A DNA stretch of 58,616 bases, taken from contig UYFQ01000714.1 of the NCBI GenBank assembly GCA_900617105.1, positions 1 to 58,616 on the forward strand, in the 5' to 3' direction. How positions within the stretch are numbered: the first letter of the stretch is position 1; every line of letters starts with the position of its first letter. The notes under the pieces were generated by a model. The model had not been told where the DNA came from. It made no database searches and saw only the letters and a program-made list of their open reading frames with translations. Positions 1 to 58,616 of this stretch are shown here, piece by piece. The position numbers and the translations under genes are program-made. Source of the stretch: Hydrurus foetidus (taxonomy: Eukaryota).

Positions 1-490
1 TAAATATTCTGTGATGGATTGCTGTCGACTATGGAATAGCATAGCATGCGACATATCTGAAGACGGTCTTAGTTGCGTCAAACAGTAGTGCTGTTAAAAA
101 TGCGTGCTTGACAGTGTAGTCTGTCCTGTCCTGTCCCATCCTATCCTGTGCGATATACAGATAGAGACAGACAGAAGGACAGATGGATGAACCGGTATTT
201 TTCCAAACAAAAACTCCGCGAAAAGTGTTCTTCCGTTCCTTCATCTTTTTAGTTTGATCTCAATTGACAATGTTCCAGTGAAAAAAGGAATAAAATGAAA
301 GAAATAAAATGAAAGAAAATAAAGTGAAATGAAGCGAAGTGAAGCGAAGAGAGGTGAAGAGATGTGAAGAGAAGTGAAGTGCAAAATTTTAGAGCTGAGG
401 AAGGCAGGATTTTTGCAATGTCACTATTCATGTTCTGATTTCTGCGGCATTACCACTACTGCGCATTTTCATCTTAATTGCTCTGAGAAG

Positions 491-3400
491 GTGCGGAGTG
501 GTTCAAGCGACAAGAAGGGCAGCCCGGAACATTCCTAGGATGGCAGGGAATCGTCCCAACCAAAGTGAAAAAAATGGGAGGTACCAATACGTATCTGATA
601 AATGAGATGTGGCGAATTGGCTGACAGCAGTGTGCGATGTATGTTGCATTACTATATTTGATAAAAATTGCGCAAGATATGATTGATGCAGTCAAGATAT
701 GTGTGTTTGGGTGGATATCCATTCAATATTTCATGCCGTAAACAAGTCTGTTCCACATCTAATCCGATCCTCCACACAATTTTATTCCCCGCAACTTTTA
801 ATCACACACATACAATGCAGGGGACATCGCTGACACGCTGCTAAACGATTTGCTCGATTTGAAGAAGGTGTTTGCGAGGATAAACACGAACAAGCTCACT
901 CCTCTCATCGTGCCGTCTCTGTGCAGAGAAATAAACGCAATCATAAAGAAAGAAGGTAATTGGTGGAATATTGATGACTTTAGTTCTTTCTATTCACAGG
1001 CATAATTCCTGTCAGCGGAATGCATCACTGTATTACTTGTTCAGAGAGACTGTACGCTCGATACCACCATTTCAAAGCAATTTCCTCTCGATTGAAATTG
1101 TACCAATGCATCAAGTAATCACAGATTTGCTCTGTGATTTGAGACATAACTCTACAATGACCTTACAAGTACCTCTGCTAGCCTCGAGTGCTCAGGCTGC
1201 TTTTCTCCTCTACTCAATTTAATTACACTCTGCGATCTAACATGTAGACTTATCTTCTTTTCTCTCACTGGCATTGATGCCAAAAATACGATCATCTCAG
1301 TAACCTCATCATCAAAGCGACTTCACAATCTTCATTCAGTGTTCAGGGACGAGAAGAAGGATTTCGGAGACTGGAACGGACTGTACGTGTTGGCCGTAAA
1401 GAGCCGGACGGAAGCAGCCGTAAAAAGAATTACTGATAAGGTCAGATTTTGATTCATTGATGACTGATGATATTCCCTGACCTTCTGGGACATTGTGAAG
1501 TATTCATCCCGTCTATTGATTGACTTGACATCATGTCGTTGATGCACCGTATACCCGACTTGACTTGTCGGATATACGGTGCATGAAAGGTCTAGTGTCT
1601 AGTGTCAAAATAATGCAGAAAAGACATTAAAATGAGAATAACGTAGAGTAGAGTAAAACAGTATCCGGTACATTTGCAGGACAACTCGCCATCTTTGCAG
1701 CAGTCATCTCTCCACTCACTCACTCACTCGCTCGCTCACTCACTCGCTCACTTACTCACTCATTTACTCACTCACTCGCTCGCTCACTCACTCGCTCACT
1801 CACTCACTCGCTCACTCACTTCCTCTCTTTTGCCGTCCCTCTCTTTTACCCTCCCTCCCTCCCTCTTATTCTCGCTTTCTCGCTCTTCCCTAACACTTCC
1901 CCATAGATAAAGCTGGATCCCCTGAGGTACATGGACATAAAAGCGATGGTAGTATCTGATCTGGCCAACGACAAGAGACTCATAGTAGACCTCTTCCAGA
2001 AGTGCGGAAGAGACGAGTTGAAGTTCATCGTAACCACAGGGTTCTGGGGAGGTAAATACTATTGGCAAGCTGTGATGTTTTTTTTAGCGTCATGTGAGAG
2101 ATGACAAGTTTTTAGTTTTTGTGTTCGCTCTTCTGGCTTCTGCAGAGAATATTTTCTTTTCTTAATGGGCATCCCTCTGATCTATTCCATTCATTTTATT
2201 AGCGGGCTGTGTATGTAGTGCGCATGACCTACTTCACAGAACATCAGTAAATGCCAGTCTCAATCGGCTCAACTAATTTTCTGTCATAGATCCCCATGGG
2301 GACTACTAACTTAGATCCGTCATATATGGCAGCATATGACTTCCTATCACATTATCTAATCGAATGAATCCAATCCAATCCATCCTCCCCGTCCAATATG
2401 ATTCCATTTTGTCGTATCAAAAGGACTTCTTCTAGGTGTGTTTCAGATGGCTGTGTGGCTGCTGTGGGACCCTTGGTGGTCCCTAGCCCTGGGAGGAGCT
2501 GCCGTGGGTTACCTCACTGACTGGTTCGCCCTTAAGGTATCATTGCGAAAAGACGAGATGAGATGAGACGAGATATGATGTGATGTGATGAGACGAGATG
2601 AGATGAGACGAGATGAGATGAGATAAGAAGAGATGAGACGAGACTAAATGAGATGAAATGAGATGAGATTTGTAGGATCTACACTCCTCGACTGACTAAC
2701 TCACTGACTAACTGACTCGACAGACAGGCCGATTTATTTGCTCTCACTGAATGATCATGACCTGCCAACATACGTACCCACGTCATTACATCCCACCTAT
2801 CCCCACCTGCACACACACACACACCTCAAGGAGATGCTATTGTATCATCACTGCCTCTGCTTATTCTCTCTCACACATACACACACGCACTAGATAATGT
2901 TCGAGCCCGTTGAAGCGAAATTCATTGGACCGTTTAAAATCCAGGTAACCACAACACTTAAATAATTTGATCTCATATCATTAATTTCATTGAATGCTGC
3001 ACTAGTGCCAGTTAAGATCGCAGCCTTATGTCTAAAGTTGAGCTTAGAACTCTCCTGTGCAGCGTCATCAGATGCCGTAAACACAGATCCCTCAGTCATT
3101 CCATGTTAATTTCTACCCTGTGCTGTTCTGTCCTGTCCTGTCTCGATTCTCGCCTCAACTCACGCACACACACGTACGTACGTACTATCCCCAGGGATTG
3201 TTCTTGCAGCGCCAAGAGGAAGTGTCCAGAGAATTCTCAACTTTCATGACAGCTAAATTACTGACACCTGAGAAAATATGGAATGAAATAAGTAACGGTT
3301 AGTATGGCATAGCATAGTATAGTAGAGTGCAGTATAATACGGCATAGCACATATTGCGCGGGATATTATTCGTCTGCATGCTGCGTTTCCTTCACTACTC

Positions 3401-4719
3401 TTCCCTGCTCTTCCTCCTCAACAGCATTCTATGATGTTGCAATTTATAGTAGCGATTTAAATGAAAATGCCGCTTGATAATTTCCAAATAAAGTTCATTT
3501 AACTACACGCAGTGTTCGTTGCTACTTCTCTTTCTTGTTAGTCTCTCTATCTTCTTTCTTGCATTTTTATTGTTTTCTTCTTTTTTTAAGAAGTAAATCA
3601 ACTTTTTATTTGTCCCTTTCTCTCTCCCTTTTTTTTCTTTCTTTTTCCTTCTTTTTCTAGGGACTCGATCCAGTGCGTTACGCTCCACAATAATCGAAGA
3701 GCTGAAAGCCGAACTAAATATACTTTCCTTCAACATCGACCCTAAGAGGTGGACGGGCATCGCAGACAGGGTGGCTCTCGTGCTCCCCTCCGCTGCTGCC
3801 CCCTCTCACTCCTACCTTGCGAAGGTCAGTACATACGTATGTGTCCTGTACGTGCATACGAATATGCATATTTGACAGGGCTGTGTTGTGTTGTGATGTG
3901 ATGTGACGTGATGTGATGACATGTGACGTGATTCGATTATATGATGTGATTAGAATACTACTGAAGACGCTGAGGCGATGATGATAATAACGATGGTGCG
4001 TGTCGGTGTCACTGATGACGAACACCATTTTATCACACTGAGTCATCACGATTAAACCACAAATTGATTGCTCTTCTACAGTCTGTTCCAATGTGACAGA
4101 ACACGCAATTTCGATAAGATTTAGGTTAACACAAATTGATTAAGTTGCTTTTCCTGCTACTCTTGAAATTCTTGGCAGTCTTATTGCATGCTTATGAAAA
4201 AAAAGTGTCGGTATCATATGATGTAATTGCAGCCGCAGATGCATACCTACTTAAAATAATCGAAAACACGACTTGTCATTGTGCGTTGCATTATGATATG
4301 TTGCACAATGTTATCTAATTTCTTGTTATGTAATCTCCCCGAAATAATTGATTGGAGACCTTGGATCTTGAAGAAACCCTGAGACTGGCCATGATGAGCA
4401 TGAGCAGTGCGCAGTTCGAAACCATACTGCACCCAGTATTCCAGGTACACCTATCCTTCTTCGCTCCCTATCTTCCTTTCTTAATCCTTCCCACCCCCCT
4501 ACCTATGTATCGACCTACCTACCTTCTTCGCTCCCTCGCTCCCTCCCTCCCTCCCCCTCCCTCCCTCCCTCCCTCCCTCCCTCCCTTTCTCTCTTAATCA
4601 TCATCGAATTAAAAACACACTGAACCGCCATCTAATTTAAGGAGGATGAAGCTACTTTGATCGGAGTGGGTGCGACTCTTGGAGCTCTCTCAGGCCTGGC
4701 ACAAGTCCCTTTCTATTGA
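491..4719 (+). CDS. Multi-exon DUF445/UPF0754-like membrane protein; 5' part probably upstream of the window
   Basis: Short GT-AG exons between microsatellite-rich introns (approx. 491-580, 821-956, 1348-1439, 1906-2051, 2436-2537, 2894-2945, 3195-3297, 3661-3824, 4358-4444, 4642-4719) give FLGWQGIVPTK, DELKFIVTTGFWGG, GGAAVGYLTDWFALKIMFEP, QGLFLQRQEEVS and FETILHPVFQ|EDEATLIGVGATLGALSGLAQ, resembling DUF445-type proteins. Some exon borders are approximate. Confidence 0.75.
1713..1820. repeat. (CACT/CGCT)n intronic microsatellite
   Basis: Tandem cactcact/cgct units. Confidence 0.9.
2551..2668. repeat. (GAGAT)n-type intronic microsatellite
   Basis: Degenerate gagat/gagac pentamer array. Confidence 0.85.
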
Positions 4720-4801
4720 GTAGACTGACCTGAGCCGAACTCGAGGAAAATGCCTCATCTATTTCTTACCGTCTCTCCCTTCCTCCCTTCCTCTCAAGGA
4801 C

Positions 4802-4866
<65 letters not shown>
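4802..4866. repeat. (TGAT)n microsatellite
   Basis: About 16 perfect tgat units downstream of the DUF445-like stop. Confidence 0.95.
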
Positions 4867-4871
<5 letters not shown>

Positions 4872-5712
4872 CTCTCAGTCTGTGTAGCGCTACGATTGAA
4901 TTTGTGGAGCATTGGGTGTCTTAGATTGCTCCTATCATGGTATCCGATACTAATTACGAAGTGGACCTTGGACCGCGTCATGGAATCTATCACACCAGAG
5001 TGACAGTAGTGTATCCACCAGACTGTCCTATCATTTTGGATGCTATATTTATGGCCGCGTATAGCGGCGTGTATTGCTTGTGATTTGCACGTATTAGAAT
5101 TATTTTGTTGACAACTGCATTTGAGATAAACGTGGAGACTTCTTTGACCTGCTAATGGTCGCCTTTTCATTTCTTTTCTTCTTTCTTACTCGTAGATCGC
5201 TCCATATTTAGTTCCTTCTCCATGATCTTTGACAACTTCTATTAATCTGAATATCAAAAAGTTCTTTTTTAAAAACCCGAATTTTTCCGGCACAACCTGA
5301 AGCTGGCGAGACTCTGGACTTGAGTGAGAACCTGGATCGGTTACGAAAACAGACGGCACTTTCTGTCCGATCGGAGTGTACGTACTGTACGGAGTGCGCA
5401 GACGTTCGCACAAGCCGAACCGGATAAAGAAACAAATACGAATTCGTTGAAGAACGAAATCCATTTCGCAGCCACGTATTATCTCCATCGGATCCCCAGC
5501 CAGCCTCCTACCTCCTACACGGTGACAATTCTTTCACTGGTGCAAGACCATTCTTCGAGACATTTGAACTTTTGCTGATAACGGAAGACCTCAATTTAAG
5601 GTGGAGGCTTATCCCCAGAACATGTTACTGTAACAGTCAGTATCAGTGAATTCCGTGGACTGTTACGTATCGAAAATCAGACTCGAATCCAGCGACAAAG
5701 CGATAACACAAG

Positions 5713-8700
5713 ATGATCAGTTTCGTGTCTGAGCTTTTCGTCATCGGACTCGTGCTGACAAATAGTTTTCAATGCCACCATCACTTTAAACATCAGCGCC
5801 GGATAAGCAGCAGTAATAGCATTGATCAAAAGTCTGTTCTTTTTATGGCCGTGACATCCGACATAGATGTATCAGTTCCTTCAACTATTCAAGATCCCGT
5901 TAATGGTGGTCCTGAAGTACCATCTTCACCTGCGGCTACAGTATATGTCCCCAGAGTAGGTCCTGCAGTAACGCAGACAGCAGGTCAGCCTCGAACTTAT
6001 GTTCCTAGAAACGTTGCGCAGGAGCCAAGACCATATCAGGGAACAGGTCCGCGTGTATACAAACCTAGAACAGAACAGACAAGCACATCACCAGCGAAAC
6101 CCTCTTACGATGGGAGATCTAATGTTAGAGAGCCATCATCGCAATTTTTGACGATGCCACAGCTGCTTATACGCTATAAGGTGCCCCGCATTAAATCTGA
6201 ATTTAAGATTCAACTGGAAGGACTACAGGAAACATTCAGGGAACAGAGTGATGCCGCTAGAGGCTCATCGTACAGTAGTGGAGGTGGACGATCATACAGC
6301 GACAACAGGGGCTCTGATAGTTTCGACGCTATTTTCGCGCAGAACACTGGTAAAAAAGGAGCTGTAGGAGTGAAAGGCAAGGGCAAAGATGGTGAAGAAG
6401 GTGACGGCAGTAGAAAGGCTAGAAGCACAACATCTCGTAGATCGAATAACGTCGGAGAAGATGAAGAATTTACAGAGGATAGTGGGGAAGAGGAAGTTGT
6501 TGACTACGGCGACGAGGTGAACAGAGGCCTGTCAAGCATTTCAGCTGGTGACTTACAAAGAATGGAACAGGATGGTTATACTCTCGAGGAAATGCAAATG
6601 ACTTTGTACGGAGAGTACGGAATTAAAAGTTCTCTGAGCGCCATTAGACGGAAACTTCAGGAAGATAAGAAGGAGAGAAAGACCAAGGTGCGGACTGGCA
6701 AGACTAGACGGGACCGTACTAAGGCCAGAAACGCTAAGTACAACTCACCCATTGACAGAGGAATCACACTGCCAGAAGGCTCTCTCATTCAAATTATTGA
6801 GCTTGCACGTCTGATGGAGGTTGGTGGAGGGGAGGTGGTGAAGCACCTGATGATCAACATGGGTATCATGGCATCCATGACGCAGAGTATCGAGGTATCA
6901 ATCGCTAAGAAAGTCATCGAAGCATTCGGTAAAAAACTGGCTGGCGATGATGATGAAGAGGATGAGGAGGACGATGATGAAGAGGAAGACGAGGGGGACG
7001 AAGAGACTACCAAGGAAGGAGTGGTTGTTGAGAGAGTGTCCCGTCCTCCTGTGGTTACCATCATGGGTCACGTAGATCACGGCAAAACCACACTATTAGA
7101 TAGCATTAGAAAAACACAAGTAGCGAAAGGGGAGGCAGGTGGCATCACACAGGGCATCAGTGCATTCAAAGTGAAGACCAGCCACGACAACTTTGTTACA
7201 TTCATCGACACACCTGGTCACGCAGCCTTCAGTGAAATGAGAAAGAGAGGAGCTAATGTAACTGACATTGTTATCTTAGTGGTCGCTGCTGACGATGGTA
7301 TCATGGAGCAAACTAAAGAGTGCATTGCAGCAGCCAAAGCTGCTAACTGTCCCATCGTGGTCGTCATCAACAAGGTGTGTATCTCTGCCTCTATCTCTAC
7401 CTTGATCTCTCCCTCTGTCTCTCCGCAGAGCAAGTCACTGCTTTCAACTCGACAAATCGCATGTAAATAATATCAACTTCCTTACTGGCTAAATTAATGC
7501 AACCATCATGTCACGTTAGATTGACAAAGAAGGCGCTGATCCTCAGAAGGTTCTCACAGGACTGATGAGTTACGACATCCTCACCGAGGAGTTCGGAGGT
7601 CAAGTGCAGTGCGCCAAGGTGTCCGCTAAGTCAGGAGAGGGAATTGACGAGCTGCTGGAGAAAGTCCTCCTCCAGGTACGCACTCCACAATCCATCCAAT
7701 ATCTAGCTTCTGTTGCATTGAACTGCTTCAATGACTGCAGGTGTTCATAATCCTCCACTCTGTCACCTAAACTGCCGTAGGCGGAGGTGATGAACTTAAG
7801 AGCACCTGTCGACACACTAGCAGAAGGCACAGTCATCGAAGCGAGAGTCGACAAGGGCATGGGCGTAGTCGTCACTGCACTGGTGCAGAAGGGCAGTCTC
7901 AAGATCGGAGACTACGTGCTTGCAGGTCCGTCATGGGGCAAGGTTAGACGGCTGGTCAGCGATCAGAGAGTGGAGCTGAAGGAAGCGGGACCATCGACAC
8001 CTGTGCAGGTACTCACCACCGCACCTCACCTGCGCGAGTGATCTGTCTGCATATTACCCCGCCATACTGACAACCATCTATTTCTTTGCTCAGATTGTCG
8101 GTATGAGCACAGTCCCAAATGCTGGTGACGTCTTCACGGTGACTGCCAACGAAGCCAGTGCGAGAGAGGTGGCCGAGGCGAGACAGAGACTCACCAGACA
8201 AGCAGCAGGGTCAGCATCGGCAGCAGCCATCAAGGCGAATGCACAGGGCTTCTCCGAGGGCATCATGGACACGAGGGACATCATCAAGGTGCCCCTGCTC
8301 ATCAAGGGTGACGTGTCCGGGTCCGTGGAGGCGCTCAGACAGTCCATCGACAACCTCATGCTCAGCGATGACGAAGCCATTTGCAAGGCAGACATCGTTT
8401 TCTCAGGAGTAGGTGACGTGTCATCATCTGACGTGGCAGTTGCAGCGGCATCGAAAGCAAAGGTCGTTGCCTTCAACGTGGCTGCTGGCTTCAACGCCAT
8501 GGAGGAGGCGAGAGCTAGCAACGTGGAGATTGGGTACTACAATGTCGTGTACGACCTCCTCGACGAAATAGCCGCCACCATCAAGACCACACTCGCACCT
8601 CCTCCTCCTGGAACCTTGATAGGCCGCGCTGAAATCAAGAAAGTCTTCAAGCTGGGCAAGGCAGGCAAGATTGCAGGATGCCTAGTCACTGAGGGCATGT

Positions 8701-8915
8701 TGAAAGCTGAGTCCCAAGTTCGTATTATGAGAGGGAAGAGAAACCCCATCTTCACTGGAACGCTCTCTAGTCTCAAGGTAGTCAAGGACGCAGCTGCCGA
8801 GGTGCCTAACGGCAGCGAATGCGGTATGAGTTTCACCGACTATCAGGATTTCGAGGAGGGAGATATCGTGGAGTGTTTCGTGGGCGGAAACACTGATAAA
8901 GACGATGATAATTAA
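5713..8915 (+). CDS. infB: Translation initiation factor IF-2, plastid-targeted (4 exons)
   Basis: Exons 5713-7374, 7520-7675, 7781-8008, 8094-8915 splice in frame. G-domain motifs [37 protein letters not shown] across intron 1; [18 protein letters not shown]-terminal hydrophobic signal peptide ending TNS-F. Confidence 0.97.
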
Positions 8916-9661
8916 ATAATGATTTGACATACGGAGAGCCCGTTAGGTCTCACAAGTCACACTACACTGTACAGGAGGTAGATCACACTTACTATTTGTT
9001 CATTCCATCTTTTTGATATATCTGCTCGACATTGGATGCTGAAGAAAAACGGCTCGACCGGGCCCGACTCGCCCCCCTCCTCCCCCTCGGCTCGCTCCTC
9101 ACCCCGCCCATTACAGGCGCGGTATCAGTAAGGGGCAGTGCGGAGCCTACTGACTAAGCGCACTGCTCAGTCGGTGCCATCCTCGCATAGCCCGTTCTCT
9201 TTTCTTCTTTCATCCACCGTTCGTTCACAGTGTACAATACCTCTAGTTATATATTCTTTCTTGTTTCTTTTCTTTCGATCCTCCCATAGCAAACTGTATT
9301 TAATGAGGTTCTGGCTAACTTACATCTTCGGCATATCTACAATATCCGAGCAATGACTGCTAACCCAGATCGTCCCATACCCAATCAGCACTTGGGTCCA
9401 CGATGGGATGATCGTCATCTACCGCCCTTTCCAGCAGCAGTCGGTTAGAGTGGCAGACATATTGAAAATGCAGGACTTTAAAGCGATTAGATCAATACTG
9501 TGACTCCACAGCTAGGAACATGTAAAACAATATTACCAGTCACGCTATAGAAAGCACCTCAACAAACAAACTCCTATGAGGTGATGAGAATTAGCACCCC
9601 ACATAGGAGGAGCTGCAATCTACAGCTGCATTACAGAACGATAACTTCACCGGGTTATGTA

Positions 9662-10555
9662 TTACCGAAGCAGAATAAAATGTCCGCTTTTCGTGCCAAA
9701 ACTTAAAGGCACCCATTTACGGACATACTAAATCAATTGAAGATATACTTTAAAACTCAAAAAAATACTTTTAAACGTGTGTAAAAATACTAAACATGTA
9801 ATTTTCTACTACAAGATTTGTTTACTCAAATGTGTGTAACTTCTACTATTTCAATAAAAGCTGTACTAAAAACAACGAAATGATACTATTTAGATAGACC
9901 AGTGTACTAATACCTGTGAGTCCGTTGTTGGTCTACCAACTGATAGATATCATCCGATTTTGTTTCGTGCGCAGCCAATCAAGGCTACGTCAACAAATTA
10001 AGGCTTTTCTAACCCTATATCTACTGACAGCTGTAATTATCTACTAATTTCTTAACCCTAACCCTGACCGCCCCCGAGCCATTCTAATCCTAACTGAAAC
10101 CAGATGAAAAACGATATGACTTCTGCGTGATCACCCGAAGTTCCTATTATGAAATTCCAAAAAAAAAGTAGAAATAAAAGTGTAGCATCTTAAAATTAGT
10201 ATTGCGCACCAATTTAAGTACGACTTCCATGAAATAGTAGGTCGATCTTTACTTTAGGGTGTAAAATCTATATTTTAGTACAGCTGTGTTTTGGTAAATT
10301 TTTCAAGATTTTGGTACAAAATCTATGTTATAGTATTTATTTCCAGATTTTAGTATGCCCATATATTTGCCCGAAACTTAAACACCTCGGGTCACTTCCA
10401 AATCACCCCACACCATACTAAAAAAGCAAAAAATCTGGGGAACCTTCCTCTTTTTGATTTTTAGTATGGTGTGGGGTGAGTTTTTGACCATGCCACACAC
10501 ACGTTTGAGTTGGATTTTGGGCATGAAAAGCAGACATTTTATTCTGCTTTGGTAA
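9662..10555. mobile_element. Non-autonomous TIR element (family A, copy 1), TA-flanked
   Basis: About 42-bp imperfect TIRs ttaccgaagcagaataaaatgtccgcttttcgtgccaaaa / ttttgggcatgaaaagcagacattttattctgctttggtaa; TA at 9660-9661 and 10556-10557; no ORF; ends shared with 21772-31590. Confidence 0.85.
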
Positions 10556-10990
10556 TACCGTCCCCGTCCTTTCACTCAACGTACTTAGTTCCGCATTTCA
10601 AATCGGTGGTATTTTGAATTATTGCAATAGCTTTTGTGGTCGTTACATAACATCGAAAGCATTGTCATATGTTCGATTATTTTTAAACGCAACTTGTTAT
10701 CGTGTGATAATTAAAATAAACCCAGAATGTCCAGCCATTTCAAACCGACCTCAGTAAAAGAAACTAAGAAAAAGAAACAGCTCCCACCCAGGTCCCAAAG
10801 ACCTTGGACCCGAACATTGGTTTGATGGAAGGTTGCAGCGTGGTTGCAGTTTATCGCACTTCGAAGTTTGTTCGATGGAAACTTCGAAGTTCGATTCGAT
10901 TGCAATATTTGAGTGAAAATTCGAATTCAAATATAGATTTGCATTTGTGGCATCATTCCCAGGTCCAAGTCATAATTCTAGTTTCAAAAT

Positions 10991-11692
10991 ATGATGGTTG
11001 TTCCAGGTGTCTATTCATGGCTTTACGGTGGCGGGAGCTTCGCAGTTGCCCTCCGTCCGACTGGAGTATTTCACTGTCCCCAATATTCAGCGGCTGCGAA
11101 GTGGGCACTAACGAGCAACCCTGATGACGCAGCCAAATTGAATATTGACTGGAAGAATTATGGTCAATATGAGCTCAAAGCCCTGGGAGATGGAAACTTT
11201 GAGGGCAGTCAAAAAGGAAAACCATCGAACTGGCGAAAAATGTCTTTTGTACGTTCCTTCAACGCTCACGAATTGCTTATGATGGGCGACGGAGGAGGCT
11301 CAGCATGGAACTTTGCTTGGGAGAATGGATCATTCGAAGTCGAGTTCCGCTGTGATGGCTACAACCACTTCATATGCAAGTCTTATCCCGCTCACTCTCA
11401 CTGGAACATGGAGGACAACAAAATTCTGATCAACTGGGACAAATACGGTTCGACAATTTGAGCACATGCAACGGACTTACCATCCGTTTCTAACATTGTG
11501 AATTTCTGACTAGGTGAATACGAGCTTGTATTGGATGCCGCCACTGGACAGATGAACGGATGCAAGAAAGGAGAACCTAATAATTGGAGGAAAGCACAGT
11601 TTCTGAGAAACCTGGATTCCTCATCAATCGATTCCGTCCCATCACATGATCACTCTGATGAACACGTGCATGGTGAGCACTGCAACCACTGA
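10991..11692 (+). CDS. Uncharacterised protein with two tandem ~90-aa repeats and a His-rich C-terminal tail (2 exons)
   Basis: Exons 10991-11447 and 11514-11692 join in frame. Repeat pattern GSFxVxxRxxGxxxFxCxxY...W...IxWxxYGxYEL...GxxKGxPxNWRK occurs twice. Ends SHDHSDEHVHGEHCNH*. Confidence 0.8.
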
Positions 11693-12567
11693 TAACCTTA
11701 GATTCACTCGCCAGACCTAGATACATAATTAGAAACATTTCAGGAAAAGGCGACACGAATCTTACTCAGCCGATTACTAACAATATTATTTTCGGCACCG
11801 TTTTTCTTCGCGAATATTAAGATCAGCTGAGAAAGCGAAAACTGAACGAATGACGTCGAGAGAAAAGATCCGGAACTCCTTCCGAGAAAGATTGGATGAT
11901 ACGTATTTTTCGCTTGAGGGGCTACTGAGAGGGAATCGAACTTGACATCTTCAAGCAAATCCTGTAAATGTACAGAGCAAAACTACTCCACAACGACAAA
12001 AGTGTATTCTGCAAATGACACAGAGCGACACTACTCTACAAAGATAACTATTTTTGGATGAAGTGTAAGCACTCTGCATGCCACGTCACGTGTTGGGCGG
12101 TCCTCACAATTTTTATTCTATCTGCGTCACGAAACAGAAAGCAGCGGCGCTCCTGCTATTTGATTTCTTCACTACATTAGACATGGTCTTGTAGCTCCTT
12201 CGAAACAAAGAACATCCATCCAAACTATCCACCATCAACACACCTTAATTTCTTGATCTTTCTTTACCTGTACACACCACCGTACGTGCGCTGAACAATG
12301 TTGAACTTCAAGGAACTCATTTCAGGAACACAGAACGAAGTGAAGTAGACCCACACGTCCAACGTGTCGGACCCAACATGACTGACGAATCGAATGACGT
12401 TATCTTTGATATTCGATCACCGACGTCCACAGTACCTCGATCTCATCTCTATGAGTATCACCTGAACAGCGTTGTAGCTATGCTTCAAGGCTGTGCTGAG
12501 AAAAATTTATTAAAATACCCGGTAAAAACTGTCATTTCCATCGGACGCTCCCTTCAAGTTCGTCAAC

Positions 12568-13776
12568 ATGCAGTCCCTGACCTCGGAAGAGGAGATGTAC
12601 AAGCTCTGCTCTGAGACAGAGGATGTTACGAAAATCAATATAGAGAAAAAACAGGATTCTGAATATGTTCACAACAGCAGAGGCCAGAAACTTCATGTTC
12701 ACTCGTACTGGCCGGAGGAGGAGAATTTGATAGCCATCGTAATATCTCTGCATGGTATGGGTTGCCATTCTAACCGGCCCATGCAGAGATACATGGCAGA
12801 ATCTTTCAATAAAAGCGGTCTGGGCTATATTTGTTTGGACTTTCATGGACATGGCTACTCTGATGGACTCAGAGGACTCGTTGACAGTCCAGAATACTTG
12901 CTTGACGACGTCATGAGCCTCTTGAACGCTTTGTACGATGACTCGCCGTCTTCTTCATCTACGGACTGCCGACTGAACAGACGTCTCGTTAGCACTCCAT
13001 TTTTTTTAATGGGGCACTCAATGGGCGGCAGTACCGCAATTTCTCTTGGCCACATGCTTTCTGATCGAGAGTTGGTAGCTGATCCACCACTTGGCGTACG
13101 GCAGCCAATATCTAAAATATTTCGGGGTTGTCTGCTTTTGTGTCCCGCAATAGACATCAAGATGCCCTCTATCTATATCGTCACTGTTTTAGACTATCTC
13201 GTGGTTCCTCTATTTCCAAATTGCTCAGTACCCGAGATGCTCGTTTCAAGAAAGTCAAGCCAGAACCTCATTTGGAGCAACAAAATGTTTCAGGATTACG
13301 TCTCTCGTGATGGTTATCCAGGCAATCCCAAAGGACTAAGTTATGGTGATCCAGTTCGATTCCAGACAGCATCAACGCTAGTAAAGCTGGCAGCGAGATT
13401 GAAATCATTGCTTTCTGAGATTCGGTTTCCATTCATTGTCTTTCATGATCCGCTTGAGCAAATTGTACTTGTTCACGGGTCAGAGAGGCTCATAAAAGAT
13501 TCTCTAACGCTACCTGGCCGTAAGTCGATCGTCATGGTTGAGGGAGGTCTTCATGATCTGTTATCAAATAATTTCACTTCCATTACAGAGAAATCAATTG
13601 AGTGGATAATGTCGGAGATGAAAATGGGCCACCATGATTTAAGGATGGGGTCAGATGCGATAAAAGAGTCAAAGAGGCCAATCGAGAGAGATTATGCCTC
13701 CTATTTTTTATTCTTTTGCAGCCTCTCTGTAGTTTTGGTCGTACTTCGCTCCCGCATTACGGACATTCTGTACTGA
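12568..13776 (+). CDS. Alpha/beta hydrolase (monoacylglycerol lipase/lysophospholipase-like, Hydrolase_4 type), intronless, C-terminal TM segment
   Basis: ISLHGMG oxyanion motif, DFHGHGYSDG, GHSMGG nucleophile elbow, GGLHDL catalytic His, hydrophobic C-terminus. Confidence 0.9.
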   Translation: MQSLTSEEEMYKLCSETEDVTKINIEKKQDSEYVHNSRGQKLHVHSYWPEEENLIAIVISLHGMGCHSNRPMQRYMAESFNKSGLGYICLDFHGHGYSDGLRGLVDSPEYLLDDVMSLLNALYDDSPSSSSTDCRLNRRLVSTPFFLMGHSMGGSTAISLGHMLSDRELVADPPLGVRQPISKIFRGCLLLCPAIDIKMPSIYIVTVLDYLVVPLFPNCSVPEMLVSRKSSQNLIWSNKMFQDYVSRDGYPGNPKGLSYGDPVRFQTASTLVKLAARLKSLLSEIRFPFIVFHDPLEQIVLVHGSERLIKDSLTLPGRKSIVMVEGGLHDLLSNNFTSITEKSIEWIMSEMKMGHHDLRMGSDAIKESKRPIERDYASYFLFFCSLSVVLVVLRSRITDILY

Positions 13777-14762
13777 AGGAACTTCCCTTCGTTCTGTAGT
13801 GTACGTCACCGCGGAAGAATTTGTAATTGCCTACTGTACAATATCCGTGTAAATGATTGTCAATTATTATCTAGTTCAATACTTCTAGTAAACTGTCAGT
13901 CTAGCTGACTATCGCTGTTATGTCGCATAAAATATTAGGATTTAGTCTATCTACCCATCCTGCTCTGCTCTGCTCTGCTCTTCTCCAGTGGCTTCTTACA
14001 GCACGAACCTATTCTTTAATCACCTGTAAGATGTTTGTTTATGTCGGGGATAATTATAGCTAGCCTCACCCCTCATCGCATTGATTGTACCACATCATTC
14101 CCACCATATCATATCACTTACCACGTCACTTTGTTATACGATATTTAAATCATTTCTTAACTTTCCTATTATCTTAACTTTCTTTTTCTTATTATTTCCG
14201 CCTTAATCCTAGAGCTTAATTGGAATCTCAACCAGATGCCAGCAAAAGAATCGAATGAATTGGTAATTTGATAACGAAATTACTACAGCTGTACAGTGTT
14301 CTGTGTTATGATTTCTTCTACAATGCAGTTTATTTCACAGGCGCAATCTTAGTTCCTATCTTTTAACACTGTAATATGATTCCGCCTAAATAATTTTTGG
14401 ATACTTCTCATTCTCAACGACGCATCACGCTTCAATTCTGTTATTAGTCTCCATGTAAGATACTTCGCAGTCGGGTTCCAGGATCCAGAAGATTGGCTGC
14501 ATACTGAATACTGAATATCTGAATATCAGCTGGTGGCTTATGGCTGATAGATGGCGAATAGCTTCATCCGCTCCAGATCTGTCATCTTGCTGGCCCATTC
14601 TCGCTACAATCGCTGACGCCATCTCCTTGCCGTTGGGGTAGTGAGTTGAGATCTCGATTTTCAAAAATGATAGATCAAAAACTGTTCACATAGCGAAAAC
14701 TGAAATGTGGATAACGGAAAAGTGATAAGCTCCGCAGATGAGTGCGATCTGTTAGGTGCATT

Positions 14763-16456
14763 ATGATTGAGGAGACTCTCGACACGGCCGTTGTTCCCTC
14801 CAGACCCGATGTCAAGCTCAATGCAACAGCCTACTGTAGATGTAATGTTGATGACATTGAAGCGGAAACTTGTGCAGTAGACTACCGGAATGAGATTGAG
14901 TCACAGGGACTAGTCTTTGAAGACGATTTTAGAGCTTTGCTAGTACAGGACTCTGGAATGGGGAAGAGAAGCACATTGGGGACGCTCTTCTGCTGCTGCT
15001 TCAAACCACGAAGATTTTCTTGGACTTGCAGAGTTTTCATATTCTTATTACTCGGTAGCGTCATTTTTATGTTGCTCCTGATTGCAGCACCTCATGTGTG
15101 TCTCTACACACCAAAAAGTGCAGTACCTTTGGGCGCTTACGCTCAGGGTGAGAATAGGAAAGTATTCAATATCCTGTTTTTAGGCGACTCTATGCTGTCG
15201 AAGCCAATTCAACGGTACGCCACAAAATTCCCATCACCCAGCGGGCGCTCCCATTATGAATTCCGATTACATTCGATTCCTTAAAGCCATAAGTTTCTAT
15301 TGCTGAGTCATCCAGAACATTTTGCGCACCTAAACCTGAATCATACTCTCCATATAGCACTAAATGGATACAACTTCTCGCACCTTTTTGAAGTTACAAT
15401 CTTTTGGGCAGGATAGCAGAGTACTTGCCTTCATATCGCTTCAATGCAACGGTATGACTTACTTTTTAAGTCGTCATTAAGTCTAGGAGTGAATAAGTAG
15501 CAGATAACTGGACACAATGTCATGTGTTCTGCACATTTTGATGTCCCATTCATTATATTATTTTCGCTACAACTTGCAAAAGAAATCATATATCGAGTAC
15601 ATCATTGATGATCAATGTATACTAACAGATACTTCATATGATATTATTGTGTGCAGGCAGCAGCGTACAGTGCCATTAGAATGAAAGACATCCGCAATAG
15701 CATAGGGGGCCATCTCACTCAAAGTCAGGGTCAAGGACAAGGACGAAAACCTCCTTTAGATGGCATCATATTAATGTCCAACAGCGATATCACAGACATT
15801 GTGTTCGACGCTATCACTGCCCAGAACAGAACATCCCTCCTAAGTGCGTACACAGTGGATTTACTGTACGTCATTAATGCCGCACTAAATGCCAGTGTGA
15901 ATATAGCCATTTCTTCCCCTATAGGAGCGTTGCTAGAAGGGCCCTTGGGTGCGCCAGATTCTGTCCGATTCCACAACAAAAAGGAGTATGCGAAGTCTTA
16001 CACAGCCGCTACCAAGGCAGCAGCTGAGAGTGCGGGTGCGGTGTATGTTGACATGCAGACAGCCACTCAAGCTGCTATCCCTTTCTACAGAATGTACTAC
16101 TCGGGGTGAGCACTATCATAGATGAATTCCTTTCTTCTAATTCATCCCTTCTATGCATGTCATTTATTTCTCTCCCTCTCCTTTTCTCCTCTCTTTTTCT
16201 CCCTCTCCTTCTTTCACTTCATCTCTTTTCGCCATTTTAACTTGAACTCATCTTATTGCTGTAGATGTTTTGATGAGTCACATACTGCAACTCTTGTTCT
16301 CCTGTTCTGGTCAATGATGAGTGCTAACTATCATGTTGTGTGTCTGACGGATATATGCTCTAATGTTATTTTCCCACCTACAATTATTACTTACCTCTCT
16401 TTCCACCTCCTTCGCTCCTCATCACTATGACCATGCACACTCTCTCTAACACACAC

Positions 16457-16518
<62 letters not shown>

Positions 16519-16649
16519 CATATTCTAGATGTGTCACATATGATGGCGAGCATCCGAATGTGCAAGGCACGGACATTTTCGCCAAACTGTACGCGACTGG
16601 TTCCGCGATACTTAAAAAGCAGCATCAATATCAATATACAGCTCAATAA
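14763..16649 (+). CDS. SGNH/GDSL-type hydrolase with N-terminal TM anchor (4 exons)
   Basis: Exons 14763-15214, 15394-15451, 15657-16105, 16529-16649 splice in frame. Block I ILFLGDSM, IILMSNSD, terminal DGEHPN (DxxH). Confidence 0.8.
16449..16517. repeat. (CA)n microsatellite next to an intron acceptor
   Basis: About 33 CA units. Confidence 0.95.
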
Positions 16650-17692
16650 ATAGTGTTAAAACAGGGTTCATATGAAATCAAGAGACGTTCATTTTTATGA
16701 CAACCTGACTGAACAGTTATCACAGGGTGCTGTGTTGTGGTTGTCAATCATCGTGTGTGTCTATTGTGTGGCTGTCGTGTACATTAGTTGTTGCTGTCGT
16801 TTACATGACGCCGTTTTGTCACTAGTGCGTCTCGTTTGTTTTCGTGTTTGTGTTCTTGTTTGTGTTTGTTAAGTACTGAACATTGGACTATACCGTGCTA
16901 TCATACTGTACATCCATGTCATCTATGTCAATCTCTTTCATTGCGTTCTTTTATCCACTTCAACAATTATTTCATGAAATTTATCAACAGCTAGTGACAA
17001 TAATCGTCAATAGCTTGAGCAAAGTGCCCATCATCGTAATCAATCGTCACTAAGATCTCGCGACTATACTGCGGAACAATGAACTCTAAGATCGTGTCAG
17101 TCTAGACGTAATATTATCACACGCATGCACCTCATATTGAAGTCGAAGAGGCAAATAATCTCTTAAAATCTTAGCATTGATCTAACCGACATATCATTTT
17201 TTCTGTATCTGTCGACATGCTAACCAAGTTTATCTCTTCGAGAATGACATGTTGCTGGGGTTTTGCAGCCGATACGCGCCAGATCTGTAATTAACGCCGG
17301 AAGGGTTTGGCCGGAGGCCGGAGGGGTCACAGAATTGTTCTTCAGTCTACCGTTGACAGTCACTGTGTTTTACTGTGCTGCTATGAAGCCGCTCAGATCT
17401 ATCAATCAAGTCATGGGAATCCAAAAAGTGGCAGATCACCGCATCGTGTCATAGGACGACAACTGTTACGAGGCTTTAGCAACAGTAAATAATTCAGAAC
17501 CTAATTTTTAAGCGGCATGGCCTTCAATGCCAGAATCCCAAAAAAAGCACAATCTTAACTGCGACGATTGCGCTGGAAGTAAAGCTGTCGTTACACGTGG
17601 AGGCAATTGTCATCACTCGTTGGGCTTTCAAAAAATTTTCGTTATTTCGCACCTTCTTGTCGAGTTGTTCCTGTGCTTCCTAAACCGTAATA

Positions 17693-19543
17693 ATGTCGTC
17701 ACCTCCTTTCCTATTCTTCATCGCTGCTCTTCTCATTCCTATTCTTGTACGAGGTGAGTTACCGCATCTGTCAGCTAATGACCCTAATCATATCTATCAT
17801 GAGTATCATGATGGCGGTATCTTCTAATTATGTAAAGCATAATGCATCACAGACACCAGCGCTTTCATCAGTGAGTTGTCATATGTCCGATCAACTGCCA
17901 GCATTAATCGTTTCATGAGTGGACGATCGGAATTGGACTCTTCACCATTCCCACCTAACAATGGAGTCACGGAAGCGACGTCTCAAACAGATTTGTTCGA
18001 TGCTTCAGCCTACGCAGAAACATCATCTGCACAGAAAATCGAAATGCTGTCAAGCAGGGACCCATACGTAAGTATTGAAAACGCCCCTTCAAACGGAAGA
18101 AGGATTTACACTGGTGTGGACATCATGGCTGAGATGTCATCCATTTGGGATGTCCTCACTGCTTTCGACAGACTGCAAGAGGTGGTGCCCTCCCTTGTCA
18201 AAAACGAGGTATTAGCTGAATAAAAAATCGACACCAAACATCATTTCTGCTGACAAGCGCACTCCTTAGCACCTGAATAGACATGTAGACCTCTCTGTGC
18301 TCAAACACCTTCTTCATTTCTGTCCTCTACTGTAGGTTCTGTTCCGAACCCCTGAAGGGGGAGCTCGGTTAGCTCAGGTGGGGGGGGCCAAAGTGCTGCC
18401 AGGAGTCACATTTACAGCAAAAACAGGTAACACTAAGAGAAGGTGACCCTGAATTCTCTTCTGTATCAGAGTGAAATAAGATGAAACCATGACTGATTAT
18501 CTCCACCTTATTTCAGTCTGGTGACATTCCATATTTAAAATGACATTATATTGTTAGTATTGGATGTGACGGTGTTCTCTGAGAGCAACTCAATGCCGGA
18601 TACGATGCTGACTAATAGAGAGGAAAAGATGGCAGCATTCGTTAGGGGAGTATTTCCTCGCCCTGATTCCATTCTGTGTCTGCCACATAGGTGAGCGTGC
18701 CGGTCTCTCACTCTCTATCAGCATAGTGCTTTGCTATCATATTGTGAAGTATCATGATGCCGTCAATGCCAGCAGCAAACGTTTCCCTATCATGATTTCT
18801 CTTCAGTTCATCAGTCAACACTTTCATCTTCCCACTGCAAATACAGGGATATTGCGATTCAGAATGTGCTGGGAGAGGGGGATTTCGAGCATTACCAAGG
18901 GGTGTGGCGCATGCAGTCACTTCCCAACTGCGCTCCTGACGGGGGTAACGCAGCCCGGCTAACTTATGCCGTAGAAATCAAACCCAAGGGATTTCTTCCG
19001 GTAAAAATGATAGAGGGGAGGATTGCATCCGATTTGAAAGCCAATCTGGCAGCTATAAGAGATCATGTGGAGGGTGAAGCTGACGCACAGAAGCTGCTCA
19101 AGCTGTCACAGCAATTGGAAGAACCTGAGGCCTTAATTATTGACGGTTATTCCGATATAGAATCAACGCAGCTGCAGTGCCCAACTGAAGAGCAGGATAC
19201 GGAATTAGATCCGAATTCAGCATTTCAGATGGAGGCTCAGGCTGAGACCATACCACTGAAAGCTAGTATAGATGCGTACGAAATTATGAGTTTAATGGAT
19301 TCAACTGAATCGCATATAATGACAGATACACCTCCAGCTGATGTTGAAGTTCAAGTCAACATGGCCGCGGAGCGAGCTGCTGAACTGGACGTGGACAATT
19401 TGCAGCTCATATTCGAGAACGAGAGCATCCAGCGGGTAGTGGCAGCGCTTGAGAAGGACCTTGGGTGCGCCCTCGCCAAGATTCATATGATCGGAATGCT
19501 CAGCCGAGGAGCCGTGTTGGATTCAGAGGCAACACGAGCATAA
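17693..19543 (+). CDS. SRPBCC/START (polyketide cyclase-like, Coq10-type) domain protein, probably plastid-targeted (5 exons)
   Basis: Exons 17693-17753, 17853-18208, 18336-18426, 18558-18690, 18847-19543 in frame. Signal peptide then DTSA-FIS. Motifs IWDVLTAFDRLQEVVPSL, ARLAQVGGAK, EGDFEHYQGVWRM, LTYAVEIKPKGFLPV. Confidence 0.85.
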
Positions 19544-20187
19544 CTATCAGCACTCAAGTGCTCACTGGGGACATGTTCAAAAAGCCGTACTTACAGACGT
19601 AATGACCCCCTCTTGACTTCTGCACCGAGAGCTGAGCGATGCATAGGAGAGCAGCAACCAAGCTTGGTGGTGCAGTTGACGTGACCGGAGATCAACAAAT
19701 GGAATCATTCGCAACTGCTCTTATAGTACTCGATGCACCTTGCAGCCGACGAATTTCTGAGTTCCAATGCGTATCAGACTCTTCGACGAGACGGTTCCTT
19801 GCTGTGCTGTCAGATGTGGCGCATCTAGTATACATGCGTGATATGACGGAGAGATAGCATGAAATCGAACCCCAGCAACTGGCTCCGACAGTCTGCTATT
19901 CAGCTTACATCAAGAGGTGCTGCATTCTCTTTAACGTGGGTACCTGATGAATTTCTCCGCGCACCAACGCGGACTCTTTCTCCGACTGAAGAAAATAGAG
20001 CTGAAAACTAGACATGAAGTCGGTGATGATGTATTGAAGTAGATTTTTACATTGCTCTTAGTGTTTATAATAATGTGAATAGTGTATGTAAAGTGTACTG
20101 ACAAGAATTTGAAGAAGATAGACCAAGAGAGATTGTCTCACTAATAGAACTCCAGTTATTACAATATCTGACGACTGCGCACTATGT

Positions 20188-21482
20188 CTAGTCTCCCAAA
20201 TTCGAGATTGATTCTCTGTTCTCATCTTTTTCTGAATTAAGAGGAACCTCAGGCAGCACCGCCTGCCCCATACTTCTTCACGTATTTATCCAACCTTTTT
20301 TGGTTGATTTTTTTGTCTTTTTCTATTAATCGGTCTATGAAGAGTACCTGCGAGAATGTCGAGATAAAGAGTAGGAGCTGTCACGTCAAATTTGCCTGTC
20401 TCCGGATTTGATTGTTAAGTCTTCAAATGTTCAGTGTACCTTGTCTAGATGATCGAACTCATGTTGGAACAGCCGAGCAGGCCAACCCTCTAATTTCACA
20501 CTCTTCTTCTCTCCAGTAATGCTCTGATAGTCTACTGTTATCCACGTTTGTCGGTAGACTTTGCCTCGTATAAGTGGGAATGATAAACAGCCCTCTTCCT
20601 CTAGATCTGTCACTTCCGACTGACTGGTCACTACAGGATTCACCAATATCATCTCAAACTCTTTTTGATCTTCCTCTCCTTCTTCGTTAAATACCATCAA
20701 ACGTTTATTCACTCCAACCTGCAAGTAAATGCAATAAAAATCAAGAACACTGGGCATTTAGAGTCATTCAACTTCTCTGATCAATACTGTTTCTTAAGGT
20801 CAATTTATTCGCTATTGCTTGTGGGGAGGAGGCCACAATATTTTTAACATACCTGAGGTGCCGCCAGTCCCACTCCATCCGCTGCATACATGACTAAGAG
20901 CATCTCCTTGGCCGTCTGAGCTAAGCTCTCATCGAAGACAGTGACCACTTCGTTAAATGCTCTTAGCTGAGAAAATACGATCATGCCGAAAAATGGTGAG
21001 CCAATTGATAGGTAGAGGTGATTATGGAGCACTCAGCACAGCCGGAGCAATTTTACGCAATTACAGTAGACATGGTGGAAGTCGATTAGTTTCAGTGTAA
21101 TGTAACTATAGAAAGACAGTCTAGATAACTTATTTGACGTAAATTGCTGTACCTTCGGGTTGGGATACTTCAGTATTCGAAGTTTAGTGCCCTTGATTTC
21201 ACCAGGATCAACCTTTTTAAATAATTTCGCCATGACTGTTTGAACAAATGATTGCAATTGGGCCATGATGGACAGAAATTTCGGCTGATGTACCTCTTCT
21301 GATCCCTGCAATCTTTGCTTTCTTGCAATCAAAAATCTGTTTTCTGTTGCACGTGAGATAGGTGGTCCTCTCATGCCAGTTCGTAGACCACGAACAGAAA
21401 ACCTCGCTGATGAATAAGCAACACTTCTTTTGCTTAACAGTATTAGAGATGGTACAGAAATCATCCAGAAAATGTTCGACAT
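20188..21482 (-). CDS. def: Peptide deformylase, organellar/plastid (4 exons)
   Basis: Motifs GVGLAAPQ|VG, EEGCLSFP, ARLFQHEFDHL; exons approx. 21482-21153, 20967-20853, 20718-20440, 20347-20188; N-terminal targeting extension (alternative ATG at 21521). Confidence 0.95.
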
Positions 21483-22045
21483 GCCCAATAAGAAAGAAGT
21501 TGTTTGTGAGAGGCCCAACATTTATTTCTCGATCCCAACACTTGGAGAAATTTGATGGCTCTTTAGTTCAGAGCCAGTCTCACACTAGACTGTTGAAGGA
21601 CTCGTAGAATTGATAAACTGATAGAGTCGCTGCCAGAGTTCAGATAACAACAGAGTTATCGTCGCTTTTGTGCTTCAATGTCAAGTAAGTCATCTATGAT
21701 CAGTGCTGCTACACCGCACCTATTTATCCCAGAATCTGAGGTAATCTGGGCTCCTAAAGAAGACCTAGATATTACCGTAGCAGAATAAAATATAAAATGC
21801 CCGGTGTTTAGACCGTTCCTTACGGTTTGGGATCTGAGGCTGTTCCTAACGTGACCGACGCAACAAAACGCCGGAGCACCGGAGCAAACTTGCCGCCGCA
21901 GAATTTTGCGTCCCCACCAAAATCTTCCGAATATTGATGTCGGAGAAGTTGTACCGAAGCGCCAAAGCACAGAAGCATTACAGTATATTCATACCGACCG
22001 ACATCAACGGATACTCAATCGCGAACACAGAGTACCAGCAACAGC

Positions 22046-23588
22046 ATGAATTTCCCAGACATTGATGCGAATTATGTCAACGACTGGATTACCTCCATCG
22101 ATGGAATGATATTCTCGTCGAATCTTGTCAGGAATAGAGAAACCAATCCTCCGAAACGAAAGCGTGCGAAACGAACAAGACGTGAAGAATTTGTAAATAT
22201 TGACTACACGAAAACGGCTTGGGGTATGATGATACGCAATCCTTTGGTGAAGTTTCCTGACAACCGATTCGGAAAGCAATTCAGGAGGAGATTTCGCGTC
22301 CCATTCCAGCTTTACGAAATTCTGGTTGATATATGCCGCGACCAAAACATCTTCGGTATAAAGAATACTGCTCGGGTTAAAATTCCCATCGAAATCAAGT
22401 TGCTTTGCTGCCTACGAGTTGTTGGACGTGACGATTGCTGCGATCAGATCGAGGAAATGTCCGACGTGCCTGAGAAAACAGTCTGGTGGTTTTTTAAGAT
22501 TTTTTTGAGGAACTTTCCGATAGCGCTATTTAATAAAGTTATAAAGCTGCCGAAGGAGGGTGATGAATTACTCAAAGTGATGAACGTATACCGTAAGATG
22601 GGATTTCCAGGTGCGGTAGGTAGTGTCGATGCTACGCACATTAGGTGGCATATGTGCCCAGTGGAATATGTCCATGCTGCCACTGGCAAAGAGAAGTATC
22701 CTTCTGTCGCCTTCCAGGTACTAATTCTAATCATTTCTACTAACTTGTTGTTATTACGACTGATTCTAAATTTTTAACTTATATCTGTAGTGTGTGGTAG
22801 ATCATTCACGGCGGATATTGCACGTCACCCGGGGATTCTACGGAGCTACTAATGACATGACAATAACAAAATATGATGATTTCCTAAATGCTTTAAGAAA
22901 GAGAGAAATATACCAAAATGTAACGTACGAAATAATTGATGGCAGTGGAGATACGAAAACTGTAACTGGTGTTTATGTCATTTGTGACGGTGGTTATATG
23001 AAAGATAGCTTCTTAATCGACCCTTATGCTTTTCGATCATCTCGTAGTATAATATACTGGTCTGAATGGTTAGAGTCGCTTAGGAAAGATGTTGAATGTC
23101 TATTTGGAGTCCTGAAGTCCAGATTCCGAATTTTGAGAAATCCTGTTACATTCCATACAATAGATGATATTCAGAATATTATGTTTTGTTGCTGTATACT
23201 TCACAATCTTATAGTTAGTGCAGATGGAATTGACACTGCATGGGAAGATGATGTAGCGTGGGATACATTGGAACCTGATGCTGAATTAGATGACTGTGAC
23301 GAGGACATAGTAGAAGGCCCCATAATTGCTGAGGTGATTCCTATGGCGCTTAATCATGCCACTCCATTACTGAATGATCTTCCAGTGATTTGCCAAATAA
23401 GTAGTGTATGTATGAGAAACTACACAAAGAAAAAGGAAATTTTAGTTAATCATTTCTTACATTGGTATAATCGAGGTCTTCTTTGCTGGCCTAAAAATAT
23501 GGGAGTAGTGCAACGTGGTTTACTACCTATTTTAAATGGCAATGCAGCAATAAATCGTTCAAGACAGCTTGCTGCTGATATACGATAG
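22046..23588 (+). CDS. Harbinger DDE transposase (DDE_Tnp_4/HARBI1-like), 2 exons
   Basis: Exons 22046-22717 and 22791-23588 in frame; FRRRFRVP, GFPGAVGSVDATHI, ICDGGY, RKDVECLFGVLKSRFRIL, CCILHNL. Confidence 0.95.
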
Positions 23589-23820
23589 CATTAAGATAAG
23601 CTTCATGTTTCATATTCGATCAAATCTTTTGTTAAAAATTTAATCATACGCCATTCAACAGAAGTACTTTAAGTCTTTATGAACCCTACATAATGTATGA
23701 AATTATAAAGTTAAACTATTGTATGTGAAACAAAAATAAATGTAAAGTATTGTATGTAAAACAAAAATAGATGTAAAATATTGTATGTAAAAAGCATTAA
23801 GTGAAAACGAAAATAAATTG

Positions 23821-25451
23821 TTAAACTCGAATTACCTCCTCCTCAATGCGACGTTTTCTGCTGTTCTTTTCGTAGACTTCACCCAACTCCTTGACTGCTC
23901 GTGCTAATGCCTCAGGAGGGCCATATGTTGAATAGAAGGTAATCGATTTCTCTAATTCTTGGATAACAGTGAGTGGTGGTGCAGTATGCTGGATGATCTG
24001 AATAGTGTTTACATGGAATATTGCTTAGAAAGTAAATTGCATATTTAGAATAATTAGTAATAAGAGATGCTTAACTCACATTAACCATTGACGTGTTTGT
24101 ATCAGGAGTTGAAAAACTATTTCCTTTTTTTGCTGCACTATCGGCAAGACCTTTAGATCTTGACGCTTCTCTGCGACCATCGCGTGATAGAGCCAAATTT
24201 CGAACGCTCTCAAGGTGTTCATTGATTGTCTTTTTTCCACGCTTCTCAGGATCAAATGCTGCCACGGAATTACTCCCTGTAACGCAAATATATAAACAAA
24301 ATAATGTCAATTATTAGTGTAATGCATTTAATCATTTAATTCAATTGTTATGTTACTCAATTAGTATTTAATTCAATCAAATTGTGATAATTAAAGTATT
24401 CTCACTCAGCTTAATCATATTAGTATATGAATAAAATGATAATACATTTTGATTTAATTTAGCTCTGTCTGATTAAGGGTAATACAAATTAGTAAGTTTT
24501 GTTTCATTTAAAATATTATTCAATTGAAACACATTTTGATCTTATTTGATTTCTTTTTATGTTTTTACCTGCAGGCAATCCACACAAAAAGAATACCATC
24601 CAAATTGCTGGATACCAATCCTCTTCAAATCCACTGTAGTTGAATTCTGTCAGCTTATTGCTGTTCCATGCCATTCTGCTAGCTGCGATAACATTGCTTT
24701 TCGCAAATCCAAGAAACTCTGGCATGGTACGGGATACTCGAAGAAGTCTGCTGCGCTCCAAGTCTTTCGCGTTCGCTTTGTGCAGAGTCATACGGATCTG
24801 CAACAGTACTCCTGCCAGATTTTCGCCTGATTTTGGCTCTCTGAATAGGGGATTATGCACGTTATTCACCGTTCTTTTCGTTTCTTGGTATGTCTCCCAA
24901 ACGATTTTTCCCCGCATGAGTACAGAAGATTCAGCCTCAGATGCGACAACTTTCAGAGCTTTGGAGGCAGTTCTAGTTTCCAAGTTGAATGCTTTGGTAG
25001 TGAAGTTCAGTAAAGACTGATATATGTCCTTTGGAAAGGTTGTGCCTGGTAAATGCACAAATATTCCTATGGTGTTAGCTAGCAGTGCTGCACCGTTGCT
25101 CTCAAGCAACTTCCCGTAAATCGTCATGCACTTCTGATAAATGTCGTTGAGGTTTGTGGTGGGCGAGTCTCCAATTTCTAAACCTACTAAGCAGCAAACA
25201 GTATTGAAGAAGTCTTTTTTGTACTTCTCCATCTTCGACTTGCTTTGCGTGGCTACGGTCAGCATTTTTACAGATTCCGGTTGATCCACAACATTTTCTG
25301 GGTAGCTGAGGAGTTGCAGGATCTCGCTAGACTCGGATTCTGGAGCCAAAGCATCTGCAGAGGTACTTTCTGCGACTGCTGCGGCTGATGAGGCTGGTTG
25401 CTCGTTAGAGTCCTCACTGGCAGATTCGTTTTCGTCGTAGCCTTCGTTCAT
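23821..25451 (-). CDS. Harbinger second (accessory) protein, about 3 exons
   Basis: Long ORF from MNEGYDE (25451) to about 24568, further putative exons about 24277-24080 and 23997-23821; lies inside the TIRs convergent with the transposase; no recognisable domain. Confidence 0.7.
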
Positions 25452-27232
25452 TGCGACTGCTAAGTTCTGTAGATGTTGTGCTGCAATCAGGTGCTTCGGT
25501 TGCTCCAGCGGAAATAGAAATGTCCGACGCAAATTGATTTTGCGTCGGATTTTTCGCCTGTACAGAAGTAACCAAAGCAATATTTTGCTCCGGGCGCTTG
25601 CACCAGTCATTACCAGCGGCTACTTCCTCCGCAAATGTAGCCGAAGTACCGGCGCAAAAGAAAACACCACTTAGAAGTTTGCTCCGGTGCTCCGGCGTTT
25701 TGTTGCGTCGGTCACGTTAGGAACAGCCTGAGAACTGATTTTACGTTTTTTTTTCACAGATCCGAGTTCTCAGTACCCGATCCTTACGGTCCGATGATCC
25801 AGCTTCTAAGATGTTATATTACCGTGTAAGTTGGCTACTCAACTGTAATGGGTATCGTAGACAGTGCTGAAGCTAGTGGAGTTGGAGGGGTTCTTCGAGT
25901 GTCATGAACCTTGTCTGCATACTGCACTTCGGATGATTTTTGAATTGAACTATTCCGCTCGGAGCTGACTAAGGCGTTGAGGAAACAAAATCTAGATAGT
26001 AAATTGGATGATATTTGATTGTACCCCACAAAAGTTTGCAAAGTAAATGCTTATAGTTACTGTAAGAAAATAGGCTGAATTCCTCGTTGGTCGTCCGCTG
26101 ATACTAATAAAAATTCCTGACTACTGGCAGACAGAATTCGACAAAGACAGCATCCAACATAAAGCACAACAGAAAAAATGGCAGCGTTTTCCCTGCAAAC
26201 TTAGGTTGCTATTGTTAGTGGAGAAACGAACAAAGAAACGCCGCGAAATGTCGCGGTGATAAAATGAATGACGGCAGTGTACAGAAGATCACAAATGCAA
26301 GCGGTAAAAGTCGAATGCGCTCCGAGCTCCGTAGCCACTAGTCTGGACTCCTTCTCCGCTCAGCGAAAATCGTTCGCCGCTACCCGGTCCATGTTGCTTC
26401 TAAATTCGGCTACTGAGCTTCGCGCTCCATCGTCGACGCCGCCATTTACGTCATGAAAGACTTCAAGTCAACGCCGCTCAGTAGAGATCCTAAGTAGGTT
26501 TGACAGCATTGTCACGTAAGAAACTTTTCGCGGATGTCTAGGGGTACGTAGTCAGATATTTTGAAGGCGTTTTGAGTCGATGCATCTTCAAATTCCTGCT
26601 CAAAGAGCAGAGTTCTGTCAGTTTCGTACCAGAGATGATAAGCCATCATTGCTGCGCTGCGCAGAAATCCCGCGACGCATTGTGATCAGGGTGACGGCAA
26701 GTGGTATCCTACCGCTCCAGAAGCTGTCGTCGACCTGTTTTGCTTGTAACTCGGACTCTGCAACGACTACTTACTTTCTCAGAAGTCAGCTTTCTCAGAA
26801 GTCGAGTTCTGAGAAAAAGGGCCCATTTTCTCAGAACTCGACTTCTGAAAAAGCTGACTTCTGAGAATTTTAGGTTTTTTTCTCAGAACTCAGACCGTAA
26901 GCGTCGATTTTGGGTTCTGAGAACTCAAATCAGATCTCAGAACTCAGACCATAAGGAACGGTCTTACGTATATTAAACTCCAAGTTTTTAGTGCTATCAC
27001 GTATTTTATAATACGTAAAAGCGATAATTTGAAAAATGATTCTGAGCCTTTCCTCATACTAATTTTTCAAAAATCTAGATTATTGCGCTTTTACGTATTG
27101 AAAATATACGTGTGATGAGTAACAAGTTCAATGAAGCAGTATTCATAGTCATTCAGTGTCGCATAGGATAATGTCGCTGAACAACACACCCAAAACACCC
27201 TCACGACTACCAGTAGGTGATTTCCTCAAAAG

Positions 27233-29485
27233 ATGAGCATCATGGCTGACGATTTACTCGACTTCGAAGTGGAAAATAGCGAAAGATCTCTCGCTGTGGA
27301 AATCATTGATGGACGCAAATGTCAGAACACGAAAAGGCAATACAGACTGAAAGTGGAGAATTTCAAGAAGTGGCTCTGTTCGAAACATCCATTGTGTATA
27401 AAAGAAGACGAAACCATTGATCTCAATGCTGTTGATAGGACAATACTAAAGGAATTCTTTGGCCACATTTGTAAGAAGAAGGACAGAAATGGGATATACT
27501 TTGATCCGATAGTATTTCACGCATTCCAGCATGTGAGTGGTTACAAATCGGCGATCAAAGACTATTATTCCACGCAAGAAGTGAAAATTTCGGATGAGAT
27601 TGAAAAGATGTTAAAACAATTCTTCGAAGGTTATGTGCGGACAATCGCTAAGTTGAAGCAGGATGGTGTCATGGAAATTATTGAAGGAAAACAACATATG
27701 TCTTTCAAGGGATACAAGCTGTTGGCAACTAAAGCTATTGCACAGGATAAAGACTACAACTTGGCTATATTCTCACATCTTTATCTTTTATTATGCTGGA
27801 ATTTGATAGCTCGGTGCATTTCGGTTGGAAGTTTGATGTACAATCACGTTTCTTGGGAAAGCGATTCTCTCGTTGTTGTGTTCCCGTCACACAAGGGCGA
27901 CAATGAAGGACAAAATGCTCTACGAAAGCATGTTTATGCAAACCCTGCTGAGCCTTCCATTTGCCCTATTCTGAGCTTCGCAATCTACATTTTCACCAGA
28001 GGATATGAAAGAGAAGGTTCCAAAATGACCATCTTTGCTGGTGAAGCTGAGAGCCGATTTAGTAAATGGCTGGGCAAAACATGCACAAAGAACGAGGAAG
28101 TCCTGAAGAATCTAGGCATCAACATCTTAAAGATTGGAACGCATTCAGTCAGGAAAGGCATCGCCACTTATTTGAGTGGAACACCCGGCGGCGCATCAGC
28201 GATATCCATTTACCTAAGAGCGGGATGGAGTTTGGGCCCGGTACAGTCACGTTACATACTGGAGGGCGAGGGTGGCGATCAACTATGCGGCAGAGCTGTT
28301 ACAGGCCTTCCACTGACGGAAGTATCCTTTGCAAACTTGCCACCTCATTTCCTACGAACTGAGGAGGAATGTCTATCAGCAGAGCAGTGGGAGGATATCC
28401 TACCAGGGTATTCGACATTCTATCCGTCGACTTTCAGAGAGGTGATTCCATATCTACTGGCGTCGCTCGTATATCATCAGACTTACTTGGCTAGTCTACA
28501 GGAATCGAATCCTAGACACCCTCTTTTCCTCCAACAAGTATGGGTCAGTGGAACTCTCCTACGTCTGAAGGATAAGGTGGGAGCGGGGTGCAATCGACAT
28601 CCTGTGAGTAAGATGACGGCTACTGGAATCCCGCCCCATCTAGTTATAGCCAACAGACTCGTTGATCTCCAGTCAGATTTGCTGTCGATGAAAGAGCAAA
28701 TCATTCACAAGTTAGAGCAGCTACATGAAACTCTAAAGCACTGCATGCTGGAGAATTTTCAGATCGATGGAACGGTCCCGATTACTCGCCACGAAATGCA
28801 AGACATGATGAAAGCATCCATTGATGACCTTAAGTGTACCATTGAGACATCTATGCGATCCATGTCATCAAGAGACAATGACGCATCAGTGCCAGTAAGC
28901 GCTGGAATGACAGTCAGTAACAATCAAGTAAGCGACATTGCCAATTACACTTCCTGGACTTGGGGCGGGCAGATTCATCCTGTACCTGAAGGTTTCAACT
29001 TTCCAGTGTAAGCCATACACCGCTGTTAGTGCAATAAATAATAGACTGTACTACGCAACTATCATGACGCTATCATCACCACTGTTATTGATATCAGTTC
29101 CACCGTACGGAGCCTGTGGGATTTATGGTGGTTTGGAAACCCTTCAAAGAATATGGCGCCCTACAGAACTCATCGATCAATGGACTATAGAGAGAAGAAG
29201 CATCTCTCATATTTGTCAAGAGCGAGGATAGTAATGTCAACCATGGAGAGTTTGCTTCTGGAGGATGCACCAGACTTGAAGTTGTCGAAGATCACAATCG
29301 CCCAAATTCGAGTTCAATTTGCTGCAGGATTTGACAAGCTCTCTTCATGGCTATCACCATCTCTGTCACTTTTGGAGCTCGACATGAGGCACAATGGAGA
29401 TGCCATGTATGTCTCGTTCTATGATCGAATACTCAGGCAGAAGAAAAAGAGGAAACTCGCGGAGACTCAGGAAGTGAATGATTGA
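27233..29485 (+). CDS. Crypton tyrosine recombinase (stramenopile CryptonS-like), 2 exons
   Basis: Exons 27233-29007 and 29098-29485 in frame. Catalytic pattern R (WNLIARC), HxxR (GTHSVRKG), W (RAGWSLG), Y (QSRYI), then GDQLCGR..GLP; C-terminal WGG..HPVPEGF..LWDLWWFG. Confidence 0.92.
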
Positions 29486-31653
29486 ATTGCTATTATTGTC
29501 AACAACTTTGCGAGACATTTGTTCGCTACTCCACATCACATTCATGATGTACATTTTACAAGTATGAGCAGTATCTTTGCATGTCATGCATAGTTTCTAC
29601 TGTCAGAGGTGAATTTCTAAGCAAGCTACACGAGTGAAATACGTTATGTGGTCTATTATGTGTATTTTTGCATGCAATGCGTAGTTTCTACTGTCGGAAG
29701 TAAAATTATAAGTCAAGCTACTCGAGTAAAGTATGTGCTTACGTATTCTGTTATGTGTTATGCAACTTCGACTAATTTCCCTAGTAGCGGTTTGTGAAGT
29801 GCGTAATTACGTGCTGTGCAACATTTTCTAACTTCTCTTGTTGCCCACGAAGAAGATCGACCATACGTCCGGAGTGCCTATTTGCCGTATGTAACATGCG
29901 ATTCTGCTCGAATGCTGTATTACATGACGTCCAAAATGCTCCCCATATCATAAATACCCCAGGATAATCGATGTCAAAGGGTGTGCGACACTTGTCAATA
30001 GTATTAGCAGCAAAGGAGAACATGATTATTTAAAATTAAGGAGAGTCCGCAGCTCCGCAGTAAGAAATATTCGCTATCTAGTCATAGGATAGCAGACGGA
30101 AATGTTTTTGAGTCAACAACGGCATTATACAGGCGAGCAGCTCGTGAAATACAGGTAATTTTGGCTCGTACTATATCAAGGCTAAAATTACAAATTCATA
30201 GCATCTACCTACTCTCTGACGCATCTGAGCAGCGCGATCTTCATCTTTAAGTAGTCCTCAAATGCCTACATTTTCAGACAAGGCTCGTTATGATCTTGAA
30301 AGAAAATGGCGAGATGGATTTTTTTTGTCGATAAAGATGGCACCTGCATGATCACAATTTGAACTCACGAGGATCGAATTCAACAAATTCAACGATGCCA
30401 AACTCAACGAATCTGCCGTGAAAGACATCTCGTAGAAGATCTAGAGCTCATATTTCCCTCTCTGTACTCGGCGACAATCGACTCTTCCTAATATTTGGAC
30501 ATATGATCGAAGCATTTAGAGCAGAAGAAAGCTCGCATCAGGCCATGCGAGAACTTACCCGTTCCTACTCGGTCGTCAGAAATTTCATCCTCGTCGGTTG
30601 TTCGAAGATGGCTGTAGCGCTGCTTGCTCTAATTCCTATGGTGTAATGCTGACTGCTGCGTTGAGTATACTGCAGAGAGTTGAGTGTTGAATCGGTCTGA
30701 ACTGTGCAACGTACACTTTTCAGGGCAGTACAGTAATATACGTTCAAATATACGTAAAGGCTTGGGTTATTAAAATGCCTGCTTTTCATGCCCAAAATCC
30801 AACTCAAACGTGTGTGTGGCATGGTCAAAAACTGACCCCACACCATACTAAAAATAAAAAAGAGGAAGGTTCCCCAGATTTTTTGCTTTTTTAGTATGGT
30901 GTGGGGTGATTTGAACGTGACCCGTTGAGATTGTTTGAAATCATTTTCAATCATCAAATTGAGATTGTTTGCATCGGCCAATAGTAGTATTGACGCTGGA
31001 GCAGGCGTGATGACTGGTATGGGCTCCCTCCTCCGTAACTTGTGAACATCAGAAAGTGACACCAACAAGTTGAAAGACAGCTTGCAATTGATGCCACCAG
31101 GTGAAGTGCCCCAGTCGAGAACTAGCAGCAAACGAAACGCCGTAGTCAATTTGTCTCTCTTAATGAATTTTACAAAATCATTGAGTAACATGTTCTCTAC
31201 GATTCCTCCAAACGACAAAAAGTCAATTGCAGGTATGGTTATTCTTCCATCTCCGGTCACTAGAACTGAGACATGGGGCTCAAAACGACAGCGATGAAGT
31301 GACTCATAAGCAGCTATAACAGCATTGAGGTTAGCCATTGTAGCAACTAGGTTCTGGGGAGCAAAATGATGCAGAGAATGTTGCTAGATTAGCATCTCTT
31401 GAGAGACTGCGCAGCACTGGTAACAGCGGTAGTTATTTTGAATTTTTGAATTTCAAGATATTTACACGGGTATTCGACCATTTTCTTAAATTCCAAACCT
31501 GAGTGAAGGTCCGCCCAGATTATCCGTTCCGGTGCACGAGGTGTTTGAGTTTTGGGCACGAAAAGCGGACATTTTATTCTGCTACGGTAATATGTAATCA
31601 CCGACATTTGAGTTCTAGTTCTGACAAACGTCACTGACCTGTGCGTCACCGTA

Positions 31654-34243
31654 CCGTAAACGTAATACGTCATGAGAATTTATCAAATAATTATTGGGAT
31701 CATTCTCAGCAGGGTCCGGTTAATTAATTAATTCTCAGGAAGATTCTCACCACCCTATATTTTTAATTAATTACATTTTATGAAGATGCTGGGATACAAA
31801 ATCATTATTTCGCTGTCACGTGACCTTACAGCTGTGACTGCTTCCAACAGGATTTTTTTTGCTGACGCAATTTTTAAAAAAATGCTAAAATAAATAAGAA
31901 ATACATGAAATCATGAGAATTCTTGATCGATTAGGATCAGCGCATAATTAATTTGTCAAGCGAATTACACGAATCAAATTTGAAGAAGATATCCATGAAT
32001 ACGTTAACGGTGATGCCAATGGTGATGATGATGATGCTGCTAATGATGATGGTGATTATGCTGCTAATGATGATGATGATGATGATGATGATGATTACAA
32101 TGCAGATTCGCTTGAGTGATCAAAAATATTTTTTTCGAAATTATGAAATCAAGAACAACTTAATCAAAATATTGGAGGTCTTTTAATCGCTTAGTGGGGG
32201 CATAATTAATCTGTTCTTCGAAACATACTCATAATCTCTGAAGATTTGAATGAAGACGATGACGATGACGATGCTTCTGCTGCTAATGATGATACTAATG
32301 ATGTGTTTAAGCGGTTACCTTCTTCATTTATGTTGGCGCTATGTTGGTTTTCATCGTCATCGGAGGACATGAGAAGCTGCGAATGTTTTCTTTTCGCCAC
32401 TTTAGATTTATTGGTTTTTTTCTCTAATTTATTTTTTTGTTGAGTACACATTAGGTTTGCAGTCATCTGCGACGATTCTTAACAACTTAACAAATCATGC
32501 TGCTATGACACAAAATTAAAATATGCAGTTGTGTCGTGAAAACGACGTTAAAAAATGAAGGGAAACGAGCAGTACAAGTGCTCAAAATGTGCGACTTTAA
32601 AAATTTCTTTAAAAAGCACGTTTGAAAATTTAAGTTAAAAATAATTTAACCCCAAGAGTGCCTATTGATAGAGTTTGATCTGTGTTAAAAAATTGGGCAG
32701 CATTTAGATACTCAAGTTTATTTGATATCAGATAAAGCACCCAAAAATCATGATCAAAATGCACATTTTCATGTACTTACTTTATCTGTACCGTACGAAA
32801 ACGATAGAAATAACTTTTAGCGTACGATCACCTAAGTTATAAAATTGCGCGGCATTTAGGTACTCAAGTTAATCGGGTAAAATTAAATCGCGCATTGGTC
32901 ATGATAAAAGTGCACGTTAAAATGCACTTAAATTTTATGTACCGTTTGAGAAAGATATGGCACAAAATGTGCTGTCCAGAGATCCCTGACACTACTTGTA
33001 GCACGGCACCACCTGTGTTTTAAATTTGGGCAGCATTTAGGTACTCAAGTTAATCGGGCAAATTTAAATCGCGCATTATTCAAGACAAAAGTGCATGTTA
33101 TCATGCACTTGGTTCACGTGTACCGTTTGAGAACGATATGGCACAAAGTGCAACGTTTAAGAACGATATGGCACAGAATGTGCTGTCCAGAGTTCTATGA
33201 GACTGCTTCTAGGAGAGCACCACCTGTGTTTTAAAATTGGGCGGCATTGAGGACCTCAAATCAATCGGGTGCAGATCGATATCAGCAAAAACTTGAAAGA
33301 AAATATCGTCGAGAAAGATATCATTGATGACCATCTCACCGAAATTTCGTGACTTCCTGAACAAATTTTGCTGACCCCTGACGATTCGCGAAATAGCCTT
33401 TCGATATCTAACAGCCAAGAAGGATAAAAATGTAGCCAGGTCATGAGTACGCGACGTTATGACTAGAATGACATATCAAGCGTCCAAAAATTACTGCCAA
33501 ACGCACGGCGGCACTGATAGAGGCTCCTTCTACCTGATTCCAATTGCTGAGACAACCAACAAAATCTTGGAGCGACAGCACCCTGATGAACAGTGATGTT
33601 AGGAGATTCCTTATTCTACTGTTGATTGCTATCACGGTGCTGGCAATATGCTGTAGATTGGACAGCCAATCACATACACCGTAACATTGAAAATCACCTA
33701 AATTTGAATTTTTGCAGCTAATCCCCACGCACAGTACAGGCAAATGGTTAGATGTATATAGTATATGTTGCAATGCGATCTCCCGTAGTAATGAAGGCGA
33801 CGAGTATCTCCGATATCTAGTGGCAATGGCAGCAGCTGACCCATTTTGTAGCCGTAGAGGTTGCGGGTTCGATGAAGCCAATTACTGTTAAGGTTTACCT
33901 CAGGTGGTGCGACGCTTGCTATATATTTGAATTTTTGCACCGAAACACCATGCATAGAATTGTAAATATATGAATGTGTATGGTGGAGTATACAGCGTTG
34001 ACACGGTAGTAAAAGCGTAGCATGTATGCCGAGCGGTCGTGGCAGCGGTGTACCTATTTTACTGCCACAGCGGTCGCGGGTTCGAACCAGCTCCGGTGGT
34101 CCGACGCCCAATATTATTCTCAGTAATTTTTTTTTCAGTTAATTAATTCCTGTACTTCTCTCTCACCACAAATTTTCAGTAATTAATTCGTATTTCAAAT
34201 CATTTCTCACGAAAACCATTCTCACGACATATTACGTTTACGG
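31654..34243. mobile_element. Non-autonomous Tc1/mariner-pogo-type element, TA TSD
   Basis: 26-bp TIRs ccgtaaacgtaatacgtcatgagaat vs ccgtaaacgtaatatgtcgtgagaat (2 mismatches); TA at 31652-31653 and 34244-34245; no transposase ORF; contains a (GAT)n tract and internal tandem repeats. Confidence 0.85.
32697..33270. repeat. Degenerate 150-210 bp tandem repeats inside the TA-flanked element
   Basis: gc(a/g)gcatttag(g/a)tactcaagtt recurs near 32697, 32849, 33029 and, diverged, near 33241, with shared downstream tgtaccgt..gatatggcaca blocks. Confidence 0.8.
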
Positions 34244-34501
34244 TACCCTCGTACAGGATAGGGGGAGACCATGAAGAACTCACCTCCTGTCGTTACGTGA
34301 GTCATGAAAATGCGTTGGATATCAGGTCTCTCGTAAGGAGACTGACGGATGCATTTTAAATGCACTGTGCTTCACCTTCATATCTTCTACGACTGTCATA
34401 TTCGGGATTGCATTAGAGATTGTCACTTCACCGACCGAGTCAACGTGGGATTTTCAATTCAACAGATCTCTTCGTGATCAGATTAACGTCGAGTCAAGAT
34501 C

Positions 34502-36124
34502 ATGAAAGTTGGTCAAATGATTGCATCAGCAATACTGCTCTCAGCATTCTCGGATTCTTTGAAGAGTTCCAGATTTTACAGACCTGTCTCCAAGACGGCT
34601 ATGCATAATCGTAGACTTACGCCCCACGACCACATATATGAGAAATTGATGGATGTAGCTCCAAATAACTTCGCAGTTAACAAAGCAAAGAACGTATTGC
34701 TCAGCTGCTTGATAACTGTATTTCTATTTGGTTCGGCTGTTCCATCAACGATTGCATCTACACTGGGATCGAAAGTAGACATTGGTGAAACAGTATCATG
34801 TGAGAACATCAAACTAGATCACCTCGTTAAGGTGGGTGCTGGTGGTGGTGGAACTGTATTTTCAGCCGTGCGACAGGGTCTCCATCAGACAATTGCTGAT
34901 AACGAGAATGCTGCTAAGGTGATTGGTTCATGACGATGTAGATATTTAATGACGATAGCGTGAATATTCCTTACATGCTTCTTTTACACCCCACCTTTGC
35001 TTCGCAGGTTGTTGTAAAAGTAAGCTGGGCAACAAGTGCAAACTCAGTACATCATGAATGTGAAGTGCTCAGGTATTTAGAGAAATATAACGTCAAAGGC
35101 GTAGAAAGATGCATCGCCAGTGGAGTTTACGTGCAGCCAGACGAAGGACATCTTCTTTCTGTAACTGCTGCACTGCCACTGGATAGCGAGTCCGCATTCT
35201 TTCCATCTGAAGCAGCATTTAAATCAGCTTCAACGGACTTAGACACTTCTAAGAAACAATCCTCAGCTGTTATTGATCAACCTCGGAAGAGTGTAACGTA
35301 CTTAGCATCTCTGTATGAGCTAGATGAGGAGCAAGAAAATAAGAAGAAAGAAAGTAGTAGATCAACTCTAATATCAGAGAAGACTCTCCAAGAAGGAGAA
35401 AGAGCGATGATTGTTCTCGATCCGTATTTCAAGGCAACTAGGCCCGCTAAGTCAACACTGCTAGATATCTCGGAATATTCTGTCAAAGTCAAAGCGGTAC
35501 ATAATTTGATCGGAACTATGATGGACATGCTGTGGGCGGGTAGTGCGGGATCTGATCTGCAACCGCTCCTAGATGTGGACACAGGTGAGAACAGAACTGA
35601 ATAGGAAAGAGGAGAAATGAACAAAACTGAATTGCATTGAATTGTAAAGAAGAGAACAAGACAGAATTGAAGTGTATTGTACTGAATAGAACAGAATTGG
35701 ACAGAATTGAATTGAACAGAACAGGACGACAACAGTTAGAAAGCAAAGCTGGCAAGAAAAAGCTAAATAATATTGCATCAAACATCATCTGGTTATATGC
35801 ACTCCACGACAATTCCTCATCACTGGAAATCTCAGTAAATTCAACATCTGCACCTTTTCTTGTTCCGCAGGTGACAGTCTGTTGATCGATATGACAGAAG
35901 CGGAAATATTCAGCAACAGGAAGAAATTGAATTTTGAAGATCAGCAGATAGCGGGATCGTTCATAGGAGAGATGTTCTCTCTTATAGCAGCCGATAGAGG
36001 AAATTCAGATGGTCTTATGGCTGAGGCTAGAAGAACTGTCAAGGATAAGACAGGATATATGCACGCACTGGGCGATGATATGCCTGCGAGCATACTTTCC
36101 ATATTAGACACTTATGTAGAGTGA
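34502..36124 (+). CDS. Protein-kinase-like protein with probable plastid presequence (3 exons)
   Basis: Exons 34502-34918, 35008-35584, 35871-36124 in frame. VGAGGGGTVF Gly loop, VVVKVS, HECEVL, LLIDMTEA in place of DFG; HRD not seen (GSDLQ). Confidence 0.75.
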
Positions 36125-37097
36125 TTTAATCATTCAACAGTCGGAGAACTGTTGTGCAGTAATCCTTTCTCCGTCTCTTTCATCGCCATGGCGACTGGAC
36201 TGATGTGTGGTATTCAACAAAAATTTCGTCATGTGTTATCACATCACACCTACACTGGCCAATTCATCAGCTCCATTACTCCCCTTTTGACTGTCCACAG
36301 TGTAATAAGCTGCATGATATTCATCTGACCTCGTGACATGTCGTGATACAATGTGATTCATATCGCTAATACATGAAACTAGTGTGATGAGTGCATGGAG
36401 AAGAACAACGATAGGAGTTGGAACAGGGGAACTCATTAGTATCGACTAGACAGCGTATTGCCACAACCATCGGTGCACTATATCGACACGTCTCGTACCA
36501 CCTCTTATAGATCCCAATTCAATGTTTCTTCCTCGTTCTCACTGCTATCCGTCACTTCTCACGGACCAGTTAGAATCTGTCTGGGCCTGTACATCGTAAC
36601 AAACTGTATTTTTGACCTCGTTTCTGTGTCCTACGGGCGTGTGCCTCTCAAAGGCGAGAGCTCTCTGACCTCAGAAGCGATATTGGCAACGAGACACATA
36701 TCCATTATCTCCAATCTCTCTGTTTCGCTTCGCACATATGATGAAGATTCAGCAGTCTCTCTACGGAACGATTTCCACACTCAGCGTTTCGTTGAACAGC
36801 AAGGGCAGCGACTAGGACTTTCCGAGTTTTCACTCTTAAGACTTTTTCATATAATCACAGATTTAGGGCGGGATTAATGTGTGTTACTCAAAGTAGATGA
36901 CTGAGTGCAAACTTGTGTGATGCATCTATGGCATGGAAGGAAAACACTCGAAAACTGTGCGACTAGTCATAGCAGCGATACGTGATTTTGATTCAATGCA
37001 GAGAGATGGTAGACTGATGTGAGTGCATTTGAAGTCTCTTCAGCCATGACACTGCTACTGGCCTATAATCGACTGTCAGAACAATGTGTGCTAGGTA

Positions 37098-37660
37098 CTA
37101 GAACTGACTGTTCATGTAGTGTCTCTTGGCCGCTCTGTCTGCCTCCCGCATCTGATCTTCAATCGAGTTCTCCCTCTTCAACTTGATCTTCTTTCCTATA
37201 GTGTTTGAAATACTGAATGAGCGGAATCTGCAGGAGAACTGTTTGCTATCAAAATATGTACAGAATTTGGTACTGCTAATTTGGATCGTCTAATTAACCG
37301 GACCTGTTATCACGCTGCGTCTGGTGTCTTCATCGTCAGAACTAGAAGATCCTTCTTGCGAATCACCACCTGATGAGGACTCTTCCTTTTTGTATTTCTT
37401 CTCTTTCTTTGCCTTTTTCTGTTTCTTTTCTCTCTTCTCTTTCTTGTCTTTCTCACTCCGATGCTTCACATGTTTCTTGTCGGGTCTATCATCTTTCTTT
37501 CTGTCGCTTTTTCGCGATTTCTCTACGGGACTTGATTTTCTCTTCTTATCATCATTCTCTCCTCTATTCATCTTCTCCTCATGTGCTGAGCTTGATGAGG
37601 AGCAACCTGCCGTTTCCCGGATCCCTTTTTCGTCAGAAGAGAAAAAGCAGACAACTTCAG
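37098..37660 (-). CDS. Small Lys/Ser-rich protein with C-terminal RRSVITGKKIKL...MNSQF; start uncertain
   Basis: Exon ending 37304 splices (GT 37303 to AG 37196) in frame to exon 37195-37098; a possible first exon starts near 37724. Confidence 0.7.
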
Positions 37661-39721
37661 GATGAGAACACGCGTTAAATTATCCGCTACAGATAAATTT
37701 CCTCTGTACCTTTTCTAGAATCATGTCGATCTGATGGTGACAATGACCGCTTTCTCGCGCTTTGATTTCCTTCTGTTACGACGTTGATTCAGTGACAAGA
37801 CACGGAGGAGCAAGGATTTTGTGTACTAACGGGTATACCCGTTAGCAAAAGCTCTGTTAGATCCAGTGCGATGCTAGTTAATGGGTCCGACATTTAGAGT
37901 TGTCACCGACCCACCTTCCATGGAAGCCTAATCTCAGTCAAACTTCTGACTGAAACCGGATGGAGAATTTTTTTGTTAAATTCAAATCAGAACAAATGAG
38001 GCAGTGCCACCGGTGAAGTATGAGGATGCCTCTTGTAGAGGACAATGTATGACCTATCAAACTACGGAAGGATTCTGCTTATCAAATCACAATCACCTGT
38101 GATTTGGGAGAGTTGAGAGTTGAAAAAATGGTTCGATCGTCGTTCTTCAATTTACCATTTCGCGATTAGAGTGGTTGCGATTTTCGTTATTTGACCTTTT
38201 TTTTCAAATATTTAAAAAAAAAACCCGAAAAAATATTCAAATATTCTTGAATCCCAGCGGTGGCGGAATCTTGAACCCAACCGTTATCCTGAACCCACGA
38301 TCTTTCAAAACTGAACGTTAGCAACCTATTATTTTCGAAATATTCATTACTTCTTGCAACATTTTCAAAAGCAGATCACAATTCGAGATTAGCAGTTGCC
38401 TAGATCACTTCGTTAGCTATCGAGCGGTATCTTTCATTTCCTCTTTTGCGTTCTTCTACTTCTGGTTAGAGTGTCCTTCGCCAACGAGATTGACGGCAAC
38501 TTTTACGATTCAAAAATGTTGAAACTAACGAGATATCAGGACTTATCTGATTGGGTACTGCTGGCATCAGACCAGAAAGAGCTTTGTGAGAACATCTTGG
38601 GAAGTGGGATGAGTGCTTATGCATGGTCGCAGCGACATAATAGGAATTATCAAAGCATCAAAAGATACATGAGAAAGTACAGACTGTGGAAATCTACTGG
38701 AATGGACACCTTTCATGATTCTTACGGGGGACGTCCACCAATGATCGATGACGCTGGAATAATCAATATTAGAAACGATTTGAGAGCTAATCTGAACTCA
38801 AGCACTTGTCAGAACTCAATGACGAATCAGTTTCAAATTCGAGTTGAGAAAGAGATTGCTGAGACGAAAAAGAGGAGAGGGTTTGCGGCGACTGAGTGCA
38901 CTGTACCCAAGAAGTTTGTCAGGGTATTCAAAGCAACGAACAGCTTTACTGACGTCGTGTGTCAATTTAAGACTCATGCTCGTATATTTGCAGAAAGTGA
39001 CCCACGCAATCTATATTCCTTCGCTATGATGAATCAGGCTTTTCTTTCTGGAATCGATGCATGCTGCGTATTCAACTGGGATGCAACACAGTACTGTGTG
39101 AATGCAGAGGGCTTTGCAACAATCGTGAAGTGTAAAAGCGAAGGACGCGATGTAGTTCCAACATCTTTGAGCGCAGGAGGACTTGGATTTGCTATCAAGT
39201 ATTATCACTTTCACAATGCTAACGGTGACGTCGCTCCAGCTGTTTTCATTGTTGCCGACGATACAATGTCTGAGGATGATCTATTTTGGGAAGAGATCAC
39301 TGGGCTTAGTCATACACAATTGGTAGATGCTAGTGGATATCTGGTCTTCACCAAAACGAGGAACTGCAATGCAGCATTCTACCGGTGGTATGCATTTCAC
39401 GTTGTGGCACCCTTCGTACTAAAATGCCGGAATATTCACAAAAGCGTGAATGCAGACGGAACGCCAATGAGAGCATTCGTAGTATGCGACGGTGAACCCT
39501 CGCAAATCCAAGTATTTCAGGAGAGTGGTCTCTTGCAACTGATGAGCGAGACCTTGATCGACTTTGGAAAATCACCAGCGTCCTGTAGCGCCATAACTCA
39601 AGCATCTGACGACAGTGACTTCTTCAATGGATCAAAGAAGAAATTGCAGAGAATTCGCGAGACAGATTACATTGATAAAGGGCTTAATGCAAGATTGAAG
39701 GAAGTCGTGGGTAATCGTGTT

Positions 39722-40123
39722 TGTTATAGCTTCCACTATTTCATAGTTTCCACTATATTGCATTCTCACACGTACGTTACATGTATGTACGTACATAGTA
39801 CACATTGCTTGCAGCCACAGGTTTTTCGGTACCAGCTTTTCGGTACCAGTTTTTGGTTTCTCGAATACTTCAACTTGCAACTCTCGTAGTCAGCTTCTTC
39901 GATACACCTCTCACATCTTTAAATCTTTAAACAAAACACCAAACCCAAACCGGCTTCTTTTAGCCAAACATCCTGTCCAGCGACTCTCTTGTTGCTGAAC
40001 GATCTGTGGCCGTTAGCCGCTCATCCTAGTTTGCAGTTCTCGCAAACTGATCAACAGCCCTTGCAGTTGATCCAAGAAACCCGTCCTCTCGTTTTAGCTT
40101 CTGTAAGCTACGTGGACAGCATA
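39722..40123 (+). repeat. 5' LTR
   Basis: Direct repeat of 47218-47619; C at 39885 vs T at 47381. Confidence 0.97.
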
Positions 40124-40331
40124 AAAGTACTTTTCTCGTTTACACAAGAACGATCAGACAAATCTCCAGTTCAGAATAAGACTCTTCAAGCCAGACGACG
40201 GTCGTAGTTTGCGAATCTGGCCAAACAAGAGCTGATACTGTTCGGGTGAGATTCAACTCCTTCAGTGACATTTCACGAAGCAAAAAATATTTGTACAAAA
40301 AATATCCTTCTCTTCTTCGAAGAAGAAATCC

Positions 40332-42059
40332 ATGTCGAAAGAAGTTCCTACTGTTCCGAAGAACTCGCCGAAGTTGGATCCTGGCAAGTCTACTACTAAA
40401 GATGAAACTCCAATCATTCGAAAGAATAACGACGATGCCGAATTCCGCGCCATGGTTACGCAATTCTGTCAGCAGAGTGTCAGAAATCAAGAATCCAACA
40501 GAGAAGACATCACAGAGTTGCGTGCAGCCATCGCTTCGTTATCAATGAAACCTGGCGATGAAAGTCCATACTCTCTTGGTGATATTGAGACACCTGTTGC
40601 GGATCGTTCGAAAAGCGACCGACGTTCCACCATTTTCTTTGGGCAATCATTGTCTCCAGATGATAAGCAAACCTCCTCCCAACAACCACGCATCCAGATA
40701 TTGCAAAATGATATCGTCTACGATAAGGAATTGAAAGTTTCCTCACTAGAAGGACTTCAATACCTTGCAAAACAGATGCAGCTACTAGCTTCAAAATATC
40801 CTGGTCGCGACATCAAGATGGCTCACATGGTAGCTTACAACTTAAGGCCTCATATCGTAGCCAACTGGAACTCCTTCCGTTTCCGACAGTCACAAGTGGA
40901 TGGTCGTGAGTATGAAGAAGTAATGGTTGAAGACTGGCTTTCCTTCACAAATCCATCTGTTCAACAGATTCTAATCGAAGCTGCGAGACCACGCACAAAG
41001 GAGTTGTATTCGCGGGAACTCATTCTATTCCTTGGCAAAGGAATTCCACAAAGCCCCGACATCAACACCGAGAATTTCTCGAAAATATTCTACGGCCCGC
41101 TCATGAGATCTCTCAATGATTTGCTCAGTCTGTACAACCTCCTATCTGAGGAGACATCTAAGCTCAGCAACAACGCTGCCAAAATGCCCGTTGGTACCTA
41201 TGGTACAAAAGATAGCCCTGGCCATATCTCACTCTGGATTATATCACTCGGAAGTCAAAAAGATTCAATCCTACAATGGCTAGGCAAAGATGATTTAAGC
41301 AAGCATAAAACGCTTGAGTCGGCTGTCAAGTTCGTCCGTTTCAAACTCATGGAAGGACGTTCCAACAGTGAAGCCCGGCAAGATTTTGATTCCCAATTAA
41401 CGCCTATGCGTTGGAATGAATTGCGTTCCACTCAAGGAGAGTCTCACAGCAGACATCAAATACCAGCCTTAAATCCATCTCATCAACGTGTTGCTGAGAT
41501 CTCGAAGACCCGTCATCATTTTCGTACCAACTTTTCAGCGCTTGCCTCCTCAACCGACACAAACATGGATCACCAAGACAATCATGATGATACTGGTTAT
41601 AACAAAATTGACGAAGACTATGATTATGACGACATAGAAGACTCTGACTACTCTGTCTACAACAGCCATCAGAATTCTACTGATTTAATTAATGAACGCA
41701 ATCCATCCTCCCCAGACGAACCTTCATTAGCTGTGCTCACTACCACCAATCCCTCACGTGCTGCTATTGCGGCTACTTTTCGTGGTTATTGCTGTGAGCT
41801 GTTTGTATTCGGAAAATGCTCCCAGTCAAAGAATTGCACGAACGATCATTCAACGGCAGCTCAGGAGCGTTGTCTGGCTTCCTTTAATCTGCTCAGCAGA
41901 CGAGAGATTGCTGCTCATGGTCAGCTACCACCATGGTCCCAAACCTCAAATACACAACCTCGTCCTGATTACCGCAAAGGGCTCACGACACATCAGAGTT
42001 CCAATAAATTCGAACCCTTACATGGGAAAACCTTCTACCCTCCAATGAAATCAAATTAG
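40332..42059 (+). CDS. gag: Gag-like protein with CCCH zinc finger
   Basis: 575-aa ORF directly after the 5' LTR; C-x7-C-x5-C-x3-H near the C-terminus. Confidence 0.85.
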   Translation: MSKEVPTVPKNSPKLDPGKSTTKDETPIIRKNNDDAEFRAMVTQFCQQSVRNQESNREDITELRAAIASLSMKPGDESPYSLGDIETPVADRSKSDRRSTIFFGQSLSPDDKQTSSQQPRIQILQNDIVYDKELKVSSLEGLQYLAKQMQLLASKYPGRDIKMAHMVAYNLRPHIVANWNSFRFRQSQVDGREYEEVMVEDWLSFTNPSVQQILIEAARPRTKELYSRELILFLGKGIPQSPDINTENFSKIFYGPLMRSLNDLLSLYNLLSEETSKLSNNAAKMPVGTYGTKDSPGHISLWIISLGSQKDSILQWLGKDDLSKHKTLESAVKFVRFKLMEGRSNSEARQDFDSQLTPMRWNELRSTQGESHSRHQIPALNPSHQRVAEISKTRHHFRTNFSALASSTDTNMDHQDNHDDTGYNKIDEDYDYDDIEDSDYSVYNSHQNSTDLINERNPSSPDEPSLAVLTTTNPSRAAIAATFRGYCCELFVFGKCSQSKNCTNDHSTAAQERCLASFNLLSRREIAAHGQLPPWSQTSNTQPRPDYRKGLTTHQSSNKFEPLHGKTFYPPMKSN

Positions 42060-45000
42060 GGAATTGCGAGGCCCTCATTGACTTCCCTACAGTCAGAGGA
42101 TCACCTCGCCCCTTCTTCCATAGTCTTTGATCCTGAAGCTATTCTCTCTCAAGCACTCCTCTCACAACTGGCTTCTAGTACGTCTGTACCCGCACAAGCT
42201 CTTTGTCAGCCTTTCATTCGCGCTGGTTCAGTGCAATCTAAGGACGGACTCAACCCATTCCATTTCGCTCGTGGTCTATTGGACACTGGCGCACAAGGCA
42301 GTAACTTTGTTTCCGGTACACTAGTTCTCAGCCTACCTAAATCGCATACGCTTGCTACTCGACCAACGGATCGCATTGTCCGCCTTGGTGATGCACGTCA
42401 CATTGCAGTTCAATCTGAAATCCAACTCCTGGTCTGTTTGACTGATTCCTCTGGCAACGATCACGCTCACATACTATGGTATAGTGTTCTTGAGGATCTC
42501 AGTCATGATCTTATCATTGGTCTCGTCGACCTTGTCGGACCTTTCTACGATGTATTCGCTGATGCGATAGCTTCTTCTCGAAAATCTGCAATCGGAGCTA
42601 TAGGAACTAATCTTCACGCTTTAACCGCCACAATCCGTGAATCCCTACCTTGTGCTCATCTTGGCAACACAATTCGCACAGCGCATAACCTTAGTTCCCA
42701 CAGTCGATCGTACGATCTCCGAAAGCGTGCCATCTGTACTAGCTCCAATACTGATATCTACGCTGTTGCTCTGCATGACGGTTCCAGCACTGATGTCCTT
42801 TCACACCCGCGGCATGGACTAGTGTATGCTGACAACCGCGTCGAACTACAGCACAATGCACTCTCATCATTACTGACTCAACCGTCATCAGGAGATATCC
42901 TACCACCTTGGTCGCAACCAATTGATCAAATTGCACTCGAAGAATCCGAGACGCCTGATCCAACAAGTTTCCCTGACGATATACTCATGCTTCTCACTGT
43001 CTCAAAAGATGAGGCTCGTCATGAATACAATAAAGATTTAGAGACTCACGTCATGCCAGAAATGAGTGCCGCTCATCCCAACATCTATCGCCTTCTCACG
43101 TCTGACCTGGCATATGATGTCTTTGTTCCTCAAACCTGGACAGGTATACATATGCCTCCATACCATCTGACCACAAAACCTGGTCTCCCTGAGTTCCTGA
43201 AAGCTCACACCCGCCCAATTCGCGATATGCTCTACCAACATGCCAAAGCAGAATTTGATCGGATGAAAACGTACTTCTACGTGAAATCAAATTCACCAAT
43301 CGCTTGCCCGTTAGTAGTTGCACCTAAAGCCACAGCACCATTCATCCGCTTGTGTGGTGACTACAGGCCTATCAACCCCTTCATATCCATTCCACAGGAA
43401 CCCATTCCACATGTACAGCAATCCTTAGCAAAAGCAGCCGGATGGAAAGTCTTTGTAGATCTTGACATGACAAACTCATTTCATCAAATCCCACTTGACG
43501 AAGCAAGTTCCAACCTTCTGTCTGTATCTACACCATGGGGTCTGTACCGTCCCCTCTTCCTTCCTGAAGGTGTAGGACCAGCATCAGGAATCCTCCAATC
43601 AATCGTCCGCCGAGTATTTATCGACTATGAAGACTGGATCATTGTCATCTTCGACAATTTTCTTATCCTCGCCTCTGACTACGCTGATGCAGCCAAGAAA
43701 CTTGACCTTGCTCTCCGACGTTGCCGCGAGCATGGACTAGTGCTCAAAATGAAGAAGTCTTGGATTGGTTCCACAAATGTAACATTTTTCGGCTATGACG
43801 TACATCCAGGAACCTGGAGCCTCTCTCAGTCTCGGAAAGATGCCATCAGTGCTCTTGTCTTTCCGACAACGCAAAAGCAAATGCAAAGCTTTCTAGGTGC
43901 TGCAAACTTTTTCCACACTCACATCCCCAACTATGCCTCATGGGCATCCGATTTATACGAGTGTACTGCAGTGTCTTTTGACTGGAAGTCTCTGACATGG
44001 CCAAAAGACTATCGCAACCTATTCGAAACATTCAAGACAGCAATCCAAGCTTCAGTCATACTACACTTCCCAGACTACAACCTTCCCTGGATCATCAGAT
44101 CCGACTCCTCCGACAACGCTGTGGGTGCTGTCCTCTTTCAAGAATTCACTGATTCATCCGGTACCATCATCCATCAGCCGATCACATTCGCATCTCATAA
44201 ATATTCCGGCGCCGCAGTAAACTGGGATACCTACAAAAAAGAAGCATACGCAATTTACTATGCCGTGTGTCAATTCGGGTATTACTTAACCGGCAAAACC
44301 TTTGTTGTAGAAACTGACCATCGCAATTTAGTATGGATGGAGACAAGCCTTGTTCCTATCATCATACGCTGGCGTGTCCTCCTTCAAAGCTACAGCTTTC
44401 AGATCAAACATATCCCTGGTAAAGAAAATGGTGTTGCCGACTGGATATCCCGTATGCATCCTCAATCGACACCATCTTCAACCCTATCGTCATCGGAGAA
44501 TACACTCAGTATTCAAGAAATGTTCGCATCTGTTCACGGTCATCGATCACTCCATCACGGAGCCAAACGAACTTACCTGACTCTTTGTCAACGTTATCCT
44601 GGACATGGCATCGCACTCCGCACCATCCAAGACCTTGTAGCTGAGTGTCCGATTTGCCAAAAGGATCGAATCCCTTTTGCCACTGTACCTTCTCCTTCAC
44701 TTACTGAAACAATCCTTCACCACGTTCGCGCCGTCGGTATGGATCATGTTACAGTTACACCTCCTGACGAAGATGGTTATATCGGATTGTTACTACTTGT
44801 AGAACATGACACAAAATTCCCCCGTGCTTATCCAGTACGCGACTACACTGCTCCTACTGTCGCAACTATTCTGTTCCAACATTACTGTACCTTCGGTGCT
44901 TATGATGCACTATACTCTGATCCTGGCAGTGCATTCACTGCAACAGTCGTCCAACAGCTCAACTCTTGGATTGGTATTCCCCATCGTATATCAGTTATTG

Positions 45001-45854
45001 GACGTCACGAATCTAACGGAACAGAACATGTAAATGGTATCTTCATGGGTCACTTACGCCGTCTAGTTCATGACGAACGACTCACTCATAAGTGGGCATC
45101 TGACACTATCTTACCTCTTATCAATCATGCACTAGCCACCACACCAAATTCCGAACTTGGCGGTCTCGCTCCAACAGAGCTGAAGTTCGGTACAATGGAT
45201 CATGCCCGCTTTCAACTACCACCGCCGCTTCCACCAGGTCATTCCTACGGTGAATACGTTAATCAACTAGACATAAATTTGTCAATAGTCCGTGCCATCA
45301 CAACACAATATCAACACGAATTGCGACAAAAACGTCAAGCATCCACAACAAATCAAAACATATATCAAAAAGGCGATCTCATATTGTGGAATCCAAAAGA
45401 ACATGACAAGGCGTTTCGGTCATCAAAACTTGCACCAAAACTATTAGGCCCATACACTGTAATCACACAAGACGGAAATAATATTACCTGCCTGCACACT
45501 CAGCTCAATACAGAACACGTCTTCCACACCGACCGCATTTCCCCCTACATCGGCACAATGAGATCAGCACAAAAGATTGGACTACTTGATCGAGAAGAAT
45601 ACATCGTCAAATCAATTGTCGCTCATCGTGGAAAATGGACTCACCTGAAATCAATTGAGCTCCTCGTCCACTGGCACGGCTACACCTCCGATTCCGATTC
45701 CTGGGAGCCTTGGACTTCGCTCCGACTTGTCAAGGCCCTCCACGAGTACCTACAAAAGATAGGGCATACAAATAAAATCCCACTCCCCTACCGACACGAT
45801 TACCTCCCTCAACAAGGTATCGATACTACTCCAAAAGCCCACAAGGGTGCTTGA
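42060..45854 (+). CDS. pol: Pol polyprotein (protease, RT, RNase H, integrase, chromodomain), in frame with gag after a single TAG
   Basis: LLDTGAQG; RLCGDYRPIN, DLDMTNSFHQI, IFDN; SDSSDNAVGAVL, ETDHRNL; HHCC and GMDH/YSDPG/NGTE; EYIVKSIVAH..VHWHGY..DSWEP. Confidence 0.96.
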   Translation, partial: GIARPSLTSLQSEDHLAPSSIVFDPEAILSQALLSQLASSTSVPAQALCQPFIRAGSVQSKDGLNPFHFARGLLDTGAQGSNFVSGTLVLSLPKSHTLATRPTDRIVRLGDARHIAVQSEIQLLVCLTDSSGNDHAHILWYSVLEDLSHDLIIGLVDLVGPFYDVFADAIASSRKSAIGAIGTNLHALTATIRESLPCAHLGNTIRTAHNLSSHSRSYDLRKRAICTSSNTDIYAVALHDGSSTDVLSHPRHGLVYADNRVELQHNALSSLLTQPSSGDILPPWSQPIDQIALEESETPDPTSFPDDILMLLTVSKDEARHEYNKDLETHVMPEMSAAHPNIYRLLTSDLAYDVFVPQTWTGIHMPPYHLTTKPGLPEFLKAHTRPIRDMLYQHAKAEFDRMKTYFYVKSNSPIACPLVVAPKATAPFIRLCGDYRPINPFISIPQEPIPHVQQSLAKAAGWKVFVDLDMTNSFHQIPLDEASSNLLSVSTPWGLYRPLFLPEGVGPASGILQSIVRRVFIDYEDWIIVIFDNFLILASDYADAAKKLDLALRRCREHGLVLKMKKSWIGSTNVTFFGYDVHPGTWSLSQSRKDAISALVFPTTQKQMQSFLGAANFFHTHIPNYASWASDLYECTAVSFDWKSLTWPKDYRNLFETFKTAIQASVILHFPDYNLPWIIRSDSSDNAVGAVLFQEFTDSSGTIIHQPITFASHKYSGAAVNWDTYKKEAYAIYYAVCQFGYYLTGKTFVVETDHRNLVWMETSLVPIIIRWRVLLQSYSFQIKHIPGKENGVADWISRMHPQSTPSSTLSSSENTLSIQEMFASVHGHRSLHHGAKRTYLTLCQRYPGHGIALRTIQDLVAECPICQKDRIPFATVPSPSLTETILHHVRAVGMDHVTVTPPDEDGYIGLLLLVEHDTKFPRAYPVRDYTAPTVATILFQHYCTFGAYDALYSDPGSAFTATVVQQLNSWIGIPHRISVIGRHESNGTEHVNGIFMGHLRRLVHDERLTHKWASDTILPLINHALATTPNSELGGLAPTELKFGTMDHARFQLPPPLPPGHSYGEYVNQLDINLSIVRAITTQYQHELRQKRQASTTNQNIYQKGDLILWNPKEHDKAFRSSKLAPKLLGPYTVITQDGNNITCLHTQLNTEHVFHTDRISPYIGTMRSAQKIGLLDREEYIVKSIVAHRGKWTHLKSIELLVHWHGYTSDSDSWEPWTSLRLVKALHEYLQKIGHTNKIPLPYRHDYLPQQGIDTTPKAHKGA

Positions 45855-45908
45855 ATATGGAAAGCCCAACACCTGAGGCGAACCCCTAATAGTAAGTCCT
45901 TGTTAGTT

Positions 45909-46580
45909 TTACACAACAACATTCTCATCAATTAAATCAAACGCAAAGCAATGTGATATACAATAAAATCGCTGCGCTACATTCAACACACTGAATAATT
46001 TAACGCCTCTGCAACCATTATCATACATATTGATCACACCATCACAAACAATTATACTCATAGCATGGTTTGGAAGTAGCATATTCTGCTTCTCCCATAC
46101 CTTAGCCTTCAACGTGTCACCCTGTGCTCTCTTGATTTGCTTCAATTTACTCGTATGAGTAGGCCCTGTGCTCCTTGAAGCTCCAAAAATAATGTATCTT
46201 CCATTCACAGTCAATTTCTTCTTCAACTGCTTTGGTCCGAATCTATTATTGAATTTGATCTCACGAAACTTATATGTCCAGTTTTCACCCCTAACACTTG
46301 CCACCTCGCAAACATGACGTAAGAAATCGCGAACTTCATCTCTACCACAACCATCTGGCAACACCGTAATGTTGTTGGCTGTCATGAATACATCCCTTGG
46401 ATCCTTGGCTCCATTAACCTACACCATTTACATATTATACATATCAGCAAATAACTCAAAATTATTCAATTCAACGATTTTTCGACTTACCGTCACCATC
46501 GCCTGCTGCTTCGCGTTCAGTGCTGACATGATCGCAAATAATACGCACATATTCTCGTCTAAACTCCACTTGAACTCCAT
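45909..46580 (-). pseudogene. Antisense accessory ORF of the chromovirus, putative papain-like cysteine peptidase fold, two in-frame stops
   Basis: MEFKWSLDENMCVLFAIMSAL... and MTANN...NHAMSIIV...MYDNG are in the same frame, separated by TAA (46430-46428) and TAG (46421-46419). Confidence 0.5.
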
Positions 46581-46872
46581 ATTGTACACACTCCACCGCA
46601 AGAATACGAAATTCGCCAAAAATTGTACGTAGTATCCCCAATAAATACGAAATTTTTCAAAAATCGTACGCAGTATCCACACTGAATACAAAAAATTTCT
46701 CCCGACACGTTTCACCGATCTTCTCACACGTTTCACCGATCGGCAATTATTGATTTTTTCTCCAAAACGGCAGAGACAAATAAAAAATCGAAGTTCGAAT
46801 AAATTGTGATTGATTACAGATTCTGAACCGCAATTAAAAACTACATCTGAATCCATCTCTCAAAACTCTCAC

Positions 46873-46926
46873 AACTTCAACTTCAACTTCAACTTCAACT
46901 TCAACTTCAACTTCAACTTCAACTTC
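46873..46926. repeat. (AACTTC)9 hexamer array in the retrotransposon 3' region
   Basis: Nine perfect units. Confidence 0.95.
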
Positions 46927-46984
46927 AACATGAAAACTAAAACATGATTCTAGGCAAATGAAGGTCCCCTGTTCATATTAAACT

Positions 46985-47053
46985 GGTTTCGGTGAAGCTA
47001 TCGAATCTTAATTTCACACTTTGAAGGTCGTGAGTTCGATTCTCACATATAAC
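46985..47053 (+). other. Degenerate tRNA-Val(CAC)-like sequence inside the retrotransposon
   Basis: ggtttcg start, ttCACac loop, aggtc variable region, perfect T-arm gtgag-ttcgatt-ctcac; D-arm and acceptor stem degenerate. Confidence 0.55.
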
Positions 47054-47217
47054 TACTGCTAAAATGAAACCGCCAGTAATATTTTTCTTACCTCATATCT
47101 AATTATGCTTCTACAGCGATACAACAATGTTTGCGAACTCACTGAGATGTAACAACATATTTTGTATTTATTCATTTTTAACTCCCATAGTCTCACATTT
47201 AACCGCGAAAGGGGTGG

Positions 47218-47619
47218 TGTTATAGCTTCCACTATTTCATAGTTTCCACTATATTGCATTCTCACACGTACGTTACATGTATGTACGTACATAGTACACA
47301 TTGCTTGCAGCCACAGGTTTTTCGGTACCAGCTTTTCGGTACCAGTTTTTGGTTTCTCGAATACTTCAACTTGCAACTCTTGTAGTCAGCTTCTTCGATA
47401 CACCTCTCACATCTTTAAATCTTTAAACAAAACACCAAACCCAAACCGGCTTCTTTTAGCCAAACATCCTGTCCAGCGACTCTCTTGTTGCTGAACGATC
47501 TGTGGCCGTTAGCCGCTCATCCTAGTTTGCAGTTCTCGCAAACTGATCAACAGCCCTTGCAGTTGATCCAAGAAACCCGTCCTCTCGTTTTAGCTTCTGT
47601 AAGCTACGTGGACAGCATA
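47218..47619 (+). repeat. 3' LTR
   Basis: Direct repeat of 39722-40123, preceded by the purine tract. Confidence 0.97.
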
Positions 47620-49066
47620 TGTTGATCAGGATGGCAATCCAAGACTAACTAGTGCAAAGAAGACGCTAGTGTGCAATTCGCTACAGCAAGTTGTATACTC
47701 AATCAAGCATGTTCTAACACCAGAGATAGTGAAGACTGGTTACAAGCGCATTGGACAACACCCCTTATCCTTTCTTACAACCATGGGACGCTGCACGAGA
47801 CCAATCTCTGCTCGGGATATGGCCACTATGCAAGAGGCTATACCGGATATGGTCGCCATATTTAGAGCTACTGGGAATCTAACCGAGGAACAGATGGATG
47901 CAGCAGGGATTCTAAGCGTGAACGATGAAGCATCCAATTCAAGACCCAAAGACGACCGTCCATTGCATCAGCAAAGGTCAGTTATCATGAATGCTGATGA
48001 CTGCGTCGCCAAGTATAGATCCTATCAGAGCTACAAAGCAGCAGAACCAGAACGAAGAGCTACCGCAATGCAGCAACGGCAAGCTGCAAAAGAGATTCGA
48101 GAGAAGAAAGCAGATGGAATTAAGGCTCGAAAGGATATCAAGGAGGCAGAAAAATTACGACGGTCCAACCTTACGCCAGAGGAGAGGAGAGCAGAGGATA
48201 AGATCAAGCGTGCAGCGAATAAGGAGGCCAAGCGAGTCGCTGCTGCTCAAAATGGAGTGCAGGAACTTCCTGAAAACGATCCTGACGGAGTAATCGATAG
48301 CGACGATGATGACAATTTATTTGACGAGCAAGAAATCGCTGAGATAAGTTCATTCTTGCCTGTTGCAAATATTTGATGTTCTGCGCCAGATGATTAACCC
48401 GTGTTCGAAATTATCCCGCGAGAGCGGATTAGCTTAACAAATTGCGTGGGAAGTTATCATGATTGTAGAGCAGTCCTCTGATTTTTTTGCCCATTTTGTT
48501 TTGTTCGTAGCCCTCATCCTCGCTTCATAATTGTCTGCTGAATTTTTGCTGTTGAGGACCGATCTGATCCCAAGATATTAAACAAAATAAATTCCAAATT
48601 CAGCTCGTTTCGTCCCGAAAATTCATCCGCAACTGAGGATGACGATGGCGAACTAGATTGCCAAGGGGCGTCCCGATTGGTTCAGAATCAGTTGTGTTGT
48701 GGTAGTAATTGTAGCTGCCGTGGTGAGAGTTGGGCAGGTTGAAAATATGTGCGGTGGGTTCAGGATAACGGTTGGGTTCAAGATTCCGCCACCGCTGGAA
48801 TCCCCCACTCAAAATAAAAAAAAGTCGAATCCGTCAAAATGTGAAATTCGACTTTTTTCATTCTGTGAAAATCACTGATCTCATTTTTATTTTCCCTGAG
48901 GGTTGAATTTTCCCTTCGCAACCACTTCGGGAGGGCATTTGAAAAGTTGAATATTCAAAAAGTAAAAAAGTCAAATAAAGAAAATCGCAACCACTCTATT
49001 CTGCTGGCATATGCTTGGCATAATTTAGCCCTCCGGGGATTTTGGATTATGCTAGCATTATGCCTG

Positions 49067-51009
49067 CAAGGGGGTATAAAAGGAGAGGGGGCACTTTGAG
49101 GCCTCTGGGTCCCATAAAATTTTCTCCGATGTCTCTCACTCAAAACATTTATACCCGAGATTCTTATATTGCATCTATTTCATTACGAACCACATGAAGC
49201 ACATATACTCTCAACATAGAAGTCGACCTCCTGACTACAACGATTATTCTTCCCAAGCGTCACAGGCATCCCCGGATTCGCAATTCCTCGCAGCTGAAGC
49301 CAATGTAAGAAAATTTCCAAATCGATGTGCATTGAATAAGAGTTATGTCATGACTGTCGTCCATAATTTCGATGTGGCATCGCTAGATGGACATGACGCT
49401 GTGAATCCAACGTGCACTAAGGACGTCTAATCGGTCTTAAATACCATAAAAATGCCTCCTGAGTGGTTTAGTGCATGGTGCTACTGGAATTATTACCTTT
49501 TTTCGAGTGAGTCACTAACAATCGTCTACTTCACTTTCTATCCAGAAAAATGTCTTCGGACACTGTCGATGGGGTTGAGCTGCTGAGCATATTCAAGGCT
49601 TTCCTAGACCTGAAATTTCATGATTCTGTCAGCGAATCACCCACCTCCATCAATCGGATTAACGAGTGTTTGCTCACAGAGATACTGCACTCAATGTTAG
49701 TAATGCTGTTCTTATCCCAGACGCACCAGATTTACTAAGCAGTACATTAGAAAGTCTAAGTTGATAAATGTCTTTAGAGTACACACGTAGAAAGCCTGTG
49801 ATGAATTGAAATAAGAATGCAATAGGCGTTTTGTGTAATGCTAAGTCTAGACCGTCTGTGAAGCAATGCTGTCATGTAACACAAGACTCTCTGAATGCAT
49901 TTTGCACATTAGTTGAGTTCATTATGATTTGTTTGACTTAATTCACCGGTTCATCAGAATTAAACAAAATCAATACATCGGTGGTCAATGATTGCATGTA
50001 TATACTCTGAATAATTTTTATAAAAATGTAGTTTCCAACTCTAGGGAAATACAGACCCTCAGAGTGCTGTCGAAAAAGGAGGTAATGCGCAGGCATGTCG
50101 TCCGATAATGCAGAAGATCCTAAATCAGCGAGATTGGGTGTAGTATTCGTGAAATACGTCTCGGAAATCGTTGCACAACCGATTATACTTTAATACGTTG
50201 AATATTCTGTGACCGCAAAGATAGCCTTTTATATCATAGATCTTCTCTTTCATTGCTTCTGAGTACTCATCTGTTGTATCGTTTTCTCTCTCTTTTATGA
50301 AATTAGACCAGTGCTGCTTCTTCTCTGTCATAACCCATTTCCAGAAATTTTCTGATAAATAAAGCTCCAATGATCCATACAAAATGTTGCTTTCTTCAGA
50401 AGTGCTGTCGCTCTCATAATCGACAGCCATGTCGAAAGTATCTTTGATACAGGCCAGACAGCTGAACTTCTTCCTTGACTCGTCCCGTAGTTGAATTCTT
50501 TCAGATTCGAACGCTTGAATCATCACTTTGCCAGCTCGCTGACGTTTCTCAATTGAGCCACTCGTGCCGCCAATCGCAACTTTTTGGTATAGTTCAAAAT
50601 AGGCAGCACAAAAGCCGTACAGCAAGACGATGATGTCATTACTCGACTCTGGGACACTCATGCAGCTTCTGAAAAATCCCCAAAAAATGCTTCTTCGCTG
50701 CATGTTAAAAGGGATGCATTCGAAGAGGTTTTGAACGGTACTCCTAAAGATACCATCTTCCTCTGTGAAAACCTCCATGGTCAACTTCCTCATGATGAAA
50801 AGCTGTCGATAGTCTACAACTGAGGCAAGGCTTTGACTGAAGTTTGGTTGCAAGGAAATTTCTCAGGCGGGAGGGAAATGAAGAGAATCTTTCAAATAAT
50901 TAGATGCAGTATAAGAATCTCGGGTATTAATTTTGAGTGAGAGACATCGGAGAAAATTTTATGGGACCCAGAGGCCTCAAAGTGCCCCCTCTCCTTTTAT
51001 ACCCCCTTG
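49067..51009 (-). mobile_element. P-element-like non-autonomous TIR element
   Basis: About 110-bp near-perfect TIRs starting CAAGGGGGTATAAAAGG; 7-bp TSD ATGCCTG (49060-49066, 51010-51016). Confidence 0.85.
49990..50853 (-). pseudogene. Frameshifted ORF remnant inside the P-like element
   Basis: 242-aa ORF with KGYLCGH, then after a frameshift RQHSEGLYFPR, resembling the YIxGY...GLxxP pattern of P-transposase C-termini (inference). Confidence 0.5.
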
Positions 51010-51333
51010 ATGCCTGGCATAATTTGACCCATTTTGATGATAAGTGGCATAATCTTTACGGCAGTGGCATAATTTCATCTACAGTAGGCATAGTAGAAGT
51101 AATGTGCTGAATTTGGTATCATAGTAACTGACCAAATAGATTTTATATCCCTTTTATTGGTACCAACTTATTGCTATTCGAAAAAAGAATGACTGCCGAA
51201 GATACTAAATCAAGGACTTCCTGATTCCTGACTGCGAATTGCGAATCAATTTTCCAAAGTGGAGCATTATCTATTATCTATCGTCAATTATCGTATCATC
51301 GCATCATCGCCGTGCACAATCATATACATCAAA

Positions 51334-53663
51334 ATGGAACAGATTACGGCAGATTACGATAGCGGCACTGAGCAGGAGCAGGAGCAGGAGGAAGATGATA
51401 GACATCCCGCAATATCCTCAGCTTCAAATCATTCCAGCTCGACTTTTTTTTCGCCTCGTACTTCAGCAGCAACCCCAAGATCTGGAGTTACTGTACCCGC
51501 TGTCAGAGGTGGTGTGAAAAAGGTTTTCAAACACATTGAAATTCAGGCTTCAGACGACGACTCAGCGGATGAGGTGGACTACGTCCCTCCAAAAAACTAC
51601 GCTGAGGATAGTGATGACAGTAGCTCCGATGAGTCTGTTGCACCCGAAGTGGGATCGGAAGAAGAAAGAGACAAGATGAAAGAAATAGAGAAAAATTTAC
51701 CGATGGAAAGCAGTCTATGCCGCAAGAGAAAAGTCAAGAAATCAAAAGGAACTTACGCAAGAGCAGCTACAAAAGTCACGACAAACTTAAAATCTAAGAC
51801 ACCGTTCGATCGCGTCAGAGAATACCCAGATCAACCACTAACTGTAGTGAATGGTAAACTATGCTGCAGGGTTTGTAAGAATCAGGTTCTAGCGCTGAAG
51901 GTATCAAGCATTAAGAATCATATCAGGAATGACACTCACAAACGCAACATGGTGAAGGAGGACAAAACTCAACTAACGCTACTAAGCTACAAACAACTTG
52001 TTGAAACCAACGAGTCCGAAGAGTCTGCAGCGGGCGCAACTCTCTCTCTGGATGCAAGCGCGTACCGGATGGCCGTCTGTCATGCCTTCCTGAAATCAGG
52101 GACGCTGTTCGCACTTCTCGACAATGGCTCCGAAATCCGCGACCTTCTCGAGGATGGCCATGCAAAATGTCCGAAGCAGGCTTGCAGTGACATGATTCCC
52201 TTGCTGTACAAGAAAGAGTACGAAGAAATTGTGCGAGAATTAGACGACGTGCACTCCTTTTCTATCAGTTCAGATAGGACTATTAATGTTGCTGAAGCTC
52301 TGGCTGTGGTAAGATTGCTGCATTTTCGAAATCAAGTGCCTTCAATCAATTTACTTCCGACTTCAAAATGCCACAGATTGTGCGGTTCGTCGACAATAAA
52401 AAGACCATACAGTAAAGAGTCCTGGCACTGAGTTTCCTCGACGAACTTTTGACAGGGAATTCTTTGGCTGCCCAAATTATCAAGCAAGTCATGACAATGG
52501 CTCATCAAAATCCTATGAAACTCCGCTTCAACACTGTCGACAGCTGTGCCACGAATGGAGTAGCCAAAGAAGTGATGAGCACAGTTTTTACCCAATGCTG
52601 TGATCTTGTGTGTGTCTCACACACATCGAATCTTCCGATGAAGTTGTTTGAGAAAACTACTGATACAGCTCACAACGTTCTACAGTGCTGGAGTCAGTGC
52701 CTGACTCAAGGATCGAAAGTGCGCGCCGCAACACGCCGTGCGCTTGGAGAAAAAGGCATGAAAAATCATGCCATCCGGTGGATGGCTGAATACCGGACCG
52801 CGGTCCAAGTTGGTGATAATTTCCGATTAATCAAAGACATTATCATCAATGAGGATGTTGGATGTGCCAATCTCATGGACACACTCAAAGGGATAATCAA
52901 TCGCCCCGCCGCCAATGGACTACCTTCTGGTGAACACATCCTCCGTCTGGAGTTAGCTCTTATCAAAGACGTTGGGGACCCGATTGCCTACTTCTGCAAC
53001 CATTATGAGGGCGATGGATTTCTTTCCCCGTACGCTTATGACAGCTGGAATAATCTTATCGGGCATTTGAGAACAGTCGTGAATAGATATGGTGAGGCAG
53101 ACTTTGTCTCATTTATGCGTTATGTCGCAAGAGAAACAGCTGAAGACGATTTGAATGAGGAGCAGCATTTGGTTGAAATGACTATCTTAAAAGCGAGAGT
53201 CGTTCTCGAAAAGCTGGAGTCCAATACAGTAACGAGATTTCGGGATACCCTCCACGTTCTAAGAGGCTGTCGCCTTCTGGGTTATGCTTTTATTAAAGAG
53301 ACTACCTTTGAGGCACTAGAGGAAGGAGTCGATTTCATTCAAAACCTTCCCATAGCGGGGACTTTACTGGATGGTCTCCGAGCAGAACTCAGAACATATA
53401 AGAATTTGGCAGACAACTTTAATGCAGAGGATCCGGACGGTTGGTTGTTTTGGAGGCGATATTTCATTAGACTCCCTTTATGGTACAAGGTAGCTGCAGA
53501 AGTGGCATTAGTCATGTGTTCAAGCGCTGCTGTTGAGAGAGTGTTTTCCTTGTTAAATTGCTTGTTTACTGATCAGCAGAGAAAGTGCTTAAACGACTAC
53601 AAAGAGACTTCTATTATGATACGATACAATGAGAATTTTCGAGAGAAAAAGCAGTATGTGTAG
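51334..53663 (+). pseudogene. hAT transposase with one premature stop (2 exons)
   Basis: Exons 51334-52308 and 52377-53663; CRVC..H..H Zn finger, SISSDRT, TVDSCATN, CVSH, WMAEY, FW..LP..SSAAVERVFS dimerisation motif; in-frame TAA at 52413-52415. Confidence 0.9.
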
Positions 53664-53948
53664 ATTTGTAATTTTTAAAACTAAAGCTTCCAGTAATTTG
53701 ATTCTTCTTGATCAAGGGTATAGAAGTTATTGGCATCGAATTGCGTAAGCAATATCATAGAAAAATATTTTGTACAGTGCATCTTTCAGTGGCATAATTA
53801 CACAATAAGTGGCATAATCTAGCGTCAAAAAGCATGGTAGCATTATCAAGTGGCATAATTCCCTCAAAAAAGGGTCAAAATAGACCTATATTATGCAAGC
53901 ATAATTTTAGAATCTAATGGCAGAATCGCGAAATGGCAATCTTCAATT

Positions 53949-54096
53949 CACGGGAACGCCAAAAAGTTTCCCATATAATTTTTTGCCATAAAATATGCGG
54001 AAAAAGGAAAACTTTCCCATAAAAAGGGTAGTTTAGGGTAAATTTCGGACCTTACCATAAAATAATTATATGGGAAAACTTTTTAGCGTTCCCGTG
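53949..54096. mobile_element. About 150-bp MITE/foldback
   Basis: About 32-bp TIRs cacgggaacgc(c/t)aaaaagttt(t)cccatataatt; TSD unclear. Confidence 0.7.
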
Positions 54097-54113
54097 GATT
54101 GTAGCCTTACGGC

Positions 54114-56785
54114 TGTTGATTAACGTCCGATAGTACAGCAAATAAATCTGATGCAGCAGCTAATAGCGCGGTCACTGATACGATTAGATGCTACTTCCAT
54201 ATATACACACATCGCACTCAATCATCATTTATACAAACATCGTCATTTGAATCAACAGATAGTGAACCACTTCTCGCATAATTTAATTCTAACACTCGTG
54301 AAATACGATCATTCATGTCACCTTTGGTCCGTAATCAAATCTACGGCATCAACAGTTGGAATTAAGAGACATCGACCATGGCCACATTCCCAGTAACTCT
54401 GTTGGACAATCCTCGGCAACAATTCAGATTGTTTTATCGTGCTGCACTTGCCGCATATGGCGCGGCATGCACCACAATATATCAGCACGGCCTGCTCGGC
54501 TACATCGTCACCGACAACCAATGGGAACTTTTGCCCGGTAACAGCGCCCCCAATGCGGATCCTGTTCTCCCCAACGATATCCTTCCTCGCCCCACAATCA
54601 CGATTCCTCCCGCTCCCACTGCAACGGCAAGTGCCCTGACAATTAAAATTTGGGAGCGTAAGCTGGCAGATAATGTGCTGGTCACCGATAGCCTACGAAC
54701 GCTCAAGGCAAACCTCAGCCAGTATTCAGCCGGCAGATTTAGTGACACTCCACGATCCCTTCTTTGGACTACTTAACGTCAGTGCCCTAACTATCATGAC
54801 GCACATCACAGAATTACACGGTACCCTCAATCAGGCCGACTTCGCGCACCTCCGCAGTCAACTATCGCTCACCATGGGCCATAACGAGTCTATTCAAGAC
54901 TTCATCGGAACGCATCAACTTCTACATGATCAGTTTGCTGAGGCACAACAACCTCTCTCGGAGCTCGATAAGTGCCACCACTTCCGCGAAGCAGTTAAGC
55001 CCTTGACACACATCCATCACACCATCGATTCCTACTTGGTTACACATCCCCTAGACGGACAGCAACTATATCGCGAACTGACGACCCATGTTTTTCAACA
55101 AGCGCCTAACTTCACTCCCACGGCAGCGTCAATGGGATATGTGGCCACAGCATCTGCGCCAACAAACGCTCAAACGGAGCCATCATCCGTCGCCACACTC
55201 CTTCAATCTTGAGCATTTGCCGCCCTCCTCACCGCCGCTATCAAACATGCCGCTCCCGACCGTAGAAACGGACGAAATCGATCCGCCGCAAAAAAGATCC
55301 CTGCCTCCGACAATCGGCCGTACTGCTTCCATCATGGGTACGACAGCCACCATGGTGTCGACTGCAGATACATGTCGGCCAATGCCTTCTCCTCCGATGA
55401 ACGAGCCGCTACCACGCACGGCACACTCACAGGCGCTTCCAGTAACCGTCTCTGACCTGCAGGAACGGCTGGAATGCTTCCATGTTCGCTTCACGCACAG
55501 TGTAACTTAACAAGTACAGCATCTCTATCCGTTCCATCTTCTTTTTGCACCGACACGGGATCCACGAATACGTTGATTCGCGAATCAGATGCCAACCACA
55601 TTCATTTCGACGAGCCAACTCTCTACGTGCTGTTTCCCAATGGCAACACAATCGCCTCCATCGGCTCGTGCCTTATTCACATTCCTAACCTCCCTCACTC
55701 ACTGCTCACTCATGTATTCCGTGACGATGTGCTAAACACGTCACTTCTCTCCATCACCCAACTTTGTCAACTTGGTTGTGTCGCCAACTTCAGTGCCACC
55801 ACCGTCACAGTTACCCACAACACTCACACTGTGTTCCAGGGTACCAAGTCATCGGTAACCAACCTTTGGACAGTTCCCATTCCACACCTAGTCGCCACGT
55901 CAATAGCTCATGCTGCTACTGCACTCACTTCCGACGCTAACTTCGTTCGATTTGTGCATGCGGCACTCGGAAGCCCGTCGCATTCCACGTTTCTCAAAGC
56001 CGTTCGACGCGGATACTTGCACTTGTACCCGCGGCTCACATTCGCTCTCGTATCTGCTCATCCTCCACTTGCTATCGCCACGGCTCAAGGACATCTGGAC
56101 CAACATCGACAAAGCCAGACATCCACTGGAGTCCACGTCAATCTCTTCGATATTGACGACGATGATGATAGCGAGGCTAACCAAGCAAAAAAATCTACCT
56201 CGCCAACAGCGCACCAATCATTAGCATACACTCAAGTCGTACTCATGTCAGACACACTACACTCTGACCTAACTGGCCGTTTCTCCGTTACTGCACATAC
56301 CGGCGCTCAGTACCTATTTGTGTCATACCTAGATGGCTACATACACGTGGAGTCCATGAAGACGCGGCATCACATAGATTATATAACAGCATACAAAAAA
56401 ACGCTCAATTATTTCTCTAAACTTGGTCGCCATCCCGCTTTCCAGCGACTCGACAATGAGACATCTGGTTCGTTAGAGGCGTTTGCTCTTGCAAGCAACA
56501 TCTCCATACAGTACTGCCCCCCTCACACTCATCGATCCCTAAAGGCCGAGCGCGCAATTCGAACTTTCAAGAACCATTTTATTGCAACACTCTGCACAGC
56601 ACCTCCTGATTTCCCACTCCTGCTCTGGAATGAGCTACTGCCGCAAGTTGAGCTCTGTTTCAACCATCTCATTCCCTACAGTCCCAACATATCTGTTTCT
56701 GCATATGCGGGCCTCCACGGCGGAGCTTCAACTTCACAAAGCATCCAATTGCTCCTGCCGGAACGCGCATTCTGATACACGATAA
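54114..56785 (+). mobile_element. Decayed, 3'-truncated Ty1/Copia element (diatom CoDi-like)
   Basis: Putative LTR 54114-54354 (TGTTGAT...ATCAACA); gag 54378-55455 with a frameshift and stop, YCFHHG..H...C motif; pol with DTGST, LHSDLTGRF, LDNETS, AERAIRTFKNHF; RT absent. Confidence 0.85.
55456..56785 (+). pseudogene. Copia pol fragment (protease + integrase)
   Basis: 433-aa ORF 55474-56775 with PR then IN order; frameshift near 56725. Confidence 0.85.
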
Positions 56786-58616
56786 GCCTGCTGTCTGCGT
56801 CACGCATACCCAGCCATATGTTATTTGTTTTCTTTAAATTTCGCAGTGTGCGTTGTACACCACCATGTCCGACTATCGTGTTATGGCACGTTGCAATTAG
56901 GTTACATTGCTCGGTCGTCATTGGTTTGTGTGTCAGAATAGCTGCTATTACTCCTGTTTTAGGTAGCATTCTGTTTTTACATAGGCGAGACATTGCGTCA
57001 GCAATTTCATTTTGTTTCCCTGGGATATACCCTATCGTATATTCTAGTTCCTGCAGGGCCATACGCCATCTGCCGACCATCTCGTTTTTATCCTTTTCTA
57101 GGAACGTAAGATTTTTGTGGTCTGTTAGGATTGTGAATTTACGATCTCGCAGCAGTGCGTCGAGATAAGTACAGCAATAATATAGCGCGAAGGCTTCTTT
57201 TTGTATTACTGACCATTTCAGTTGAGTCTTGGTAAGAGACTTGCTGACAAGAGCGACGAGTTGTTTTTCTCCGTCGACTTCTTGATACAAATAGCCGCCG
57301 ATACCGTAATCCGACGCATCGGTCATAAGGGTTATGGGCGCTGTATCGTGTATAAAATATAATAAAGGACTCCTTGCAATTAGATCTTTTATCTTTTGAA
57401 AAGAATTTGCGGCGTCATCTGTCCAGATTAGCATTGATTGCTTTTTCGCGGTGTGATCTATCATTTTATGCAGTGGTGCCACCACGTTGGAGTGATTTGG
57501 TACATGATCCCGAAAATAATTGGTGAGTCCGAGAAACGATCTTAGTTCGGTCGTCTTTCTTGGCATAGGAAAGTCGGTCACACCTCTTATCTTTTGGAAC
57601 TCATAGTTATACCTTCTTTAGATATTTGCTTACCAACATATTCAACTATTTGCACATTTAGCTTAGCTTTGCGGCTTTTAGTGAAATGTTCTTTTCTTCG
57701 AGACGTTGAAATACAATTTCTAATCGTTCGCAGAATTGATCAAATCCATTACCATAAACGATGATGTCGTCGAGGTATACTTCACAGATTTGGTATATTT
57801 GTCCTAAAAGGACTATTGAGGCCATCATTTCTTGGAAATATGAGGGGGCCCTCTTTGGTCCGAAAGGTAGTCGGGTGAAGTGGTAGATGCCCATAAATGT
57901 TATGAAAGCGGTATACACACGTGTGCTTAGCGTTAACGGTGCCTGGTGATATCCTGCAGTGAGGCCTATTACACCGAATGTGTCAGCTTTTTGTGAACCT
58001 AATCTTGCTAACATTTGTTTAATATTAGGGATTGGCCAGCTTGCTGATTCCGTTGCGTCGTTGAGGTGACGATAGTCAATACAGAATCGGTATAAACCGT
58101 CGGGCTTTGCCGCGAGTGTTACTTGCGAGTAGTATGATGCCTCTGATTTGACTATTATACCCTGTTCGAGCATAGTGTCAACTTGTTTTCGGATTTCGAC
58201 CTGTTTTCGTGTAGACGTTGGTCTGGGTGCCACGCGGTTTTTGAAAACTTTCCACTCTGGATCCCGTACGGGTAGCCCAAAGGGGGGAATTCGCGCGGGC
58301 TCTGGTCCGAGTTTGTTGTTGAATAGCTTTATGTGTTTGACACAAATTGCTCTAATTTTGCTTGTTGTTCAGGGGTACCATCGATTCTGTATGAGATCGA
58401 TGAGGTACATTTGTCCTCTGTTGGATTGTCTTGGAAAGGAGCGAAGGTATCTTTCGACTTGTAGTCAATCTCTTCGGGTCCGAAGGGTTGAACCTCTGGG
58501 AGTTCTTCACGCTCCCGGAGTAGAGCAGCAACTAAACCAAGTGTTTGGGCTGGTGCCTTGGATGAGGGAGTAGGAGTAGCTAATTCCGGACTCCTGTCGG
58601 CTGTTACACCTAAATA
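56786..58616 (-). pseudogene. Decayed Ty3/Gypsy pol fragment (RT, RNase H, start of integrase) running off the window
   Basis: RFCIDYRHLN, RLPFGPK, VYLDDII, LRSFLGLTNYFR, TDASDYGIG, TDHKNL, ADAMSR, H..GHGG; frameshifts near 57590-57660; first catalytic Asp appears as G (VIGLTAGYHQ). Confidence 0.92.

Follow-up and report, generated by a model that had tools for sequence, protein, structure and literature searches.

A recent Ty3/gypsy-type retrotransposon of Hydrurus foetidus belongs to a large clade with asparagine in place of the second motif C aspartate

To our knowledge, all reverse transcriptases (RTs) are generally regarded as sharing an active site built on three aspartates. The window analyzed here, a 58,616-nt stretch of Hydrurus foetidus DNA (contig UYFQ01000714.1), contains an LTR retrotransposon at positions 39722-47619 whose RT carries IFDN rather than YxDD at motif C. 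The original prediction described this element as a young, intact chromovirus with several unusual features, and proposed that these are lineage traits with altered priming and catalysis rather than signs of decay. The locus thus raises the question of whether the changed active site belongs to a functioning lineage, and which of the other features belong with it. Coordinates below are those of the window, on the forward strand unless stated otherwise.

The element is bounded by two 402-nt LTRs (39722-40123 and 47218-47619; TGT...ATA) that differ at a single position (39885 C, 47381 T), with a polypurine tract at 47207-47217 and TGTT target-site duplications (TSDs) at 39718-39721 and 47620-47623. 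A (TTCAAC)n microsatellite lies at 46872-46930. The insertion splits the long ORF of a DNA transposon-like unit with 48-nt inverted repeats (38251-48801), for which Pfam gave no match. Removal of the element plus 4 nt restores the host frame. This test alone permits other multiples of three, and those are excluded by the empty allele: contigs from three of four runs (X3, X5 and X1, from two studies) join position 39717 to 47620. They skip 7902 nt, the element plus 4, which gives TG..TA ends and rules out TG..CA ends with a mismatched 6-bp TSD. The TSD length and the right LTR end are read from this one insertion site. Once TA is removed, the right end matches the left at four of six nucleotides; a right end left unprocessed (CA plus TA) would be no more than a guess.

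LTR identity at 401 of 402 nt and the empty allele point to recent activity; the insertion is recent and polymorphic, and all canonical domains are open, with pol continuing directly in frame after the gag TAG. The predicted LTR identity, clean 4-bp TSD, TG...TA ends and uninterrupted gag and pol were all borne out. Read depth over the element is approximately 6-8 times that of the flank in runs X3 and X5, which hints at several copies, although it is not a copy count. RNA runs X19 and X20 gave 9% and 7% of words, respectively.

Gag (40332-42059, 575 aa) is followed by a 1264-aa pol (42060-45857) that encodes protease (LDTG at 42279), RT, RNase H, integrase, an SH3/GPY-like module and a chromodomain. 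The LTRs, polypurine tract, TSD and PR-RT-RH-IN order are those of a Ty3/gypsy-type LTR retrotransposon. Ty3 of Saccharomyces cerevisiae (Metaviridae), which has the same domain order and the same D..D(35)E integrase spacing, is the best solved-structure match to both pol (E = 3e-45) and the clade profile (E = 1.5e-115). Ty3 departs from the element in using a +1 frameshift and a tRNA primer, in its CCHC Gag and in a TSD of 5 bp.

The predicted IFDN motif (43647-43658) is real and aligns with YLDD of Ty3. All 120 listed close homologues have xDN instead of YxDD at this position. A whole-library HMMER search, in which we saw the best 150 of 71,150 matches, yielded 146 motif-covering, single-RT representatives of 50%-identity clusters; every one carries xDN, with representatives approximately 40-80% identical and the edge of the clade, like any DD members, lying beyond these matches. 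Metagenome loci were retrieved by patterns that leave out motif C, and 69 of the 73 that cover the motif have xDN; the other four (three FKI, one FDH) are on short contigs and may carry frameshifts. Across 71 distinct loci, the asparagine is encoded by AAT in 32 cases and by AAC in 37. Its presence in all close homologues and cluster representatives marks xDN as a trait of the clade rather than a product of decay, as the original prediction had supposed, and the clade is far larger than could be known from the window.

Two acidic residues accompany the substitution. Asp467, in motif A (43458-43466) two residues before the catalytic Asp469, is found in 129 of 147 aligned sequences (the rest being eight Glu, eight Asn and two gaps), and Glu503 of motif B (PEG; 43566-43568) is found in all 147, as is xDN itself, none of them having the three-aspartate YxDD. 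Ty3 differs at both positions, with Thr before the motif A aspartate and Phe (PFG) in motif B. Asn533, Glu503 and Asp467 are therefore conserved across the clade. DN and DD RTs separate with SH-aLRT support of 99 on a long branch, in a quick-search tree that keeps the motif columns and has only eight DD outgroups, all on long branches; two plasmid-record matches considered as outgroups were left out. A search of viral contigs gave no match for the close alignment or for a YLDD neighbor in the window, and two loci for the wide alignment.

Work with yeast elements bears on whether such an RT could function. The same substitution, engineered as Ty1 D211N (PMC2148107) and Ty3 D214N (PMC5371799), preserves polymerase activity and abolishes transposition, and second-site changes partially rescue the Ty1 mutant. 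A dead or crippled RT could therefore be imagined here, with the elements relying for trans-mobilization on a canonical YxDD element, for which the YLDD gypsy at 56676-58368 would be a candidate. However, that neighbor is just 25% identical. The catalytic and dNTP-binding residues Lys423, Arg430, Asp469 and Asp532 are 97-100% conserved over 147 sequences (Asp469 in 145, Asp532 in 147), and no other part of pol is as constrained as RT, whose dN is only 0.09-0.14 against three relatives for which dS is saturated. We consider trans-mobilization of an inactive enzyme very improbable. Unlike the laboratory mutants, the natural asparagine is fixed in a large clade and occurs in a recent insertion. 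Because the mutants polymerize but cannot transpose, and Ty1 is partly rescued, the exchange appears to be chemically viable but to need compensation. Asp467 and Glu503 likely provide it, judging from their co-occurrence on one stem branch, which counts as a single evolutionary event, and from palm geometry. Our favored reading, which we hold to be probable, is that this recent, intact element belongs to a large xDN clade whose RT is likely active and whose two clade-specific acidic residues likely replace the lost aspartate.

The priming region is also unusual. As predicted, a 41-nt stretch around the end of the 5' LTR lacks TGG; the primer-binding site (PBS) position holds a perfect 12-nt palindrome that starts at the last LTR base (40123-40134), which is modestly informative given 25 such palindromes in the window and five in the element. 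Self-priming was not significant in the window element, where the longest LTR complement is 5 nt and the duplex is no better than 196 of 300 shuffles, or in nine relatives whose LTR ends were guessed. A 12-nt match of the leader to locus L029 does not exceed chance, and the long inverted repeats seen in the leader of L022 are not a general feature. The predicted tRNA-like segment (46971-47054) is degenerate, with a perfect T-arm/B-box at 47030-47046; no other position in the 58.6 kb of the window gives such a match, and each shuffled element is expected to give 0.024. Neither ARAGORN nor Rfam accepts a tRNA cloverleaf here, nor is the segment complementary to the PBS position; it is a lone T-arm. 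ARAGORN found no tRNA in 53 loci, and T-arm matches occur in two of 79, inside ORFs. The segment was not found in the relatives examined, all of them distant, in which an element-encoded suppressor or primer tRNA is improbable. The one sign of altered priming is the absence of a TGG PBS.

That absence would be explained by primer-independent initiation, which leads to a second account of the active site: Asn533 is simply tolerated, the third carboxylate being dispensable in an RT of this fold, and Asp467 and Glu503 do another job, such as initiation of this kind. Ty3 D214N keeps at least a quarter of its in vitro activity (PMC5371799), Ty3 RT is able to prime de novo with Mn2+ (PMC10415136), and neither a PBS nor a self-primer was found. 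Still, de novo priming would be extended to this element only by analogy with Ty3, and mere tolerance would not fix asparagine in 147 of 147 sequences. We judge this account unlikely and retain compensation as the preferred reading.

Gag and its junction with pol show further clade traits. The modeled Gag (pLDDT 84.5) has a capsid-like helical core at residues 137-396; its best fold match is MOAP1 CA (Z 6.7, rmsd 3.2, 101 aligned), and retroelement capsids account for 12 of the top 50 matches, all with Z < 8. Pfam gave no match for Gag, and Foldseek found nothing significant in pdb and viral searches. The predicted CCCH finger (C-X8-C-X5-C-X3-H; 41790-41849) is a lineage trait, present in 116 of 121 Gags, whereas CCHC occurs in none. 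The predicted in-frame UAG was likewise confirmed, and a stop at this position is a lineage trait: 29 distinct junctions comprise 23 TGA, six TAG and no TAA. It is not universal, as 41 of 100 protease-motif representatives have an open frame of more than 400 aa upstream of the motif. In the window element, the TAG, a 6-nt spacer and a stem-loop (42066-42109; folding z -3.0) form a predicted readthrough signal at 42057-42109. Strong folds (z < -2) occur at 22 of 29 junctions compared to two of 87 controls, leaving seven junctions without a strong hairpin. Across the 16 junctions that could be aligned, pairing holds in 144 of 144 cells, and seven of nine pairs vary on both sides. One in-frame stop, apparently leaky and followed by a conserved stimulator, is what programmed readthrough would be expected to show. 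From these alignments, the CCCH finger and the stop with its covarying 3' hairpin are clade-wide features, the stop with the exceptions noted. Presenting the UAG as a departure was overstated, since Tj1, Tosmo and Tca2 likewise have a stop in frame between gag and pol.

The label "chromovirus" did not hold up, as it has the chromodomain as its one foundation. A Pfam chromodomain (45600-45755; 27.4 bits against a cut-off of 25.1) does end the integrase, after the SH3/GPY-like module. By sequence, the Pfam-recognized domain is confined to a close sub-clade: 60 of the 69 closest homologues have it, compared to none of the next 51 and none of 28 mostly distant members. The element could nevertheless be a chromovirus proper that sits on a long branch. 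With a local profile, a chromo-like segment (E < 0.001) was detected in 51 of 148 long-tailed members. Tf1/sushi chromoviruses (Tf1, Tj1, Tosmo1-3) also combine an integrase chromodomain with priming that does not use tRNA, Tj1 and Tosmo share the in-frame gag/pol stop, and the fission-yeast members also lack CCHC. On the other hand, Tf1/sushi elements have TG..CA ends, a 5-bp TSD and a PBS complementary to the 5' end of the transcript, none of which was seen here, where there is no self-priming complement to the LTR and the TSD is 4 bp at the one site examined (5 bp being typical, not strictly defining, of the chromoviruses described). The tRNA PBS of plant chromovirus clades was not seen either. 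For the Tf1/sushi elements, a short sequence motif is described as the readthrough context. The RT of the window element is 24-30% identical to the DD gypsy RTs compared. Moreover, Chronos, ECR-1 and other stramenopile lineages each acquired a chromodomain on their own, so that stramenopile gypsies have gained them several times. We find a chromovirus origin quite improbable. Chronos itself, an oomycete Gypsy (PMC5348765), carries a second, archaeal-type RNase H; the window element has none between RNase H, which ends near residue 800, and the integrase zinc finger, which starts at 818 and leaves no room for one.

The predicted antisense ORF exists on the reverse strand at 45909-46418 and has relatives only in the nearest sub-family. 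It is likely exon 2 of a spliced accessory gene, with a predicted 72-nt phase-0 intron (GTAAGT...TAG; 46419-46490, reverse strand) and a putative 30-aa exon 1 (46491-46580, reverse strand) that places a cysteine at the start of a predicted helix. Together with the His/Asp-type motifs NHA and YDNG, this makes a papain-like gene probable, the Cys-His-Asp motifs having been picked by eye. Searches with the ORF gave no Pfam match, no PDB profile match under E 0.2 and no tblastn match in 79 loci. The exon 2 model is poor (pLDDT 41.5), which makes the best fold match (Z 4.6) uninformative, and the Atlas leads for the protein (C58, Mac-1 and C39_2, at 0.79-0.82) fall below the 0.9 mark.

Whether the clade is new is a separate matter. 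It may already be catalogued as an unclassified stramenopile Gypsy, such as Gypsy-8_Ec32 (Repbase Gypsy-8_ES), with xDN unremarked. The Ectocarpus elements Gypsy-8_Ec32, Gypsy-1_Ec32, Gypsy-15_Ec32 and ECR-1 (PMC12477816, PMC11541908) come from ochrophyte hosts, as does ours. As described there, Gypsy-8_Ec32 (8005 bp) keeps gag and pol in separate ORFs, has TGT-ATA ends and makes a TSD of 4 bp; TG-TA ends recur in Gypsy-1, Gypsy-15 and ECR-2, every complete Gypsy row with a TSD value gives 4 bp, and three lineages have chromodomains outside chromoviruses. The TG..TA ends and 4-bp TSD are thus real but were overstated as departures. By contrast, xDN, the CCCH finger and a readthrough hairpin go unmentioned in these descriptions; "FDN" occurs zero times in five Ectocarpus supplements, whose text holds no protein alignment; and none of 20 clusters examined carries an accession or organism name, their members coming from ENA, JGI, Logan and NCBI records. 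Prior cataloguing is a possibility we take seriously while leaning against it; it is compatible with the compensation mechanism and would lower only the novelty. More doubtful still, we put forward tentatively a family-level, undescribed protist lineage of Kuafuortervirus-like rank, in which the third carboxylate shifted from motif C to motif A, a motif B Glu was gained, a tRNA primer was dispensed with, RNA is packaged by a CCCH finger, and one sub-family has a spliced antisense cysteine-protease gene. The Kuafuorterviruses (Troyka; PMC11673190), formerly classed as Gypsy, form a deep LTR lineage in which motif C lacks the Tyr (IADD, VADD, LADD) and Exo_endo_phos domains occur sporadically, but they have animal hosts and retain both motif C aspartates.

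In the compensation model, Gag would be the main product, and a minority of ribosomes would pass the UAG or UGA and produce Gag-Pol, aided by a hairpin that lies 6-7 nt beyond the stop. The CCCH finger would take the RNA-binding role of the CCHC knuckle, and the minus-strand primer would be something other than a tRNA 3' end annealed beside the LTR. Within RT, the metals would be bound by Asp469 and Asp532. Asp467, which is predicted to sit beside motif C on the palm sheet, and Glu503 would restore processivity or pyrophosphate handling. Integrase would cut with a 4-bp stagger, and the chromodomain may direct insertion to repeat-rich chromatin, here a DNA transposon.

Ty1 and Ty3 cannot transpose without the second aspartate of motif C, yet asparagine is fixed at this position in a naturally occurring clade that comprises at least 146 clusters at 50% identity. 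The clade has also fixed two acidic residues and includes a recent insertion; it would be a natural experiment on the third carboxylate and on compensation for its loss, and it names Asn533, Asp467 and Glu503 as targets for mutation. Filters based on YxDD would throw out xDN elements as dead, and equating a chromodomain with a chromovirus is misleading in stramenopiles. For algal retroelements, the clade adds a predicted hairpin-stimulated readthrough signal with strong covariation.

The LTR retrotransposon at 39722-47619 encodes a 575-residue Gag, which terminates in TAG, and a 1264-residue Pol that continues in the same frame. Pol matched the Pfam models for reverse transcriptase (RT), RNase H and chromodomain, and the matches to the integrase and an SH3-like module fell below the cut-off. 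The two 402-nt LTRs differ at a single base, and TGTT is found on either flank. Contigs from runs X3, X5 and X1, which represent three of the four sequencing runs examined (two studies; the assembly may derive from some of these runs), join position 39717 to 47620, indicating that the insertion is polymorphic or recent. These contigs lack the element plus exactly 4 nt, which sets the element ends at TG..TA. Because both LTRs terminate in CA-TA, a CA terminus flanked by a longer but imperfect target-site duplication (TSD) was considered, and the empty-site contigs ruled it out. Thus, the original prediction of a recent copy with TG..TA ends and a 4-bp TSD was upheld. The element is inserted in a DNA-transposon-like unit (38251-48801) bounded by 48-nt inverted repeats and interrupts its long ORF. 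This ORF has no Pfam match, and the runs compared also contained an empty allele of the unit as well as a diverged copy of it. All four runs differ from the window at 43970 (a silent A>C) and 47174 (one extra T), so these differences are either private to the window copy or assembly errors.

The RT motif C of the element, IFDN, aligned with YLDD of Ty3, and therefore the motif departs from Ty3 at the Tyr as well as at the second Asp. Among the best 120 of 590 homologues (59-99% identical), 119 had FDN and one had YDN. We then inspected the best 150 of 71,150 matches from a whole-library HMMER search. All 146 single-RT proteins covering the motif (about 40-80% identical) carried xDN, divided into 126 FDN, 8 YDN, 8 HDN, 3 WDN and 1 VDN. 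The remaining four were one protein without motif coverage and three multi-RT concatemers, which are ~28% identical and have an ordinary DD. Metagenome loci were also retrieved using patterns outside motif C, and the motif was covered in 73 of these 79 loci (69 FDN, 3 FKI, 1 FDH). The Asn is encoded by AAT in 32 and by AAC in 37 of 71 distinct motif neighbourhoods. RT dN was 0.09-0.14 between the window and three relatives at 64-75% identity, with dS saturated. A quick tree search with IQ-TREE (55 DN and 8 DD RT domains), which left out about two thirds of the representatives, retained the motif columns and used long-branched DD outgroups, split the DN from the DD enzymes on a long branch (SH-aLRT 99). 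Judged from these sequence comparisons, the xDN motif is the trait of a clade, as had been predicted from the single copy.

The element had also been called a chromovirus, and this label was not sustained. Among the best 120 of 590 homologues, precomputed annotations placed PF00385 in 60 of the closest 69 and in none of the next 51. Scanning 28 members, most of them distant, against Pfam revealed no chromodomain, although of 148 members with a long tail, 51 gave a chromo-like segment with a local profile (E < 0.001). Chromodomain gypsies outside the chromoviruses are described from oomycetes and brown algae (PMC5348765, PMC12477816, PMC11541908), and TSDs are 5 bp in the chromoviruses described in PMC6875170 and elsewhere, versus 4 bp here. 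We filed the element as Ty3/gypsy-like. An Ectocarpus annotation table lists its complete Gypsy families with 4-bp TSDs, three with TG-TA ends, and Gypsy-8_Ec32 (8005 bp) with ends TGT-ATA; the 4-bp TSD, and in several families the TG-TA ends, are features that our element also has. A second gypsy in the window (56676-58368, minus strand) is frameshifted, has an ordinary YLDD and is 25% identical to the DN RT.

Searches of mostly open-access papers, judged from their listings, gave no description of a DN-type gypsy clade, with Repbase, GyDB and REXdb outside the scope of this search. The Kuafuorterviruses are deep lineages that were hidden beneath the Gypsy label; they retain both motif C aspartates, whereas the DN clade has Asn at the second (PMC11673190). 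Some DN polyproteins have captured additional domains: CYTH (P0414), Exo_endo_phos (P0074, P0416, P0452) and SET (P0452). Two DN elements lie in IMG/VR (L081 and L080); the contig bearing one of them is annotated as belonging to a giant-virus MAG, through either a binning error or a true insertion. Short contigs in bacterial MAGs (L082-L088) bear DN-element fragments and are most likely eukaryotic contamination.

The predicted CCCH Gag finger proved to be a lineage trait, present in 116 of 121 Gag sequences; four of the other five are truncated, and the CCHC knuckle was found in 0/121. The Gag core was modelled with AlphaFold (pLDDT 84.5), and the top match of the model was the MOAP1 capsid-like domain (a middling Z of 6.7, rmsd 3.2, 101 aligned). 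Retroelement capsids made up 12 of the top 50 rows of this comparison, and Foldseek returned no significant match to the model.

Tj1, Tosmo and Tca2 are described as having in-frame gag/pol stops (PMC10085805, PMC4600332). We collected 29 distinct junctions with one in-frame stop, including the window's: 23 TGA, 6 TAG and no TAA. The 60 nt 3' of the stop had a fold z < -2 in 22 of the 29, compared to 2 of 87 control windows. Sixteen junctions, picked because they could be aligned, share a 9-bp stem that starts 7 nt past the stop, with 144/144 cells paired and 7 of the 9 pairs varying on both sides. The window hairpin lies outside this set and is longer than the aligned stem (z -3.0). We take the 6-7 nt spacer followed by structure to resemble the gammaretroviral signal. 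L084, a relative at 64% identity, combines TGA, hairpin and CCCH finger. These results bear out the in-frame stop junction as a lineage trait that is not universal: among 100 representatives with the protease motif, 41 have >400 open residues upstream of it, and in 40 the CCCH finger lies upstream in the same frame. A copia-like element (54380-56775, plus strand), interrupted by the second gypsy, has its gag TGA (55453-55456) directly in frame with pol, and may thus be a second user of stop readthrough in this host.

As predicted, no TGG lies 3' of the window 5' LTR at the primer-binding site (PBS) position. Complementarity between this position and the LTR extends no longer than 5 nt. The position holds a 12-nt palindrome that could permit dimerisation, but the window contains 25 palindromes of this kind. 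Where the LTR follows the polypurine tract in relatives, its left end is usually TGTTG, and in two it starts with TA; relatives whose right LTR ends were guessed lacked TGG and did not self-pair significantly. Ty3 RT primes de novo in vitro (PMC10415136), and for this element de novo priming offers no more than a lead. The leaders of several families (L012, L016, L020, L030, L052, L005) share two short conserved AT-rich motifs, ~270 nt and ~30 nt ahead of the gag frame, one of which may mark the LTR end. Long inverted repeats, nested and reaching 29 nt (97%), occur in the L022 leader (529-944) and represent either an insertion or an assembly artefact.

The predicted antisense accessory ORF is likely to be coding, because its conservation in eight relatives (82-100% identity, mostly conservative changes, unchanged C-terminus) is about that of Gag in their sub-family, and because the ORF lies clear of pol. 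No counterpart was detected among 79 loci of greater divergence. The ORF starts directly after a TAG, which together with an upstream GTAAGT bounds a predicted 72-nt phase-0 intron. The Cys ahead of a predicted helix in the 30-residue upstream exon, with the NHA and YDNG motifs of exon 2, suggests a papain-like protease. Atlas leads for the product (C58, Mac-1 and C39_2 at 0.79-0.82) point the same way but were below the level that excludes chance, and the exon-2 structure model was of poor quality. The tRNA-like segment fared partly as predicted: it has a perfect T-arm, the only one in the window, and anticodon and acceptor stems that are plausible by eye, but neither ARAGORN nor Rfam called a tRNA there. 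The simplest reading is a B-box remnant.

Other features of the window include a Harbinger-like transposon (21833-25733) with 59-nt inverted repeats, a DDE_Tnp_4 transposase and an opposing ORF. The 596-residue ORF at 27221-29011 (plus strand) has no Pfam match and reads by eye like a tyrosine-recombinase (Crypton-type) protein. An element with 79-nt perfect inverted repeats and a 245-residue ORF (49067-51009) and a hAT-like transposase (51232-53663) follow, and the window also encodes an IF-2 of plastid type whose N-terminus resembles a signal sequence. Taken with the freshwater and sediment origin of the runs that contain the window sequence, this protein suggests that the host is an ochrophyte alga.

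Work with other retrotransposons bears on the consequences of the Asn. Ty1 D211N polymerase is active with kpol reduced 223-fold and transposition abolished, and is partly rescued through second-site RNase H changes (PMC2148107); Ty3 D214N is active, poorly processive and lethal to transposition (PMC5371799). Because Asn is fixed throughout the DN clade while its elements keep inserting, the clade has likely compensated. Glu503 in motif B was found in 147/147 RTs, window included, where Ty3 has Phe. Residue 467, two positions before the motif A Asp, is Asp in 129 of these RTs, Glu in 8 and Asn in 8, with 2 gaps; the equivalent is Thr in Ty3 and Lys, Ala or Thr in the DD concatemers. Asp467 and Glu503 presumably lie near the active site, if HIV-1 RT geometry (positions 108 and 151) applies, and are candidates for the compensation. 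An active site with Asn in place of Asp is surprising and directly testable.

Follow-up and report, generated by a model that had tools for sequence, protein, structure and literature searches.

The reverse transcriptase (RT) of an LTR retrotransposon within the 58,616-nt stretch of Hydrurus foetidus DNA analysed here (the window) reads IFDN in place of YxDD at its catalytic motif C and, judging from its homologues, this xxDN state is the fixed condition of a large and old lineage and not the defect of one copy. The enzyme is very probably a working RT, whether compensated for the asparagine or tolerant of it, as far as its conservation can tell. Two further active-site residues, D467 in motif A and E503 in motif B, are co-fixed with the asparagine and likely compensate for it.

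Motif C of the reverse transcriptase

The codons ATC TTC GAC AAT, preceded by att gtc, are the exact sequence at 43641-43658 and encode I530-F531-D532-N533, in frame within the 1264-aa pol open reading frame (42060-45854). In a HMMER alignment with solved structures, IFDN fell column for column onto YLDD of Ty3 and YVDD of both CaMV and foamy virus, with DLDMTNSFHQ aligned to motif A and LPEGV to motif B. The exact bases, the frame and the structure alignment agree with the original prediction, which had read the motif at the expected distance from motifs A and B.

Four runs, each from a different study (X1, X6, X8 and X9), gave contigs that span the motif. The spanning X1 contig showed no differences at all; the 11 differences of X6 and the 4 of X8, all itemised, lay outside it, and none of the 15 itemised differences of X9 (out of 17) fell within it. 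Since contigs of four studies span the motif without a listed change there, the reading is not an assembly error, a possibility that had been singled out for checking. Together with the clade-wide sharing described below, these contigs rule out, for all practical purposes, both an assembly error and a private mutation.

It had also been claimed that YxDD is near-invariant among LTR-type RTs. For the tyrosine this did not hold: the first position was Tyr in only 57 of 121 DD controls (a distant animal clade and not the sister group) and never in the DN clade, and since IADD, VADD and LADD motifs are moreover described for Kuafuorterviruses in the available text of PMC11673190, the loss of the tyrosine is ordinary. 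The D-to-N change at the second aspartate is one that stops transposition of Ty1 and Ty3.

Structure and insertion of the element

The RT is encoded by an intact, recently inserted 7.9-kb Ty3/gypsy LTR retrotransposon, whose features are collected in Table 1. Its two LTRs differ by a single mismatch in 402 bp (39885/47381). Their TG...TA ends and the 4-bp duplication are fixed by an empty-site joint that links 39717 to 47620 through an overlap of 4 letters and was found in runs X1, X2 and X5; the canonical TG...CA ends, which are common but not strictly defining for Ty3/gypsy elements, are absent. The repeat at another locus (L011) likewise ends in TA. As seen from the near-identical LTRs and the empty sites, the element was recently mobile. 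The earlier argument that several substitutions were unlikely in a copy with near-identical LTRs turned out to be beside the point, the asparagine being ancestral to a clade that has diverged to ~40% identity.

The pol frame is ordered protease-RT-RNase H-integrase. Pfam matches to RT, RNase H and the chromodomain at the integrase's C-terminus (PF00385, E 3e-6) were above the cut-off and those to the integrase domains below it. There is no env, and additional frames were only short and antisense; the antisense frames had no match in 84 loci and the 169-aa one had no Pfam hit. By sequence, the RT is closest to Ty3/gypsy RTs, with Ty3 (PDB 4OL8) the best among the solved structures (E 7e-36), and its Atlas neighbours were clusters of RVT_1 and RT_RNaseH; on this basis the element is classified as Ty3/gypsy (Metaviridae) with a chromodomain.

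Table 1 Features of the LTR retrotransposon and of the DNA transposon that hosts it (positions in the window)
Feature	Position	Strand	Basis
DNA transposon hosting the LTR element, 48-bp inverted repeats	38251..48801	.	repeats, own empty site
4-bp target-site duplication TGTT	39718..39721, second copy 47620-47623	+	LTR ends and empty-site joint
5' LTR, 402 bp, ends TG...TA	39722..40123	+	repeat comparison
12-bp palindrome at primer-binding position	40123..40134	+	sequence
Gag-like open reading frame with CCCH-type finger, ending at in-frame TAG	40332..42059	+	position; no Pfam hit
In-frame gag-pol stop followed by a stem-loop (predicted readthrough signal)	42057..42119	+	folding z -2.4
pol: protease D75; RT; RNase H D682, E728, D753, D794; integrase HHCC, D895, D954, E989; chromodomain	42060..45854	+	open reading frame, Pfam, alignment
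RT motif A, D467-L-D469 (D469 catalytic, D467 extra acidic residue)	43458..43466	+	alignment, clade columns
RT motif B Glu503 (PEG), at Ty3 Phe / foamy virus Gln position	43566..43568	+	clade versus control columns
RT motif C, I-F-D532-N533	43647..43658	+	sequence, homologue surveys
169-aa antisense open frame, pol to 3' LTR interval	45912..46418	-	open reading frame only
Polypurine tract adjoining 3' LTR	47207..47217	+	sequence
3' LTR, 402 bp	47218..47619	+	repeat comparison

The frame upstream of pol is, from its position, presumably gag. Its C-terminal part carries a CCCH finger instead of the usual CCHC knuckle, an arrangement found in 38 of 43 fused gag-pol frames of the clade, with CCHC in none of the 43. 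Among the 53 loci of at least 4 kb (within L001-L064), a same-frame upstream reading frame of at least 300 aa was split from pol by TAG or TGA in 31, and fused to it in 5. A hairpin of varying sequence was predicted 3' of the stop. Of 30 picked cases, 22 had z <= -2 at this place, compared with 11 of 30 immediately upstream and 2 of 30 farther downstream. Gag-Pol is thus likely to be produced by structure-stimulated readthrough of the in-frame TAG, for which the stem-loop would be the signal. An alternative genetic code at this stop was considered and rejected, because TAG and TGA alternate between families at one and the same place, the hairpin follows them, and some members have fused frames.

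No tRNA-type TGG primer site was found at the primer-binding position. Nor did a site for self-priming in the Tf1/sushi mode come to light, the longest complement within the LTR being 6 nt.

In run X5, which may itself be the source of the window, the contigs of the element had a depth of 2433-2886 compared to 127 for the flank, a ~20-fold ratio that suggests about 20 element copies, although depth does not give a true copy number. Support at the RNA level is thin: one metatranscriptome gave at least three contigs on the element, all short and of low depth, and the RNA runs X19 and X20 contain only short low-depth pieces.

The element lies in the long open reading frame of a DNA transposon, which measures 2.6 kb without the insert. 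Across the empty site of the LTR element this frame is open for 685 aa, both halves being without Pfam match, and the transposon's own empty site is present in X5 and X2. As the transposon is multi-copy, the empty sites of the LTR element may correspond to other transposon copies and not to alleles.

Other loci in the window include a Harbinger-like DNA transposon (21833-25733), whose inverted repeats are 59 bp long and whose DDE_Tnp_4/Plant_tran transposase is spread over two frames; another reading frame lies on its opposite strand. A split IF2 gene (5707-8915) has a signal-like N-terminal stretch that suggests import into a complex plastid and an ochrophyte host. Taken with the habitats of the runs, this gene points to a freshwater alga. 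Finally, a 596-aa open frame (27221-29011) has no Pfam hit, and we take it to resemble the gene of a tyrosine-recombinase (Crypton-type) transposon.

Extent of the DN clade and selection on it

A word-index protein search found 442 proteins, of which the best 120 (63-100% identity) were used: motif C read IFDN in 119 and IYDN in 1, so that all were xxDN. An exhaustive search returned 37,965 representatives of 50% clusters with E <= 0.001, of which 384 had E <= 1e-30. Among the best 150 of these, reaching down to ~40% identity, 148 were xxDN, one had the motif deleted and one read YMDD; the latter, 28% identical, belongs to an animal K02A2.6-like family and is unrelated. Metagenome loci gave the same picture, with 76 of 80 covering the motif and reading DN in 73, DH in 1, a broken motif in 2 and DD in none. 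Close relatives with YxDD, which the original prediction had set against its own claim of a naturally functional DN-type RT, were thus absent among the 120 close homologues and the 76 motif-covering loci. Their absence, together with purifying selection and recent mobility, supports that claim strongly, if indirectly.

Of 55 intact RTs (the window and 54 loci), 28 encode the asparagine by AAT and 26 by AAC. Purifying selection on the RT is strong, with a median dN/dS of 0.021 and a maximum of 0.063 over 17 non-independent pairs with pS 0.05-0.6. In 90 long reading frames, D469, D532, R430 and K566 were invariant or nearly so, and the steric-gate Phe and finger Arg of the RT were conserved. The catalytic residues of the other enzymes were also retained in these frames (protease 81/83; RNase H 89/89, 88/88, 87/87 and 85/85; integrase 86/86, 84/84 and 84/84), from which we conclude that the clade is autonomous.

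An AlphaFold model of RT-RNase H (mean pLDDT 96) showed an ordinary RT-RNase H fold. Among solved RTs, it matched CaMV, MLV and Ty3 at TM 0.81-0.86, CaMV and MLV ranking just above Ty3. In a quick-search tree of 71 of 271 rows, 56 DN rows were split from 15 DD rows with an SH-aLRT of 100; the DD rows being distant animal controls and not the sister group, this tree neither dates nor roots the change to asparagine.

A few records stood apart. Five of the best 120 close relatives (P0074, P0076, P0079, P0080 and P0082) have an added PF03372 exo/endonuclease/phosphatase domain in the RT frame. A DN-type element on a 5.8-kb contig was filed in a giant-virus bin (L082), likely by misbinning, while two loci filed as bacterial plasmids (L083 and L084) carry eukaryote-type DD LTR-retrotransposon RTs and are probably contamination.

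Residues co-fixed with the asparagine

Position 467, two residues before the motif-A aspartate, was D in 137 of the 149 clade members, the others having N (7) or E (5). In the 121 DD controls it was led by V (49), K (47), L (10) and I (5), with 10 rows not itemised; the equivalent residue is T in Ty3 and foamy virus, S in CaMV, and S and T in two more DD RTs. Position 503 was E in all 149 clade members, as opposed to F (76), Y (44) and M (1) in the DD controls and Q in foamy virus. These two further DD RTs and the three solved ones (Ty3, CaMV and foamy virus) are without both clade residues. The columns neighbouring 467 and 503 vary freely within the clade. The seven representatives with Asn at 467, six of them in open frames longer than 1200 aa, are scattered over the tree, and a carboxylate at this position is therefore not required. 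Another point against compensation is that D-x-D in motif A also occurs together with YADD in group II intron RTs. The original prediction had missed the co-fixed motif-A aspartate and had taken LPEGV as a landmark only, though its glutamate is the most diagnostic partner of the asparagine.

The AlphaFold model places D467 on the strand of motif A, and N533 where the second strand of motif C begins. In HIV RT, the equivalents of D467 and N533 are, as we understand its geometry, neighbours on one face of the sheet; from this and from the strand order, a contact between D467 and N533 would be expected. Position 503 we take to be that of HIV Q151, which agrees with the alignment to PQG of foamy virus. 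In the available text of PMC2850067, Q151 is part of a hydrogen-bond network that joins the 3'-OH of the dNTP and the leaving pyrophosphate, beside R72. The portion of PMC3388302 at hand places V108 and D186 in one ligand site, which is consistent with, and no proof of, proximity of D467 and N533.

A possible mechanism and its alternatives

What the asparagine costs is known from yeast elements. As described in the available text of PMC2148107, Ty1 D211N polymerises in vitro with kpol down 223-fold, prefers Mn2+ and binds pyrophosphate ~170-fold tighter; its transposition is blocked, and RNase H suppressors rescue 5-10%. For Ty3 D214N, the accessible part of PMC5371799 reports an enzyme that is active in vitro, though of poor processivity, and a mutation that is lethal in vivo. 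Since asparagine alone is insufficient in these elements, a clade that has long lived with it would need compensation. The reading we favour, which we consider moderately probable, is that the enzyme polymerises with its two core aspartates, D469 and D532, in a site rebuilt around the asparagine and compensated by D467 and E503. From its place on the motif-A strand, next to the hairpin of motif C, D467 would form a hydrogen bond with N533, keep the amide oxygen of N533 pointed at the catalytic metal or the primer end, and usually make up for the lost charge. Since position 467 admits D, N and E alike, this residue would be a hydrogen-bond partner that orients the asparagine and not a strict metal ligand. 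E503, in the pocket of the incoming nucleotide beside the invariant R430, would restore the turnover and pyrophosphate release that fail in Ty1 D211N. We propose more tentatively, and with slightly less than even confidence, that in this lineage the third catalytic carboxylate's work is no longer done within motif C, with Asn533, the motif-A Asp and the nucleotide-pocket Glu together forming a natural intragenic suppressor of the D-to-N change.

Co-fixation of D467 and E503 with the asparagine rests on one evolutionary origin and cannot show causation, and the two residues could be mere lineage markers in a functional enzyme that tolerates asparagine in the way of birnaviral polymerases and the GDN polymerases of mononegaviruses; such an enzyme might use Mn2+ or be slow, with a matched, weaker RNase H. 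The Mn2+ preference of Ty1 D211N and its partial rescue by RNase H mutations (available text of PMC2148107) fit such an enzyme, as do the altered metal use and lowered rate that accompany natural asparagine in viral RNA polymerases (PMC4634563, in part) and the seven members without an acidic residue at 467. However, E503 is universal in the 149 members and position 467 is limited to D, N and E, both being active-site positions whose neighbouring columns are free, and the RNase H is fully conserved at its catalytic positions, the only ones to which this point applies. We regard simple tolerance as a serious possibility, and as clearly the less probable of the two. A weak or dead RT, with the elements copied in trans by a DD-type RT and the protein retained to scaffold RNase H and integrase, would accord with the lethality of the same substitution for Ty1 and Ty3 transposition in vivo (available parts of PMC2148107 and PMC5371799). 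Against this, the best-ranked relatives down to ~40% identity include no DD helper, the RT evolves at a dN/dS of ~0.02, and the two other aspartates, the steric-gate Phe and the finger Arg are all conserved, making copying in trans very improbable.

Comparison with known systems

The element shares with Ty3 of S. cerevisiae the PR-RT-RH-IN order, LTRs, a polypurine tract and the fold, at ~23% identity. It differs in having IFDN where Ty3 has YLDD, D-L-D instead of T-L-D and PEG instead of PFG, as well as LTR ends of the TG...TA type, no tRNA-type primer site and a CCCH instead of a CCHC finger. With the Tf1/sushi chromoviruses Tj1 and Tosmo it has in common the C-terminal chromodomain and the in-frame stop between gag and pol (10.1101/2022.12.06.519325, in part); it differs from them in that no self-priming complement was found. 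The laboratory mutants Ty1 D211N and Ty3 D214N carry the same substitution at the same position and retain polymerase activity in vitro; they cannot transpose, whereas here the asparagine is the selected wild type. Natural asparagine at the second motif-C position is also found in the GDN of Mononegavirales and in birnavirus RdRPs (available text of PMC4634563), although these are RNA polymerases and not RTs.

According to the accessible part of the same review (PMC4634563), all reverse-transcribing viruses keep the two aspartates. The canonical D...xxDD triad is absent from the DN clade, in which the third position is Asn throughout. No account of a DN-type LTR lineage turned up in the literature outside subscription journals, supplements, Repbase and GyDB, and a family deposited without comment is possible; the available portions of PMC2774666, PMC3846280 and PMC4207942 contained nothing on DN-type RTs.

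Implications

What the second aspartate of YxDD does has been an open question ever since the Asn mutants of Ty1 and Ty3 were found to polymerise without transposing. A large natural clade that transposes with asparagine points to two residues as candidate suppressors and allows the question to be tested in yeast: if the carboxylate has been relocated, transplanting the D and the E together would rescue Ty3 D214N. The DN clade breaks the rule of three aspartates for LTR-type RTs, and annotation pipelines would call its elements dead. DN-type RTs may differ from other RTs in metal use, fidelity or nucleotide selection. If our reading is true, they would represent an undescribed major lineage of LTR retrotransposons, comprising at least 148 clusters at 50% identity.
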